A DNA stretch of 64,000 nt from Cyanophora paradoxa CCMP329 (GCA_004431415.1 QPMI01000712.1:5685-69684); one strand, 5' to 3'; shown: positions 1-64,000, counted from the first letter of the stretch. Notes: a model not told the origin generated them from the sequence alone. Translations and numbers: made by a program.

Positions 1-3000
1 CCGCAGTACGAGCCCGGCGGGGAGAGGTCCGGCAGCCTGCGCGAGTCGCGCGAGAGGCTCGAGCGCGACTTGATGGACATACGTGCTGCAACGCGCGCGA
101 CCTCCTATTCGCCGCTGAGGTTTGCCCGCGCGCCTCAATTCGTCGTTGGACGCCACGCGGCTACGAAGTTTGAACTTGGGTCGGCCCTCCTGCCGCAGGC
201 GGGCCGAGGAGTCCGGTATTCGGCCCTCGTCTTTCGATCTTGGCGGGTTGCGTGCCTCTACGTCGTCAGACACCGGCGCCTGGGTCACGCTGGAAGAGGG
301 CACCGCTTTCCGACCCGTGCGCAAGCGCCCAGCCCTCGGCGCGGATGGCGCTGTTTTCCTGGGCCGCTTGAAGGATTGGTTGCATCTCTGAGCCGGCGGC
401 GTGCAGCGGGATCTCTCCTCCGGAGTCAGTCGGAGCCTCGGGGCCTTGCCCGTGCCGGCCGTGGAGGACCCCGGGCGCAATGATCATATCGGGGACGTGC
501 TGTGCGTCCAATTTTCTTTTTTGTCTCTTAAGGCGCTCACGGGGGCGGGCAGGCTGATCAACGAGATCCGGGCGCTGCGGAGCAAGCTGGAGGAGCAGGC
601 GGTGAACAACGCGAACCGGCTGGCGCGGCAGGAGGAGGAGCACGCGCGCGTCGTGCAGCAGCTCTGCCGCGACCACCAGGAGCGCGAGCGCGCCATCCGC
701 GAGGCCGCCAGGGCCGACATCGAGGCCGTGCGCCGCAGCCAGGCGCGCCCCGGCGTGCGGGGGCCGACGCGGGGCGGGGCAGATGGAGGCGCGGTTCAAG
801 GAGGACCGGGCGCGGATGGAGCGGATGGTGCGGGAGACGGAGGGCGCGCTGCGCTCCTCCACAGAGGACCGCGAGACGTTTCGCGCCGCCATCGAGTCGC
901 GCCACGCCGAGAGCACCGCCCGCCTCCTCAAGGCGCGCCGCTTCCCGCCCCGCGAACCCGGCGTGGCTGACGGGGCGGGCAGGACGCGGAGGCTGAGATC
1001 TCCGAGCTGCGGACGCGCCTCGCGGAGGCGGAGTCGGCGCGCTCGCGGGAGAAGTCCAACTACTCGGCCCAGCTCCAGCTCCTCGAGTCCCGCCTCTCGG
1101 ACATGTGCGGCGCCGCGCGCGGCCCCGCGCGGGGGGCCGGGGGCGAGCGGGCGGGGTGGGGCGCAGGCGGCTGCAGGTGGAGCGGCTGCAGTCGAGCGAG
1201 GCGGCGTGGGAGGCGTCGCGGGCGGCGGAACGCGAGCGGGAGCGGAGCGAGGCGCGGGCGATCGAGGGGGACCTCTCGCGGGCCGTCGACACGCTCTCGA
1301 AGGAGGCGGAGCTGCGGCGCGAGCTCGAAGCGGCCAACGCGTCGCTCGCGGAGAAGCTCGCGTCGGAGCGGCAGGCGCGGGCGCGGGCGGAGCAGCGGGC
1401 CGGGGACCTGCTGGACGCGGCGGCGCGGGACCGCGAGGCCTCCGCCACGTCGGAGCGCGAGCGCAAGCGCCTCGCCGAGGAGCTCCACGCCGCCGAGGCC
1501 GCCCGCCGCCTCCTCGAGGTCCGCGGGGCCCGCCCCGGCCGGGCCGGGCACCCGGGGGCCGACGCGCGGGGCCGGCAGGTGCAGCTGCGGGACGCGACGG
1601 ACGCGGCGCGGCAGGCGCAGGTCGAGTCGCGGGTCGCGGAGGAGGAGCGCCGCGCCGCCTCGCAGCGCGCGCGCGAGCTCGAGGGCGGCGCCGCCGAGCT
1701 GCTGGCGGTGCGGCGCGAGGCGGCGCAGCTGACGGCGGCCGTCGCCGCGGAGCGGGAGATGCGGCAGCAGGCCGAGCAGTTGCTCGCCGAGGCCCGCGGG
1801 GCCCTCGCCGGCGAGCGCGAGTCCGGCCGCGCGCAGAGCGGCAAGCTCCAGGAGCAGCTGCAGAGCGTCCAGGACGAGACCTCGCGGTGCGGGGCCTCGC
1901 CCCCACCTCGCCCCGCCCCGCCCCGCGCCGCCGGCCGAGCCGCCGGGCAGGCTGCTGCGGGAGGCGAACGCGCGGGCGGAGCGGGAGGCGGTGCGGGCGC
2001 GGGAGGCGTCGGAGCGGCTGGCGGCGCAGGCGGGGGCGGCGGAGGCGCTGCGCGTGCAGCTGGACATCCTGCAGCAGGACCTCGCGAACATGAAGGCGCA
2101 GCGCGAGCTCGAGCGCATCAAGCTCGAGCAGAGCGAGGCCCTCGAGCGCGAGCTCGCCAAGCTCAAGGCCGACTACGCGCGCCTCGTGGAGAGCCTGCAG
2201 GGCGACCGGGAGAGCTACAAGGCGAGCCTGCTCGTCTACCAGCGGCAGCTCGACGAGCAGCTCACCGACATGAGCGCCAAGATCCGCGCCGCGGAGGAGG
2301 CGGTGCGCGCCCGCCGCCCCTCGCGCCGCGCCGCGCGCCGCCGACGGGGCGGGGCCGGTGGCAGCACGCGCGGGAGGCGGCGTCGCGGCAGGAGCGGGAG
2401 CGGCTGGCGGAGGAGCAGGAGCAGCAGCTGGCGGAGGCCGTGCAGCGGCTCGCGCGCGCCGAGGAGGCCCTCGAGGCGGCCGAGCGGCGCGCCCGCCACG
2501 CCGACGCCGAGCGCGGCTCGCTCGCCCGCGAGCTCGACGCCATCCGCCGCGAGCGCGAGGCCGCCGTCTCCGACCGGTCCGCCCGCCCCGCCCCGCCCCG
2601 CGGCTGGCCCCTCTGAGGGGCGGGGCGCGCAGGGACGCGGCGCTGGCGCGGACGGCGGGGCGGGCGAGCGCGCTGGAGGCGGAGCTCGAGGCGCTGCGGC
2701 GCGAGAAGGAGCGCCTCGCGATGGACGCCGCCGTCACCGAGGCGCAGCGCATGCGCATGAGCCAGAGCGAGACGGAGCTCGCCACGCTGCGCGCCGAGCG
2801 CGAGCGCTTCAGCGCCGACCGCGCCGCCATCGCGGCCGAGCTGCGGCGGCAGCTCGAGGAGGTCGAGGCGGCGCTGGCGGAGGTGCGCGCCGAGAACGAG
2901 CGCTTGGCGGCGGAGCGCGACGAGGTCGCCGGGGAGCTGCGCCGGGAGCGCGAGCGCGGCTCGGGGCGGGCGGACGAGTTCGTGGCGGCGCGGCAGGAGG

Positions 3001-5710
3001 CGCGGCGCGAGGTGGAGACGCTGCAGGCGCGGCTCGACAACGAGCGCGCGCAGCTCGCCCAGCTCCTCGCCGAGGCCCGCGACACCGCCGCCGCCGCCGC
3101 CCAGCGCGCCGACCGCGCCGAGGACCTCCTCGCCGCCCTCCGCGCCGAGATGGGCGGTGCGCGCCGCCCCGGGCCCCGCCCTTCCCGCGCCGCGCCGCGC
3201 CGGGCCGGGCGGGGGCGAGCGGGGCGGGGCGGGGCGCAGAGACGCGGGAGGCGCACGAGCGGCTGGCGGAGCTGGAGGGGACGGTGCGGGCGCTGGGGCA
3301 GGAGAAGGCCGCCCTCGCCGAGCGCTTCGCCCGCGAGCAGGCCCTCTGGACGGTGCCCCGCCCCCGCCCCCAGCGCCGGCGCCCCGGACCGGAAGCCGAG
3401 GGGCGGGGGCGGCAGAGCGCGAAGGAGGACCTGACGAAGATCGCGGACAACTACCGGCAGCTGCTGGACAAGGAGGCGGAGAAGGGGAAGCGGCTGCAGG
3501 GGGAGGCGCTGGCCCTCGAGGAGCGCGCCGCCCGCGCCGACGAGGAGGCCCGCGAGGCCCGCGGCCGCGCCGCCGCGCTGCAGGAGGAGCTGCGGCGGCG
3601 CGAGGCGAGCGGGGAGGAGTACAAGCGCGAGGTGGAGCGCGAGGTGGCGGCCATCGACGCGCACCTGAAGCTCGAGGCGGAGCAGCGGCGCCTCGTCGAG
3701 GAGGCGCACCGGCGGCAGGTGGAGGAGCTGCAGGAGCAGCTGCGGGGCCAGGCGGAGGCGATCCGGGGGGCGTACGGGCGGGAGGTGGCGGCGCTGGGGG
3801 AGCAGCTGGAGCGGGAGCGGGGCCACGGGCGGGCGATCGAGCGGGCGCACACGGAGCAGGTCCGCGAGCTCCAGCACCAGCTCCGCCTCCTCCGCGACCA
3901 GGCCCGCCCCGCCCCGCCCGCCCCGCCCCGCGGCGGCTGACGCGGCGGGTCGGGGCGCAGGCGGCGGGGATGTCGGCGGCGGACCGCACGGCCTCCCTCG
4001 CCGCCTCCGCCGCCGCCTCCCTCCGCCACTCCCTCGACGCTGGCACCGGCGCCGCTGCGAGCGGGGCGGCGGGCGGGGCGGCGGGCGGGGCGGAGGCGGG
4101 GCTGGGGCGATGCGGGTGGCGTACCAGCAGGAGGTGGAGGGCCTGCGGCGGGCGCTGCAGCTGCAGCGGGACCACAACGAGCGCCTCACCGAAGAGCTCC
4201 GCTCCCTCTGCGACGAGGTCGCCGCCGCTCCGCCGCCCCGCCGCCCGCCCCGACCCCGTACCCGGCCCTCCGGCGCCTCCTCCGCGCCCCGCGCCGCCTC
4301 CCGGCCCTCGTCCCGCCCTCGCGGCCTCCTCGGCCGGCGCGGCGGCGCAGGCGGCGAGCTCGCCGGAGGGCCCGACGCCGCGGGGCGGGGCGGGCTCGGC
4401 GGGGGCGAGCCCGACGCTGCACCGGACGCGGGAGTTCGCGACGCTGCCGGCGGCGGGGGGCCGCGGCGGGGCCCGAGCGAGGCGGGGGAGATCTACTCGG
4501 ACCGCGCCACGCGGGCCCCCGAGGAGAGCGCCCTCGCCGACGACGACGACGAGGACGAGGAGGACGAGGAGGGGTACACCACGGAGGGCAGCTACGGCCC
4601 CGGCGGCGCGTCGGGGGCGGGCGGGGCGGGCCGGCGGGGCCTCCGTGTGGGCGGGGTGGAGCCGGAGGACCTGCGCTGGCCCTCCGCCCCGCCGCCTCCA
4701 ACCCCGCCTCGGACGCCCGGCGGCGGCGGCGGCGGCGGAGTCGGGGCCGGAGGCGGCGGGCCCGGCGCGGGCCCGCTGGCGGCGGCGGCGGGTGACGTGC
4801 TGGCGGCGCTGCGGTCGATGCGGGAGGAGATCGACGCGCTGCGGCGGAGCGGGGCGGCGCGGGAGGCGGTGCTGCGGCGGGCGTACGAGGAGGAGCTGGC
4901 GGGGGCGGCGGCGGCTCGGACGGAGCTGGAGGAGCGGCTGCAGCAGCAGGCGGAGCGGTACGAGCTCGTGAAGGACATCGCCCTGCGCCGCGGGCAGCAG
5001 GCCGCCGACCTCAACGCCATGCTCGTGCGGCCCCCGCCCCGCCCCAGCCCCGCCCCGGCCCCCGCCCGACCCAGGCCCCGCCAGCTCTCTCGCGCCGAGC
5101 ACGAGGCCCTGGGCGACGAGAGGCGCTCCTACAGCCCGCCCGCCACCCGCCCGCGCCCGCCGCGGCGCCCTCCTCGCCGGGCACGGGCGCGCGGCGGCCG
5201 GCGGCGGGGCGGGCGCAGGGCGCGCGGATCGTGGTGGAGGTGCCGACGGGGGCGGCGGGGGCGGCGGGGCGGGCGGGGCGGGCGACCCCGAGGCGCTGCG
5301 GGCCTTCCTCGCCCGCCTCGAGGCAGAGGGGCGCCTTCCCGGCGCCCCGAGGCCGCCCCGCCCCGCCCGGCCCACGCCGGCCCCGCCGCCCCCGCTCCGC
5401 CCACAAGGGCACCCCGCGCCGGCCCCGTCGCCGGCCGCGGCGGCGGCCCCGAGCTCCCGGGCCCGGCCGAGCGCAAGGCGCGCCGCCCGGAGAAGGCGGC
5501 GGCGGCGGGGGCCAAGGAGGCCGGCGTGGCGGCGGGAACGGCGCGGTGCGCGGCGGGGCGTGCGCGCGGGGCCGGCAGCGCTCGCTCTCGGTGGGCGGCG
5601 GCGCCGAGGCGGCGTCGCCGAAGAAGAAGGGCAAGGCGGGGGCGGGGGGCACCCCCGCCCCCGCCGCCGCCTCCAAGAAGCCGGCAGCCAAGGCCCGCAA
5701 GGCCCTGTGA
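1..5710 (+). CDS. 3' part of a multi-exon host gene for a long coiled-coil protein with an acidic patch and a Lys/Ala-rich basic tail; starts upstream of the window
   Basis: E/A/R/L/Q-rich heptad segments from different ORF frames join in frame after removing short introns (502-552, 743-782, 933-982, 3902-3960 and others). Ends ...KKPAAKARKAL with TGA at 5708-5710. One apparent homopolymer frameshift near 4105. Confidence 0.8.
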
Positions 5711-7230
5711 GTCTCTGTCCGCCTTGCAAGTGTGCACATGTGGCTTGCGGGACGGGTGCAATTGCGCATGCGGCGCTGGAATTTGAATGCGTACGTGATT
5801 AAGCGGCCTTACTCACTACTCGTATACTCCGGTCAGATGCATCCGGGTAGCTGCGGCTAGCTAGCAACGTACACGTACGTATATGTACCGCGGGCCCGGG
5901 GCCGCGGCCGGTAGCGCCTATAGCTAGCAGTCCCTTGAGCTTTGAAATTCGATTCGCTTCAAGTGCACACGTATATACGGGGTACGTAGACCCGGTGCAC
6001 GTGATCGAGTACCCCGGTCTGATCGCTTGAGTACCCCGGGCCCAGTCTGAACTCGGAATTACTAGCACGCAGCGGCCTCGAGCTCTGCTCGAGCTCTGAC
6101 TGGTCCGGCCGCCGGTTGGAAACGGGGTAGCCTACTAGGCTAGCAGAAAGCGACTCGGCGAGGCCCTGAGGGGCGCCCCCGGGCGCCGGCCCGCGCCCGG
6201 GCCGGGCCGGGGCGGCCTGCGCCGCGGCCGGCGCCGGCAGTGCGCATGCGCACTGCGCATGCGGCACTGCGGCATATCATCATCATCGGCATACATTGCC
6301 ATACAATTCATATGCATGCCGCGGCCGGCGCCGCGCCTGCACTGCCGCCGGCCGGGCCGGCGCCGCGCCTGCACTGCATGCGCACCTGCAGGCTAGCGCG
6401 CTAGCGCGCCGCGGCGCTGGCGCGGCGACGCCACGTGCACGCGCGCCATGGCCCGGCGGCCAAGTCCAGCAAGCCGCTAGCCCGACCTCAGCTATAGCTA
6501 GCTTCGCGCGCTGGCCAGCTAGCGCGGCTGTCGGCTAGCTCGCCGGCTAAATCATGCGCTTGTACCCAGCAATTGGCTCCATTCCCCCCCCTGCTCGAGT
6601 CTCGATAAATCGAAACTCGCAGGAGCTCTTTTTTTCGCATTCGGTACAACAGGTACTTGATGCGGCCTAGCGCGCTACGCGCTGCTTCCCGAGCATTTGC
6701 ATGTATGACAAGCTTTGCTGAGCATCGCAAGAGCTTTCTTATGCACTTGGTCCGGCCCCTATACGACCACAGGATCAGGCGCTGCAAGGGATAGTCCAGG
6801 AAAGGGTCCGGTCCTTTTTTCCGCGCAGCATTCCGCTCTTTCCAGGTTCTGACAACGAATTCCGGGCTCTCGTGCATGCACTAACACTCGGTTAAGAGCT
6901 CGGAGCTGGATCGGGAGATGAACAGACTCGTCATTTTGCAAGTTACCGAAAACGGGGGCCCTACGTACCCCGTTTCCAATAATTATTGAATTCGAACTTC
7001 GGAAATTCGAAAGCCCAAGCACCTACTTTTCACTTATATAATTAAGCTTTGCTTCGCGCTGCTACGCATCTGCGAGCAGCGCAATGATCTGGGAGCGATG
7101 TACATGTAGAAGCATTCCTAGCGCTAGCTGTTTCGGGGATGTTGTGGGCCGAACCTGTCACAGTGTGGCAGCGCCTGGAGACGTTGTCGACGTTGCATTT
7201 GGTACCCCTCTGCAAGGGACGGGTCATGAT

Positions 7231-7784
7231 TAGGGCTGGGCCGGTGGCGGCCGGTGGCAGTGGCGGCCTCCCACCGACCGACCGGGTGGATGGTCTAGAT
7301 CTGGTCCACCGCCATATATACAACGCCCGGTACCATACAAATAAAAATTTTAGGGGGGGGTAGGCTCGCGAAAAATTCATATTCTCGCGCGCGAAAGTTA
7401 CATATTCCGTGCACCCAGGCCAGGAAAGTCCTGCTTAGTTCATCTTCCTGCTCTCCTGCGCTCCTGTGCTCTTCAATCCGACGGAGCCCAAGGGAGCTGA
7501 CGCCATCGATCGCGATATCCCGTACCCCTCCTGAGCATATGCATCAACCACCCCGGCCTCCCCCTCAACTGGCTTGAACTCGCCCCAAAGCACTTGCTTT
7601 AGACAGTTGGGAACAGAGTAGGCGCGTAGCGCCTTGAAGCTGTGCGGAATTAAGCGTATTTCCTGCCAATTTTCACGCACTGCAGCAAGTACCCCCCCTC
7701 TACCGACCGCCACCGGCGGGTAACAGTCAGCGGGCCCACCGACCGGGTGGGGGTTCAGGTCGACGTCGACTGTGCCCAGCCCTA
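7231..7784. mobile_element. Non-autonomous hAT-type DNA transposon (MITE, 554 bp)
   Basis: 11-bp TIRs TAGGGCTGGGC...GCCCAGCCCTA; exact 8-bp TSD GTCATGAT at 7223-7230 and 7785-7792; subterminal CCACCGACCG repeats; no transposase ORF. Confidence 0.85.
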
Positions 7785-7852
7785 GTCATGATCACGGGCC
7801 CGGGGTCTTATTTCATCATGGCATGCAAGCTTTAACTTAGTAAGCAGTACTA

Positions 7853-8110
7853 CCGTATAACACAATATTAATGCGCTCAATATTAATGCGTTTTTGGACC
7901 CGGACCCCCAGTACGGCTAATAATGCGTCCCCAATTTAATGCGTTTTTACGCTTCGTCGCCTGCATTAGGGGGGTACTGAGGTCTACTGACAGCAGTTTC
8001 TTAGCAATCTGTTATTAATGCGCCCCCAAATTAATGCGTTTTGACGGCAGAAAACGCATTAAATTGGGGGCGCATTAATATTATGCGCGCACTAATATTC
8101 TGTTATACGG
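7853..8110. mobile_element. Tc1/mariner-pogo(Tc2)-type MITE (258 bp)
   Basis: ~24-bp imperfect TIRs (CCGTATAACACAATATTAATGCGC vs reverse complement CCGTATAACAGAATATTAGTGCGC); flanking TA at 7851-7852 and 8111-8112; repeated ATTAATGCG motifs and an internal palindrome at ~8013-8080. Confidence 0.8.
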
Positions 8111-8997
8111 TAGTAAGCATGCGCAGTGCCATGCACTCGTTCGAATTCATGCTGTGCCATGGCCCATGGCCACGGTGAGTCGGTGACTGCTTTATTAAAT
8201 TGGAGTGTTTTTCTACACCATCTTCCACCGAAAATTAAAAGGCCCTCGAGCTCAAACGCGCGCCCTCAAATTAAACTGCCTTGCCAAGTTGAACGGGTTT
8301 GTATCAAATTGTATGGGACGTTATAATTATTAATAACGTTATTAATATTAGTAGCATATTATATTAACGTTAATTATAACGTCATTAAATTAGTAACATG
8401 CATTATATAAATAGTCCATTTTCCAGGTTACTAAAGTTATTAGTATAATTCCATCACTGCATACGTACTGCAGGAACGCTGAGGAACCTACTAAGAGGTT
8501 CTTGAGTTGTTTTTTTGGAAAAACATTCATGTTACCGTACCCCCGGCACGCTCCGCCGGCTCCGCGCGCGCGCGCGAGTCCGCGGTTGCAATATTTAATC
8601 GATCATGATCATGAATCATGATCTCCGGCCGGCGGCCGGGCGCGGCGCGGCCGGCCGCGGCCCGCGAGTCCGCGTCGCTCTCCGCGACTCCCGCCGCGAG
8701 TCCCGCGAGTCCCGCGGGATCCGGCCGCGGCTGCGCATGCCGCATGCGCAGTGCGCATGCGCATGCGGACTCCCGGGTCCGGGCCGGGACTCCGCGGCCG
8801 GAGCGGCGATCCCTCATGATCATCATCGCGATCGACATCCCTGTCGGGCCAGTATCGGCTGTTACAACAAGGCGCCATCGCCAGCTGCAGCCAGGTGCAG
8901 GAAGTCGAAGTTTCGGCCCGGGTGCGTGCTACGGTACGCGTTAGTTGCAATTGTAACTGCCGCGCCTGACCGTGGGACGGCCTGCCGGCACACAGCG

Positions 8998-11900
8998 ATG
9001 GCGCGGTTGCACAGCTCGCACGGCGCGCCGGTCGCGCTGGCGGTCGCCGCCCTTCTGGGCCTCCTCGCGGTCGCCCTCGCCTCGACAAACGACGGATGCC
9101 GCGCGAGCCTCGCGAACCCGCACAGGGTGCGAGTCTCGCATACCTGCATGCCCACATATGCATGCATATGATCACGCATGTATACGTATACGTACCGTCC
9201 GGGATCCCGCATCCGTGCACATAATAATATAATGTATACGTACACGTACACATATACAGATTTCGAATTTTGAAGCCACAGCCGGCGCCCGCCCTAGGCC
9301 ATGGCCAGTCTGCACTGCGGCAACGAGCGTAACGGTTACTCCGTCCGAATCCGCGCAGATCTGCTTCGCGAACGGCCTGTCGGTCGACACGCACGCCCAG
9401 CCGGCCCTCGCGCACCACGCGAAGCTCCGGGCCCGCCAGTCGTCGCAGGGCCCCCGCGACCACCACCGCGGCCAGCCGCAGCACGACGTCTACGACCAGC
9501 CGCGTGTCTACCTGGTGCGCACCGCACAAGCCAGTCGCCACCGGTACCCGGCCAGCACTGATGCGGGATGGTCGATGCTCCGGTCGTGATCAGGTCCACG
9601 TCGGAGCCCCGCTGACGGTCCAGGCTCGGGCCGCGATCGAGTCGCACGCGGGCGTCGCTCTGGGCGGCTACATCCCGCACCACTCCTACTTCGTCACCGC
9701 CACGCCCAGCCAGGCCGAGCGCTTGCGGTGAGCAGTCGATCGAAATGGTATAAAAATTCGAAATTATCTTTCTCGGCTAGTGCTGCTCATGCAAGCGAAT
9801 CTCGCCTAGTGCTGCTCAAGCGAACTCGAATCTTGATTAAAAATTCAAATATTGATTACTTCAAACGATTATTCCTGCTTTAATTTTTCAACTTCGCGTG
9901 TGCACACAGATCGGCCCCCGGCGTGCAGTGGGTCGACGCGCACCGCCCCGAGCACAAGGCGCGGCCTCGTACCCCCCACTGACTGAGTTTGTCCTTGCAT
10001 TTGATCGCCCCGTACTAAACCCCGTCCCAGATTTCCCGGACGGTCGCCTCGTTTTCCGCCCAGACGAACGAGCTCTACGCCAGTGTTCGTACCCAAGGCG
10101 ACCTCACTGCGTACGCCGGTGCGCTAGCGCTTCCGAAGATCCATTTGCTATAGCTAGAATTCGAAATCATCCGTGCACGCATGCGTTCGGAAGTCTGCCT
10201 TCAAATTTCTGCTGATCCACGCGCTCGTGTACATGTGCAGCCACTTTGGAGAAGGCGCTCCGGGACGAGTTCCCCGGAGCTGCGATTTCCGTCAGCCCCT
10301 CGCGCGTGGCGGTTCACGTCACCTGCGGGAGTGCCGACCCCCGTCGCGTTGCCGAGCGCCTCGCGGACGAGGTGTCATGAATTTCCTTTGTTAAATTCGT
10401 TGGAATTTGTCCACAGTTGAGCTCGAATCGCCGACCAGCCACTCGTGTCCTGGATCGACGGAGTGTCCCGCTCTACGCTCCGCAACAGACACGCGGCGAC
10501 GCTGCTGACATCCGGTGCCGCCTCGACCGCCAGCGCTAGCTGCAGAAGCATCTGAGGCTCATGATCGCTCGTGGCGCGCTATTTTCTCCGCATCTGCAGG
10601 ACTGGGAGACGGCTTGCCAGAGAGCAACCCCCTCTGGAAAAAGGGAATTCACGGAGAAAACCAGATCGTTGCGGTGAGCTCGAGCGCGCATCGCCAGATA
10701 TCGTAGAATTGTTTCAAGCGCGCACCAACTACAGCTAAAAACCTCTCAAAGAACTAAATTGATATGATATTAACGTTCATATTGATCATCATGAGTTGCC
10801 TCGAAGACATTGAGACCTTTTGAACGCGATCGGTTGTTTTGCTCAGGTCGCAGACGGTTCTCTCGATTTCGATCACTGCTCATTCCTCGAGGACGGAAGC
10901 GACACGGCCAGGTGCGCATCCGGGTTTGATTCATGATCAGACAACACTCGCGCCTGCGGGCGGCGGCTCACTTACACTGAATTTGAAATCGTCGCATGCG
11001 CAGTGCCTTCGCGGCTGCGCTGGCGGATTCGGCTCTTAAGGACACGAAAGATACGGTTGCGGCCGCCAACCGCAAAAAGGTGCTCCGCCGTCTTTGAATT
11101 TTGAACACGTTACGTAGCAGCTTCTTTGACACGGACGAGCAATCGGCAGCTGCTCCGGTACTGGATTTCACCGAAGCCCGGCGCGATATTCAACGAGACT
11201 ACATCAAATTCACAGCACGGCACTCACGTCGCAGGAACGGTTCTGGTGAATTCGAATCTTCAGACTTGCCTGAGTCACGATAAATAGTACGCGCGCTCTG
11301 AGCTGATGCCTGGCGTGTCCAGGGCAAAGTCCCGACGGACTGGGCGAACGCCACCGAGGCCGCAGAGGTGCGCCGCTGTATCGCTCTCCCCTTGCAATTG
11401 AAGTCGTCGACGACTCTGCTGAGCGCGGGCCGTCAGATGTCGAAGTACAACGGGCTCGCGTACGAGGCGAAGCTCTTCTTCCAGGTCCGCTTAACGTCGA
11501 TCGATATCGTGGATCGCTATAGCTAGCGATTGGGGGACCACCTTTAGCGATTGGGGGATTGGGGGGGAAATTGAGATCGGGGGCTGCCTTGCAATTGAGT
11601 GCATCTGATTAGGACTGACGGCACCGTCTGTCGCAGCACCTTTCCGGTGGCGGTGGCTCGATGTTGGCCCCCACCAACCTCTTCGACCTCTTCCAGCCGG
11701 CATACGAGGTGAAACCGAATTCCGGGCTCGCAAGAATTTCGAATCCTCGCGCCAACATTCCGGGACCGGCAGCTCGGGGCCCGCGTCCACACGAACTCGG
11801 TGAGCGCCTCGGGTTCCGGCGCCCGCCCCCGCGCCCCGCCCCGACGTCGGCTGCGCTCCGGGATGTTTCAACTGACATGCGCATTTCGCTCCCCATCAGT

Positions 11901-14900
11901 GGGGCTGCAGCGTCGACCCTGACACAGATAAGAACAAAACCAGGTACGCGTTGCGCCGCGCCTTTGCAATATTGATTGCAATTGCGCGATGCTATTTTCA
12001 CACGCGCTACAATTTATACAATTTCAATTTTTCTACAATTTTTGCACGTGGTCCCCGTCTAAGAAAAAGGGGTACCGCGCGAACAGCTGCAACAAGTACG
12101 GTATGAATGCGAGGGATGTCGACGAGTTCGCCTTTACCAAGCAGGTGCGCCGGCATGCGCCCTGCCCGCTGCGCGTGGACGTTGCCTCCCGCGGCCGCGG
12201 CCGGCACCCTCCTAAAATTCTGCCTTCAGGACATGCTGGTGCTCATCGCGGCCGGGAACGACGTGCGACCCCGCTCTGGACACACACCCCTCTTCGCTCA
12301 CTCGCGCGTGGCCTGCAGGGAGACGGGGGCGCCGCCGAGGGCACCCTCGGAGACGTGCGCGAGCTTGAAATTGCAATCATTTCATTCTCGCCGCGCCGTC
12401 CGGGAATATTATAGAAAATCGAATTCGAGTGAACAGCTGCAGGCGCGATTTCTCGAAAGTTTTGCAATTGTGTGATGCCCGCGCCGCAGCCCGCCACGTG
12501 CAAGAACTGCATCGCCGTCGGCGCTTCCCACAACTCCGTGGAGGCGTGGAAGACCCTCGGCCAGTTCGACGATAAGTACTGTGCGTCCTCTCATCCTCGC
12601 GATCGCCCACCATTTTGTTCATTCTCAGCCTTCTAAGCTTATAATTTCTTCGTTTTGAGCAGATGCGAAATGCGTCAATGAGACCGTCGACTGCTCGACC
12701 ACTACTCTGACGGGATTTGATAAAGGTGTGGCGTGATCATGATATCGAATTCAAAAAGGATGCAGTCCAGTTGCGATATCCCCCTCGGCGACTCACGCAC
12801 CGGGGCGCAGTCCGGTGTTGCGGGGGCCAGTTTGACACAAACGCGTTCAACGAGAGCAATATGGCTTGTGCGCGAACTCCCTATCGCCGCAATGTCGTGC
12901 AGCATTGTTTGCTGCAGCTTAAAATCAATAAGCTTTTTTTTTGTGGGTGTGGCACTGATCATGATTGTTTTCGATGCAGCGTTCTCATCTCGCGGTCCCG
13001 CTCACGATGGGCGCATCAAGGTTCGCGATTTCATTGATCATGATCGTGCCTTGCACTCTTTGTGTATGTCAAACTGAAATTTACTTATAATCACGCAGCC
13101 GGATTTGGTGGTCTGTATAATTTATAAGTATCTATATATTTCTGCGGCTCAATCAGCTCAATCACACGTTTGAACGCGGCTCGCGATCGGTGCGCGTGCG
13201 CAGGCGCCGGGCTTCAAGATCGTGTCGGCGGGCTCGGACCGGAACTGGAAGTGCGTCTCGCCGGCTCCTTCTAATCGCGCGTCGCAAAACTGCAATCGGC
13301 ATCATTCTTATCGTCTCTTCATTTTCGCATTTTCGCCGCAGGTCGAATCAGTGCTCGCCATGTGCGCGCCCGAGGGCTTGTGTTCACGTTGCGCTCATTG
13401 GATCGAGACTCATTCTGAAGCTTGCAACGTTCTGCAGATGGCGCGGGCACGCCAGGCGTCAAACCGGCTCTAATGGCGATGGATGGAACATCGATGGCAA
13501 CCCCGGCGGTGAGCCTTTTTAAAACAGACATGTCGCTTGTTAATCGAACCGGCCTCGAATTCTTTGCAGATGGCGGGCCTCGCCACTCTTGTCCGCCAGT
13601 ACTTTGTTGAGGGGTGCGTGCTGCGCGTGCGTTCGAAGCATCACCACTCATGATAGCATCACCACTCATGATATGACACTGCATCATGATCAGATATTAC
13701 CCAACGGGCTCCAAGGTTCGATTTTCAGAGTCATTTTCGAGCAGATGCACACCGCGCCGTTTAGGCTTTGCGCATGCTATTTCGGGCGATGACATATACA
13801 TCTGCAGACGGCCTCGAACGGATTCTCCCCTTCGAGCACGCTCATCCGCGCGGTCCTGACGAACGGGGCCCGCATGCTCGGGGGAGTGGTCACCGAGGGC
13901 GAGGAGAACTCCGTGCCCATCCCGCTGCAGACCCAGAAACCCGACAAGTGCGCCCGGCGCGCCTCGCGCTCTGCCCGGGGGCGCGCTCAAGTGCACCGCT
14001 CGTGCGCCAGGTACCAGGGGTGGGGGCAGCCCACCGTGGCGCACTCGCTGCGCTTCGCCGATTCCAACTTCTCGTGCGCTCGCGACTTTCGAGCCGTTTA
14101 GGCAATTGCGAATCGCCTGACCACGCCCTCGAATGCCCACGTTTTCCCCCCAGGATGTGGTTCCACGAGAGGAACGTGACGGCCGCGAACCTCGGGGCCG
14201 CCTTCGAGTTCTGCGTCGACCTGACGGGGCAGGACGGCGGGGCCGCCCCCTTCCGCACCACCCTCGTGCGCTCTTCGAGCTGCGTACTTCTAGCTAGTAT
14301 AGAGTGCTGGCGCTCGAGATCTGATCATAGCCATGATCATGACCTCGCGATCGAATGCAGATCTACCTGGACCCCGCCGCTGAAGTGGCAGCAGCGCTGA
14401 CGCTGATCAACAACATGGACCTCACCGTCGAGGTCCGCTGTCCGATCGCCCTCCCCATCCCGCGTTCGCGAATGCACGTAACCTCTTTCCCATGACTAGG
14501 AGCTGCACACGGGCAAGAAGCACTACCCGAACGGCCTGACCGTGCATTCGGATCATGATTTGACCTCTCGGTGCCTCGCAGCTCGATTGATGGCCGGCGG
14601 GTCGCCGCGCGCAGGGGCCTGACAATCTGAACGTCATGGAGCGCATCGGGCTCCCCGCGTCGGCGCGGGGCAAGCACACCGTCGCCGTCAACGTGACGGC
14701 CTTCAACTCCGACCCCGAAGACGGGCCCGCCCTCTTCACCCTCTTCGCCACCGGCAACTTCCCGACCCCCACGGCCGGCCGCTGCGTCGCCACCCCGTCC
14801 CCCTCGCCGTCCCCCTCGCCGTCGCCCATGGCCAGCGGGACCACGCCCTCGCCGAGCCCGAGCCCGAGCCCCTCGCCCTCGCCCCCCGGCGGCGCCGGCA

Positions 14901-15864
14901 CCGGCACCGGCGGCGCCGGCACCGGCGGCGCCGGCGGCGCCACCCCCACACCGGCGGCCCCGATCCCGAGTGAGCCCGCGGCCGCCCGGCCCGCTGCGAG
15001 CGCCGCGCGCGCGACGGCTGACCCCGCGGGGCGCGGCAGCCGCGAAGCCGAAGGCGACGCCGGCGCCGAACGTGGCGCCGGGCGTCAACGCCGTCGAGTT
15101 CGTCGTCACCCTCTTCGAGCTCCCCGGCGGCAAGAACGCCACCGCCGAGAACTTCGACGAGGAAACCGAGGCGCGCGCCCGAGCAGCGCGGCCCCCGGCC
15201 CCGGGCGTCGCTCGCTCCTGCGGCGCCCGCGCTGCCTCAACCGCGCTGCGCAGGAGAACTACATCTCGGGGATGGCGGCCGTGCTGAGCTACCCGCCGCC
15301 GCCCGTCGACAAGGACCGCATCTTCGTGACGGACGTGAAGGAGAAGAGCTCGCGGCGGCGCGGCCTGCGGGCGACCTCCCTCGAGATCACCACCCTCATC
15401 ATCGAGGCGCTCGGCGGAAGCACCGCCGGTCCGCGCCCCGCCCCGCCTCGCGCGCGCCTCGCCGCCATCTCGCCTCCTCGGGGCCTGATCGGGGTCGGGG
15501 TCGGCGGGCGGCGGGCAGCGTCCAAGTCGCTGGCGGCGATCGAGGCGCAGCTGCGGACGCTGGCGGCCTCGGGCGGCCTCGACATCCCCGGCTTCAACGT
15601 CACCGCCTCCACCATCACCCGCGCCCTCGCCCGTGCGCCCCCGGCCGTCGCCACCCCCGGCCCCTCCCTCCCGTCCCCCCCCAGGCCCTCCCCAGTGCCG
15701 CGCGGCCCGCGCCCCCTCTAATTTGCCCGCCAGCGTCCACGGTGGGGTCGGCCGTGCCGTACTGGCCCGCGATGGGAGCAGCGGCGGCGCAGCAGGCGAG
15801 CCCGCTCCTCGCCGGCCTCGCCGCCTTCCTCGCCGCGGCGGCGGCCTTTGCGCTCGGAATGTGA
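8998..15864 (+). CDS. Secreted subtilisin-like serine protease (S8, KP-43/TagC-like), ~30 exons: signal peptide, Ser/Pro linker, C-terminal hydrophobic (GPI-like) tail
   Basis: Signal peptide MARLHSSHGAPVALAVAALLGLLAVALAS. Spliced motifs: GENQIVAVADGSLDFDHCSF (Asp), HGTHVAGT (11216-11239, His), IHTNSWG, LVLIAAGNDG, PATCKNCIAVGA, FSSRGPAHDGRIKPDLVAPG, DGTSMATP (~13484, Ser), QGWG, LINNMDL, NVMERI. (SP)n linker; ends LLAGLAAFLAAAAAFALGM-TGA. Confidence 0.9.
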
Positions 15865-17422
15865 GGCCACGTGCACTGCACTCCGGCTTGACCGCGCGCG
15901 GCGACCCCAGCTTCGCGGTCACCGGTACCCCTCCGGGGGGGCGCGGGGCGCGGGGATACGTATACATCTTTCGATTTCGATTCCGCTAAAATGTGATTGA
16001 GTACTAGTTGGCATTTACAGATTCAGCAATAATGTAGACAGGTAGTAAATGCGAGTGGCGTACTCGTTACGCAATTAAATTCTATCTTGTGCACATGTAT
16101 CGATTATCTTTTACGTGTTTCGAATTTGAATAAATCAGTGGCACGATCTCTATAGCTAGACGTCGACACACTAGCTGCAGCTGCAGGCCGGGGGCACCAG
16201 CGCTAGCATGCATATGCGCACTGCGGGGGCACCAGGAAGAGCCAAGACAAAAATAATAAACGAAGAGAACAATACGAGCTCGAGAGAGCAAGTAGAGACG
16301 CTAGATCTGAGACGACGAGCGCTAGCAAGAAGACAATCTGAGAGGCACGAGAGCCGCTGAGCGAACTTGAGCTTGGGAACCGTTGAATTTCGGAACATCA
16401 TGGCATCGACACCCGGTGACCAAAACTCGAGTTCGAAGGGTACCGTTAGAGACACGGATTTCGCCGAGTCGGGATCCGGAGCCTCGAGCTCCGAGGCTCC
16501 GAGCTCCGAGCTGATCCGATGATCATGATCATGCCATGATGAGGAAGATATAGATAGAGCTATCATAGTGTAGCTGACCACATGACCGTCACGGCGTCGG
16601 ACGTCGACGAACCTAAGGCGAAGAGGAACTTGGAACTTCGGAATTCGAACGACTCGGCGATGCGAATGCTACATAGTAGATTAACCCATGTTCCCCTTGG
16701 AAGAAAATTCCGTTTAGTACTACGGCAGACTCAAACTGCCAGCATTGAGAGCGGTGCGAACAGTCAAAGTCACTGACTGGACTGTGCTCCATGGGTGGTC
16801 CAGCCTGGGCTGCCAACAGTCGTGCCAGCATGTTTGGTAAGTGGGGAACTTGTGAATCGCAGGCCAGTGGTTGAGTTGTCGCTCTCATTGGTATACTCAA
16901 TTCGATATGCACTTGAAGGCTGCCAGTGCTGCCTTGACTCACTGTGGTCACTGAGACAGGCTCCACATGAGAAGGAAAAGTCACTGAGTGATGTATGACT
17001 CTGTGACTTCTTAAAAAAAAGTAGCGGCAGCCGCTGCCCTTGCCAGTGAGCTTGGAAGTATGAAGTGGGAAGATCTGCCACAGAGTGGAGTTTTGTGGCT
17101 GAAATTGGGTATCCGGCAGTTCTGTCAATGGAAAGTCCCTTTTTTTCCTTTTTTCTTCCTGAAGTGCTGTGGTGCACTTGATTGCTCAGTGCCGATTCAG
17201 AACCGGTTCGATTCTTGGCAAACAATAAATAATACATTAAACATCTTGGCATGTACAACAAAAAGAAAAGCATATGTTCCACAATGTACAAACAACAAAA
17301 CAAGACAAAAAACAAAAAAACACAACACTAACACAACGTTCACACATTCACAACAAACAAAACAGAAACTTGCCAAATTGAAATTGAAGAGATTGTACTT
17401 GCATTGTTTGTTTAACATCTAG

Positions 17423-17720
17423 TGTTTTAGGAGGTTTTATACGTCCCAGTAGACCTTAGCAACCTTCCCGTAGCGTACCAGCAGCAGGCGAGCAGGCTGT
17501 CACGTTGCAAGAGAAAGCTGCTAATCACAGACTACTGTGTACCCTAGGACACGGCTACCGGAAAGTATCAAGCTAGAGTCAGAAAAAGTAGCTAGGGTCG
17601 CATCTTCGTACAGGGGTACAGTGACTCAGGAAATCGCGAGAAACCGCGGGTCAAGTCACGGTACTACTGCGAACGAAGTGCGAACGAAGCACTAACGGCT
17701 AGGAAACCCTATCGGCAACA
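17423..17720 (-). repeat. Candidate 3' LTR of the Ty3/gypsy element (~298 bp)
   Basis: Minus strand reads TGTTGCC...CCTAAAACA, preceded by purine-rich GAGGACCTGGAGAGC about 200 bp after the pol stop. Base composition changes at ~17420. The partner LTR is not in the window, so this is unconfirmed. Confidence 0.45.
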
Positions 17721-17928
17721 GCTCTCCAGGTCCTCACAGACGCTTCCACGCGGCTGGATCAGAAGAGATGTAGAGCTGCGCATTTGGTTGAGGGCAAACC
17801 AGGCAGCGGTGATCAGCCGCTGACCCAGCGCCAAGAGAGAATTCCCGAAACTCGCAAGCCACATCCCAGTGAAGGGCACGTCATCGACAACGGAAGTGAA
17901 TCCGGTAAACCGCAGTACGGGCCGTGAT

Positions 17929-20900
17929 TCAAGACTCGTCATCCGTCGTGTCATCATCGGAAAGTGAATCGGGATCAACGGCAGGTGGCGGAGGCACGGG
18001 GACCTCATGATCGGGCGGCACAGGCACGGGGGCCTTGCGAGGGCGACCGGCTTTGCGGGGAGCGAGAACATTGGCAGGACGCTCGTGAAAAGCGATCATG
18101 AGATCAACGTGCATGAGAACCTCGCGCGAGCGATACACCAGTGAAGTGTCATCGCCTCGGACAGTGTACAAAAGACCGTGAGAGTGAACCTCAGTGACAG
18201 TGTAAGGGCCAGTCCAACCATTGCGAGGCCCAGTGCGCTTGACGTTACTGGTCTTCGCGCTGATAATCCAGCACAACACTTTGTCACCAGGCTTGAAAAC
18301 ACGATGCGGCTCACGGCCAGTCACTGCTGAGTGCCATAGCGAAGCAACTTCTTGTTGTAAAGTTTGCGGTGTTCTCGGACGGCAGAGATTTGGTCGCGGG
18401 CGGCTCGAGCGACCGACAAAGCGTAATCGTAGAGAGAAACGGGATCTTCGTGAGGTTCGCGCAGGGTGAGGTCGAGACGAAGATCGCCAGGCAACATCAA
18501 TTCTCGTCCAAAGTGCAGAGCGGCGGGTGAAAAACCAGTGGCAGCGTGAATCGTGGTCCGGAGAGCGAAGAGCACGCGATAATGATAGAAAGGCCAATGG
18601 GAATTGTCCTCCCCGTTCTCATCGCAAAGAGCATACACCAAGCGCTTGTAAATGCCACCAAGCCGCTCAGCACCGCCGTTCGTGGACTGGTGGGACGTGG
18701 GAGCGTAAATCAACCGAGTACCCTGGCGAGTCCAGAATTTGCCCCAGAGACTAGTAGGCGTGAAGACCTTGGCGTTATCCGTGAGATACCGCTTGCAAGG
18801 GCCGTGATTCGCGTACACAGTTTGTGCAGCCCACTCACAGGCACGACCATCAGCCTCCGTCAGCATCAAAATCTCAGGGTACTTGGTAAAAGCGTCGACG
18901 TCAATGTGCACAAGTGTGAAACGGTGAAGTCGACCGTTCTCAGAGGGCGCCATAGGGAAGTGATCGGCTTGACGCAAGTCGCCAGGATGCTCAGACTCGA
19001 TCACAGTGAATTGTGACTTCGGCTTCTTGTGAGCCTTGGCAAACTGACAGTGTCGGCACGTCTTCACGTAGCGATGGACAGCAGTCGTCATGCCCGGCCA
19101 CCAAAACCGTGAGGCGATGCGCCGAGCAACAATGGGGGCACCACGGTGAGCCCAGTCATCGTGGTAAGCGTGAACAATCTTCTCCCGCCACTCTGGGGTA
19201 CAACGATCTGAGGCCGCATAGTGGGGAGCAAGGGCAACCGCAGTACGGTATCTTGCTCATCGATCGTGTACTGAGTAGCTTCACGAGCGAAGCGATCGCG
19301 TGCAGACTTGCAGAGAATGCAGCTCCCAAGCACCTCCGGGTCACGTTCACCAGCAGTGTAGTGGGAGTGACAGCGCGCCAGGTTCTCCTTCTCGCGAAGA
19401 AGTGCGAACACCATCTGGCAAAGAGGGTCACGAGCCTGAGCCATGATGACCGCGGTCCCATCGGAAACAAGTTCACGGATCGTCGGTGGCGGAGGAACGT
19501 CAACGAGGGGCGGGGGCCCTCGCTCCAGGTGTCCATGACAACGGTGCCACGCGGCAAGCGAACGTGTGTCGGCTCATTCTGGGCGCCTTCACCTTCGTCC
19601 AGCGGGGCGATAGCGCTGCTAGAAGTGGGATCAGGTCGCGGACGACCGAGGTCACGTTCTTGCTGCAGGAAGTGCATGTACTCTTCCTCGTCAGCAACGT
19701 CGAGATGCGACGGGGGCGCAATGGCATATCGAGACTGCCGTGAATTCTTGCCCTTGGGAGGCTTCACCCGCGGTACGGGGCATGCCTTGGCGTTCAGCGC
19801 CTTGCGGGATTGTCGCCGTCTGCGCCGCTCCTCCGGGGTTCGGTTCCGAACAGAGGGCAGGGTACGAGCGCGTCGATCTCAGACGGGGTACGGCCCATCT
19901 CTGCCAGTTGGCGTCGCCGTTCGAGCGTCGTCGCCGTCCTTTCCCGCGAGGCTTCGTGCAGATCTCGGGCCGCACGCGAACGTCTGTCGCGATCACTGGC
20001 GAGGCGGTCAGCGTAGTCCTTTTCAAGCCGTCGCTGGTATTGGCGCGGGACACTCCAAGCCGTGCTCCGTCTTGAGTTCGACGTTCCGTCGGACGCCGAG
20101 GACTGCGAAGATTGGCCGTCATCCGTGAGGGCCCGGCGTCGTGCCCGTTCCACAGAGTCGCGTAGCGTGCGGTCAGCTGCTTGACGATCGAAGCCTCGCA
20201 AAGATGGACGGGGTAGCGACGGCTCGCTCTCCTCGTCTGTACCCCTCCCCTCCTTCCGGTGACTGAGACCGAGGCCTCCGGGCCGAGCTCTCCCGTCCTC
20301 GAGCTTGAAGCCCGTCAGCGGAGCTCTCCTGTCCTCGAACTTGAAGTCGGCGGCGGCGACCCTCGGCCGGTAGCCAGGCCGCGCCGTCGAGTGTATGCTC
20401 GAGGTTCGTCACCCGCGGCGTCGCCGTGCAGGAGGGGCCGTCGCGCCCGCCTCGTCTGCCGCTGCGGCCGGTGCAGGCGTGTCAACTTCCATGGGTACGA
20501 CGTCGGGGCAGAGAGGGCGCCGTTCTCGTGGAGCCGTTCCAGCGTGATCTGGGACTCCACGTCTTCCAGGCCGCCGTTCTCGACGATGTCACGCACTCGC
20601 TGAGTGTCGGGCGTCAACGACCTTGGACGTCGCCGTGAAGTCTGAGGGTCGTCGCGGTCTCGGCGCGGTGGCGCCGGGCAAGGTGCTCGGGTCGCGTGGT
20701 GGCGCGGCGTCTATCCCCAGTAGGGATCCACGCCGGCCCGTCCAGAGTATGTTGCAGGGCCGAGGAGGTGCGGTGGATGGCGACGCGGTAGAGTTCGCGT
20801 GGATCGTCGTAGTCTCCCGCATCGGGCACACCGAACCCGTGAGCGCCGTCTGGTATCGAAGTCGTGATGTCAGTGCCGTCAGCGCCGCCAGGCTTGTACA

Positions 20901-23732
20901 CTGCGTGCGTCTCCGCAAGGCGAGAGCAGCAGTCCGCAACGACGTTCGACCGCCCGTTGCGGTACTCGATAGTGTAGTTGTAGTGGTTGAGGGCAATGGC
21001 CGCGCGCCCAAGCGTCTTGTTGTTCGCCAGCTCCTGTGTCTTCAACCATTGCAACGCCGAATGATCCGTGCGGATCGTGAACGGGTGGCCGCAGACGAAG
21101 TAGTGGTGCCAGACCTTAACCGCCCAGAGTACCGCAATGCATTCGCCCTCCGTTGGTGATTGGTACTTGCGCTCCATGTTTGTCAGAGTACGACTGATGA
21201 ATGCGATCGGGCGCTCGCGGCCGTCCTTGTCCTCCTGCATGAGCACCGCTCCCATGGCCCGTTTGCTCCAGTCCGTGTAAATGATGAACGGCTTCGTGAA
21301 GTCGGCAGCATCAGCACAATGTCCTCGCACATCGCCTTCTTGAGGTCGTCCAACGCAGCGAGAGCCTCGTCATTCCACACCAAGTTGAGCCGGTCGGCTC
21401 GTAGTGCGTCCGTGAGGAGGTCTCGCAGGGAAAGTTCCCGTCGCGCGTAACTCTGTACGAAGCGCCGGTAGAAGCCCGTGAGGCCGAGGAAACTGCGGAG
21501 TTGCTCGACAGTCTGGAGTTCGTTCGCCGTGATCTTGGAGATGATCTCAACCTTCTTGGGTCCATGCGAATGCCGTCGCTGCTGACACGGAATCCGAGCA
21601 GCTCGACTTCCCGCACCATGAAACGACATTTGCTGGGCTTGAGTTTGAGGTTACCGCGGTCGATCGCAGCGAAGAAGGCCTCCAGGTCGAGAAGGTGTTG
21701 TTTGACGTTCGGCGAGTGGACCGTGAGGTCATCGACGTACGCCACGACGCAGGTGGACAAAAGGTTGCCCAAAATTGACGTCACGGCTCGACAGAACGCC
21801 GCTGGGCCGTTCGTGATACCAAAAGGGTCACTTTCCACCTGTACATTCCCCAGGGACGATGAATGTCGTCAGGTCACGTGACTCCTCGTCGAGTTCCAAC
21901 TGCCAGAAACCCGACGTTGCGTCGCCAGTCGAGAACGTGGACGCACCCTGTAGGCGCTCCAATTGGTCCTCAATGCGTGGCAACGGGAAGACATCACGTT
22001 CCGTGAGGGAATTGAGCTTCCTGTAGTCGACGCAGAATCGCATCGTGCCATCCTTCTTCGGTGCCAGCACCACGGGGCTGCCGAAACCAGCTTGCGAAGG
22101 CTCGATGAGACCGTCGCGTAGCAGCTTCTCGATTTCCGCCTTCGCAGCCTTCTCCGCAGGCGGAGAGAGCCGGCGAGGGACGGTGTACAGCGGGAGGTGC
22201 TTGGCGGGGACGCCGGGCAGAAGTCGGATGCTGTGCTTGTACTTCAGGAGCTCGCGTGGATTGATGTTCTGGGCGAAGCAGTGCTGGCGTTGCGTGAGAA
22301 GGTTCTGGAGTTGAGTGCGATCCTCGGGAAGGGCGTCGGGGTTCGACTCCGATGGTTTCAACAGGGCGTCCACCATCGCCTTGATGGTCTCGGGCGATGG
22401 CTTTGTAGGAGGCGCAGTGTCACTCGACGGGGGCTCCATTCGAGCGTCGGCATTGACGGACGCGATGGGCACCGTGGGGCCGACTGCGGGGCAACCAGCA
22501 TCGGCTCGGAGTCGAAGCGGGCGAAGTGAGGCTCGAAGAAGCTGGCCAGCTCCATGAGCTCCTTGTCGTTGAAGTGATCGCCGGTTCGAGCAGTGTAAGG
22601 GGTGACGACACGTGCGACGTACGACATGAGACGCTCGCTGGCCTCGTGGGATAGCGGGATGTCGGCAGCAGCATCGACGGAGCCAACATGCGCCGCCTCG
22701 CCCTCCTTGCAGTTGGGTTCGGGCGGTCGTCGGTGGTAGACCTCCGGGTAGAGGCGTCGGGCTCGGGAGATGTAGCGCCGTGGTTGCGAGCGTCGGGGTA
22801 CGACAACAGGCTTGAAGTTCTCATAGATTTGCGCGGCTACGGAAGAGATCGGGAATGTCAGTTGTTGTTGAGGTGTCCAGGAGCTGTAACACCCCTTGGG
22901 TAGGTCTCGACATTCTCGTGTGGACGGAATTCGGACTCCGGCCAAGTCCCGAATTCAGTCTCCGCAATCACAGTTCCGGCTCGCAGGCGGACAGGCCGCC
23001 TGTGAGGGTTGCAGATCTGCACGAAAAACGTGCCGTGTGCTGGGTTGCGGTGAATTTGGTATGGCACCAAGAATTCGACTTCGTCGGCTCCGTCGAAGCC
23101 GTCGTCGTCGAGGAGGAGTGGTGGCGGAGTGAGGAGGACTTCCGGTGCGCCGAGAGTCGTGTTCGAAGTCGTTTGTGGCATGTAACATCGAACGAGCGAT
23201 TCACCCGGCCGTACAGTGATGTCCTTCGCCAATCGGACCAGAACGCCGCCGTCGTGCTGGCCCGCAGCCGAAAAGGGACGTGGAATCGTTCGCCATCCGA
23301 GGAGTCAGGCGACGTGATCGTCATTCCCCAATTTGCTGGGTCGAGCACGATGTGAGCGTTGAGCGCCACCAGCGTTGTGAGGCCGAGTAGCATTGGAGTG
23401 TTGCCCATGAGACCAGGCGCGACGACGAGGACCTTCCGCGGAATTGTGACCGGACCAACCTTAATTGCAATGAATGCGATGCGCGCATAGGCAGTCATGT
23501 CCGTTCCAAAGCCGGTGAGGTGCACGCGCGGAGCGTTGCTGTAGCGAAGGCCTGGCAGTTTGTCGGCGATACTGCCGTCGAGTACGTCCGCAGCGGCTCC
23601 TGTATCCACCAATGCCTTGGTGAGGAGGTATTGAAGGACTTGTCGTCGGTGATCGATAGCGGCGATGTGCAAGTTGACGCAGATTCGGCCGTCGTTGATG
23701 CGCTCTCTGAGCGTGCGGTTCGTGTCCGTCAT
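17929..23732 (-). CDS. pol: Ty3/gypsy pol: aspartic protease, dUTPase-like remnant, RT, RNase H, long linker, integrase (frameshifts probably sequencing errors)
   Basis: PR LVDTGAAADVL; RT SPVVLAPKKDGTMRFCVDYRKLN, DATSGFWQ, PFGITNGPAAF, YVDD; RH YTDWSKRAMGAVL..E..TDHSALQWL..ADCCSR; IN H..H/CRHC, ADHF, TDNAKVF, NGGAER, GPY, then RKAGRPRK; stop at 17929. Confidence 0.92.
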
Positions 23733-25145
23733 TCGCGCAATGGGGTGTGGTACTGACGGGCCGCCGTCGCCGAAGAGGGGAACGTCAAGGGGTCCTCGAC
23801 GTCGTCAAATCCCAACATGCGTGCCGCGCAGACGCGAAGCGAGGCGAGGTAGCTCTGCTCATACGGTGTGCACGGTGTCGAACCGGAGATGACGCTGGCT
23901 GGCGGGAGCGGTGCCGTCCGCTTGAGGCGAGGTCGCTTCCGCGTGGTTGTCCGCCTGTGCACGTTCATGAGGACGTCCGTCGCGGCGAATGGGCGTGCCC
24001 TGCAGGGAGCTGCCGACAGACGCAGCGGGGGCCGGTGATTGCGCATTGTGGCTGAAAAGTATCCGACGCCAAGGATGGGCTTGCAGTCGGCGTTTGCGAG
24101 CTTGTTGAGGTGGCGGTTGCTGGGCCAGCCATAGTGAATCTCGTTGATCGCGTCAACTTCGGTCCCCGCTGCGCCATCCCGTCGTTCAGCCGGCCGGTAG
24201 CCAGGCCCTCCGGGGATCGGAACGGGATGGCTTCGCGGTGGCGCGAGAGAGACGCCCGGAGATATTTGACGAGTTGGGGCCAAGCGTGGCGGAGGCGCGT
24301 GTCGCGTTGGAGTACGTGCCGCTCGTAGAAACGTGTCCGTTGAGCGTCATGACTACGGAAGTCATTGTGGAGGACCACGTCCCACGCCGCGAGGCCGATT
24401 GAATTGAGGATGAAGGCCGCCCGAGTGAACAAGGCGCGAGTGAAAGCGAGGTCGGCTGACAGGCCCTGAGAGGTTGTGAAATCCCACCGAAAGTTCTCGA
24501 TCTCGTGGAGCGTCTCCAGGATTGCGTGGGCGTTGAGTTGGTGAGACCGCTGAAGCGGCGACCAGTCGTACAAGTGATAACTGGCAGCGAATTCAGGGTC
24601 CTCGAAGGCACGGTGTCGCGCGGACGTGATCCGCTCGTAGTCCGGTCCCCGTCCAGAGTAGAGGAGCCAGCAGCCCATCGTGAGATCCGTCGACGTCCTG
24701 GGATTAGTGAGGTCGTTGTATGCGATCGTGTACGTGTGCTGCCGTGTGAGCGGTCCAAGGAGGCCGTGGGGGCGAACGCGGACGACTGCACGCGCGAGGC
24801 TAGGCTCGGCGTCCCGGCCGACGGGGTCTCCGATGGAGCTACGGACTCGGCGGTGGAGCCACCACTGTCCGAGCTGGAGTCGTCGCCGTCAGAGGTTCCC
24901 GTCGTCTCGGTCCCCGTAGGACTACGACGCGGAGGCCTGTTACTGCCAGATGGCTTGAAGACAACACCCTGGATGTGACCGAAGCGTGCCAGTCCCGTCG
25001 GCTCGTTGGTGCGCAGATCCTTGAAGTCGGTCGACCAGACGACGAAGGGTCGGACAAAGGGCTTGCGCGCAATCCCAGGGTTCCGACGAATGTACTCGTC
25101 CGTGCCCACGAGCTTGATCTTGCCGTCGAGGCGCGGGTCCCAAAT
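23733..25145 (-). CDS. C-terminal part of the gypsy pre-protease (gag-position) ORF, unknown function
   Basis: Chain of overlapping ORFs 24186-25160, 23965-24678 and 23729-24283. The first codon ATT (25145-25143) is in frame with TAC (52260-52258). Confidence 0.6.
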
Positions 25146-25460
25146 TCGGGGTTTGCGCAATTAAGCGTAAACCGAGTTTTGCGCCGACGGAATGAATAGA
25201 AGAGAAGCCAGAGCGCCAACTGCCTACCTTAGCTAGAAGGACCGAGCGACCGGACCGGCCTAAGCGACGGGTCCGGGCCTCGAGCACGGTATAGCAGAAT
25301 TCGAGTTCTGCACCGACTCCGGGGAGAACTCAGAATTTGATTCGGTCGCGCCCTGAGGCGAACGAAGGCCGGGGTACGGCCATTCCTTCGGCTGCCCTTC
25401 GGCATAACTTCGTCCTTGGTTGCCAGCTTGACCAGGCACCCAGCGGCGAAGCGAAATCGC
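25146..25460 (+). repeat. Repeat A (315 bp), left end of copy 1
   Basis: Same sequence as 30492-30806 and 51342-51656. Confidence 0.92.
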
Positions 25461-26140
25461 CACAGCCAGTTCATACCACCTGCGTTCAGCATGACGCAGC
25501 CGAACGCACCCGAATCGGCGATTCCGCCGACCGGCCACGCCAGCCTGCAGTGGAGCAAGCTAGCTCAGCGCTTCTTCTCCAAATCCCCTGCGGCGGGCGC
25601 GATCCAGCGAACCTTGCTCGATCCGTGGCCTGACGGCGTTCAGTCTTCCTGGATGATGCCCTGGCAGTCCGACGGATCCTCTCAGTCGCTCTTGGACTCT
25701 TACAACTGGGGCTTCCTAAAGCCCGGTACGCTCGTTCTCGGCCCGGCCGCCCGTCGGTTAGAAGATCTTCGACCGGCTATCTCGGGGCCGTGCCGCCAAC
25801 CGCGGCCGTGCACTTAGAACCCTAGCCCGAGCACTATCTCAGAAGAGTCTCGCTCGTTTAAGTGTCTGAGCCCGACAGCCCTTCCTTTTCTTTGTTTTCC
25901 CCTTCTCGATTCCGTCGCGACGCACACTTACGCATCTCGCGCATGGCCTCGCGACGGCTGGGTCGACGCGGCGATGACGGGCGCGACGAACTCCGCCTCG
26001 AAGCCGCCCCGACCACACCCGCGCCGCCATGCCCTGCCTGACATGCCGGCGGCGCGGCGCAGATGACGGCGGCCACCGAGCGAGAGAGCCAAAAACGGTG
26101 GCGCTCCAGGACCTCGGCGGCCGCCATCATCATACCTTGC

Positions 26141-26780
26141 GCGGTGTCCCGGCAGAGCCCGGCGCGCACACCGGCAGGAAGGCGGAGCGGCTCGCGGCCG
26201 GCGCGCCGGCGAGCCCCGCAGAGCGTCGAGGCACGACTGCGTGCTCCGCTTTCTTCCCCTGTGCGATGTCCCGGCGGAGCCCGGCGCGTACATCGACAGG
26301 AAGGCGGCGAGACCCACCGGCGCGCCGGGGTCTCCCGCGGGACGTCGAGGCACGGGTCGCGTGCTCCGTCCCACCTCGCGCAGTGCCCCGGCGGAGACCG
26401 GCGCGTGCACTGGCGAGAAGGCGGAGAGGCTCGCGGCCGGCGCGCCGGCGAACCCCGCAGAGCGTCCAGGCACGCCCGCGTGCTCCGCTCCCCTCCTTTT
26501 TTCCCTGTGTGATGTCCCGGCGGAGCCCGGCGCGTACATCGACAGGAAGGCGGCGCGACCCACCGGCGCGCCGGCGGGCCCCGCGGGACGTAGATGCACG
26601 GGCCGCGTGCTCCGTCCCACCTCGCGCAGTGCCCCGGCAGAGCCCGGCGCGCGCACTGGCGAGAAGGCGGAGAAGCTCGCGCCCGGCACGCCGGCGAGCC
26701 CCGCGGGACGTTGAGTCACAGTTACGTGCTCCGTCCTCTCCCGCGCGGTGCCCCGGCGGAGCCCGGCGCGCGCACCGGCG
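26141..26780 (+). repeat. ~120-bp tandem repeat (~5.3 units) inside predicted intron 1, copy 1
   Basis: Recurring GT(G/C)CCCGGC(A/G)GAGCCCGGCGCG...GTGCTCCG units. Confidence 0.85.
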
Positions 26781-29700
26781 AGGCAGCGGCGTTCCCCGTC
26801 GGCTCCGACGGCAGACCCCGCGAGAGTCGACGCGCGCCGCACCGCGCTCCTCTATCTAGCCTCCCGCCCTCCCCCGCCACGCCGCAGCCGCAACACACCG
26901 GCTGACACGGCCCCGCGCAGATAAGGACGCCGGCAGCGGCAGCAAGGCGATGAGCGTGTCCGCCTCCATGATCATCGACTACTGGCGCCACGCGCCCGAA
27001 CCGCATCGCCTCCTCTTCTGCGGCGACTGCGCGACGACGGCGGGGATCTTCCCCCCGTTCCTCTCCAGCGGCACGCTCGACGGCGGTCTCATGGTGGGCC
27101 GCCCCCGTCACGCCTGCATGACCCCCCGCTCGCTTATTAACCGACGGCCTGACAGTCTCGCCCGGCGGACGCGTCAACCATGCTGGTCACTTCTCTCGTC
27201 CCGATCATCGCTTTCGCGGTCGACGAGGCTAGTTTCTACGCCGTCGCCCCGTGTTCTTCCGACCCCACCAGCCCTGGCTACATGTCCGCATGCCCCGCCT
27301 CTCGACGTCACGCGTTAACCGCGATCGCCAGCGACTACTCGGCGGTGCGCGACTCGGTTCCGCGGGAGCTGTTCAACGAGGCGGTACTCCGCTTCGGCGA
27401 GTCGGCCGCCGTACTCCTGGCTACCTTCGGCGCCACCTGCCTCGAGGTCACGGAGTTCTACGGCTACAAGTACGGCACCATCCCTGTCGGCCTCCCGCGA
27501 GGGTTCCCGATTTACTACGACGACATTCCGTGCCGGTACGCCACTCCTCGCTCACCGTGCCGCGCCCCTCACCCTCCACAGTGACTGGGCGGCCCTCGAA
27601 CCCTGGGAAAAAGTGACGGCGCTCGGTGCGCTCACTCAGCTCTACGCCTGGTCCCCCGAGTCAGTCCCCAAGTACTCCAAGACGGCGGTAGCCGACGCCC
27701 ACGGCTGGCTCCGGCCCTTGCTTGTCACCTTCATCGAGAAAAGCAAGGCGCTCTCCCGCGATCACCGCAAGATCCTGCGCAACGACATCGTCGCCGCCTT
27801 CGGCCTGGCCCCGGTCCGGCCCGCGTCTCTCCAAAACGCGAGTGGCCGGCATCTCTTCCGGGCGGCCTGACAGTCGGCACCGTCCCCTTCGGAAAAGTCC
27901 GCCCGCCGCGCGCTCGCTGCACGCCAGCGCACTCAGCGGTCGCCCGCTTCGCAGTTCTCGTTCGCCGACTTCTCTCGCGCTTGCGGCTTCCACCCGGCCC
28001 ACTGGGACGCCTCCGCGGTGCTGCGCGACTGGGACCAGCCGGCCCACAAGGCCGTCAGCCTGTACTTCCCCCACATCTTGAAGGCGGCGGAGGCCGCGCG
28101 AAAACGCCGCGGCGCCGCGGCCTCGGGCGACGCCGACGCTGCCACCGCCGCCACCGCCAGCGCACCCCCAGCGGACCCCAAGTCGGTCCGCGCACACATT
28201 ACCCCCTCTCGCCTCGCCCACGCTCGCTGCCGATGCTTCTTTTTTCGCGGGCAGCGAGCACGGGCTCCGAAGGTGGCACATGGAGCGGCCGCGGCCCCCT
28301 CGGCACCCCCTCCGGCCCAGAAGCGCGCCGGTGCGCTACCCACCCCCGCTCATTTTTTACCGCCGCCCACCCCGCCGCGCAGGGGCAGCCCCGCCCACCG
28401 GCCTCGCTCCTCCGCGCCGCCCCGCGCCTGCCAAGCCGGCGGCTGCGGCCGGGAACACCGACACCGCCGACGCGGACGCGGACGACGACGTCGACCGCCC
28501 GCGCGCCTCGCGGTCGACCCGCCCGCCTAAGCGGACCAAGGCGACCGAGGCCTCGGCCCCGAAGGCCCCCCCGGCGCCCGCAGACTCAGCCGACGAAGGC
28601 GGCGAGTCAGACGCCCCGCCTTCACCCGCCGAGGAGGCGGAAGCACAGGCCCCGCCACCCAAACCCGCCAAGAGCCGCAAGGCCAAGACCGGTCCGTCCA
28701 CGCGCCCGCTGGCCTCCCCGGCGGCTCACCCCCGCCTAGGCGACCCCCTTGAGATTCGCCTGGCCCGACTTTCTGACCCGGCCCACTTCACCGCAGCCGA
28801 CCGCGACAAGGCCCTGCAGTTCGCCGAGACCCGCGACCTTCCCACGCCGAACCCGGCCCCGCGGTCTCCGACCTGCCGCCCGTTCCGCCGGCCAACCCGC
28901 AGGCGCTCGCGGCGTCCATGCTGCAAGCCGGCCTCGCCAGCATGGCCGGCGGCGGCCCGCCTCCCCCGTTCTGGCCCGCGGGAGTTCCGTCCCCGTTCCT
29001 GCAGCACCAGCAGCAGCCCCGCTACTCGGCCGCTTCCACGGTCACGCCAGCGGGCTGGGTCGTCCAGGCGCCCCCGCATTTCGCGGCTCCCTGGCCCTCC
29101 TCCGGCACCGCCAACCACGGCGCCGGCATGTTCCCGGGCTTCGGGGGCCCGCAGACCGACTGGTTCGGCCCCGCCGACCCCGGCTTCCGGATGCCGCCCG
29201 CCGGCCCGCAGCTCCCGCCCCGGCAGGCCGCTTCCCACACCGCCGCGCCACTCGCCGCCGGCCCCCGTGGGGTCCCCGCCGCCCGCTCCGGCAGCCGCGG
29301 GGCCACCCAGGCCGCGCAGAAGCTCGCCCCGCCCGCCGCCGCAGCGCCGACAGAGCAGCCCCCGACCTCATCCTCCACCCGCGCCCGACCGTTCGTCCCC
29401 AGCGACGCGGAGATGGAGGACGAGGCGGAATCCGACGCCCCCGGCGACGAACCCGCCGGCGAGGACGACTGGGCCGGCGACTGGGACTCGGACGACACCT
29501 CGACGCCGCAGGACGCCAGTCCCCACGTCGACGCTCCCTCCGAGTCCGGTACGGACTCGTGGCCGCCGCAGCCCAAACCCTCCCTCCGTCACACTGACCC
29601 GGGATCGTGCAGAATCCGCTGCCCCAGTGTACTTGTTGGACCGTTCAGATCGTGCAGAATCCGCTACCCGGGCGGCTGAAGGTCCGTTGGACTTGTGGGG

Positions 29701-30491
29701 CGCGGCGCGCAGGCCGGCCCAGGAGTTCGAGACCGGCGTCATGCGGCGCAGCGTCCGTGGCGCCGGCGTCAGCGGGGCCAGCGCTGGCGTGCACGTAGGC
29801 ACTGGCGCGGAAGCTAACTGCGAGGTACGCGGCCGTGCGCGTGGCTGGTACGCGTCCGGATCCGTACGCGGGGCTCGTACGACAGCTCTCGGCGTCATGC
29901 GGCGCGGCGTCCGCGGCCGAGCTCGAGGCACCGGCGTTGGCGGGGCTAGCACTAGCGTGGGCGCCGGAGCTAGCTGCGAAACCTGCAGTGGTAGTATCGG
30001 TGCTATAGCTAGGCGCCGGCACGCGACCGGACGCAGGGTTGGTGGTACTAGCTATAGTGCAGCTATTAAAGCGCCAATCGCGGATTGCGGAGGTATTGGG
30101 CCGCTTCGATTCCTTCGAATCATTGCCCGACTCACCGGTCGCATGAATAGAAAAAACTGTTCGCGTTGGAGTGTTTTGACGGCACGCGGCGGGGGTACCG
30201 GTAGGCGCAGTTTCGTCCGGGGCCCTGAGACGTTCCGACCGGAAGGGGAGGCTCCACCGGCCACTGCAGTAGGCGGCGGCGCTGATGTGGCTTCCGTGCT
30301 CCAGTCCAGCGATCAGGTTCTGGAGCATGCCGTAGCGCGGTCTAGCGAACGTGGTCCAGGAGGTGCTCCAGATGTAGACACGGCGACTGAGCTGCGAAAG
30401 TACTTGCGCGGCCTGCTGGATGCCGAGGCGAACAGCGCGGCGTGGAGCGGCAGCGACAGTAGCATCAGTACGGGGATTGGCCCCTCGCTGC

Positions 30492-30806
30492 TCGGGGTTT
30501 GCGCAATTAAGCGTAAACCGAGTTTTGCGCCGACGGAATGAATAGAAGAGAAGCCAGAGCGCCAACTGCCTACCTTAGCTAGAAGGACCGAGCGACCGGA
30601 CCGGCCTAAGCGACGGGTCCGGGCCTCGAGCACGGTATAGCAGAATTCGAGTTCTGCACCGACTCCGGGGAGAACTCAGAATTTGATTCGGTCGCGCCCT
30701 GAGGCGAACGAAGGCCGGGGTACGGCCATTCCTTCGGCTGCCCTTCGGCATAACTTCGTCCTTGGTTGCCAGCTTGACCAGGCACCCAGCGGCGAAGCGA
30801 AATCGC
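30492..30806 (+). repeat. Split direct repeat A1
   Basis: Same 315-bp sequence as A2 (51342-51656). Confidence 0.92.
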
Positions 30807-30836
30807 CACAGCCAGTTCATACCACCTGCGTTCAGC

Positions 30837-33800
30837 ATGACGCAGCCGAACGCACCCGAATCGGTGATTCCGCCGACCGGCCACGCCAGCCTGCAGTGGA
30901 GCAAGCTAGCTCAGCGCTTCTTCTCCAAATCCCCTGCGGCGGGCGCGATCCAGCGAACCTTGCTCGATCCGTGGCCTGACGGCGTTCAGTCTTCCTGGAT
31001 GATGCCCTGGCAGTCCGACGGATCCTCTCAGTCGCTCTTGGACTCTTACAACTGGGGCTTCCTAAAGCCCGGTACGCTCGTTCTCGGCCCGGCCGCCCGT
31101 CGGTTAGAAGATCTTCGACCGGCTATCTCGGGGCCGTGCCGCCAACCGCGGCCGTGCACTTAGAACCCTAGCCCGAGCACTATCTCAGAAGAGTCTCGCT
31201 CGTTTAAGTGTCTGAGCCCGACAGCCCTTCCTTTTCTTTGTTTTCCCCTTCTCGATTCCGTCGCGACGCACACTTACGCATCTCGCGCATGGCCTCGCGA
31301 CGGCTGGGTCGACGCGGCGATGACGGGCGCGACGAACTCCGCCTCGAAGCCGCCCCGACCACACCCGCGCCGCCATGCCCTGCCTGACATGCCGGCGGCG
31401 CGGCGCAGATGACGGCGGCCACCGAGCGAGAGAGCCAAAAACGGTGGCGCTCCAGGACCTCGGCGGCCGCCATCATCATACCTTGCGCGGTGTCCCGGCA
31501 GAGCCCGGCGCGCACACCGGCAGGAAGGCGGAGCGGCTCGCGGCCGGCGCGCCGGCGAGCCCCGCAGAGCGTCGAGGCACGACTGCGTGCTCCGCTTTCT
31601 TCCCCTGTGCGATGTCCCGGCGGAGCCCGGCGCGTACATCGACAGGAAGGCGGCGAGACCCACCGGCGCGCCGGGGTCTCCCGCGGGACGTCGAGGCACG
31701 GGTCGCGTGCTCCGTCCCACCTCGCGCAGTGCCCCGGCGGAGACCGGCGCGTGCACTGGCGAGAAGGCGGAGAGGCTCGCGGCCGGCGCGCCGGCGAACC
31801 CCGCAGAGCGTCCAGGCACGCCCGCGTGCTCCGCTCCCTCCTTTTTTCCCTGTGTGATGTCCCGGCGGAGCCCGGCGCGTACATCGACAGGAAGGCGGCG
31901 CGACCCACCGGCGCGCCGGCGGGCCCCGCGGGACGTAGATGCACGGGCCGCGTGCTCCGTCCCACCTCGCGCAGTGCCCCGGCAGAGCCCGGCGCGCGCA
32001 CTGGCGAGAAGGCGGAGAAGCTCGCGCCCGGCACGCCGGCGAGCCCCGCGGGACGTTGAGTCACAGTTACGTGCTCCGTCCTCTCCCGCGCGGTGCCCCG
32101 GCGGAGCCCGGCGCGCGCACCGGCGAGGCAGCGGCGTTCCCCGTCGGCTCCGACGGCAGACCCCGCGAGAGTCGACGCGCGCCGCACCGCGCTCCTCTAT
32201 CTAGCCTCCCCGCCCCTCCCCCGCCACGCCGCAGCCGCAACACACCGGCTGACACGGCCCCGCGCAGATAAGGACGCCGGCAGCGGCAGCAAGGCGATGA
32301 GCGTGTCCGCCTCCATGATCATCGACTACTGGCGCCACGTGCCCGAACCGCATCGCCTCCTCTTCTGCGGCGACTGCGCGACGACGGCGGGGATCTTCCC
32401 CCCGTTCCTCTCCAGCGGCACGCTCGACGGCGGTCTCATGGTGGGCCGCCCCCGTCACGCCTGCATGACCCCCCGCTCGCTTATTAACCGACGGCCTGAC
32501 AGTCTCGCCCGGCGGACGCGTCAACCATGCTGGTCACTTCTCTCGTCCCGATCATCGCTTTCGCGGTCGACGAGGCTAGTTTCTACGCCGTCGCCCCGTG
32601 TTCTTCCGACCCCACCAGCCCTGGCTACATGTCCGCATGCCCCGCCTCTCGACGTCACGCGTTAACCGCGATCGCCAGCGACTACTCGGCGGTGCGCGAC
32701 TCGGTTCCGCGGGAGCTGTTCAACGAGGCGGTACTCCGCTTCGGCGAGTCGGCCGCCGTACTCCTGGCTACCTTCGGCGCCACCTGCCTCGAGGTCACGG
32801 AGTTCTACGGCTACAAGTACGGCACCATCCCTGTCGGCCTCCCGCGAGGGTTCCGATTTACTACGACGACATTCCGTGCCGGTACGCCACTCCTCGCTCA
32901 CCGTGCCGCGCCCCTCACCCTCCACAGTGACTGGGCGGCCCTCGAACCCTGGGAAAAAGTGACGGCGCTCGGTGCGCTCACTCAGCTCTACGCCTGGTCC
33001 CCCGAGTCAGTCCCCAAGTACTCCAAGACGGCGGTAGCCGACGCCCACGGCTGGCTCCGGCCCTTGCTTGTCACCTTCATCGAGAAAAGCAAGGCGCTCT
33101 CCCGCGATCACCGCAAGATCCTGCGCAACGACATCGTCGCCGCCTTCGGCCTGGCCCCGGTCCGGCCCGCGTCTCTCCAAAACGCGAGTGGCCGGCATCT
33201 CTTCCGGGCGGCCTGACAGTCGGCACCGTCCCCTTCGGAAAAGTCCGCCCGCCGCGCGCTCGCTGCACGCCAGCGCACTCAGCGGTCGCCCGCTTCGCAG
33301 TTCTCGTTCGCCGACTTCTCTCGCGCTTGCGGCTTCCACCCGGCCCACTGGGACGCCTCCGCGGTGCTGCGCGACTGGGACCAGCCGGCCCACAAGGCCG
33401 TCAGCCTGTACTTCCCCCACATCTTGAAGGCGGCGGAGGCCGCGCGAAAACGCCGCGGCGCCGCGGCCTCGGGCGACGCCGACGCTGCCACCGCCGCCAC
33501 CGCCAGCGCACCCCAGCGGACCCCAAGTCGGTCCGCGCACACATTACCCCTCTCGCCTCGCCCACGCTCGCTGCCGATGCTTCTTTTTTCGCGGGCAGCG
33601 AGCACGGGCTCCGAAGGTGGCACATGGAGCGGCCGCGGCCCCTCGGCACCCCCTCCGGCCCAGAAGCGCGCCGGTGCGCTACCCACCCCGCTCATTTTTT
33701 ACCGCCGCCCACCCCGCCGCGCAGGGGCAGCCCCGCCCACCGGCCTCGCTCCTCCGCGCCGCCCGCGCCTGCCAAGCCGGCGGCTGCGGCCGGGAACACC

Positions 33801-36281
33801 GACACCGCCGACGCGGACGCGGACGACGACGTCGACCGCCCGCGCGCCTCGCGGTCGACCCGCCCGCCTAAGCGGACCAAGGCGACCGAGGCCTCGGCCC
33901 CGAAGGCCCCCCGGCGCCCGCAGACTCAGCCGACGAAGGCGGCGAGTCAGACGCCCCGCCTTCACCCGCCGAGGAGGCGGAAGCACAGGCCCCGCCACCC
34001 AAACCCGCCAAGAGCCGCAAGGCCAAGACCGGTCCGTCCACGCGCCCGCTGGCCTCCCCGGCGGCTCACCCCGCCTAGGCGACCCCCTTGAGATTCGCCT
34101 GGCCCGACTTTCTGACCCGGCCCACTTCACCGCAGCCGACCGCGACAAGGCCCTGCAGTTCGCCGAGACCCGCGACCTTCCCACGCCGAACCCGGCCCCC
34201 GCGGTCTCCGACCTGCCGCCCGTTCCGCCGGCCAACCCGCAGGCGCTCGCGGCGTCCATGCTGCAAGCCGGCCTCGCCAGCATGGCCGGCGGCGGCCCGC
34301 CTCCCCCGTTCTGGCCCGCGGGAGTTCCGTCCCCGTTCCTGCAGCACCAGCAGCAGCCCCGCTACTCGGCCGCTTCCACGGTCACGCCAGCGGGCTGGGT
34401 CGTCCAGGCGCCCCCGCATTTCGCGGCTCCCTGGCCCTCCTCCGGCACCGCCAACCACGGCGCCGGCATGTTCCCGGGCTTCGGGGGCCCGCAGACCGAC
34501 TGGTTCGGCCCCGCCGACCCCGGCTTCCGGATGCCGCCCGCCGGCCCGCAGCTCCCGCCCCGGCAGGCCGCTCCCCACACCGCCGCGCCACTCGCCGCCG
34601 GCCCCCGTGGGGTCCCCGCCGCCCGCTCCGGCAGCCGCGGGGCCACCCAGGCCGCGCAGAAGCTCGCCCCGCCCGCCGCCGCAGCGCCGACAGAGCAGCC
34701 CCCGACCTCATCCTCCACCCGCGCCCGACCGTTCGTCCCAGCGACGCGGAGATGGAGGACGAGGCGGAATCCGACGCCCCCGGCGACGAACCCGCCGGCG
34801 AGGACGACTGGGCCGGCGACTGGGACTCGGACGACACCTCGACGCCGCAGGACGCCAGTCCCCACGTCGACGCTCCCTCCGAGTCCGGTACGGACTCGTG
34901 GCCGCCGCAGCCCAAACCCTCCCTCCGTCACACTGACCCGGGATCGTGCAGAATCCGCTGCCCCAGTGTACAGCGGCAAGGCGACGCGCGGCCACGCCAA
35001 GGAGAAGGCTCCCCTCGGTCCGCGCTGATTGTTTTCCGCGGTCGGCCACAGCCCGGCCGACATGCCTTTTTGCAGAGGCTCCGGCCCCAAGAAGGCGCGC
35101 GGCGACGACAAGGCGAAGGGCGCCACCGCCCAGGCCAAGGCGACGGCGGCAGAGAAGGCCGCGCCACCGGCCGAGCCCCCCTCGTCTACGAGGGCCTCCC
35201 CGAGCTCACGCTGCGCGAGACGGCCTTCGCCAAGCTCAACATTCCCTCCACGGCGGTCGACAACTCCGCCCGCGTCACGGACTTGGCCGCCCGTATCAAG
35301 GAAATCGAGTCGTGCTTCGACAACGCCGTCTTCCCGGCGACAGTCAGCAGCGACCCTTCCCCGACGAGCGCATCACCACGGCTCTTGCCAAGTACGGCAT
35401 CGCCTGCATGCGCGATCTGGCGCGCTTCTCCCACGGCCTGGTGCTGCGCGACATGGGCAACTCGGAACTCCGCCAGGCCATCGCGGCGTTCGACCAGGTC
35501 GGCGACGTCATCAACCGCCTACCCGGCGGCCCGACCGGCCCCTCGGCCAACTCCTGACGGACTGGAACGCCCTCACCCGCCCGGTCTACAAGAAGCTTCG
35601 GGACATCGCCCAGACGTCGGCGGTGCTCCAGGCCTGCCTCGAGGACGACCCGCTCTTCAAGCGTCTCCTCAAGCGGCTGCAAGACAGCGTGAGCGCGTGG
35701 ACGGAGCCACGGGAGCTACTGTCGTCCTACGGCCGGACGAGCCGCAAGCGGAGCTCCTTCTTCATGATGCCACCGCTCGCTCGCACGGAGCTTCCGCAGC
35801 CCCGCCCGGACAAGGCCCCACTCGCCCCACACTCTCCCATGCGGCGCTCTTCTCCCAGGCCTCGCAGGCCGGTCCGTCCGCCCCACCTGCTCCTCCGCCC
35901 GGACCGACCCTCGGTCAGCCCACTCCTACGGCGGCGTCGCGACCTTCTCCTACGACGACGACGGTGACGTCGAGGACCCCGGCTCCGGCGGGCCAACCCA
36001 CCGCGGCCAGCAGCGCGGGCGCGCCTGGAAGCAGGCCCGGCGGCAGTACGGGACTGCCCAGCCGGCCCAGCCCCAACCCCACCACCGTCAGCGGGGCGGA
36101 GGCCGCGGCGGCGCCGTCCAGCGGCCCCCCGGCGCAAGCCGCAGCCGCCGGCCGACGGCTGAGCCGCTTCCACTCCTGGCGCGGGTGTTTGCGGCGACAC
36201 CCCTCCGGCGGCTGCCGCCGACCGCAAGGGGCCCCCCGTGCCAGCCGTTCCCCCCGCCACGACCCTTCCAGTAGACTGTGA
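30837..36281 (+). CDS. Spliced ORF1 (gag position) of the YR retrotransposon, roughly 1,250-1,300 aa, ~8 introns; 3' end approximate
   Basis: GT-AG introns at 31072-32267, 32441-32502, 33160-33219, 33531-33598, 33674-33724, 34032-34078, 34888-34951 and 35018-35075 join otherwise separate frames. Intron 3 removes the TGA at 33214. A few homopolymer corrections are also needed. Confidence 0.65.
31487..32125 (+). repeat. ~120-bp tandem repeat (~5.3 units, alternating variants) inside predicted intron 1, copy 2
   Basis: Unit starts at ~31490, 31611, 31729, 31856, 31974 and 32093. Confidence 0.85.
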
Positions 36282-38419
36282 CCAGTCGCGTCCGCCGCCT
36301 GTACCGCTGTCTGTACCCTCGAGTACACCGCGTGTCTTTGTGCGCGACCCATTCGCAAAATTGCGAGCACTCGTAGCTGCACACGGGGACCCCGGCCCGT
36401 ACGATTTCGCGGCGGCCGCACAGAAGTTTCGGGCGGGGCAACTCCAGCATTACGCGCATGCCTGGCGGGCTTACTTCCGGCGGGCTGACACGACGGTCCC
36501 CTCGTGGGTGGGCCTCATCCTGCGCAAAGGCTTGCGCCTCCCACTCCAGCACGCCGACGGCACGCCGGCAGCGTCGTTAGCAGACATTCCCCGCACGCGC
36601 GCCGAGGGCCCACGCCCCTCGTGCCACCGGACCCCAGAACACGAAGCCTTCGTGGACAGCGAGGTCGCGGCGATGCTGCGCCTCGGCGTCACCCGCCTTG
36701 CCACCGAGGAAGACGAACAGCTCGTCGTTAACGAGTCTTCGCTCTTGGTGGTCGACAAGGCCGGCCCAGACAAGTTCCGCCTGTGCCTCGACGCCACCCC
36801 CGTGAACCCGTTCATCCGCTTGCCGACGTTCCGGTACCAAACACTGGACGAGGTTGCGTCCTACCTCACCCCCGGCTGCTGGCTCGTGAAGTTCGACCTT
36901 AAAAAAGGCTACTATCACATCGCCCTGAACAAGGACACCCAGCGCCTCCTGGCGTTCCGTTGGCGCGGCAAACTCTACATTTACCAGGCCCTTTGCTTCG
37001 GCGTGAACATCGCCTGCTTCGCCTTCACGAAGGTCACGCGCGCCTTTGCCAAGTACTGGGCAGCGCTGGGCGTGAAGCTCTGCACGTACATCGACGACGG
37101 CCTGTTCATCTGCCCGTCGCGCGAAATCGCGGAGCTCGTCTCCCAGCACCTACGTGCTTGCGCGCCCGAGCTAGGCATTACGTTCTCGGAAAAGTCCGAC
37201 TTCACACCGACCCAGTGCACCGAGTACCTCGGCATCGAGATCGACGTCCGTCCGACCGCGGCGTTTTCGCGGTGACCCCGAAGAAGGTCGCAAAAACGCT
37301 CGCCCGCCTCGCCGGCGTCCTCGACCGGGCGCCCGGCCCCCGCGGCCTCACGGCGTCGGCTCGCGATCTGCAAAAGCTGGCGGGCTCACTCATCGCGCTG
37401 CGCATGGCGTTCCCGGCCGTTCGTCTCATGACTCGGCCACTTTTCGGCCTCATGTCGACCTCGGACGCCCTCGCCGACCCCTTCAATCAGTCGGCCGTCA
37501 CCATCGAAGGCCCAGCACTCGACTGCCTCCGCTGGCTCCAAGCGGCCCTCCAACGCCCGGAGCGCCCGGCGCACCCCATCTGGACGCCTCGGACCTTCTT
37601 CCGGCTGTTCACGGACGCCTCCGGCTACGGCTACGCCGCCTTCCTCGATCAGCTCGAGTCCGCCGACCCCACGGCCGTCCGCCAACGCCCCGCGTGGTCC
37701 GTCTTCGGCACCTTCCCCCCCGAACTCCGCGCGAGCGAGGGCCCCATGCGGTGCGGCGAGACCAGCAGCAACGAACGCGAGCTTCGCGCGATCGTGGCCG
37801 CCGCGGACGAGCTCTTCCCCGCCCTTCCGGTGGGTGCGCACGTTCTCATCCGCTGCGACAACCGCTCCGCCGTCGCGGCAGTCGCTCGGGGCGGCGGTTC
37901 GGCCCGCCTCTTTGACCTGAGCGCTCGCCTCTGGCACCGCTGCGCGGCTCTCGGCGTCTCGATCTCCGCCCGCCATTTGCCCGGCGCGGCCAACGTCTTC
38001 GCCGACCGCGGTTCCCGCGACGGCGCTCGCGCCCCGTCGCTGCATCGGGCCCTCCTCTCGCGGTGCCGCACGCACCTAGACGCCCCGCTTGCCGAGCACC
38101 ACCACGTCGCCTTCGAGGACGATCCGTGGCTTGGCAGCGTCCGCGCGAGCGCCCCGACCGTCCTTACGGTCGACTCCCGGCTGCGCGCGGCCCTGATCGC
38201 TTCCCTCCGACGCTTCCCAGCGTCCGGCCCTCTGGGCCTCCTGCTCCCCTCCCAGCCCAGCACCACCTGGTCGGTGGCCCTCGGGGAGCTTCGCCTCACC
38301 CCCGCCCCGCCGCCGTCACCTCTTTCCCGCTTTCTAGCCTCCCGTCCCACATCTTCTACTCTGGGCGCATCGGCCTCGGCTCCTCCCGCTGGCCCCTGGA
38401 ACTGACCTTCTGGCAGTAA
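36238..38419 (+). CDS. DIRS-type reverse transcriptase-RNase H with a possible degenerate methyltransferase-like C-terminus
   Basis: RT: KFRLCLD, KFDLKKGYYHI, LCFGV..ACFAFTK, YIDD, YLGIEID. RH: LFTDASGYG, SNERELRAI, RCDNRSAV, HLPGAANVFADRGSR. The tail LLLPSQPSTTWSVAL resembles the DIRS MT-like motif. Frameshift at ~37250. Confidence 0.9.
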
Positions 38420-39301
38420 CCCCGGCGCCCGCGGAGGCGGAGCTCGCGGCCTGGCAGGGGGCGGCCTTCGCCCCCGGCACGTCAGCGGGCCAACGGCGGG
38501 CGGCCCGCCGCTACTTCGAGTTCGTCGAGTGCCACGGCCTCGCGCCGGACGCAGAACGGTCCATCCTCCTCTTCCTGGCCGACGCGGCCACCCAGCGACG
38601 CCGCCATTCCGGAAAAGACCTCGCGGCGAGCACCGTTAAAGGCCTCGCCGCCCACGTGTGGCGCGAACTCAAACTTCGCGGCCTCGTCGACCCCACCAGA
38701 CCCCGCTCGTTCATGTACTCGACCGCATGGAGAGGCATGCAGGCCCGCCTGGGCCGCCCCGTAGCGCAACGCCGCGCCTTCTTGCCCGGCGACCTGCGCG
38801 CGTGGTTGACCACCCCATCGTTCCTGTCACGCGCCCCTCCCCGGCGCCTCCGCGACGCCACCGTCCTCGCGACCGGCATCGCGGGCTTCCTCCGGGGAGC
38901 GGAGCTGGTGGCGCTGCGGGTCGACGACCTCGAATTCTCACTCCTCCCTTCCCCCGCATCGCCCTCCACATCCGGCGCTCCAAAACCGACAGGACCGCCC
39001 ACGGCGCGGTGGTTTACCTCACCCCGGGCAAATGCCCGCCTCGTGCCCCGTCCGCCTGCTGTGCGCGTACGTCGCGAGCACGGCGGTGCAGGCGGCGCCC
39101 GGGACCCCCTCTTCCCCCGCCTCTCCGATCCCGCCGCGGCCATCACCGTTGGTTTCGTCCGCCGCCTCGTGAAAGAGGCCGCGGAGGCCATCGGCTACGA
39201 CCCGACCGACTTCTCGGGCCACAGCTTGCGCCGCGGTGGCGCGACGGCCGCGGCCCGCCGGGGCCTCCCGGCCACTTGGATCCGACGGCATGGCCGCTGG
39301 G
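38404..39301 (+). CDS. Tyrosine recombinase, 5' part (interrupted by the virus); start not defined
   Basis: GFLRGAEL (Arg box), IRRSKTD (Lys, across a frameshift), SGHSLRRGGAT (HxxR), RHGRW. Confidence 0.9.
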
Positions 39302-39544
39302 AAAAAATGAGAGTACCCCCATCAGGGTGGGCCCGCCCTCTTTGCCACCCTCAACCCCCAAACCCACCCCTCACTCACCCACTCCAGCGCCTTCCCAGCC
39401 CTCATTCTTTCCCACTCTCTCGCTACGTCTACCGCCCTTCTCTCCCTCTGGTCTACCTCCCCTTCCATCCAGCAACCACTAGGTAGTATCTAGTGTCTAG
39501 GTCGATCGATATTGCAAAACGATATAGCAGTGAATTGAGGCGGG
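39302..39544 (+). repeat. Left terminal inverted repeat of the virus (~243 bp; homology resumes for ~27 bp after an indel)
   Basis: AAAAAATGAGAGTACCCCCATCAGG...GAATTGAGGCGGG is the reverse complement of 50324-50567, with about 3 substitutions. Confidence 0.95.
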
Positions 39545-39717
39545 AGCGTCAGCCAGAAGGCTTCCTGCTCTTCGAGCCCCAAACGCGCCGGTCTTTGAAT
39601 CACCAACGGGTCACCGCAATTGAGGTTTCTCTTATTTTGTCTTAAAGAGATCCCTTTCCAATATTGCTATGTGAAGTTGCGTTTGGAACAAGCAAAAAAT
39701 TGTGATATATACTTCCA

Positions 39718-42700
39718 ATGGACGTTACCCAAAATAATGCAGCGACTCGGCGCTTCCGGTTGGCCAGAATCAAAGACCAGATCGAAGCGCTCGCGATTTC
39801 ATTGTATAATCGACGCGTCATACATGGAGCTTTCAAAAATAAATTGATTAGAATTTCAGCACAAGGGTCGAGAACACGGTTTGCAACTTTGGAAAAGTAC
39901 GCTTCACTTTTGAACGAACTTGCAAGACTTCCTAGGTCAGCGCGTCCTGTGTCAGGTCGTCGACTAGAGCTAGCGATTGCTGAGGGCCAGGCCGACATTG
40001 TTCGAGGGTTCTCAGAATTACCTGAGGTTGACGGTGGAGATGATGTTCAAATCAATGACAGCAATACGACTACAGCGCTTGACGGGCGATATGCGGAGTG
40101 GAAATACCAATTGCTCGCGGTTCTGGCCGCGTAACCTCGATGCAAGCCCGATTTGAGAACAACGAACTTTTCAAACAGAACGCAATAGCATTCGTTAGCG
40201 CCCAGGTAAATCTTGCAGAGGCGGTAAGAATGGGCATTGCACTACAAATCTCTGGATTAGCGGTATACAGAAAGCCAGAGACTGATACAACAATTGCAAT
40301 CATTATTGAGCATCGTCGTTTCGATCGCATCGAGCCAGGGCAAGCATCGAGACTGCTCTGCGCTCACAGCTGGAAGAACTAGACATTCTTGCGACAGAGA
40401 AAAGCAGGGATTCCTCAGTTTTCGACACATGGATACATCTGGTCTTTAAAACTGTGCGATACTTCCGCCGCATGGTGGTCGTGGACGTAGGTTCATACTC
40501 CCGCGGTGGCTTGTGGAGAAGCAGGCACTCATCAATATCGATGCTCCGAACAATGAATGCTTCAAGTATGCTGTACTTGCAGCTCAGCACGCGCTACGAC
40601 CGGGCCAGGATTCACGCAGTGCTTGTCATTATCGACCGTATGAGAGCTCTTTAGACTGCACTATGCTCACATTTCCCACCCCGCTAGATTCAAAGGTTTT
40701 CAAAAAGTTCGAGCAGGCTAACAACGTAAACCTATGTATTTATACGACAGCATTAGATGAACAGGACATTGTACCAATCCATATCAGCGCAGCAAAAGAC
40801 GCAATACCAATCTTGTATGTACCTGCAGGCAGCGACAATGATGTAGGGCATTATCTCTGGATCAAGAACATCTCACGTCTGTTTGGAAAACATGATTCTC
40901 CGCCAAACACTATTGTCTTGCGTGTCAAACAGGTTTTAGCTCAGGTGCTGCGTTTGAGAATCATCTTAAATATGACCGTTGCCTCGATCGAGACGAGCAT
41001 GCGAGAGATGTTCTGCCTAGAAAAGGAGCCCACATCCAGAAGTTTATTAACTATGAGTACTCAATCCGGCAACGTCTGGTCGGATATGCTGATTCAGAGA
41101 CGATTACAATGCCGATTCCCTGCATTAGTGGAAAGACCGAAAAGAAAGGTGTGCATGTGATTGCTTCAGTCGGCTGTCTGGTTGTATCTTCGAAAGGTGA
41201 ACAATTTTGTTTCAAATACATGGGTTCGGAGAGCGAGGACTGCGCTGAGAAGTTCGTGCAATGGTTGGACGAAATGGAACCACAATTTCGAGAGCTCTTG
41301 CGAGAGACTGCACCAATCCAGATGACTCAGGAAGAGGAGCAGCGTTTTCAAACGAGGACCGAGTGCTACATGTGCACGGACACGTTCAAGGATGCGAAAG
41401 ACAAGCACCGCGATCACTGCCACGATTCTGGACGATACCTCGGGCCGCCTGCAGAGCGTGCAATCGGCGTCGCGCAAAGGCAGCAGCCGTTCCAATATTC
41501 TGGCACAATGGTCGAGGATTTGACTTCCACCTGCTCGTGCGCGCTCTAGCATCTGGCTATAATCGCCGTTTAGCAGTTTGGAAGGAGTTTCAAGCACATG
41601 TCGAAAGCGAGTTTGAAAGCAAGTACGGTGGACGTGAGATGACCCCAGAGCAGAAAAAGAAGGTGAAGAAGGGGCTCGAACGCCGGCTCCGCCCGCAGAG
41701 TCTCCTTTCGATAAAATTCGATCAGTTCTTTCAGAATAGCGAGCGAATTTCGCAGTTCAAGTATGGAATTTACGTTCTACGCGACTCGGCTCAGCACTTG
41801 AATGCAAGCTTGGACGAACTAGCAAAGGCTCTGCCCGCGGAAAAGAAGAAGATCACGCGCTCGCTGCATCTGGACGAGACTCAGTTCAAGCTGATGACAG
41901 GCAAAGGCATTTACCCTTATGATTACATGACGAGCTGGGCTCGCTTTCAAGAGACTAAACTACCTGCACGTCGTTATTTCAAAAATCAGCTTAAACAGAA
42001 GAAATGCTCGAAAGATGAGTACGCACATGCCAAGGATGTTTGGCGAGAGCTCGGCTGCAGAATGCTATCAGACTATACAATGGAGTATATGATGACAGAT
42101 ATCACGTTACTAGCGACGTGTTCGAAAACTATCGCGATACGTGTATTGAAACGTATGGCCTAGATCCTAGCTATTTTATGTCATCGCCGGATTTGCTTGG
42201 CAGGCAGCACTTAAGCACACTGGAGTGAAGCTCGAGCTCTTTCACGAGGACAGCAGGATATGCACAGATTTATAGAATCGGGGATCAGGGCGGAATCTCA
42301 ATGATCTCAAAACGCTACGCACAAGCTGAGAACAAATATTTGAGCATAAAGTTCAACAAATACACCCACGCTGTTGAGCCTACAGTCTCACAGTCTACAT
42401 GCATGTCTAACTACTACCGAACACACAAGGAATCGTGGCTCATGTACCTCGATGCAAACAACTTGTACGGCGTCGCAATGAAGCGCAAGCTACCCACAGG
42501 AGATTTCCGCTGGATAAACTAGATCAAGACGTCGATGTAATGCAATACGTTGCAAGCCTTGACGCGGATGGAGCTCGTGGCTATGCTCTCGAAGTCGATA
42601 TGTACATGCCTGAGCATCTCCACGACGAGTTCTCAGACTATCCGCTGGCCCTGAACGGATGTGTGTGTCCAAGGAACACCTATCAAAGCGACAACAGGAT

Positions 42701-43761
42701 ATGATTAACGACGAGAAGCTTACCTCAGTTGAACGAACTCCAAAGCTCGTTCCGAATCTGCTTCCAAAAAAGAATTATGTTGTTGATGGACGCTTGCTTC
42801 AGCTCTATACGTCACTGGGAATGATAGTAACCAACATCCATCGGGTCCTATCGTACGAACAAAGCGCATGGCTAGGGCGTTTCATAGATCTCAATACTCA
42901 AAAACGTAAAGAATCGCAGTTCACATACCAGAAGGACCTTTACAAGTTGATGAACAACAGTGTCTTCGGAAAGACGATGGAGAACGTGAGAAAGCACTGC
43001 TTTTCAGAGCTTGTGACTTCGGGAGACCGTCTGGTGAAGATCAACAGCGAACCAAATCCGTTGAAGCAGGTGGTGATGTACGAAGAGAACTTGTATTCGT
43101 TTCCAAGCGCAAAAGTGAGTACAATCTGAACAAACCTATCTACTGCGGGTTCGTCATCCTCGAACTTTCCAAGCTGCACATGTACCGCTTTACTACCAGG
43201 TGCTCAAGCCGCTTTGGGCCAGCGGCTGACACTATTAGGTACGGATACTGACAGTCTCATCATCGCGGTTCGCACCAAAGATATCTATGCTGATTTACGC
43301 TCAATCAAGCATGAGCTGGATGTTAGCGACTACCCAGAGACACATCGATTCTTCGATGGCATGACAGCCGATGAGGTTCGAGCTCTACGATCGATGGGGA
43401 AAACTCCGGGATTATTCAAGGATGAGCTCCATGGTCTGCAAATGACAGAGTGGATCGCTAACCGGCCGAAATCTTACTATTATTCGCGTGAAGATTGCAC
43501 GGACAAGCAGGTATGCAAGGGTATTCAAAAGACGTACTACAACAGACTCACAAGGGATGTATTCCTCCGGTGCGTCTGTCCTAAAGAGGGAGAAAAGCAA
43601 TCGTATGACATCAAAGGAATTCTCGGTTTCCGCTCGAAACAACATGAGATTTATTTACAACGAACCTCGCGCCAGGCTCTCCATCCCTTGATACCAAACG
43701 CTTCCTCGAGACTGACGGGATCAACACCCGAGCGATTGGCCATTATAAAAATCGCGCCTGA
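39718..43761 (+). CDS. polB: Protein-primed family B DNA polymerase, with N-terminal terminal-protein/OTU-like region and endonuclease VII-like insertion (multiple apparent frameshifts)
   Basis: INIDAPNNECFKYAV; ExoI YADSET; CYMC..RDHCHDSGRY..CRACN; ExoII HNGRGFDFHLL; RDSAQHL; KGIYPYDYM; motif A YLDANNLYG; motif B KLMNNSVFGKTMEN; motif C GTDTDS; GLFKDE; ends DTKRF..GHYKNRA-TGA. Confidence 0.93.
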
Positions 43762-43770
43762 TTTACAACG

Positions 43771-44860
43771 ATGTACCAGATTACTGCGCCACGGGTGCGT
43801 GGCAAATTGACGTGCTGTTCATTGGGAGATTTCGCCTGTTCGCAGCGGTCGAGATTGCAACCCGTTTCGCTGTGGTACGTAAGCTCGAGACTTTTAAGCA
43901 GCTTCCAAAAATGATCGAGCAGCTACCTGGAATATGGGGCTTTTCAGGAGACAACGGCTTCAACACAGCGGCAATTCGGGAAATGGCTGAAGAGAACTCG
44001 TTGAAAATGCATACTGATGTGGCTAAGGATGATCACATTTCAAAAGGCTCCAAGCTGGGAATTATCGACAGGTTCGCGAGGACATTGCGAGCACTGATTC
44101 AGACTGATACAGAAGCTCGTGGCTCCCGCATTTCCTCTCACGTTTGCCGGCAATTGTCAAGGCGTACAATGAAACAGCCCACAGCTCTTTCGGCGGGGAG
44201 CACTCACCGAAGTGGATGCGGGAAAATACACAGGTAGCCGAGCAGCTGCATCAAGTTAGACAGCGACAGAACGATATTGAACGAGACAATTCGAACATAC
44301 CGCGCACAGGGACCGAAGTGCAAGTTCTCGAGCCGAAGCCAAGCGTTTTTGCGAAGGGAACCACAAAGCCAAGCAAGGAGACGTACATAGTTGCTGGCGC
44401 TGATAAGAACCGTGTTCGACTCGTTACGAAACAGGGTGTGGAAATTTCTAGACGTGTTAAACCATCGGAAATACGTCAACCGCGTGAGCTTGCACCTCAA
44501 ACACGAATCGAAAAAGAAGAAGTGCAAATGCGACAGCAGAGACGATTGAGACGTGAGGGTTTGATCGAAACGAAAAAATACAGCGGCCAAAGCCGGCAGT
44601 ATCGAGAGCTCAAGAAGCTTGAGATTGCAGGGGAGCCAAGCTACGAGCAGGTGCTAAAGCTGCATCACCTCGAGCTCTACAGAAGCTCCGCTCTTCGCGA
44701 GGCATCTACGCGCAATAGCATTCCTGTGGTACTCCCGGATCCGATCAGGATTCTCAGCTCGATACTTCGCTGTGATGGCAAGCTGTTTCAAACGGTATGT
44801 TTCGTTCGTGTGGCGCAGTTTGCGATTGCGTTCAGCATTCTTTCTGCGTCGCTCTGCTAA
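43771..44860 (+). CDS. Retroviral-like (rve) integrase of the virus; 3' end uncertain
   Basis: WQIDVLF, FSGDNGF, LGIIDRFARTLR, IVKAYNETAHSS; consistent with the 6-bp TSD; two apparent frameshifts. Confidence 0.85.
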
Positions 44861-44998
44861 AATCTCCGGGGTGACCTCGATCGGTTTAGGACCCTTCTTC
44901 TTCGGCTGATAAGGCTCCATTGTTAAAAGACGAACCTTAGGAGGTCGCCCACGGCCACGTTTAACCGCAGCGCAATCCGCAGTAATTGCAGAAGTCAT
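44654..44998 (-). CDS. Small basic viral protein with an AT-hook
   Basis: KRGRGRPPK followed by an Arg/Lys-rich helix (ERRRKNAERNRK..KYRAENPDRIREY). Confidence 0.65.
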   Translation of the reverse strand: MTSAITADCAAVKRGRGRPPKVRLLTMEPYQPKKKGPKPIEVTPEILAERRRKNAERNRKLRHTNETYRLKQLAITAKYRAENPDRIREYHRNAIARRCLAKSGASVELEVMQL

Positions 44999-45129
44999 TG
45001 TTCGGCTTGTCTCTCAATAATAAGAGACATAAATCCTTTTAAGACAAATTAGCGCGACTTTTGAGGCTTAAAGATAATGCAATCTGTAGATGTAACAAAA
45101 AAGTCGCAGACAAGCAGCTCGCTGCGCAG

Positions 45130-45660
45130 ATGGAGGTTATCGTTCCTGATGTACCAGAGGGCACTGCTTTGATCCCGCTGATAGGAATTCGCAATCGACG
45201 CAAAGTCATCGTCGCCTACGCTCTCGTGTCACACGATGATGCTGAGCGTGTGCTGGGATTTCGCTGGAGTTTGGACAATGGATATGCTCGAGCCAAAATC
45301 AACGGAAAGAGCGTGTACTTGCATACATTCATCAGTGGCAATCTTGAGAATGGGTTGACGTTAGATCATATCAACAACGATCCAAAAGACAATCGTCGCG
45401 ACAACCTCCGTTTAGCAACAGCTCGTCAACAGAATTTGAATCGTGGACAGCGGCGAGATAACACTTCAGGATACATTGGCGTCAGCTTCCATCAGCAACA
45501 TGGTAAATGGAAAGCATACTATAAGATAAATGACCGCCAAAAGCACATCGGTCTGTTTCAAACAGCAGAGGCTGCAGCTCGTGCTCGCGATGCATATGCA
45601 TTGGAACATACCAGCGAAGAGGACAAACCATTCTTGCGGTTGAACTTCCCACAGGTTTGA
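45130..45660 (+). CDS. HNH-AP2 homing-endonuclease-like protein
   Basis: YLHTFI, LDHINNDPKDNRRDNLR..QNLN (HNH); NTSGYIGVS..GKWKA..HIGLFQTAEAAARARD (AP2). Confidence 0.9.
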   Translation: MEVIVPDVPEGTALIPLIGIRNRRKVIVAYALVSHDDAERVLGFRWSLDNGYARAKINGKSVYLHTFISGNLENGLTLDHINNDPKDNRRDNLRLATARQQNLNRGQRRDNTSGYIGVSFHQQHGKWKAYYKINDRQKHIGLFQTAEAAARARDAYALEHTSEEDKPFLRLNFPQV

Positions 45661-45721
45661 ATGAAGGGAATAACACCCCTTGGGCGCAGCCGAGGCAGCT
45701 TGTCTGCCGATTATTTTTTTA

Positions 45722-46105
45722 ATGGAACTCGAATTCGAAACGGTAGAGGAAGAGTTTAATCTCGAAGACTGCTGGCCTGGAAGAACTCACGAATCGCCTG
45801 ATCATCTGATTTCGTTCGGCATTTACAAGGGCACATCGTTCCTGTGGATTGCCTCAGCGAAACCGGAATATACTAGCTGGTTGTTGCGACAGCCTTGGCT
45901 ACCGACTTTTGATCGCGCTGCTTTTTTACGCGCACAAAGCGCAATAGAGCCGAAGTCGTTCCAGACGATTTGTCAACAGAATAAACGCGGTCCGCGGTCG
46001 CAGCTTCATATATCAAAACCTGATACGAATGATTCAATTCAACGAAAAGACGCATTAGATTTGCTCGAGTCGCTCCGGCGTTGTATTCGTCGAAAACGCA
46101 GTTGA
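45722..46105 (+). CDS. Small viral protein with an FGxYKG..P.Y..WL motif (DUF3820/QSregVF_b-like)
   Basis: LISFGIYKGTSFLWIASAKPEYTSWLLRQ. Confidence 0.55.
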   Translation: MELEFETVEEEFNLEDCWPGRTHESPDHLISFGIYKGTSFLWIASAKPEYTSWLLRQPWLPTFDRAAFLRAQSAIEPKSFQTICQQNKRGPRSQLHISKPDTNDSIQRKDALDLLESLRRCIRRKRS

Positions 46106-46589
46106 ACTCTTTAACGTTTGAGAGAATTGATGAGAAACAGACGTACTCGCAATTCCTTCGAACTGTAGGGCTGATTCCACAAAGACGTTGAGTGGTTACA
46201 AAAAGGCTCATGTTATAATGACGCCCACTAGTAAAAAGCTTTTGCATTAATCGGTCGCTGTGGACGTTCACAAGGTCATTATCGAGCAAATCATCTAGAA
46301 CGATTGCAATCTTGCGCTCATCTTTCTTGCGTCGCCTTTCTTTTTGTTGCTCTAGAAGACTCTCAACCAAAACTGGATCCCATTCTTCGTGAATATTGTT
46401 TGAGCGAGTCGTGTCGTCCCACTGTTCTGTAAATGCTGTGGTACTAAATACGAAGATATCGTCTAGCTGCGGAGCTACTGCATTTAATACGTGTTTAACG
46501 TAGGTGCTTTTTCCCGAGTTGGTGGGGCCGACAAACAAGAACCGTTTAGGCAGTTTTATTTCTGTAGGATCAAACAGTTTGATATCCAT
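45873..46589 (-). CDS. A32-like (FtsK-HerA) genome packaging ATPase
   Basis: Walker A GPTNSGKS; Walker B IAIVLDDL; FTSGRHYNMSLFVTTQ. Confidence 0.92.
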   Translation of the reverse strand: MDIKLFDPTEIKLPKRFLFVGPTNSGKSTYVKHVLNAVAPQLDDIFVFSTTAFTEQWDDTTRSNNIHEEWDPVLVESLLEQQKERRRKKDERKIAIVLDDLLDNDLVNVHSDRLMQKLFTSGRHYNMSLFVTTQRLCGISPTVRRNCEYVCFSSILSNVKEFNCVFDEYNAGATRANLMRLFVELNHSYQVLIYEAATADRVYSVDKSSGTTSALLRFVRVKKQRDQKSVAKAVATTS

Positions 46590-47817
46590 CTAGAAGTTAC
46601 TTACCTTTAGAGTTGACATTTGATACGAGTTAATTACGAGAACATTGTGGCGCAGGACGTGGAAGTCAACAACTGCTGGCGCTGCGTTTGTGCAGCCGGT
46701 CACAGTTAGCGAGCAGTAGCTGCTGCTGGAATTAAAGAAGTCTGTGTAGCCGAGGACAGCGTTATGCAGTGAGTCTTTGCCAGATTTCGAAAGCACAATC
46801 CATAGACATTTCCGTCCTCGAAGCCAAGGGCTGAATTGCCAGTGGTTGCACCGCGGTATTGAGTTGGAATGTGATAGCACGATGATACAAACCCAGAGAT
46901 TGGCTTATTGCTGATGTCGAGAGTTCGGTTGTTGTGCATGATCTCAAACGAATCGATTTTCAGCGCATTTCCGTTGCCAGCAAATGAATTGTGATTGCGA
47001 GTGCCCAGGTGATTCGCATTACGCACTGTCATCAGGATCGCGTGCACAAGGCCGCTGACGTTGGCAAGGGAGATTTCGACTGCATTCCCCGCGTCGTCAG
47101 TCTTTAACTGCCTCGAGCGCTTTGAAATAATCTCGGTGAAAGGAATTCGAATACCACCGCTCTCGTTTGCAGATTTAAGCATAGACTCAGCCTCTTCGCT
47201 AGGGATATTCACGAACTGGCAAACCAGGGCACAATCCGTTAGAGTTGCAACAGCACTAGCGACAGTTCCAACCACGCCAGCCGAACGGAAGTCAATTTCG
47301 ACGGTTGGCATGTCAGCCAGTGCGAGCAGCGGGAAGTACGAATTGTCCAGAGCTGGGAGGGGATCTTTAGTACGTACTCGCGACTCGCATCGAGAATCTC
47401 AAGAGCCGCGTCCTTTCCAAAGCCGTAGCTGCTAGCAAAAGCCTGGGCGGACGCAACGCTATTATCAATGAGCGCGTTCACAGTGAGCCAGTCTCCAGGG
47501 ATCACCATCTTGAAGGATCCATGAACAAAGCGCACGTTTTCAATAAATGCACCAGCGCCATTAGGCAGCACCGAGGCGGCAGCTCCGCCAGCGACGCTGA
47601 CCTTAAAGTATAGCGAGACACCGTTTAGAAGCTGCTTGCGCGGAAGGTCGAAAGCGGCAGTCTGCGCGAAGCCGTACGAGTTGCCTCGCGGACGGATCGT
47701 TTCAAGGAAAGGCTTGAACTTGGGGCTGACACCGACAGTGAGACCTGGGGATAAATAAAGTTCGCTTGAACCTTTGGTAGTGAGGAGCTCCTTTAGAGTT
47801 GTTCCTGCTTGCGCCAT
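46590..47817 (-). CDS. Double jelly-roll major capsid protein (~410 aa, split by apparent frameshifts)
   Basis: ELYLSP..PKFK, GFAQTAAFDLPRKQLLNGVSL, FIENV, YVLKIP, YFPLLAL..VEIDF, C-terminal RHNVLVI. Size and position next to the ATPase and penton fit an MCP. Confidence 0.78.
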
Positions 47818-47861
47818 TTGCTATTATAGACCAGAAAATTTTCATGCATATTGTTGTAAAG

Positions 47862-48757
47862 ATGAAGCTCCGCGTAAATGTCGATTCTAGGGACCGGTTC
47901 GAAGGCACGTCCTCGAATTTCAAGATCAATCTCCCAAGGCCCCTCGTTAATGTAAAGTCGGTGCGAGTTGATTCGCTAGAACTGTTTCATAACATGTTCA
48001 ACCTGTCCACACAAGCCGCAATTATCACCGGCACCCTTGATCCCTCTGGCGTTGAGAAAACACGTGCCAACACTTTCAAGCCCGGAGTCTATACGCCAAC
48101 CTCCTTGCAAACTATCTAAGCACGCTTCTTAAAACCCAGCAGTATAGTTACGGCGGAACTACTTATCAGCGCAAGTTCGTCGTTCAGTTCGAAGAGATCT
48201 CAATGCGGCTTAGGTTCCTGTGTGAAGCGGACTTTATTTTGAGCTTCACATCGGCCGAACTATCGAACCTGCTCGGGTTTGCGAAGACTCTCAGTGACCT
48301 TTCCAGTGAGCTTGACACACCTGAGACAATCGATGGCGTACAATATTCGTACGAGCTGTTCAGCGATATGCCAGTTGATCTACTTTATCACACGTATTTG
48401 TTCCTGTACATTCAGCAGATCAAAGGCCCGATCTTGACACTTAACCCCTATACAACGGGCTCGATCGCAAAGATTCACATCGACTCAAAATTCGGGGAGC
48501 TCATCAAGTTCACATCTGAGGATCGTGTTCCCGTCACAGGCTTCGATCGAAACGCTGAGCTGTCTGAACTTGACATATCGCTGCGCTATCATAATGGAAC
48601 AGACGCTGTCACAAACACAGAGTTCTCGTTCGTGCTAGAGTTCGATATCGAGGATGTCTCTTACACGTCTGCTGCTGCTAAATCCGCAATTAAGAATGCA
48701 GCCAGCGAGTACGTCCCTTCGACAGATCGTTCGCATAAGTTTTTTCCCACTGCTTAG
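47862..48757 (+). CDS. Minor capsid (penton, single jelly-roll) protein
   Basis: VNVDSRDR..SNFKINL..NVKSV, GVYT, LLGF, YLFLYI, IAKI, LSELDISLRYHNG..EFSFVLEF; one frameshift at ~48115. Confidence 0.85.
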
Positions 48758-48764
48758 TTAAAAG

Positions 48765-49172
48765 ATGCCTCCGCGAAAGAAGTCGACAGACATGCAGTCT
48801 CGGCTGCGCACTCCGCAGCTTGAAGTCGCTTCCAGCCCTACTAAGAAGAATCACATCGAGTTCTTGAGTGGTGATACTGGTGCTTACCCGCTAGTCCGTC
48901 GCGCTGGTGGCGGTGAGGGTGCATCCATCGATTACGCTCTTACCGCCGACGAGAACGCTATTCTTGATAAGATCCCGAATTCGCGGACTAAGAAGACCAA
49001 GACTAGCAAGCTAAAGGATACTGACGATGGGCCGCTGTACATCTCAGAGACGGCTAATCGTAGCAGGTATTTCATTAAAACTGTGACCGGTCTTAAGACA
49101 GTTTCAAAGAAGCGAGCTAGTGACCTTATAGCTGGCATCGCGGCTGAGACTAAGATGGAAACAAGATTTTAA
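48765..49172 (+). CDS. Small basic viral protein (possible core/DNA-condensing protein)
   Basis: Intact 135-aa Lys/Arg/Thr-rich ORF starting 8 bp after the penton stop. Confidence 0.6.
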   Translation: MPPRKKSTDMQSRLRTPQLEVASSPTKKNHIEFLSGDTGAYPLVRRAGGGEGASIDYALTADENAILDKIPNSRTKKTKTSKLKDTDDGPLYISETANRSRYFIKTVTGLKTVSKKRASDLIAGIAAETKMETRF

Positions 49173-49459
49173 ATGAACCGATCACGAAGACAAAGATCGA
49201 GAAGAAGGTTGCCCCTCCTGCAGCTGCTGTTCTGCCAAGACGATCGTTGCGATCCCTGAGGTCGATGAGAATGCTAGCGAGCTGCCTGTAGCTAACGCAT
49301 CGATCTGCGCATCGCCTCTAGCAGTGCTGATCCTGTCGGGCCGGCGATCGAGTACAAGCCAATGCTGAGCGGCTTCACTAAGCTAGGGCTCCGGCATCGC
49401 TGGGAGTGACCGAGTGGCGCAGAGAAAGTCTTACCCGAAAAATGGTCGAATTACAGTAA
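49173..49459 (+). CDS. Possible small viral ORF (frameshifted)
   Basis: ATG directly after the previous TAA; reads as ...ITKTKIEKKVAPPAAAV..IPEVDENASELPVANA if single-base indels are corrected. Confidence 0.3.
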
Positions 49460-50252
49460 GCTAGCATAAAAGTGAAGTATTAGTTTCTAAACTTCTATGC
49501 TGGCATAAAAGTGAAGTATTAGTTTCTAAACTTCTATGCTGGCATAAAAGTGAAATATTAGTTTCTAAACTTCTATGCTGGCAATGTCCAGAAGTATTAA
49601 TATATATTAAGTAACTTCTGGGCAATGCCCAAAGGTAATATCTATTCTTTTAATACTTCTGGGCAATGCCCAAAGGTAATATCTATTCTTTTAATACTTC
49701 TGGGCAATGCCCATAGGTGATATCTATTCTTTTAATACTTCTGGGCAATGCCTATAGGTAATATCTATTCTTTTAATACTTCTGGGCAATGCCCATAGGT
49801 TATATCTATTTTTTAAAAAACTTCGAGGCATGTCCACAAGTACTTTGGACAAATGTTCACGTCCAGAGGTCGCTAAGCGACTTTGGACAAAAGTTCACGT
49901 CCAAGATCCTCAACCCTGCTGGCACATCCCAACGCATGTTTTGCACAATCCAACCTCTAGTATAGCCTCGTTTGCACTATTGGAGATGTCTGCACGAGTT
50001 GCTAGCTGACTTGGGTGTCGTTCTGGAGTTCGTGACTTTGGACAAAAGTTCACGTCCAAGATCCTCAACCCTGCTGGCACATCCCAACGCATGTTTTGCA
50101 CGATCCGACCTCTAGTATAGCCTCGTTTGCACTATAGGAGACGCCTGCACGAATTGCTAGTTTACTTGGGTGGCGTTTTGGAGTTCGTGACTTTGGACAA
50201 AAGTTCACGTCCAAGGTCGCCTAGTGACTTTGGACAAAAGTTCACGTCCAAG
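49460..50252. repeat. Viral subterminal repeat block: 3x39 bp, 5x41 bp, then 5 palindromic ~27-mers including a ~155-bp duplication
   Basis: 39-bp period at 49464/49503/49542; 41-bp period at 49614/49655/49696/49737/49778 (core GGGCAATGCCC); ACTTTGGACAAAAGTTCACGTCCAAG-like units at ~49843, 49880, 50035, 50190 and 50227. Confidence 0.9.
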
Positions 50253-50323
50253 ATCTCCAAGCTTCTAGGCAACCTCACTCATAGGTGTCAGATCGCTGAT
50301 TCACAGACCGGCGCGTTTGGGGG

Positions 50324-50567
50324 CCCGCCTCAATTCACTGCTATATCGTTTTGCATTATCGATCGACCTAGACACCAGATACTACCTAGCGGTTGCTGGA
50401 TGGAAGGGGAGGTAGACCAGAGGGAGAGAAGGGCGGTAGACGTAGCGAGAGAGTGGGAAAGAATGAGGGCTGGGAAGGCGCTGGAGTGGGTGAGTGAGGG
50501 GTGGGTTTGGGGGTTGAGGGTGGCAAAGAGGGCGGGCCCACCCTGATGGGGGTACTCTCATTTTTTT
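50324..50567 (-). repeat. Right terminal inverted repeat of the virus
   Basis: Reverse complement of 39302-39544; ends ...ACTCTCATTTTTTT. Confidence 0.95.
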
Positions 50568-50573
50568 GCTGGG

Positions 50574-50656
50574 CACTGTACTCTTCCGTGCCCCAAGGAT
50601 ATATTGAGGACTACCTCTTTCATCTGTCCTCCGACCTGGCCGACCTCGGCTTTTGA
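50574..50656 (+). CDS. Tyrosine recombinase, 3' part with the probable catalytic Tyr
   Basis: Removing the virus and one TSD gives HGRW-ALYSSVPQGYIEDYLFHLSSDLADLGF-TGA in frame. Confidence 0.85.
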
Positions 50657-50840
50657 GCCGGCGCCGCCGGCGCCTCTCTCACCCGCGGCCGGCCCCTACA
50701 TAATGTTCACTAGGAGTGTGACACCATTGTAGCCCTGACTCTTTATAATACAATTTTGTCTCTTCGAACCCGCTTGGTCTGCGCGGCACCCTCAGAGACC
50801 TTCCCGACGCTCTTTCAACTGGCTGTGACCTGACTCTTGT

Positions 50841-51341
50841 TTGGTAGGGGTACAGCACTCGTGCGATGTTTTCACGCACAATCGCCACCCCGCGCCTCGG
50901 CGGCGGTACCCGGGACCGCTTACCGGCCCGGGTAGAATCGCGTACCCCGCGCCGGGTACAGCATTCGCCCCGCCAGGCCCCGTCAGGCGTGGCTCGAGCT
51001 GAACGCGTACCCTGCTCAGGGGTACGCCAAAACCTCCGCCTCGGCCACGAGAATCCGGTACCCGCCGCACGGGTACGGGATTACTCAGCCTTACCGCCGC
51101 TCCGGTCCGGAGCAGGGGTAGCTTTCACCCGCCTCCGGAAGGAAGCGGCCGAAAGAGCATAAGGCGACCGCCCTGGTCGGTCGCCGACGTGTTATCCCCA
51201 CGTTAGGTCTCGGGAAAGCAGCATCCAGCTGCCGTACCTTCAGGGCCACTCCGATGCGCTATACCGTGCATCCCTTTAGAATAGTCGTAGGCAAGTTAGG
51301 CTAGCTAGGCTTCTCTGATTCCGAATGAAGCGAGGCGTAAA
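50841..51341 (+). repeat. Split direct repeat B1 (~500 bp)
   Basis: Matches 51759-52257 and ~57902-58398. Confidence 0.9.
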
Positions 51342-51656
51342 TCGGGGTTTGCGCAATTAAGCGTAAACCGAGTTTTGCGCCGACGGAATGAATAGAAGAG
51401 AAGCCAGAGCGCCAACTGCCTACCTTAGCTAGAAGGACCGAGCGACCGGACCGGCCTAAGCGACGGGTCCGGGCCTCGAGCACGGTATAGCAGAATTCGA
51501 GTTCTGCACCGACTCCGGGGAGAACTCAGAATTTGATTCGGTCGCGCCCTGAGGCGAACGAAGGCCGGGGTACGGCCATTCCTTCGGCTGCCCTTCGGCA
51601 TAACTTCGTCCTTGGTTGCCAGCTTGACCAGGCACCCAGCGGCGAAGCGAAATCGC
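51342..51656 (+). repeat. Split direct repeat A2
   Basis: Matches A1; abuts B1 directly. Confidence 0.92.
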
Positions 51657-51758
51657 TCCCGCCCTCCTCCCCGCGTTTTCACAATCGGCTGTTTGTGGAT
51701 GCGACGGCTCTATCCTTTTCCAACGCGCTACGAGTATCCGTAGAATACTCTGGCAATC

Positions 51759-52257
51759 TTGGTAGGGGTACAGCACTCGTGCGATGTTTTCACGCACAAT
51801 CGCCACCCGCGCCTCGGCGGCGGTACCGGACCGCTTACCGGCCCGGGTAGAATCGCGTACCCGCGCCGGGGTACAGCATTCGCCCCGCCAGGCCCCGTCA
51901 GGCGTGGCTCGAGCTGAACGCGTACCCTGCTCAGGGTACGCCAAAACCTCCGCCTCGGCCACGAGAATCCGGTACCCGCCGCACGGGTACGGGATACTCA
52001 GCCTTACCGCCGCTCCGGTCCGGAGCAGGGGTAAGCTTTCACCCGCCTCCGGAAGGAAGCGGCCGAAAGAGCATAAGGCGACCCGCCCTGGTCGGTCGCC
52101 GACGTGTTATCCCCACGTTAGGTCTCGGGAAAGCAGCATCCAGCTGCCGTACCTTCAGGGCCACTCCCGATGCGCTATACCGTGCATCCCTTTAGAATAG
52201 TCGTAGGCAAGTTAGGCTAGCTAGGCTTCTCTGATTCCGAATGAAGCGAGGCGTAAA
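51759..52257 (+). repeat. Split direct repeat B2 (right end of the YR element)
   Basis: Matches B1; ends GCGTAAA, after which gypsy sequence resumes. Confidence 0.9.
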
Positions 52258-55200
52258 GTACGCGCGCGACTCCTCTGCCTTCGTCGTAGTGATGTAGTTC
52301 ATGATGTTAGTGAAGCGCGTGCGGCCTTCGTACGGGTCGACAGGCGCGCCGTGGGGGCCGTGACCAATGTAAATGTGGGGGATCTGACGAAGGAGGCTGT
52401 CGTTGTCCGGATCGCCCAGGGAGTGACGCAGGGGGAGGACGTCGACGATCTGTACCGCCCGGTAGGCTTCGCGGCTAGTGAACGTGATGGGCCGCCTCGT
52501 CGCCGCGTCGACGGTGGCGTGATTGTAAACGAATTGTTCCAACCAACCGTGGAGTAGCGCCCGCGCCTGCGGTTCGCGACTGAAGATGGCGGCGCCGAAT
52601 TCATTGTAGAATGGATCGAATGTGAAGTTGCCATATTCGGCGTGACGGAATTGCTCGTGTATGTCGGCGTATCGCTGTTCGAAATCCATAATAGCGTTGC
52701 GCACTGCGCTCGCGTTGACGTCATAGACACTGGACGATGCGGGTGTGACGGATCGTTCGTGGGATCGAAGTCAGCGCCCCGGACTTGGGCGTTGAGTGCG
52801 TTGATGACTCCATCCGGGAGTCGGAATGCTACGGGCCAGCAGTGTTTCGATCCATGTCGACATCTTCGCGAGCCGCCGGGGGTGTCTCGTGCTTGATCTG
52901 GACCGCCAACCAGTCGTTGGTTGCCTTGTGCAGTAGGGATTCGAAGGCTGTGATTAAATGTGCCGGGTCGACGCGTTCGCAGTCAGGGTACTCGACCTCG
53001 TACCATTTGTCGAGTTTGGCACTGCGCGCCACTTCGCCTGAAGCCGTGAAGCGGAAGTGCAGCTCATCCTCGTGGCTACGAACGTAGTCGATGATGATGT
53101 TCCCGAGTTCCCCCGGTAGGGGCTCGAGGAAGAACGACAAGGCACCGTGCAGCTTGACTGCCGCCGCCAGGTACGCTGCGATTCCGTACACCAAGTGTGT
53201 ACCGAAAGCGGGAACCCCAGGACCTGGTGGACGACGGGGGGCGTTGCAGGCGCGGTGCCCGTGGGCCCGCGACGACGCAGAGACACGACGACGCCCCCAG
53301 GGCCAGTGTAGTCATTGACGGACACCGGGAAGTACTTGGGGTCGGGGCCGCACGGGTGCGGCCCGCCGCCTCGTTTGGGGGTTTCCTCGTGCCGCGATGA
53401 TCTGCTGCCAGGTGTTCCGGTTGTTCGCGTCGAAGATAGTGATGTGCGAGCGGTTCTGGATCGCGTTGGGGGCACCGCGGCTGGGTCCGGCCGGTGCAAC
53501 GTGCGTGAATCGGACGATTCGAGGGCCGCACAGGTCAGCATTGGCCGGCGTAAGAGTCATGGGCGGCGCGTTGAGGTCGTCGGGCATGGCAATCTCGTAG
53601 AAGCATCGTTCGACATCTTGACGTGAAGCGGAGTCACGAGGTGCGCGTGGTTGTCCTCGTCGTAGATGCAGTCGAAGTAGTCGCATACTTGTTGGCCGGG
53701 TGGAACTCGTCGGCGGCCGTGATCAGGAACGATCGGAAGGGCAGGCCCGCGCGGTTGTGCTGGCTGAGTTCGCCATGGCCGGGAGCACCGGCGCGGTACG
53801 GGTAGGTGCCGGGCCGACGCCGTAGCGTAGGACACGACTGAGTGCTCGCGAGAAGTTCGACAGCGTACGTGCATCTTCATGAGGAATGGGCGCATGTACG
53901 GGACGCGCCGGAGAAATGCCTCGAGACCAGAGTCGCCGAGTAGCACGTATGGCATGTGGACCTCACCTAGGACGTGCATGTACTTCTTTGTCGTGGTGGC
54001 GGGATGAACTGGGGGTGGGTCCCGAGTCGGGATTCCCTCCAGCTCTTCGACCGGCGGCGGCTCCGGGAGCTCCTCCGGTCTGTGCCCGTCCTCCACAGTG
54101 AGCTCCTCGGTCAGATCAGCCGTCTGTCCGAACGGGGCTGGGCCTCCGAGGATGTGAGCCGCGACGGCGAAGATGTGGGGCGCGTGTCGCCCATGTTCCT
54201 GGATCGTTTTGCAGTACGCTGTGGCCAGGAAGTCCGTGTTCGTGAAGAGAAGCGGTGTCATGAAGATGTGATAGGAGGTATCCCGTCCCGGATCAGTATC
54301 CAGAGGTAGGAAGTCACCTCCAGCTCGCGTCTCCTCGGGGCTGTATGTGCGCATGCCGTACGGAGTGGGGGCGAGGATTGTGGAGACGGATTGGGTACCA
54401 GTCGTTGATCGTTTGGGCGAATAATTCCCCGTTGATATGATTGTTGCGCCGTCCAAAACCCGCATAGAACGTGTCGCGCTCGTTCTCCGTCGAATCAGGT
54501 CGCGGTTCCCGTCGGACCATCACGCCGCTCAGATCCGGCACACTCCGTGCTGGTAGCCAGCGCCGTCGACGACCGTGAAGCCCTTCGCCCATTCCTCGTT
54601 GAGGAAGGCCCAGAAATAGACGTCAGAATGTCAGCGTTCTCCGAGAGTAGCACCTCCTTGAAAGAACAGTGTGGAGTTCGCTCAAAATTCTGGAGATGAT
54701 GGAGTCGACCTCCTCGGGAGTGAGCCGGGCGGCCTTGCGCTCCTTCTTCTGCAACTTCTCGTCATTCGGTCGCTTCTCGCGGGGGCGCTTGCGCTCTGTT
54801 CCGTAGACCATAGCGCGGCGCGAAGCCCCAAGTACGTGTTGGAGTTCCAGAAGTGTCCTTGCTCATGTCGTCGACAAGTCCAACGAGGGAATCCCAGTCA
54901 GGAACGCGAGGCAAGATGTCGATGCCGTCCGACGTCCACTGTGTCAGGTATCCGTACTCGTCAACGTCGCGCTCAGGGGGCCGTGGGACCGGGACGGCGA
55001 GAGGTCGGTGACGGTACCATCGGACTGGGGAGGACAGGGAGTAGGTGATCGCGGTAGCGCGGGTAAAGCATGCAGTAGAACAGATTCAATCGATGCTCGG
55101 CGTCCAGGAGGAAGGCCCGTGTTACCGCCAAGCGCTGGGTGGTCGTAGCCTTGCTAAGTGCAGTGTCGAGTCGAGCGACGAGGCCGAAAGCAAGCTTGCT

Positions 55201-57667
55201 CACAGTACGAGTGCTTGACTCCGTCTCGAGCTTGTACGCGCGACGCATGGCCTCGAGAGTCAGCTGGAGGATATGGGAGCGCCACGCAGTTTTGCACGCC
55301 AGGAGCGCCGCCTCTTCAGGGTGCACCATTATGTAACGGTCAGAGTTGTAATAGAGCTCGACAGCTGCTCGGGCTGCTTCGGGTGAAGACGGGGCGTGCA
55401 GTCGCGATTCGAGACGGATCGGTTTGCCCTTCTTGGCGAGTTGACGCTTGTGCATGAACGTAGTGATTGACATCGCGACAACGGTGGTGTCATGTAGCTC
55501 GGCGAGCCTTGCCAGCGCAGTCGTCTCCGTGACAGACGTGGCGACGACGTTCGTGAAATTTGAGGGAGGACGCCGGAGCGGTGACGGGACAGTCCGTGCC
55601 GAAGACGTGGTGTAGGTCGGACTCGCTGACGGGGCGTGCGCAGACGATGGACATCGCGTGCCGCGACCACTGCTAACTGGCTGTTCAGCCGGATCTCCTC
55701 CGCGAGCTCGGCGGTCGCCCGCTGGTTCGTAGCCGGGTTCGCGTCGGATTTCGGGTTGAAACGGGACGTGTAGTAACGGCGCAGGAAGTTGCCGGGGCCC
55801 TCGACGTCGGCTGTGATGTTGACGAGGCGGAGTACGTTCTCGACTTGCTCGGTGAGCATTGACAGCAACGGCGCGTGACTCGTCGGCCATGGACGGTCGG
55901 AGCTCGGTGCTGGGTCACGAACGTCGTAGAGGTGAGCAAATCGGCTATCCCCGTAGCGGTCGCGCGTCTCGTCCCACTTGTAATGGTCGAAGTATGCAGC
56001 GATGTCCCACGCCCGCGCCAGGGCCGTCGAACGCATCGACAAGGCGATGTCGGGCGGCGGTGAACCGTGTCGAAGCGTAGACAGATAGATGTCGTCAGGT
56101 CCTGTGAGCGGGGCCGTGAACTTGACAGTTTGGACCAGTTGCCTGATTGTTGCAAGGCGCGTCGCCGTGTTCGTGATCTTGTCGAAGTTCAAGACCGTTC
56201 ATCGCTCTCCGTCATCTCCACGTCGTAGTGCAGCGTCCGGAGATTGCGGGCAAGGTTGACAGCCCTGAAGGATGCACGGTACGACTGGAGTCTTGGACTG
56301 GTGTACAAGAGTGAACTCTGTCGGTGTCAAACCAAACAGCTCCAGCATCTCTGGCCGTCCGAGGACATCGGCGAGCGGGTCGTTCGGGTGAGGCCACGTG
56401 GTCGCCGTCTCCCCAGGCGCGAAGGGCTGAGCCCGCGCGAGGCGCATGATGACGTGGATGACGGAGCGGAATTCGGTCAGATGTTGAAGGAGGTAGTGAG
56501 CCTGGTCACTCGGGCGAGTACCAGCAACGGTTGCCCAGTAGGCGTGTTGCTGCGGGCAGCTGCGAGGTGCATGCAGCTCGTGAGCTCGCTGGCGGCGAAG
56601 AGGGTCGGCGTCTCAGGGGTCTTGCGCCAATCCGTCGTCGTCGTTGTGACCATGAAGCGTCGCGGCGTGTCCAGGTACGCACGCAGCTGGTTGTGCACCA
56701 CGGGCTTGAGGCGAAGGATCGTCCAGGCGTGGCGGTGTCCAAGGTCGGCGGCCACGTCCTTGATCTCGGGCTCCGAGTCGCTGGACGTGTCTTCGTCGGT
56801 GTCAGGAGGACTGTCACGGTCGTCGTGAGGGCTCGGCAAGGTCGGCGTGTCGACGATGATCCCCCTCGAAACGCGCGGGTCGCCCATGGGCACGTCCTCG
56901 GTCCTCTCAGTGCCCGACGAGTCGGCAGTCGTCGAGTCAGGCATCGACGCGTCGGTCGTGCAGTGTAGTCGGGTGAAGTGACGGGATCGGCAGCATCGGG
57001 GGTTGGGCCGGGCTCTGCGGCGGGGCCGCCGTCACAGTCGTGGCCGGGGCTGGCGGGGCGTCGGACGGGGCCAGTAGCTCAGGCGCAGGCGACGGGGCCG
57101 TCGAGACCGCAGCCACGGCCGTGGGGGACGGGACGCTGTGCGGGGTCGTCAGCGAGGTCGCCATCGCCGGTGCGATGGGCGAAGCATCTCGAGCGGCCGT
57201 CGACGAGACCGGCGTCTCGAGAGCGGGCGTCGGGGCCACCGGAGTCGTCGTCACGGGTGCAACGGGCTGGGCGTCCGGAGTCGTCGTCGCGGGTGCAACG
57301 GGCTGGGCGTCCGGAGTGTCCGTCGACGAGGCCGTCACCTCGGGCGCAGGGGGTAGGTCGTTCCGCGGGGCCGGGGGCTCCGGGACGTCGGTCGGCGGTG
57401 TCACCGGTGCCGTTGGGCACGTCATGTCGTCATCGTGGTAGTGAGGGTTGCCCGGGGTCTGGGGCCGGCTGGTATGAATCGGGAGCGCGCGGCCGCGGCC
57501 CCTGACCGTTCCCCCGTGCCTCGCCGATTGGCGCGGTGGAGCCTGTGCTGCCGCAGTACGGCGACGGGCGTCCATGGTGCGGCCACGAGCAATACCACCG
57601 ATTGCAGCCTGCAAGTAGGGGGCTTGCGCCGCGGCCTGCACCGGGTCCTCTCCCTTGGCAGCTTCGG
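52258..57667 (-). CDS. Gypsy pre-protease giant ORF, upstream part (indel-rich copy)
   Basis: Same sequence as 58399-63832 but with many more single-base deletions. Confidence 0.6.
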
Positions 57668-60600
57668 CTCAGAATTTGATTCGGTCGCGCCCTGAGGCGA
57701 ACGAAGGCCGGGGTACGGCCATTCCTTCGGCTGCCCTTCGGCATAACTTCGTCCTTGGTTGCCAGCTTGACCAGGCACCCAGCGGCGAAGCGAAATCGCT
57801 CCCGCCCTCCTCCCCGCGTTTTCACAATCGGCTGTTTGTGGATGCGACGGCTCTATCCTTTTCCAACGCGCTACGAGTATCCGTAGAATACTCTGGCAAT
57901 CTTGGTAGGGGTACAGCACTCGTGCGATGTTTTCACGCACAATCGCCACCCCGCGCCTCGGCGGCGGTACCCGGGACCGCTTACCGCCCGGGTAGAATCG
58001 CGTACCCGCGCCGGGTACAGCATTCGCCCCGCCAGGCCCCGTCAGGCGTGGCTCGAGCTGAACGCGTACCCTGCTCAGGGGTACGCCAAAACCTCCGCCT
58101 CGGCCACGAGAATCCGGTACCCGCCGCACGGGTACGGATTACTCAGCCTTACCGCCGCTCCGGTCCGGAGCAGGGGTAAGCTTCACCCGCCTCCGGAAGG
58201 AAGCGCCGAAAGAGCATAAGCGACCCGCCCTGGTCGGTCGCCGACGTGTTATCCCCACGTTAGGTCTCGGGAAAGCAGCATCCAGCTGCCGTACCTTCAG
58301 GGCCACTCCCGATGCGCTATACGTGCATCCCTTTAGAATAGTCGTAGGCAAGTTAGGCTAGCTAGGCTTCTCTGATTCCGAATGAAGCGAGGCGTAAAGT
58401 ACGCGCGCGACTCCTCTGCCTTCGTCGTAGTGATGTAGTTCATGATGTTAGTGAAGCGCGTGCGGCCTTCGTACGGGTCGACAGGCGCGCCGTGGGGGCC
58501 GTGACCAATGTAAATGTGGGGGATCTGACGAAGGAGGCTGTCGTTGTCCGGATCGCCCAGGGAGTGACGCAGGGGGAGGACGTCGACGATCTGTACCGCC
58601 CGGTAGGCTTCGCGGCTAGTGAACGTGATGGGCCGCCTCGTCGCCGCGTCGACGGTGGCGTGATTGTAAACGAATTGTTCCAACCAACCGTGGAGTAGCG
58701 CCCGCGCCTGCGGTTCGCGACTGAAGATGGCGGCGCCGAATTCATTGTAGAATGGATCGAATGTGAAGTTGCCATATTCGGCGTGACGGAATTGCTCGTG
58801 TATGTCGGCGTATCGCTGTTCGAAATCCATAATAGCGTTGCGCACTGCGCTCGCGTTGACGTCATAGACACTGGGACGATGCGGGTGTGACGGATCGTTC
58901 GTGGGATCGAAGTCAGCGCCCCGGACTTGGGCGTTGAGTGCGTTGATGACTCCATCCGGGAGTCGGAATGCTACGGGCCAGCAGTGGTTTCGATCCATGT
59001 CGACATCTTCGCGAGCCGCCGGGGGTGTCTCGTGCTTGATCTGGACCGCCAACCAGTCGTTGGTTGCCTTGTGCAGTAGGGATTCGAAGGCTGTGATTAA
59101 ATGTGCCGGGTCGACGCGTTCGCAGTCAGGGTACTCGACCTCGTACCATTTGTCGAGTTTGGCACTGCGCGCCACTTCGCCTGAAGCCGTGAAGCGGAAG
59201 TGCAGCTCATCCTCGTGGCTACGAACGTAGTCGATGATGATGTTCCCGAGTTCCCCCGGTAGGGGCTCGAGGAAGAACGACAAGGCACCGTGCAGCTTGA
59301 CTGCCGCCGCCAGGTACGCTGCGATTCCGTACACCCAAGTGTGTACCGAAAGCGGGAACCCCAGGACCTGGTGGACGACGGGGGGCGTTGCAGGCGCGGT
59401 GCCCGTGGGCCCGCGACGACGCAGAGACACGACGACGCCCCCAGGGCCAGTGTAGTCATTGACGGACACCGGGAAGTACTTGGGGTCGGGGCCGCACGGG
59501 TGCGGCCCCGCCGCCTCGTTTGGGGGTTTCCTCGTGCCCGCGATGATCTGCTGCCAGGTGTTCCGGTTGTTCGCGTCGAAGATAGTGATGTGCGAGCGGT
59601 TCTGGATCGCGTTGGGGGCACCGCGGCTGGGTCCGGCCGGTGCAACGTGCGTGAATCGGACGATTCGAGGGCCGCACAGGTCAGCATTGGCCGGCGTAAG
59701 AGTCATGGGCGGCGCGTTGAGGTCGTCGGGCATGGCAATCTCGTAGAAGCATCGTTCGACATCTTGACGTGAAGCGGAGTCACGGAGGTGCGCGTGGTTG
59801 TCCTCGTCGTAGATGCAGTCGAAGTAGTCGGCATACTTGTTGGCCGGGTGGAACTCGTCGGCGGCCGTGATCAGGAACGATCGGAAGGGCAGGCCCGCGC
59901 GGTTGTGCTGGCTGAGTTCGCCATGGCCGGGAGCACCGGCGCGGTACGGGTAGGTGCCGGGGCCGACGCCGTAGCGTAGGACACGACTGAGTGCTCGCGA
60001 GAAGTTCGACCAGCGTACGTGCATCTTCATGAGGAATGGGCGCATGTACGGGACGCGCCGGAGAAATGCCTCGAGACCAGAGTCGCCGAGTAGCACGTAT
60101 GGCATGTGGACCTCACCTAGGACGTGCATGTACTTCTTTGTCGTGGTGGCGGGATGAACTGGGGGTGGGTCCCGAGTCGGGATTCCCTCCAGCTCTTCGA
60201 CCGGCGGCGGCTCCGGGAGCTCCTCCGGTCTGTGCCCGTCCTCCACAGTGAGCTCCTCGGTCAGATCAGCCGTCTGTCCGAACGGGGCTGGGCCTCCGAG
60301 GATGTGAGCCGCGACGGCGAAGATGTGGGGCGCGTGTCGCCCATGTTCCTGGATCGTTTTGCAGTACGCTGTGGCCAGGAAGTCCGTGTTCGTGAAGAGA
60401 AGCGGTGTCATGAAGATGTGATAGGAGGTATCCCGTCCCGGATCAGTATCCAGAGGTAGGAAGTCACCTCCAGCTCGCGTCTCCTCGGGGCTGTATGTGC
60501 GCATGCCGTACGGGAGTGGGGGGCGAGGATTGTGGAGACGGATTGGGTACCAGTCGTTGATCGTTTGGGCGAATAATTCCCCGTTGATATGATTGTTGCG

Positions 60601-63600
60601 CCGTCCAAAACCCGCATAGAACGTGTCGCGCTCGTTCTCCGTCGAATCAGGTCGCGGTTCCCGTCGGACCATCACGCCGCTCAGATCCGGCCACACTCCG
60701 TGCTGGTAGCCAGCGCCGTCGACGACCGTGAAGCCCTTCGCCCATTCCTCGTTGAGGAAGGCCCAGAAATAGACGTCAGGAATGTCAGCGTTCTCCGAGA
60801 GTAGCACCTCCTTGAAAGGAACAGTGTGGAGTTCGCTCAAAATTCTGGAGATGATGGAGTCGACCTCCTCGGGAGTGAGCCGGGCGGCCTTGCGCTCCTT
60901 CTTCTGCAACTTCTCGTCATTCGGTCGCTTCTCGCGGGGGCGCTTGCGCTCTGTTCCGTAGACCATAGCGCGGGCGCGAAGCCCCAAGTACGTGTTGGAG
61001 TTCCAGAAAGTGTCCTTGCTCATGTCGTCGACAAGTCCAACGAGGGAATCCCAGTCAGGAACGCGAGGCAAGATGTCGATGCCGTCCGACGTCCACTGTG
61101 TCAGGTATCCGTACTCGTCAACGTCGCGCTCAGGGGGCCGTGGGACCGGGACGGCGAGAGGGTCGGTGACGGGTACCATCGGACTGGGGAGGACAGGGAG
61201 TAGGTGATCGCGGTAGCGCGGGTAAAGCATGCAGTAGAACAGATTCAATCGATGCTCGGCGTCCAGGAGGAAGGCCCGTGTTACCGCCAAGCGCTGGGTG
61301 GTCGTAGCCTTGCTAAGTGCAGTGTCGAGTCGAGCGACGAGGCCGAAAGCAAGCTTGCTCACAGTACGAGTGCTTGACTCCGTCTCGAGCTTGTACGCGC
61401 GACGCATGGCCTCGAGAGTCAGCTGGAGGATATGGGAGCGCCACGCAGTTTTGCACGCCAGGAGCGCCGCCTCTTCAGGGTGCACCATTATGTAACGGTC
61501 AGAGTTGTAATAGAGCTCGACAGCTGGCTCGGGCTGCTTCGGGGTGAAGACGGGGGCGTGCAGTCGCGATTCGAGACGGATCGGTTTGCCCTTCTTGGCG
61601 AGTTGACGCTTGTGCATGAACGTAGTGATTGACATCGCGACAACGGTGGTGTCATGTAGCTCGGCGAGCCTTGCCAGCGCAGTCGTCTCCGTGACAGACG
61701 TGGCGACGACGTTCGTGAAATTTGAGGGGAGGACGCCGGAGCGGTGACGGGACAGTCCGTGCCGAAGACAGTGGTGTAGGTCGGACTCGCTGACGGGGGC
61801 GTGCGCAGACGATGGACATCGCGTGCCGCGACCACTGCTAACTGGCTGTTCAGCCGGATCTCCTCCGCGAGCTCGGCGGTCGCCCGCTGGTTCGTAGCCG
61901 GGTTCGCGTCGGATTTCGGGTTGAAACGGGACGTGTAGTAACGGCGCAGGAAGTTGCCGGGGCCCTCGACGTCGGCTGTGATGTTGACGAGGCGGAGTAC
62001 GTTCTCGACTTGCTCGGTGAGCATTGACAGCAACGGCGCGTGACTCGTCGGCCATGGACGGTCGGAGCTCGGTGCTGGGTCACGAACGTCGTAGAGGTGA
62101 GCAAATCGGCTATCCCCGTAGCGGTCGCGCGTCTCGTCCCACTTGTAATGGTCGAAGTATGCAGCGATGTCCCACGCCCGCGCCAGGGCCGTCGAACGCA
62201 TCGACAAGGCGATGTCGGGCGGCGGTGAACCGTGTCGAAGCGTAGACAGATAGATGTCGTCAGGTCCTGTGAGCGGGGCCGTGAACTTGACAGTTTGGAC
62301 CAGTTGCCTGATTGTTGCAAGGCGCGTCGCCGTGTTCGTGATCTTGTCGAAGTTCAAGAACCGTTCATCGCTCTCCGTCATCTCCACGTCGTAGTGCAGC
62401 GTCCGGAGATTGCGGGCAAGGTTGACAGCCACCTGAAGGATGCACGGTACGACTGGAGTCTTGGACTGGTGTACAAGAGTGAACTCTGTCGGTGTCAAAC
62501 CAAACAGCTCCAGCATCTCTGGCCGTCCGAGGACATCGGCGAGCGGGTCGTTCGGGTGAGGCCACGTGGTCGCCGTCTCCCAGGCGCGAAGGGCTGAGCC
62601 CGCGCGAGGCGCATGATGACGTGGATGACGGAGCGGAATTCGGTCAGATGTTGAAGGAGGTAGTGAGCCTGGTCACTCGGGCGAGTACCCAGCAACGGTT
62701 GCCCAGTAGGCGTGTTGCTGCGGGCAGCTGCGAGGTGCATGCAGCTCGTGAGCTCGCTGGCGGCGAAGAGGGTCGGCGTCTCAGGGGTCTTGCGCCAATC
62801 CGTCGTCGTCGTTGTGACCATGAAGCGTCGCGGCGTGTCCAGGTACGCACGCAGCTGGTTGTGCACCACGGGCTTGAGGCGAAGGATCGTCCAGGCGTGG
62901 CGGTGTCCAAGGTCGGCGGCCACGTCCTTGATCTCGGGCTCCGAGTCGCTGGACGTGTCTTCGTCGGTGTCAGGAGGACTGTCACGGTCGTCGTGAGGGC
63001 TCGGCAAGGTCGGCGTGTCGACGATGATCCCCTCGAAACGCGCGGGTCGCCCATGGGCACGTCCTCGGTCCTCTCAGTGCCCGACGAGTCGGCAGTCGTC
63101 GAGTCAGGCATCGACGCGTCGGTCGGTGCAGTGTAGTCGGGGTGAAGTGACGGGATCGGCAGCATCGGGGTTGGGCCGGGCTCTGCGGCGGGGCCGCCGT
63201 CACAGTCGTGGCCGGGGCTGGCGGGGCGTCGGACGGGGCCAGTAGCTCAGGCGCAGGCGACGGGCCGTCGAGACCGCAGCCACGGCCGTGGGGGACGGGA
63301 CGCTGTGCGGGGTCGTCAGCGGGTCGCCATCGCCGGTGCGATGGGCGAAGCATCTCGAGCGGCCGTCGACGAGACCGGCGTCTCGAGAGCGGGCGTCGGG
63401 GCCACCGGAGTCGTCGTCACGGGTGCAACGGGCTGGGCGTCCGGAGTCGTCGTCGCGGGTGCAACGGGCTGGGCGTCCGGAGTGTCCGTCGACGAGGCCG
63501 TCACCTCGGGCGCAGGGGGTAGGTCGTTCCGCGGGGCCGGGGGCTCCGGGACGTCGGTCGGCGGTGTCACCGGTGCCGTTGGGCACGTCATGTCGTCATC

Positions 63601-63832
63601 GTGGTAGTGAGGGTTGCCCGGGGTCTGGGGCCGGCTGGTATGAATCGGAGCGCGCGGCCGCGGCCCCTGACCGTTCCCCCGTGCCTCGCCGATTGGCGCG
63701 GTGGAGCCTGTGCTGCCGCAGTACGGCGACGGGCGTCCATGGTGCGGCCACGAGCAATACCACCGATTGCAGCCTGCAAGTAGGGGGCTTGCGCCGCGGC
63801 CTGCACCGGGTCCTCTCCCTTGGCAGCTTCGG
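57668..63832. repeat. Tandem duplicate of 51525-57667 (~6.14 kb: partial A2, spacer, B2 and gypsy ORF)
   Basis: Junction CTTGGCAGCTTCGG|CTCAGAATTTG at 57667/57668; the two units are co-linear. Confidence 0.9.
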
Positions 63833-64000
63833 CGTCGAGAGCGAGCCTGCAGTTCACGTGCGAGCTGTTCGTCGGCCAGCAGCTGCGCGTGCTTGTCGGC
63901 GGAGTGGTCGGGGACGGCGTTCCAGGCGTGCGGCGACGAAGGATGTCTGTCAACACGTTGTGGACTTCGAGGTACCTCGCCGAAAACTGCGTCGGGTCCC
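58399..64000 (-). CDS. Gypsy pre-protease giant ORF, upstream part (cleaner copy, includes the 1240-aa ORF); function unknown; open at the window edge
   Basis: Overlapping ORFs chain through 63956, 63165, 62516, 62055 and 58399. A Pro/Thr/Ala-rich region is followed by >1,500 aa of globular-looking sequence. The ORF track's stop at 58333 is read-through into repeat B. Confidence 0.7.

Follow-up and report, generated by a model that had tools for sequence, protein, structure and literature searches.

A Ngaro-like retrotransposon of the DIRS order in Cyanophora paradoxa, with a probably multi-exon ORF1 and an intronless-looking pol

Kangaroo of Volvox is a Ngaro/PAT-like element of the DIRS order with split direct repeats. 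In Ogre LTR retrotransposons, copia/BARE gag and retroviral env, the balance of spliced and unspliced RNA sets which proteins are made, the unspliced RNA being the template that is copied; these systems rely on a single intron or few splice events, in contrast to the roughly ten constitutive-looking short introns proposed here for an element of Cyanophora. The classic intron-retaining retroelements are the Penelope-like elements (PMC8557442; Arkhipova et al. 2003), in which, as apparently at the present locus, spliceosomal introns persist in the genomic copies, among them a 5' intron close to the promoter region. Penelope-like elements differ, however, in their RT clade, their GIY-YIG endonuclease and their target-primed insertion, and they usually have one or few introns with most ORFs uninterrupted, whereas the Cyanophora recombinase element appears to hold many introns in one gene. 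In layout it appears to resemble the Ngaro of Cafeteria burkhardae (PMC8547959), which is likewise GC-rich, encodes ORF1, RT/RNase H and a tyrosine recombinase in that order, and is arranged as A1-[ORFs]-B1A2B2; that Ngaro is also nested with a virophage/Polinton-like element, and in Cyanophora a virus-like element lies inside the retrotransposon. Unlike Ngaro and PAT-like elements, which span 6-7 kb, the Cyanophora element measures ~10.5 kb, and its ORF1 occupies ~5.4 kb of genomic sequence apparently split by about ten sense introns; the DIRS/Ngaro literature that we searched makes no mention of introns.

A Ngaro-like element and its two copies in the window

The window, a stretch of 64,000 nucleotides, derives from contig tig00022104 of the 2019 assembly of Cyanophora paradoxa, whose genome is 67.6% GC. 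According to the genome paper (PMC6704402), which leaves DIRS elements and retrotransposons unmentioned, host genes average 9.2 introns, and the mean length of these is 86 bp. On its + strand the window carries a Ngaro-like retrotransposon of the DIRS (tyrosine-recombinase) order, ~10.5 kb long, as copy 2, preceded by the 5' part of another copy (copy 1). The main features, apart from the segments of ORF1 given further below, are:

25146..29632, + strand: copy 1, 5' part of the element (A1 repeat, exon 1, introns 1-7), 99.6% identical to 30492-34971
30492..30806, + strand: A1 terminal repeat of copy 2, 100% identical to A2 (51342-51656) and 99.7% to 25142-25460
36238..39301, + strand: pol region, with RT (36238-37275), RNase H-like region (37254-38405) and N-terminal part of the tyrosine recombinase (38422-39301)
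39302..50566, no strand assigned: low-GC Polinton/virophage-like element of 11.26 kb, inserted in the recombinase gene and not part of the retrotransposon
50567..50656, + strand: last 29 codons and stop of the recombinase gene, WALYSSVPQGYIEDYLFHLSSDLADLGF followed by the stop, identical to the C-terminus of the public gene model P0001
50841..52257, + strand: 3' split direct repeats, B1 (50841-51341), A2 (51342-51656), a 102-bp spacer and B2 (51759-52257)

The assignment to the DIRS order, already made in an earlier note on this DNA, is borne out by RT, a probable RNase H, a probable tyrosine recombinase and split direct repeats, all on the + strand. The ORF at 36238-37275 matches the RVT_1 profile (E=2.2e-15; 57.4 bits against a cut-off of 29.6), establishing an RT domain. 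It is followed by a weak RT_RNaseH match (E=0.0015-0.0022; 19 bits, under the cut-off of 24.8) and by Phage_integrase matches (E=7e-4 and 2e-3) under the Pfam cut-off, in a recombinase ORF split by frame errors and the 11-kb insertion; integrase or protease matches were found in no + strand ORF of the element. The split direct repeats follow the Ngaro order A1-[ORFs]-B1-A2-B2, with B1 and B2 98% identical. B2 is at the same time part of a 6143-bp tandem duplication, and A2 and B2 are separated by the 102-bp spacer. A PAT-like identity, which the split direct repeats would allow, was rejected, as no methyltransferase (Dam/MT) domain was detected at E<=1 in 37254-38402 or 38422-39300, where the frames are broken and the absence of the domain is therefore only probable. 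A DIRS1-like organization, with inverted terminal repeats and an internal complementary region, was likewise rejected, since the terminal repeats are direct; the sole inverted pair (39302-39544 / 50566-50324) is that of the virus-like insertion. This insertion has 243-bp TIRs, the TSD GCTGGG, polB and an A32 ATPase, and the recombinase C-terminus resumes past it; with its recombinase gene thus split, copy 2 is dead.

Copy 1 stops within exon 8 and gives way to 859 bp of unrelated sequence. Over 4.5 kb the two copies show 16 differences, namely 13 one-base C-run indels and 3 substitutions, the copy-to-copy substitutions being CpG-type, like those of young dispersed repeats. The assembly is PacBio-based and has one-base homopolymer errors every ~350-700 bp in these element repeats, so that the window sequence does not suffice to define the exons exactly. 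One-base C-run indels are also why the RT, RNase H and recombinase frames are broken: the pol frame switches at 37254, 37981, 39035 and 39106 all fall on C-runs, and pol is unbroken in P0001, a fusion of ORF1, RT/RH and YR from a second locus on another contig. Hence pol needs no introns, and RT, RNase H and recombinase look intronless, an appearance the earlier note had described for RT/RH. At least four contigs hold copies that are ~99% identical.

Proposed exons and introns of ORF1

For comparison we used public BRAKER1/Augustus gene models, guided by RNA-seq, from seven loci that include both window copies and that, with adjacent pairs on two contigs, are perhaps not independent insertions. 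P0006 is encoded exactly by copy 2 and P0007 by copy 1, which encodes g23822 (P0007/P0011) with 703/704 residues identical. The models tig00022104_g23822 and g23823 (Price et al. 2019; EukProt EP00741) describe this same locus and already contain introns 2, 4, 5, 6, 7 and 8; the annotation treats them as anonymous genes of several exons and assigns them to no retrotransposon, and they hold obvious error-bypass introns. The earlier note had drawn eight introns in ORF1, all of which do begin with GT and end with AG. Numbered accordingly, the segments of ORF1 are:

30837..31071, + strand: candidate exon 1 (78 codons + 1 nt, ATG start), from codon periodicity
31072..32267, + strand: candidate intron 1, 1196 nt, acceptor supported, donor putative
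32441..32502, + strand: intron 2, 62 nt, well supported
32631..32678, + strand: extra candidate intron, 48 nt, from public models, absent from the earlier list
32882..32927, + strand: extra candidate intron, 46 nt, from public models, absent from the earlier list
33160..33219, + strand: intron 3 as first drawn, 60 nt, with an in-frame TGA at 33214
33531..33598, + strand: intron 4, 68 nt, used in 6/7 loci
33674..33724, + strand: intron 5, 51 nt, used in at least 6/7 loci
34032..34078, + strand: intron 6, 47 nt, donor used in 7/7 loci
34888..34951, + strand: intron 7, 64 nt, well supported
35018..35075, + strand: intron 8, 58 nt, well supported, used in 5/7 loci
35872..35918, + strand: extra candidate intron, 47 nt, inside the earlier exon 9, from public models
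35178..36276, + strand: C-terminal part of ORF1, a helical domain and then an RGG/Arg-rich tail, with the stop at 36274-36276

Exon 1 has a GC3 of 0.75-0.82 versus 0.50-0.57 at codon positions 1 and 2, and its phase fits exon 2; neither it nor the intron 1 donor is used by any public gene model. The intron 1 acceptor at 32267 is used in P0002 and P0003, with CTGAC 15 nt before the 3' end, and the interior of this candidate intron lacks codon periodicity and contains a 119-bp x5.4 tandem repeat (31480-32127). Intron 2 joins frame 2 (GC3 0.95) to frame 1, is recovered by a DP gene model, and has identical boundaries in the public models of all six covering loci (TTAAC 15 nt before its 3' end). 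Despite being in-frame and stop-free, 32631-32678 (donor GTCCGC; TTAAC 13 nt before its 3' end) is removed in the models of 6/7 loci. The segment 32882-32927 (GTACGC...CACAG; CTCAC 10 nt before its 3' end), where GC3 periodicity is lost, is an intron in the models of 5/7 loci, with variants in the other two. The nearby C-run at 32853 has an extra C in copy 1; most other loci share the length seen in copy 1, and with that length this intron is needed.

The TGA at 33214 sits in the frame common to both flanks of intron 3, and some intron is needed within 33160-33300. The acceptor as first drawn is tentative: no public model uses 33219, and all turn to 33300 instead, the window-copy models with 33160-33300 and the other-locus models with 33243-33300. 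The latter read into intron 3 and need the same junctions, as seen there in the gene models. The common acceptor reported for introns 2 and 3 (GGCCTGACAG before TC) was confirmed. Intron 4 has a T6 run 10 nt before its CAG and a T content of 0.25 against a background of 0.147, in the top 4% of windows; intron 5 holds another T6 run and joins QKRA/GAAPP in frame 1, although stops do not demand it. Removal of intron 6, which has an alternative acceptor at 34135 that gives 104 nt, joins frame 2 to frame 1 in copy 2 and takes out an in-frame TAG; copy 1 has one more C there. Intron 7 makes the same +1 frame change in 7/7 loci (junction PSES/ESAAPVY; CTGAC 15 nt before its 3' end). Intron 8 contains an in-frame TGA at 35026 after EKAPLGPR, T5 and T4 runs, a T content of 0.26 and CCGAC 15 nt before its 3' end. 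Finally, 35872-35918 (GTCCGT...GGTCAG; CCGAC 11 nt before its 3' end) marks a change from frame 1/0 to frame 2 and is removed in the models of three loci, three others using 35689-35917. About three introns beyond the original eight (32631-32678, 32882-32927 and 35872-35918) are likely.

The C-terminal part of ORF1 is split over three frames in the window by C-run indels at ~35178, 35333, 35539 and 35817, and is unbroken in P0003/P0004. Pfam and PDB searches of 35178..36276 returned no match, and its AF2 model is all-alpha with low confidence. Among 1.8 billion representative proteins, exon 3 has homologues only in C. paradoxa gene models; neither an ORF1 homologue outside this species nor a Gag-like or other known domain was detected. 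The unusually long ORF1 region (~5.4 kb) is thus predicted to encode an orphan protein of ~1,100-1,250 aa.

As originally drawn, the eight-intron model is not intact because of one-base C-run indels. Joined, it runs to 1279 codons, of which 1174 and 1239 are stops, in place of a clean ORF for the ~1,250-aa protein that had been proposed, and exons 5, 7 and 8 with parts of 6 and 9 fall in Arg/Pro-rich non-coding frames. Continuity holds locally, and each of the five junction peptides quoted for the model is correct in this sense; globally it is absent in either window copy. Intron removal does join frames at local junctions, but many of the supposedly disconnected frames result from the same C-run indels. 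The boundaries of introns 2, 4, 5, 6, 7 and 8 match public models, which lend no support to the intron 1 donor or the intron 3 acceptor. Both window copies carry introns 1-7, as had been noted, these lying inside the duplicated part (25146-29632 = 30492-34971, 99.6%); at the other loci the comparison is of gene models.

Evidence for splicing and competing explanations

Taken together, the observations make it probable that the ORF1 region is a gene of several exons, interrupted by short GT-AG introns of host type that the genomic copies keep. The same boundaries for introns 2, 4, 5, 6, 7 and 8 recur in models from up to seven loci, whatever the local frame errors, and the in-frame stops or constant frame changes at introns 2, 3, 7 and 8 are common to several copies. 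At four loci, t1/t2 isoform pairs differ solely by 19 aa, encoded between the 34078 and 34135 acceptors of intron 6; as BRAKER1 by default gives alternative isoforms from RNA-seq hints only, spliced-read support would be implied. A search for peptides from transcript assemblies found none. Apparent splicing could also arise from reads of processed or deleted copies. Augustus also bypasses frame errors by false introns (e.g., 36186-37068, 38140-38993 and 34201-34281), and the model introns are therefore not proof. The branch-like motifs pointed out earlier are indeed enriched: with a definition (YTNAY/CYGAC) fixed after inspection of the data, they lie 10-15 nt before 8/13 candidate acceptors versus 8/111 other YAG sites (7%; P=7e-7). 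Such motifs close to the acceptor, together with the GT and AG ends of all eight segments, are what U2-type spliceosomal introns should show. Across 7 kb of coding sequence there are only three runs of at least five T, and these fall in introns 4, 5 and 8.

One competing explanation is that ORF1 is a continuous, or nearly continuous, ORF whose introns were drawn to bridge homopolymer errors in an unpolished repeat. The preponderance of C-run indels among the copy differences (13/16) speaks for it, as does the intron-free pol, broken likewise and bridged by Augustus with false introns. Stop-free read-through is possible at introns 4 and 5 in copy 2 (frame 1) and at introns 5 and 6 in copy 1. 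Splice-site motifs are at chance density: the bare GT-AG observation is not above chance, since GT..AG pairs spaced 45-70 nt are equally dense in the ORF1 region (139) and in pol (97), and the host-like donors noted earlier are as frequent in pol, GT[ACG]CG[CGT] occurring 14 times in 3.0 kb of pol versus 18 in 4.0 kb of ORF1. At this GC content the lack of stops carries no information: copy 2 is stop-free even when introns 2, 3 and 7 are the only ones removed. However, errors vary by copy, whereas the frame changes at introns 2 and 7 and the in-frame stops at introns 3 and 8 are identical in two to seven copies. The T6 runs and T/A-ending codons do not suit coding sequence whose GC3 is near 0.9, the branch-like motifs keep a fixed distance from the acceptors, and the models still splice stop-free in-frame segments (32631-32678; intron 6 in copy 1), with isoforms at intron 6. 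An artefact is accordingly unlikely.

Alternatively, the introns could be real and ORF1 a host-derived gene segment captured as DNA, its copies arising mainly by DNA-level duplication or recombination and not through RNA. This would suit an orphan ORF1 that lacks a Gag-like or known domain and greatly exceeds the length usual in the order, the head-to-tail arrangement of copies 1 and 2 with copy 1 truncated, the similar adjacent pairs g20294/g20296 and g23822/g23823 on two contigs, and the 6143-bp tandem duplication that abuts the 3' end. Yet ORF1 lies within the A1...B1A2B2 boundaries, pol also follows ORF1 at the second locus on another contig (P0001), and the ~99% identical copies on at least four contigs differ by CpG-type substitutions, as young dispersed repeats do, which makes such a capture rather improbable. 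A decayed family devoid of a functional ORF1, in which the stops and broken frames would be genuine mutations, is very improbable indeed: copy 2, with its recombinase gene split by the 11-kb insertion, is certainly dead and copy 1 is truncated, but just 3 substitutions separate the copies over 4.5 kb, exons and pol show strong codon periodicity throughout, and the indel-to-substitution ratio, with indels confined to C-runs, fits sequencing error.

What retained introns would mean for the element

The reading that we favour, at a probability of roughly 0.65, is a ~10.5-kb Ngaro-like element of the DIRS order with an intronless pol and a multi-exon ORF1 that retains about ten sense introns, its spliced and unspliced RNAs presumably having separate roles. 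On the sense strand, ORF1 would be broken by about ten host-type GT-AG introns of 46-104 nt, possibly together with a 1.2-kb 5' intron. Retained introns are unusual for an element copied through RNA. Since the copies keep them, new copies would stem from unspliced RNA or from duplication at the DNA level, and the spliced mRNA would be the form translatable into full-length ORF1 and, downstream, pol. A splicing-based partitioning of RNA, with the unspliced form as genome and the spliced form as ORF1 mRNA, would follow logically from intron retention; about ten constitutive-looking short introns would then all need to be skipped in the template RNA.

The retrotransposon, its insert and its neighbours

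The window has a GC content of 65–80%, apart from a low-GC island at 40–50 kb. Domain searches and a self-comparison of the window gave the following features.

Features of the retrotransposon, its insert and the adjacent element
25146–29632: copy 1, truncated 5' part of the retrotransposon
30492 (A1) to 39301, then 50567 to B1-A2-B2 at 50841–52257: copy 2, the fuller copy
36238–37275, plus strand: reverse transcriptase (RT) ORF (RVT_1, E=2.2e-15)
36960–38405 and 38656–39486, plus strand: ORFs for an RT-associated RNase H and a phage-type tyrosine recombinase (both matches weak)
Starts at 25146, 30492 and 51342: repeat A, 315 bp (self-comparison)
Starts at 50841, 51759 and 57902: repeat B, 500 bp (self-comparison)
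39302–50566: Polinton/virophage-like element, 11.26 kb, GC about 48%, with 243-bp terminal inverted repeats and a 6-bp target duplication, GCTGGG
41261–42163, plus strand: its polB-like ORF (protein-primed-type DNA polymerase B)
45873–46589, minus strand: its A32-type packaging ATPase
22968–23732, minus strand: aspartyl protease of a Ty3/gypsy-type element
21828–22472, minus strand: RT of the same element
20614–21330, minus strand: RNase H of the same element

By self-comparison, the block at 25146–29632 is a 99.6% copy of 30492–34971. The recombinase frame ceases to match its relatives at 39300 and picks up again at 50567 (WALYSSVPQGYIEDYLFHLSSDLADLGF*), so that copy 2 consists of two blocks around an insert, namely a Polinton/virophage-like element lodged within the recombinase gene of the retrotransposon. 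The arrangement A1...B1-A2-B2 is the split-direct-repeat layout of the Ngaro/PAT-like members of the DIRS order; given that the domain search detected no methyltransferase domain in the element, Ngaro-like is a better label than PAT-like. In Cafeteria, Ngaro elements have been reported inside virophages, whereas the Cyanophora window has the opposite nesting, with the virophage-like element inside the retrotransposon.

The Ty3/gypsy-type LTR retrotransposon occupies about 17900–25150 on the minus strand, directly upstream of copy 1. The 859 bp at 29633–30491, which separate the truncated copy 1 from A1 of copy 2, show no similarity to other parts of the window; the last two exons of a public gene model, g23822, are placed there. 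Both strands of positions 1–6000 (76–80% GC) contain ORFs longer than 1000 aa, none with a Pfam match. At the other end, 51525–57668 and 57668–63833 form a 6143-bp tandem duplication (99.2% identity) that starts inside the A2 repeat; its unit comprises B2 and 5.4 kb with a 1240-aa orphan ORF (58336–62055, minus strand), likewise without a Pfam match.

The first gene, ORF1, encodes an orphan product by homology searches, for which single exons or public proteins were the queries, and it has no Pfam or PDB match. The N-terminal part is globular, and the long middle is acidic and rich in Pro/Ala; a C-terminal helical domain and an RGG/Arg-rich tail complete the protein. For the helical domain, the AF2 single-sequence model is of low confidence (pLDDT 53).

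Public gene models and homopolymer errors

In C. paradoxa, the genome has a GC content of 67.6% and genes contain 9.2 introns each, on average 86 bp long; Canu was used to assemble PacBio RSII reads, Quiver and Illumina data to polish the assembly, uncovered areas staying PacBio sequence, and the genes were modelled by BRAKER1 with RNA-seq (PMC6704402). DIRS elements and retrotransposons go unmentioned in the genome paper (PMC6704402). A search of 1.84 billion representative proteins with exon 3 of ORF1 returned two matches only, both C. paradoxa Augustus models in EukProt; a further search and cluster look-ups extended these to 11 isoforms from seven loci. The model P0006 (tig00022104_g23823.t1) is encoded by copy 2 (857/862 residues agree) and P0007 (g23822.t1) by copy 1 (703/704 residues agree, copy-1-specific sequence included), which places the window on contig tig00022104 of the 2019 assembly. 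Cafeteria burkhardae, considered as a host on account of its GC content of about 70%, its Ngaro elements and its endogenous virophages, was rejected, since all homologues were C. paradoxa models and two of these matched the window exactly. A search of viral contigs found no relatives of exon 3, and no short or transcript-derived proteins were found for its ORF or for the public-model piece across junctions 7 and 8.

The earlier note had proposed eight GT-AG introns in ORF1. We compared them with the Augustus models, which were trained on C. paradoxa and guided by RNA-seq, over the seven loci.

Candidate introns of ORF1 (plus strand) and their use in the Augustus models
Intron 1, 31072–32267: acceptor used at 2 loci; donor 31072 used by no public model
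Intron 2, 32441–32502: same boundaries in 6/6 covering loci
Intron 3, 33160–33219: acceptor used by no public model
Intron 4, 33531–33598: same boundaries in 6/7 loci
Intron 5, 33674–33724: same boundaries in at least 6/7 loci
Intron 6, 34032–34078: donor used in 7/7 loci
Intron 7, 34888–34951: used in 7/7 loci, one with a different acceptor
Intron 8, 35018–35075: same boundaries in 5/7 loci

At these positions, each of the eight segments has GT at its start and AG at its end, introns 2 and 3 share an acceptor context (GGCCTGACAG before the splice point, TC after it), introns 1–7 fall within the duplicated part and recur in copy 1, and the five junction peptides put forward are each correct locally. 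The ORF joined from all eight is wrong in detail: it runs to 1279 codons with two stops, and exons 5, 7 and 8 and parts of 6 and 9 lie in Arg/Pro-rich frames that oppose the third-position GC signal. It fails because one-base C-run indels shift the frames: copies 1 and 2 differ at 16 places, of which 13 are such indels and three are substitutions, all C/T and two at CpG. Compared with the window, the public models from other loci change frame at many further C-runs.

Examples of C-run frame switches
ORF1 side: 32853, 33156, 33511, 33639, 33762, 33908, 34196, 34737, 35086, 35178, 35333, 35539, 35817, 36078
pol side: 37254, 37981, 39035, 39106

These breaks hit pol (the RT, RNase H and tyrosine recombinase region, 36238–39301) as much as ORF1. 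The pattern fits residual long-read (PacBio) homopolymer error in repeats, beyond short-read correction, and some of the frames that had appeared disconnected are assembly errors. In one of the two 6143-bp tandem units, the long minus-strand ORF is likewise interrupted by one-base C/G homopolymer indels. Such indels across 25146–39300 and 51525–63833 will corrupt ORF calls there; more generally, homopolymer errors in the repeats of GC-rich long-read assemblies produce frame breaks, which readers and gene finders alike can turn into false introns.

The bare GT-AG observation does not go beyond chance, because GT..AG pairs 45–70 nt long occur at equal density in ORF1 (139) and pol (97), the donor motif GT[ACG]CG[CGT] is equally common in both, and a stop-free reading means little at this GC content. 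Dropping introns 2, 3 and 7 alone still leaves copy 2 without a stop.

Evidence for probable spliceosomal introns in ORF1

Errors vary from copy to copy; by contrast, several interruptions are common to two to seven copies.

Shared interruptions
Across 32441–32502: frame change
33214: in-frame TGA
Across 34888–34951: +1 frame change
35026: TGA directly after EKAPLGPR

The Augustus models also splice out two segments that are in frame and stop-free: 32631–32678, in 6/7 loci, and the intron 6 of copy 1. At four loci, copy 1 among them, t1/t2 isoform pairs differ solely by 19 residues, GDPLEIRLARLSDPAHFTA, which correspond to the 57 nt at 34079–34135; the two forms share the donor 34032 and use the acceptors 34078 (that of intron 6) and 34135, respectively. 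It is apparently a case of alternative 3' splice-site choice in a gene of a retrotransposon. BRAKER1 is not known to have Augustus output alternative isoforms except where hints, that is spliced RNA-seq reads, suggest them; hence, both acceptors would have spliced-read support. Copy 1 reads through intron 6, whose TAG is out of frame there, but this does not refute the intron in view of the four isoform pairs and because removing it in copy 2 links two good frames.

The 7 kb of coding sequence has only three T-runs of at least 5 nt, lying in introns 4, 5 and 8, each 10–30 nt before the CAG; introns 2, 3, 6 and 7 do not stand out in their GC/AT composition. A YTNAY/CYGAC motif with its A 10–15 nt from the 3' end precedes 8/13 candidate acceptors vs 8/111 other YAG sites (P=7e-7) and occurs in 5/8 of the originally proposed introns (P=9e-5), a test that is supportive rather than decisive as the motif was defined after the data had been seen. 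A dynamic-programming (DP) gene model allowing homopolymer slips scored 19 nats higher with introns than with slips only. Both this model and a four-state coding HMM are too coarse for introns of 50–70 nt, recovering intron 2 and several donors alone.

The Augustus models do not amount to proof, since they also draw obvious bypass "introns" (34201–34281, 33831–33988, 36186–37068 and 38140–38993). No public model uses exon 1, even though its codon periodicity is good and its phase compatible. The 1.2-kb candidate intron 1 contains a 119-bp tandem repeat at 31480–32127 (5.4 copies, or 245 bp x2.4), inside which the first exons of some public models are placed. Around intron 3, models of the window copies splice 33160–33300 and those of other loci 33243–33300, depending on C-run length; some intron within 33160–33300 is needed. 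Introns 4 and 5 are not demanded by stops in copy 2. Three further introns are likely, at 32631–32678, 32882–32927 and 35872–35918. Taken together, introns 2, 4, 5, 6, 7 and 8 are probably real; the earlier interpretation thus holds for the element and its order, for an intronless pol and for these six introns as probable, and gives way on the exact eight-intron ORF.

Possible fates of the RNA and spread of the copies

Sense introns should be lost from retroelements; the known exceptions that keep them (Penelope-like elements, Ogre and retroviruses) have one or a few. If the introns of ORF1 are real, its full-length product would be translatable from spliced mRNA only, and the downstream pol probably likewise. 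As the genomic copies keep their introns, we infer that inserted copies would have to come from unspliced transcripts. The same logic of spliced vs unspliced RNA applies to retroviruses and Ogre, and to intron retention in Penelope-like elements (PMC8557442).

The copies could alternatively have been spread by duplication at the DNA level; they stand in adjacent pairs on two contigs and adjoin the 6143-bp tandem duplication. The reading through unspliced RNA, to which we give a probability of roughly 0.4, is that of an active tyrosine-recombinase family which, in every round of retrotransposition, passes on about ten sense spliceosomal introns together with one or more alternative splice sites, reverse-transcribing only unspliced nuclear RNA and translating only spliced RNA. 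Its partition of RNA fates would be retrovirus-like, but the number of introns would be far above that of any described retroelement; the searchable literature yielded no account of a DIRS or Ngaro element with introns. The introns might allow the element to be expressed, or to escape silencing, in a host averaging nine introns per gene.

If a recombinase retrotransposon does keep about ten introns in a single gene, one question would be how the template RNA avoids a very active spliceosome. A second would be whether introns aid the expression of mobile elements or their evasion of surveillance in an intron-rich genome.
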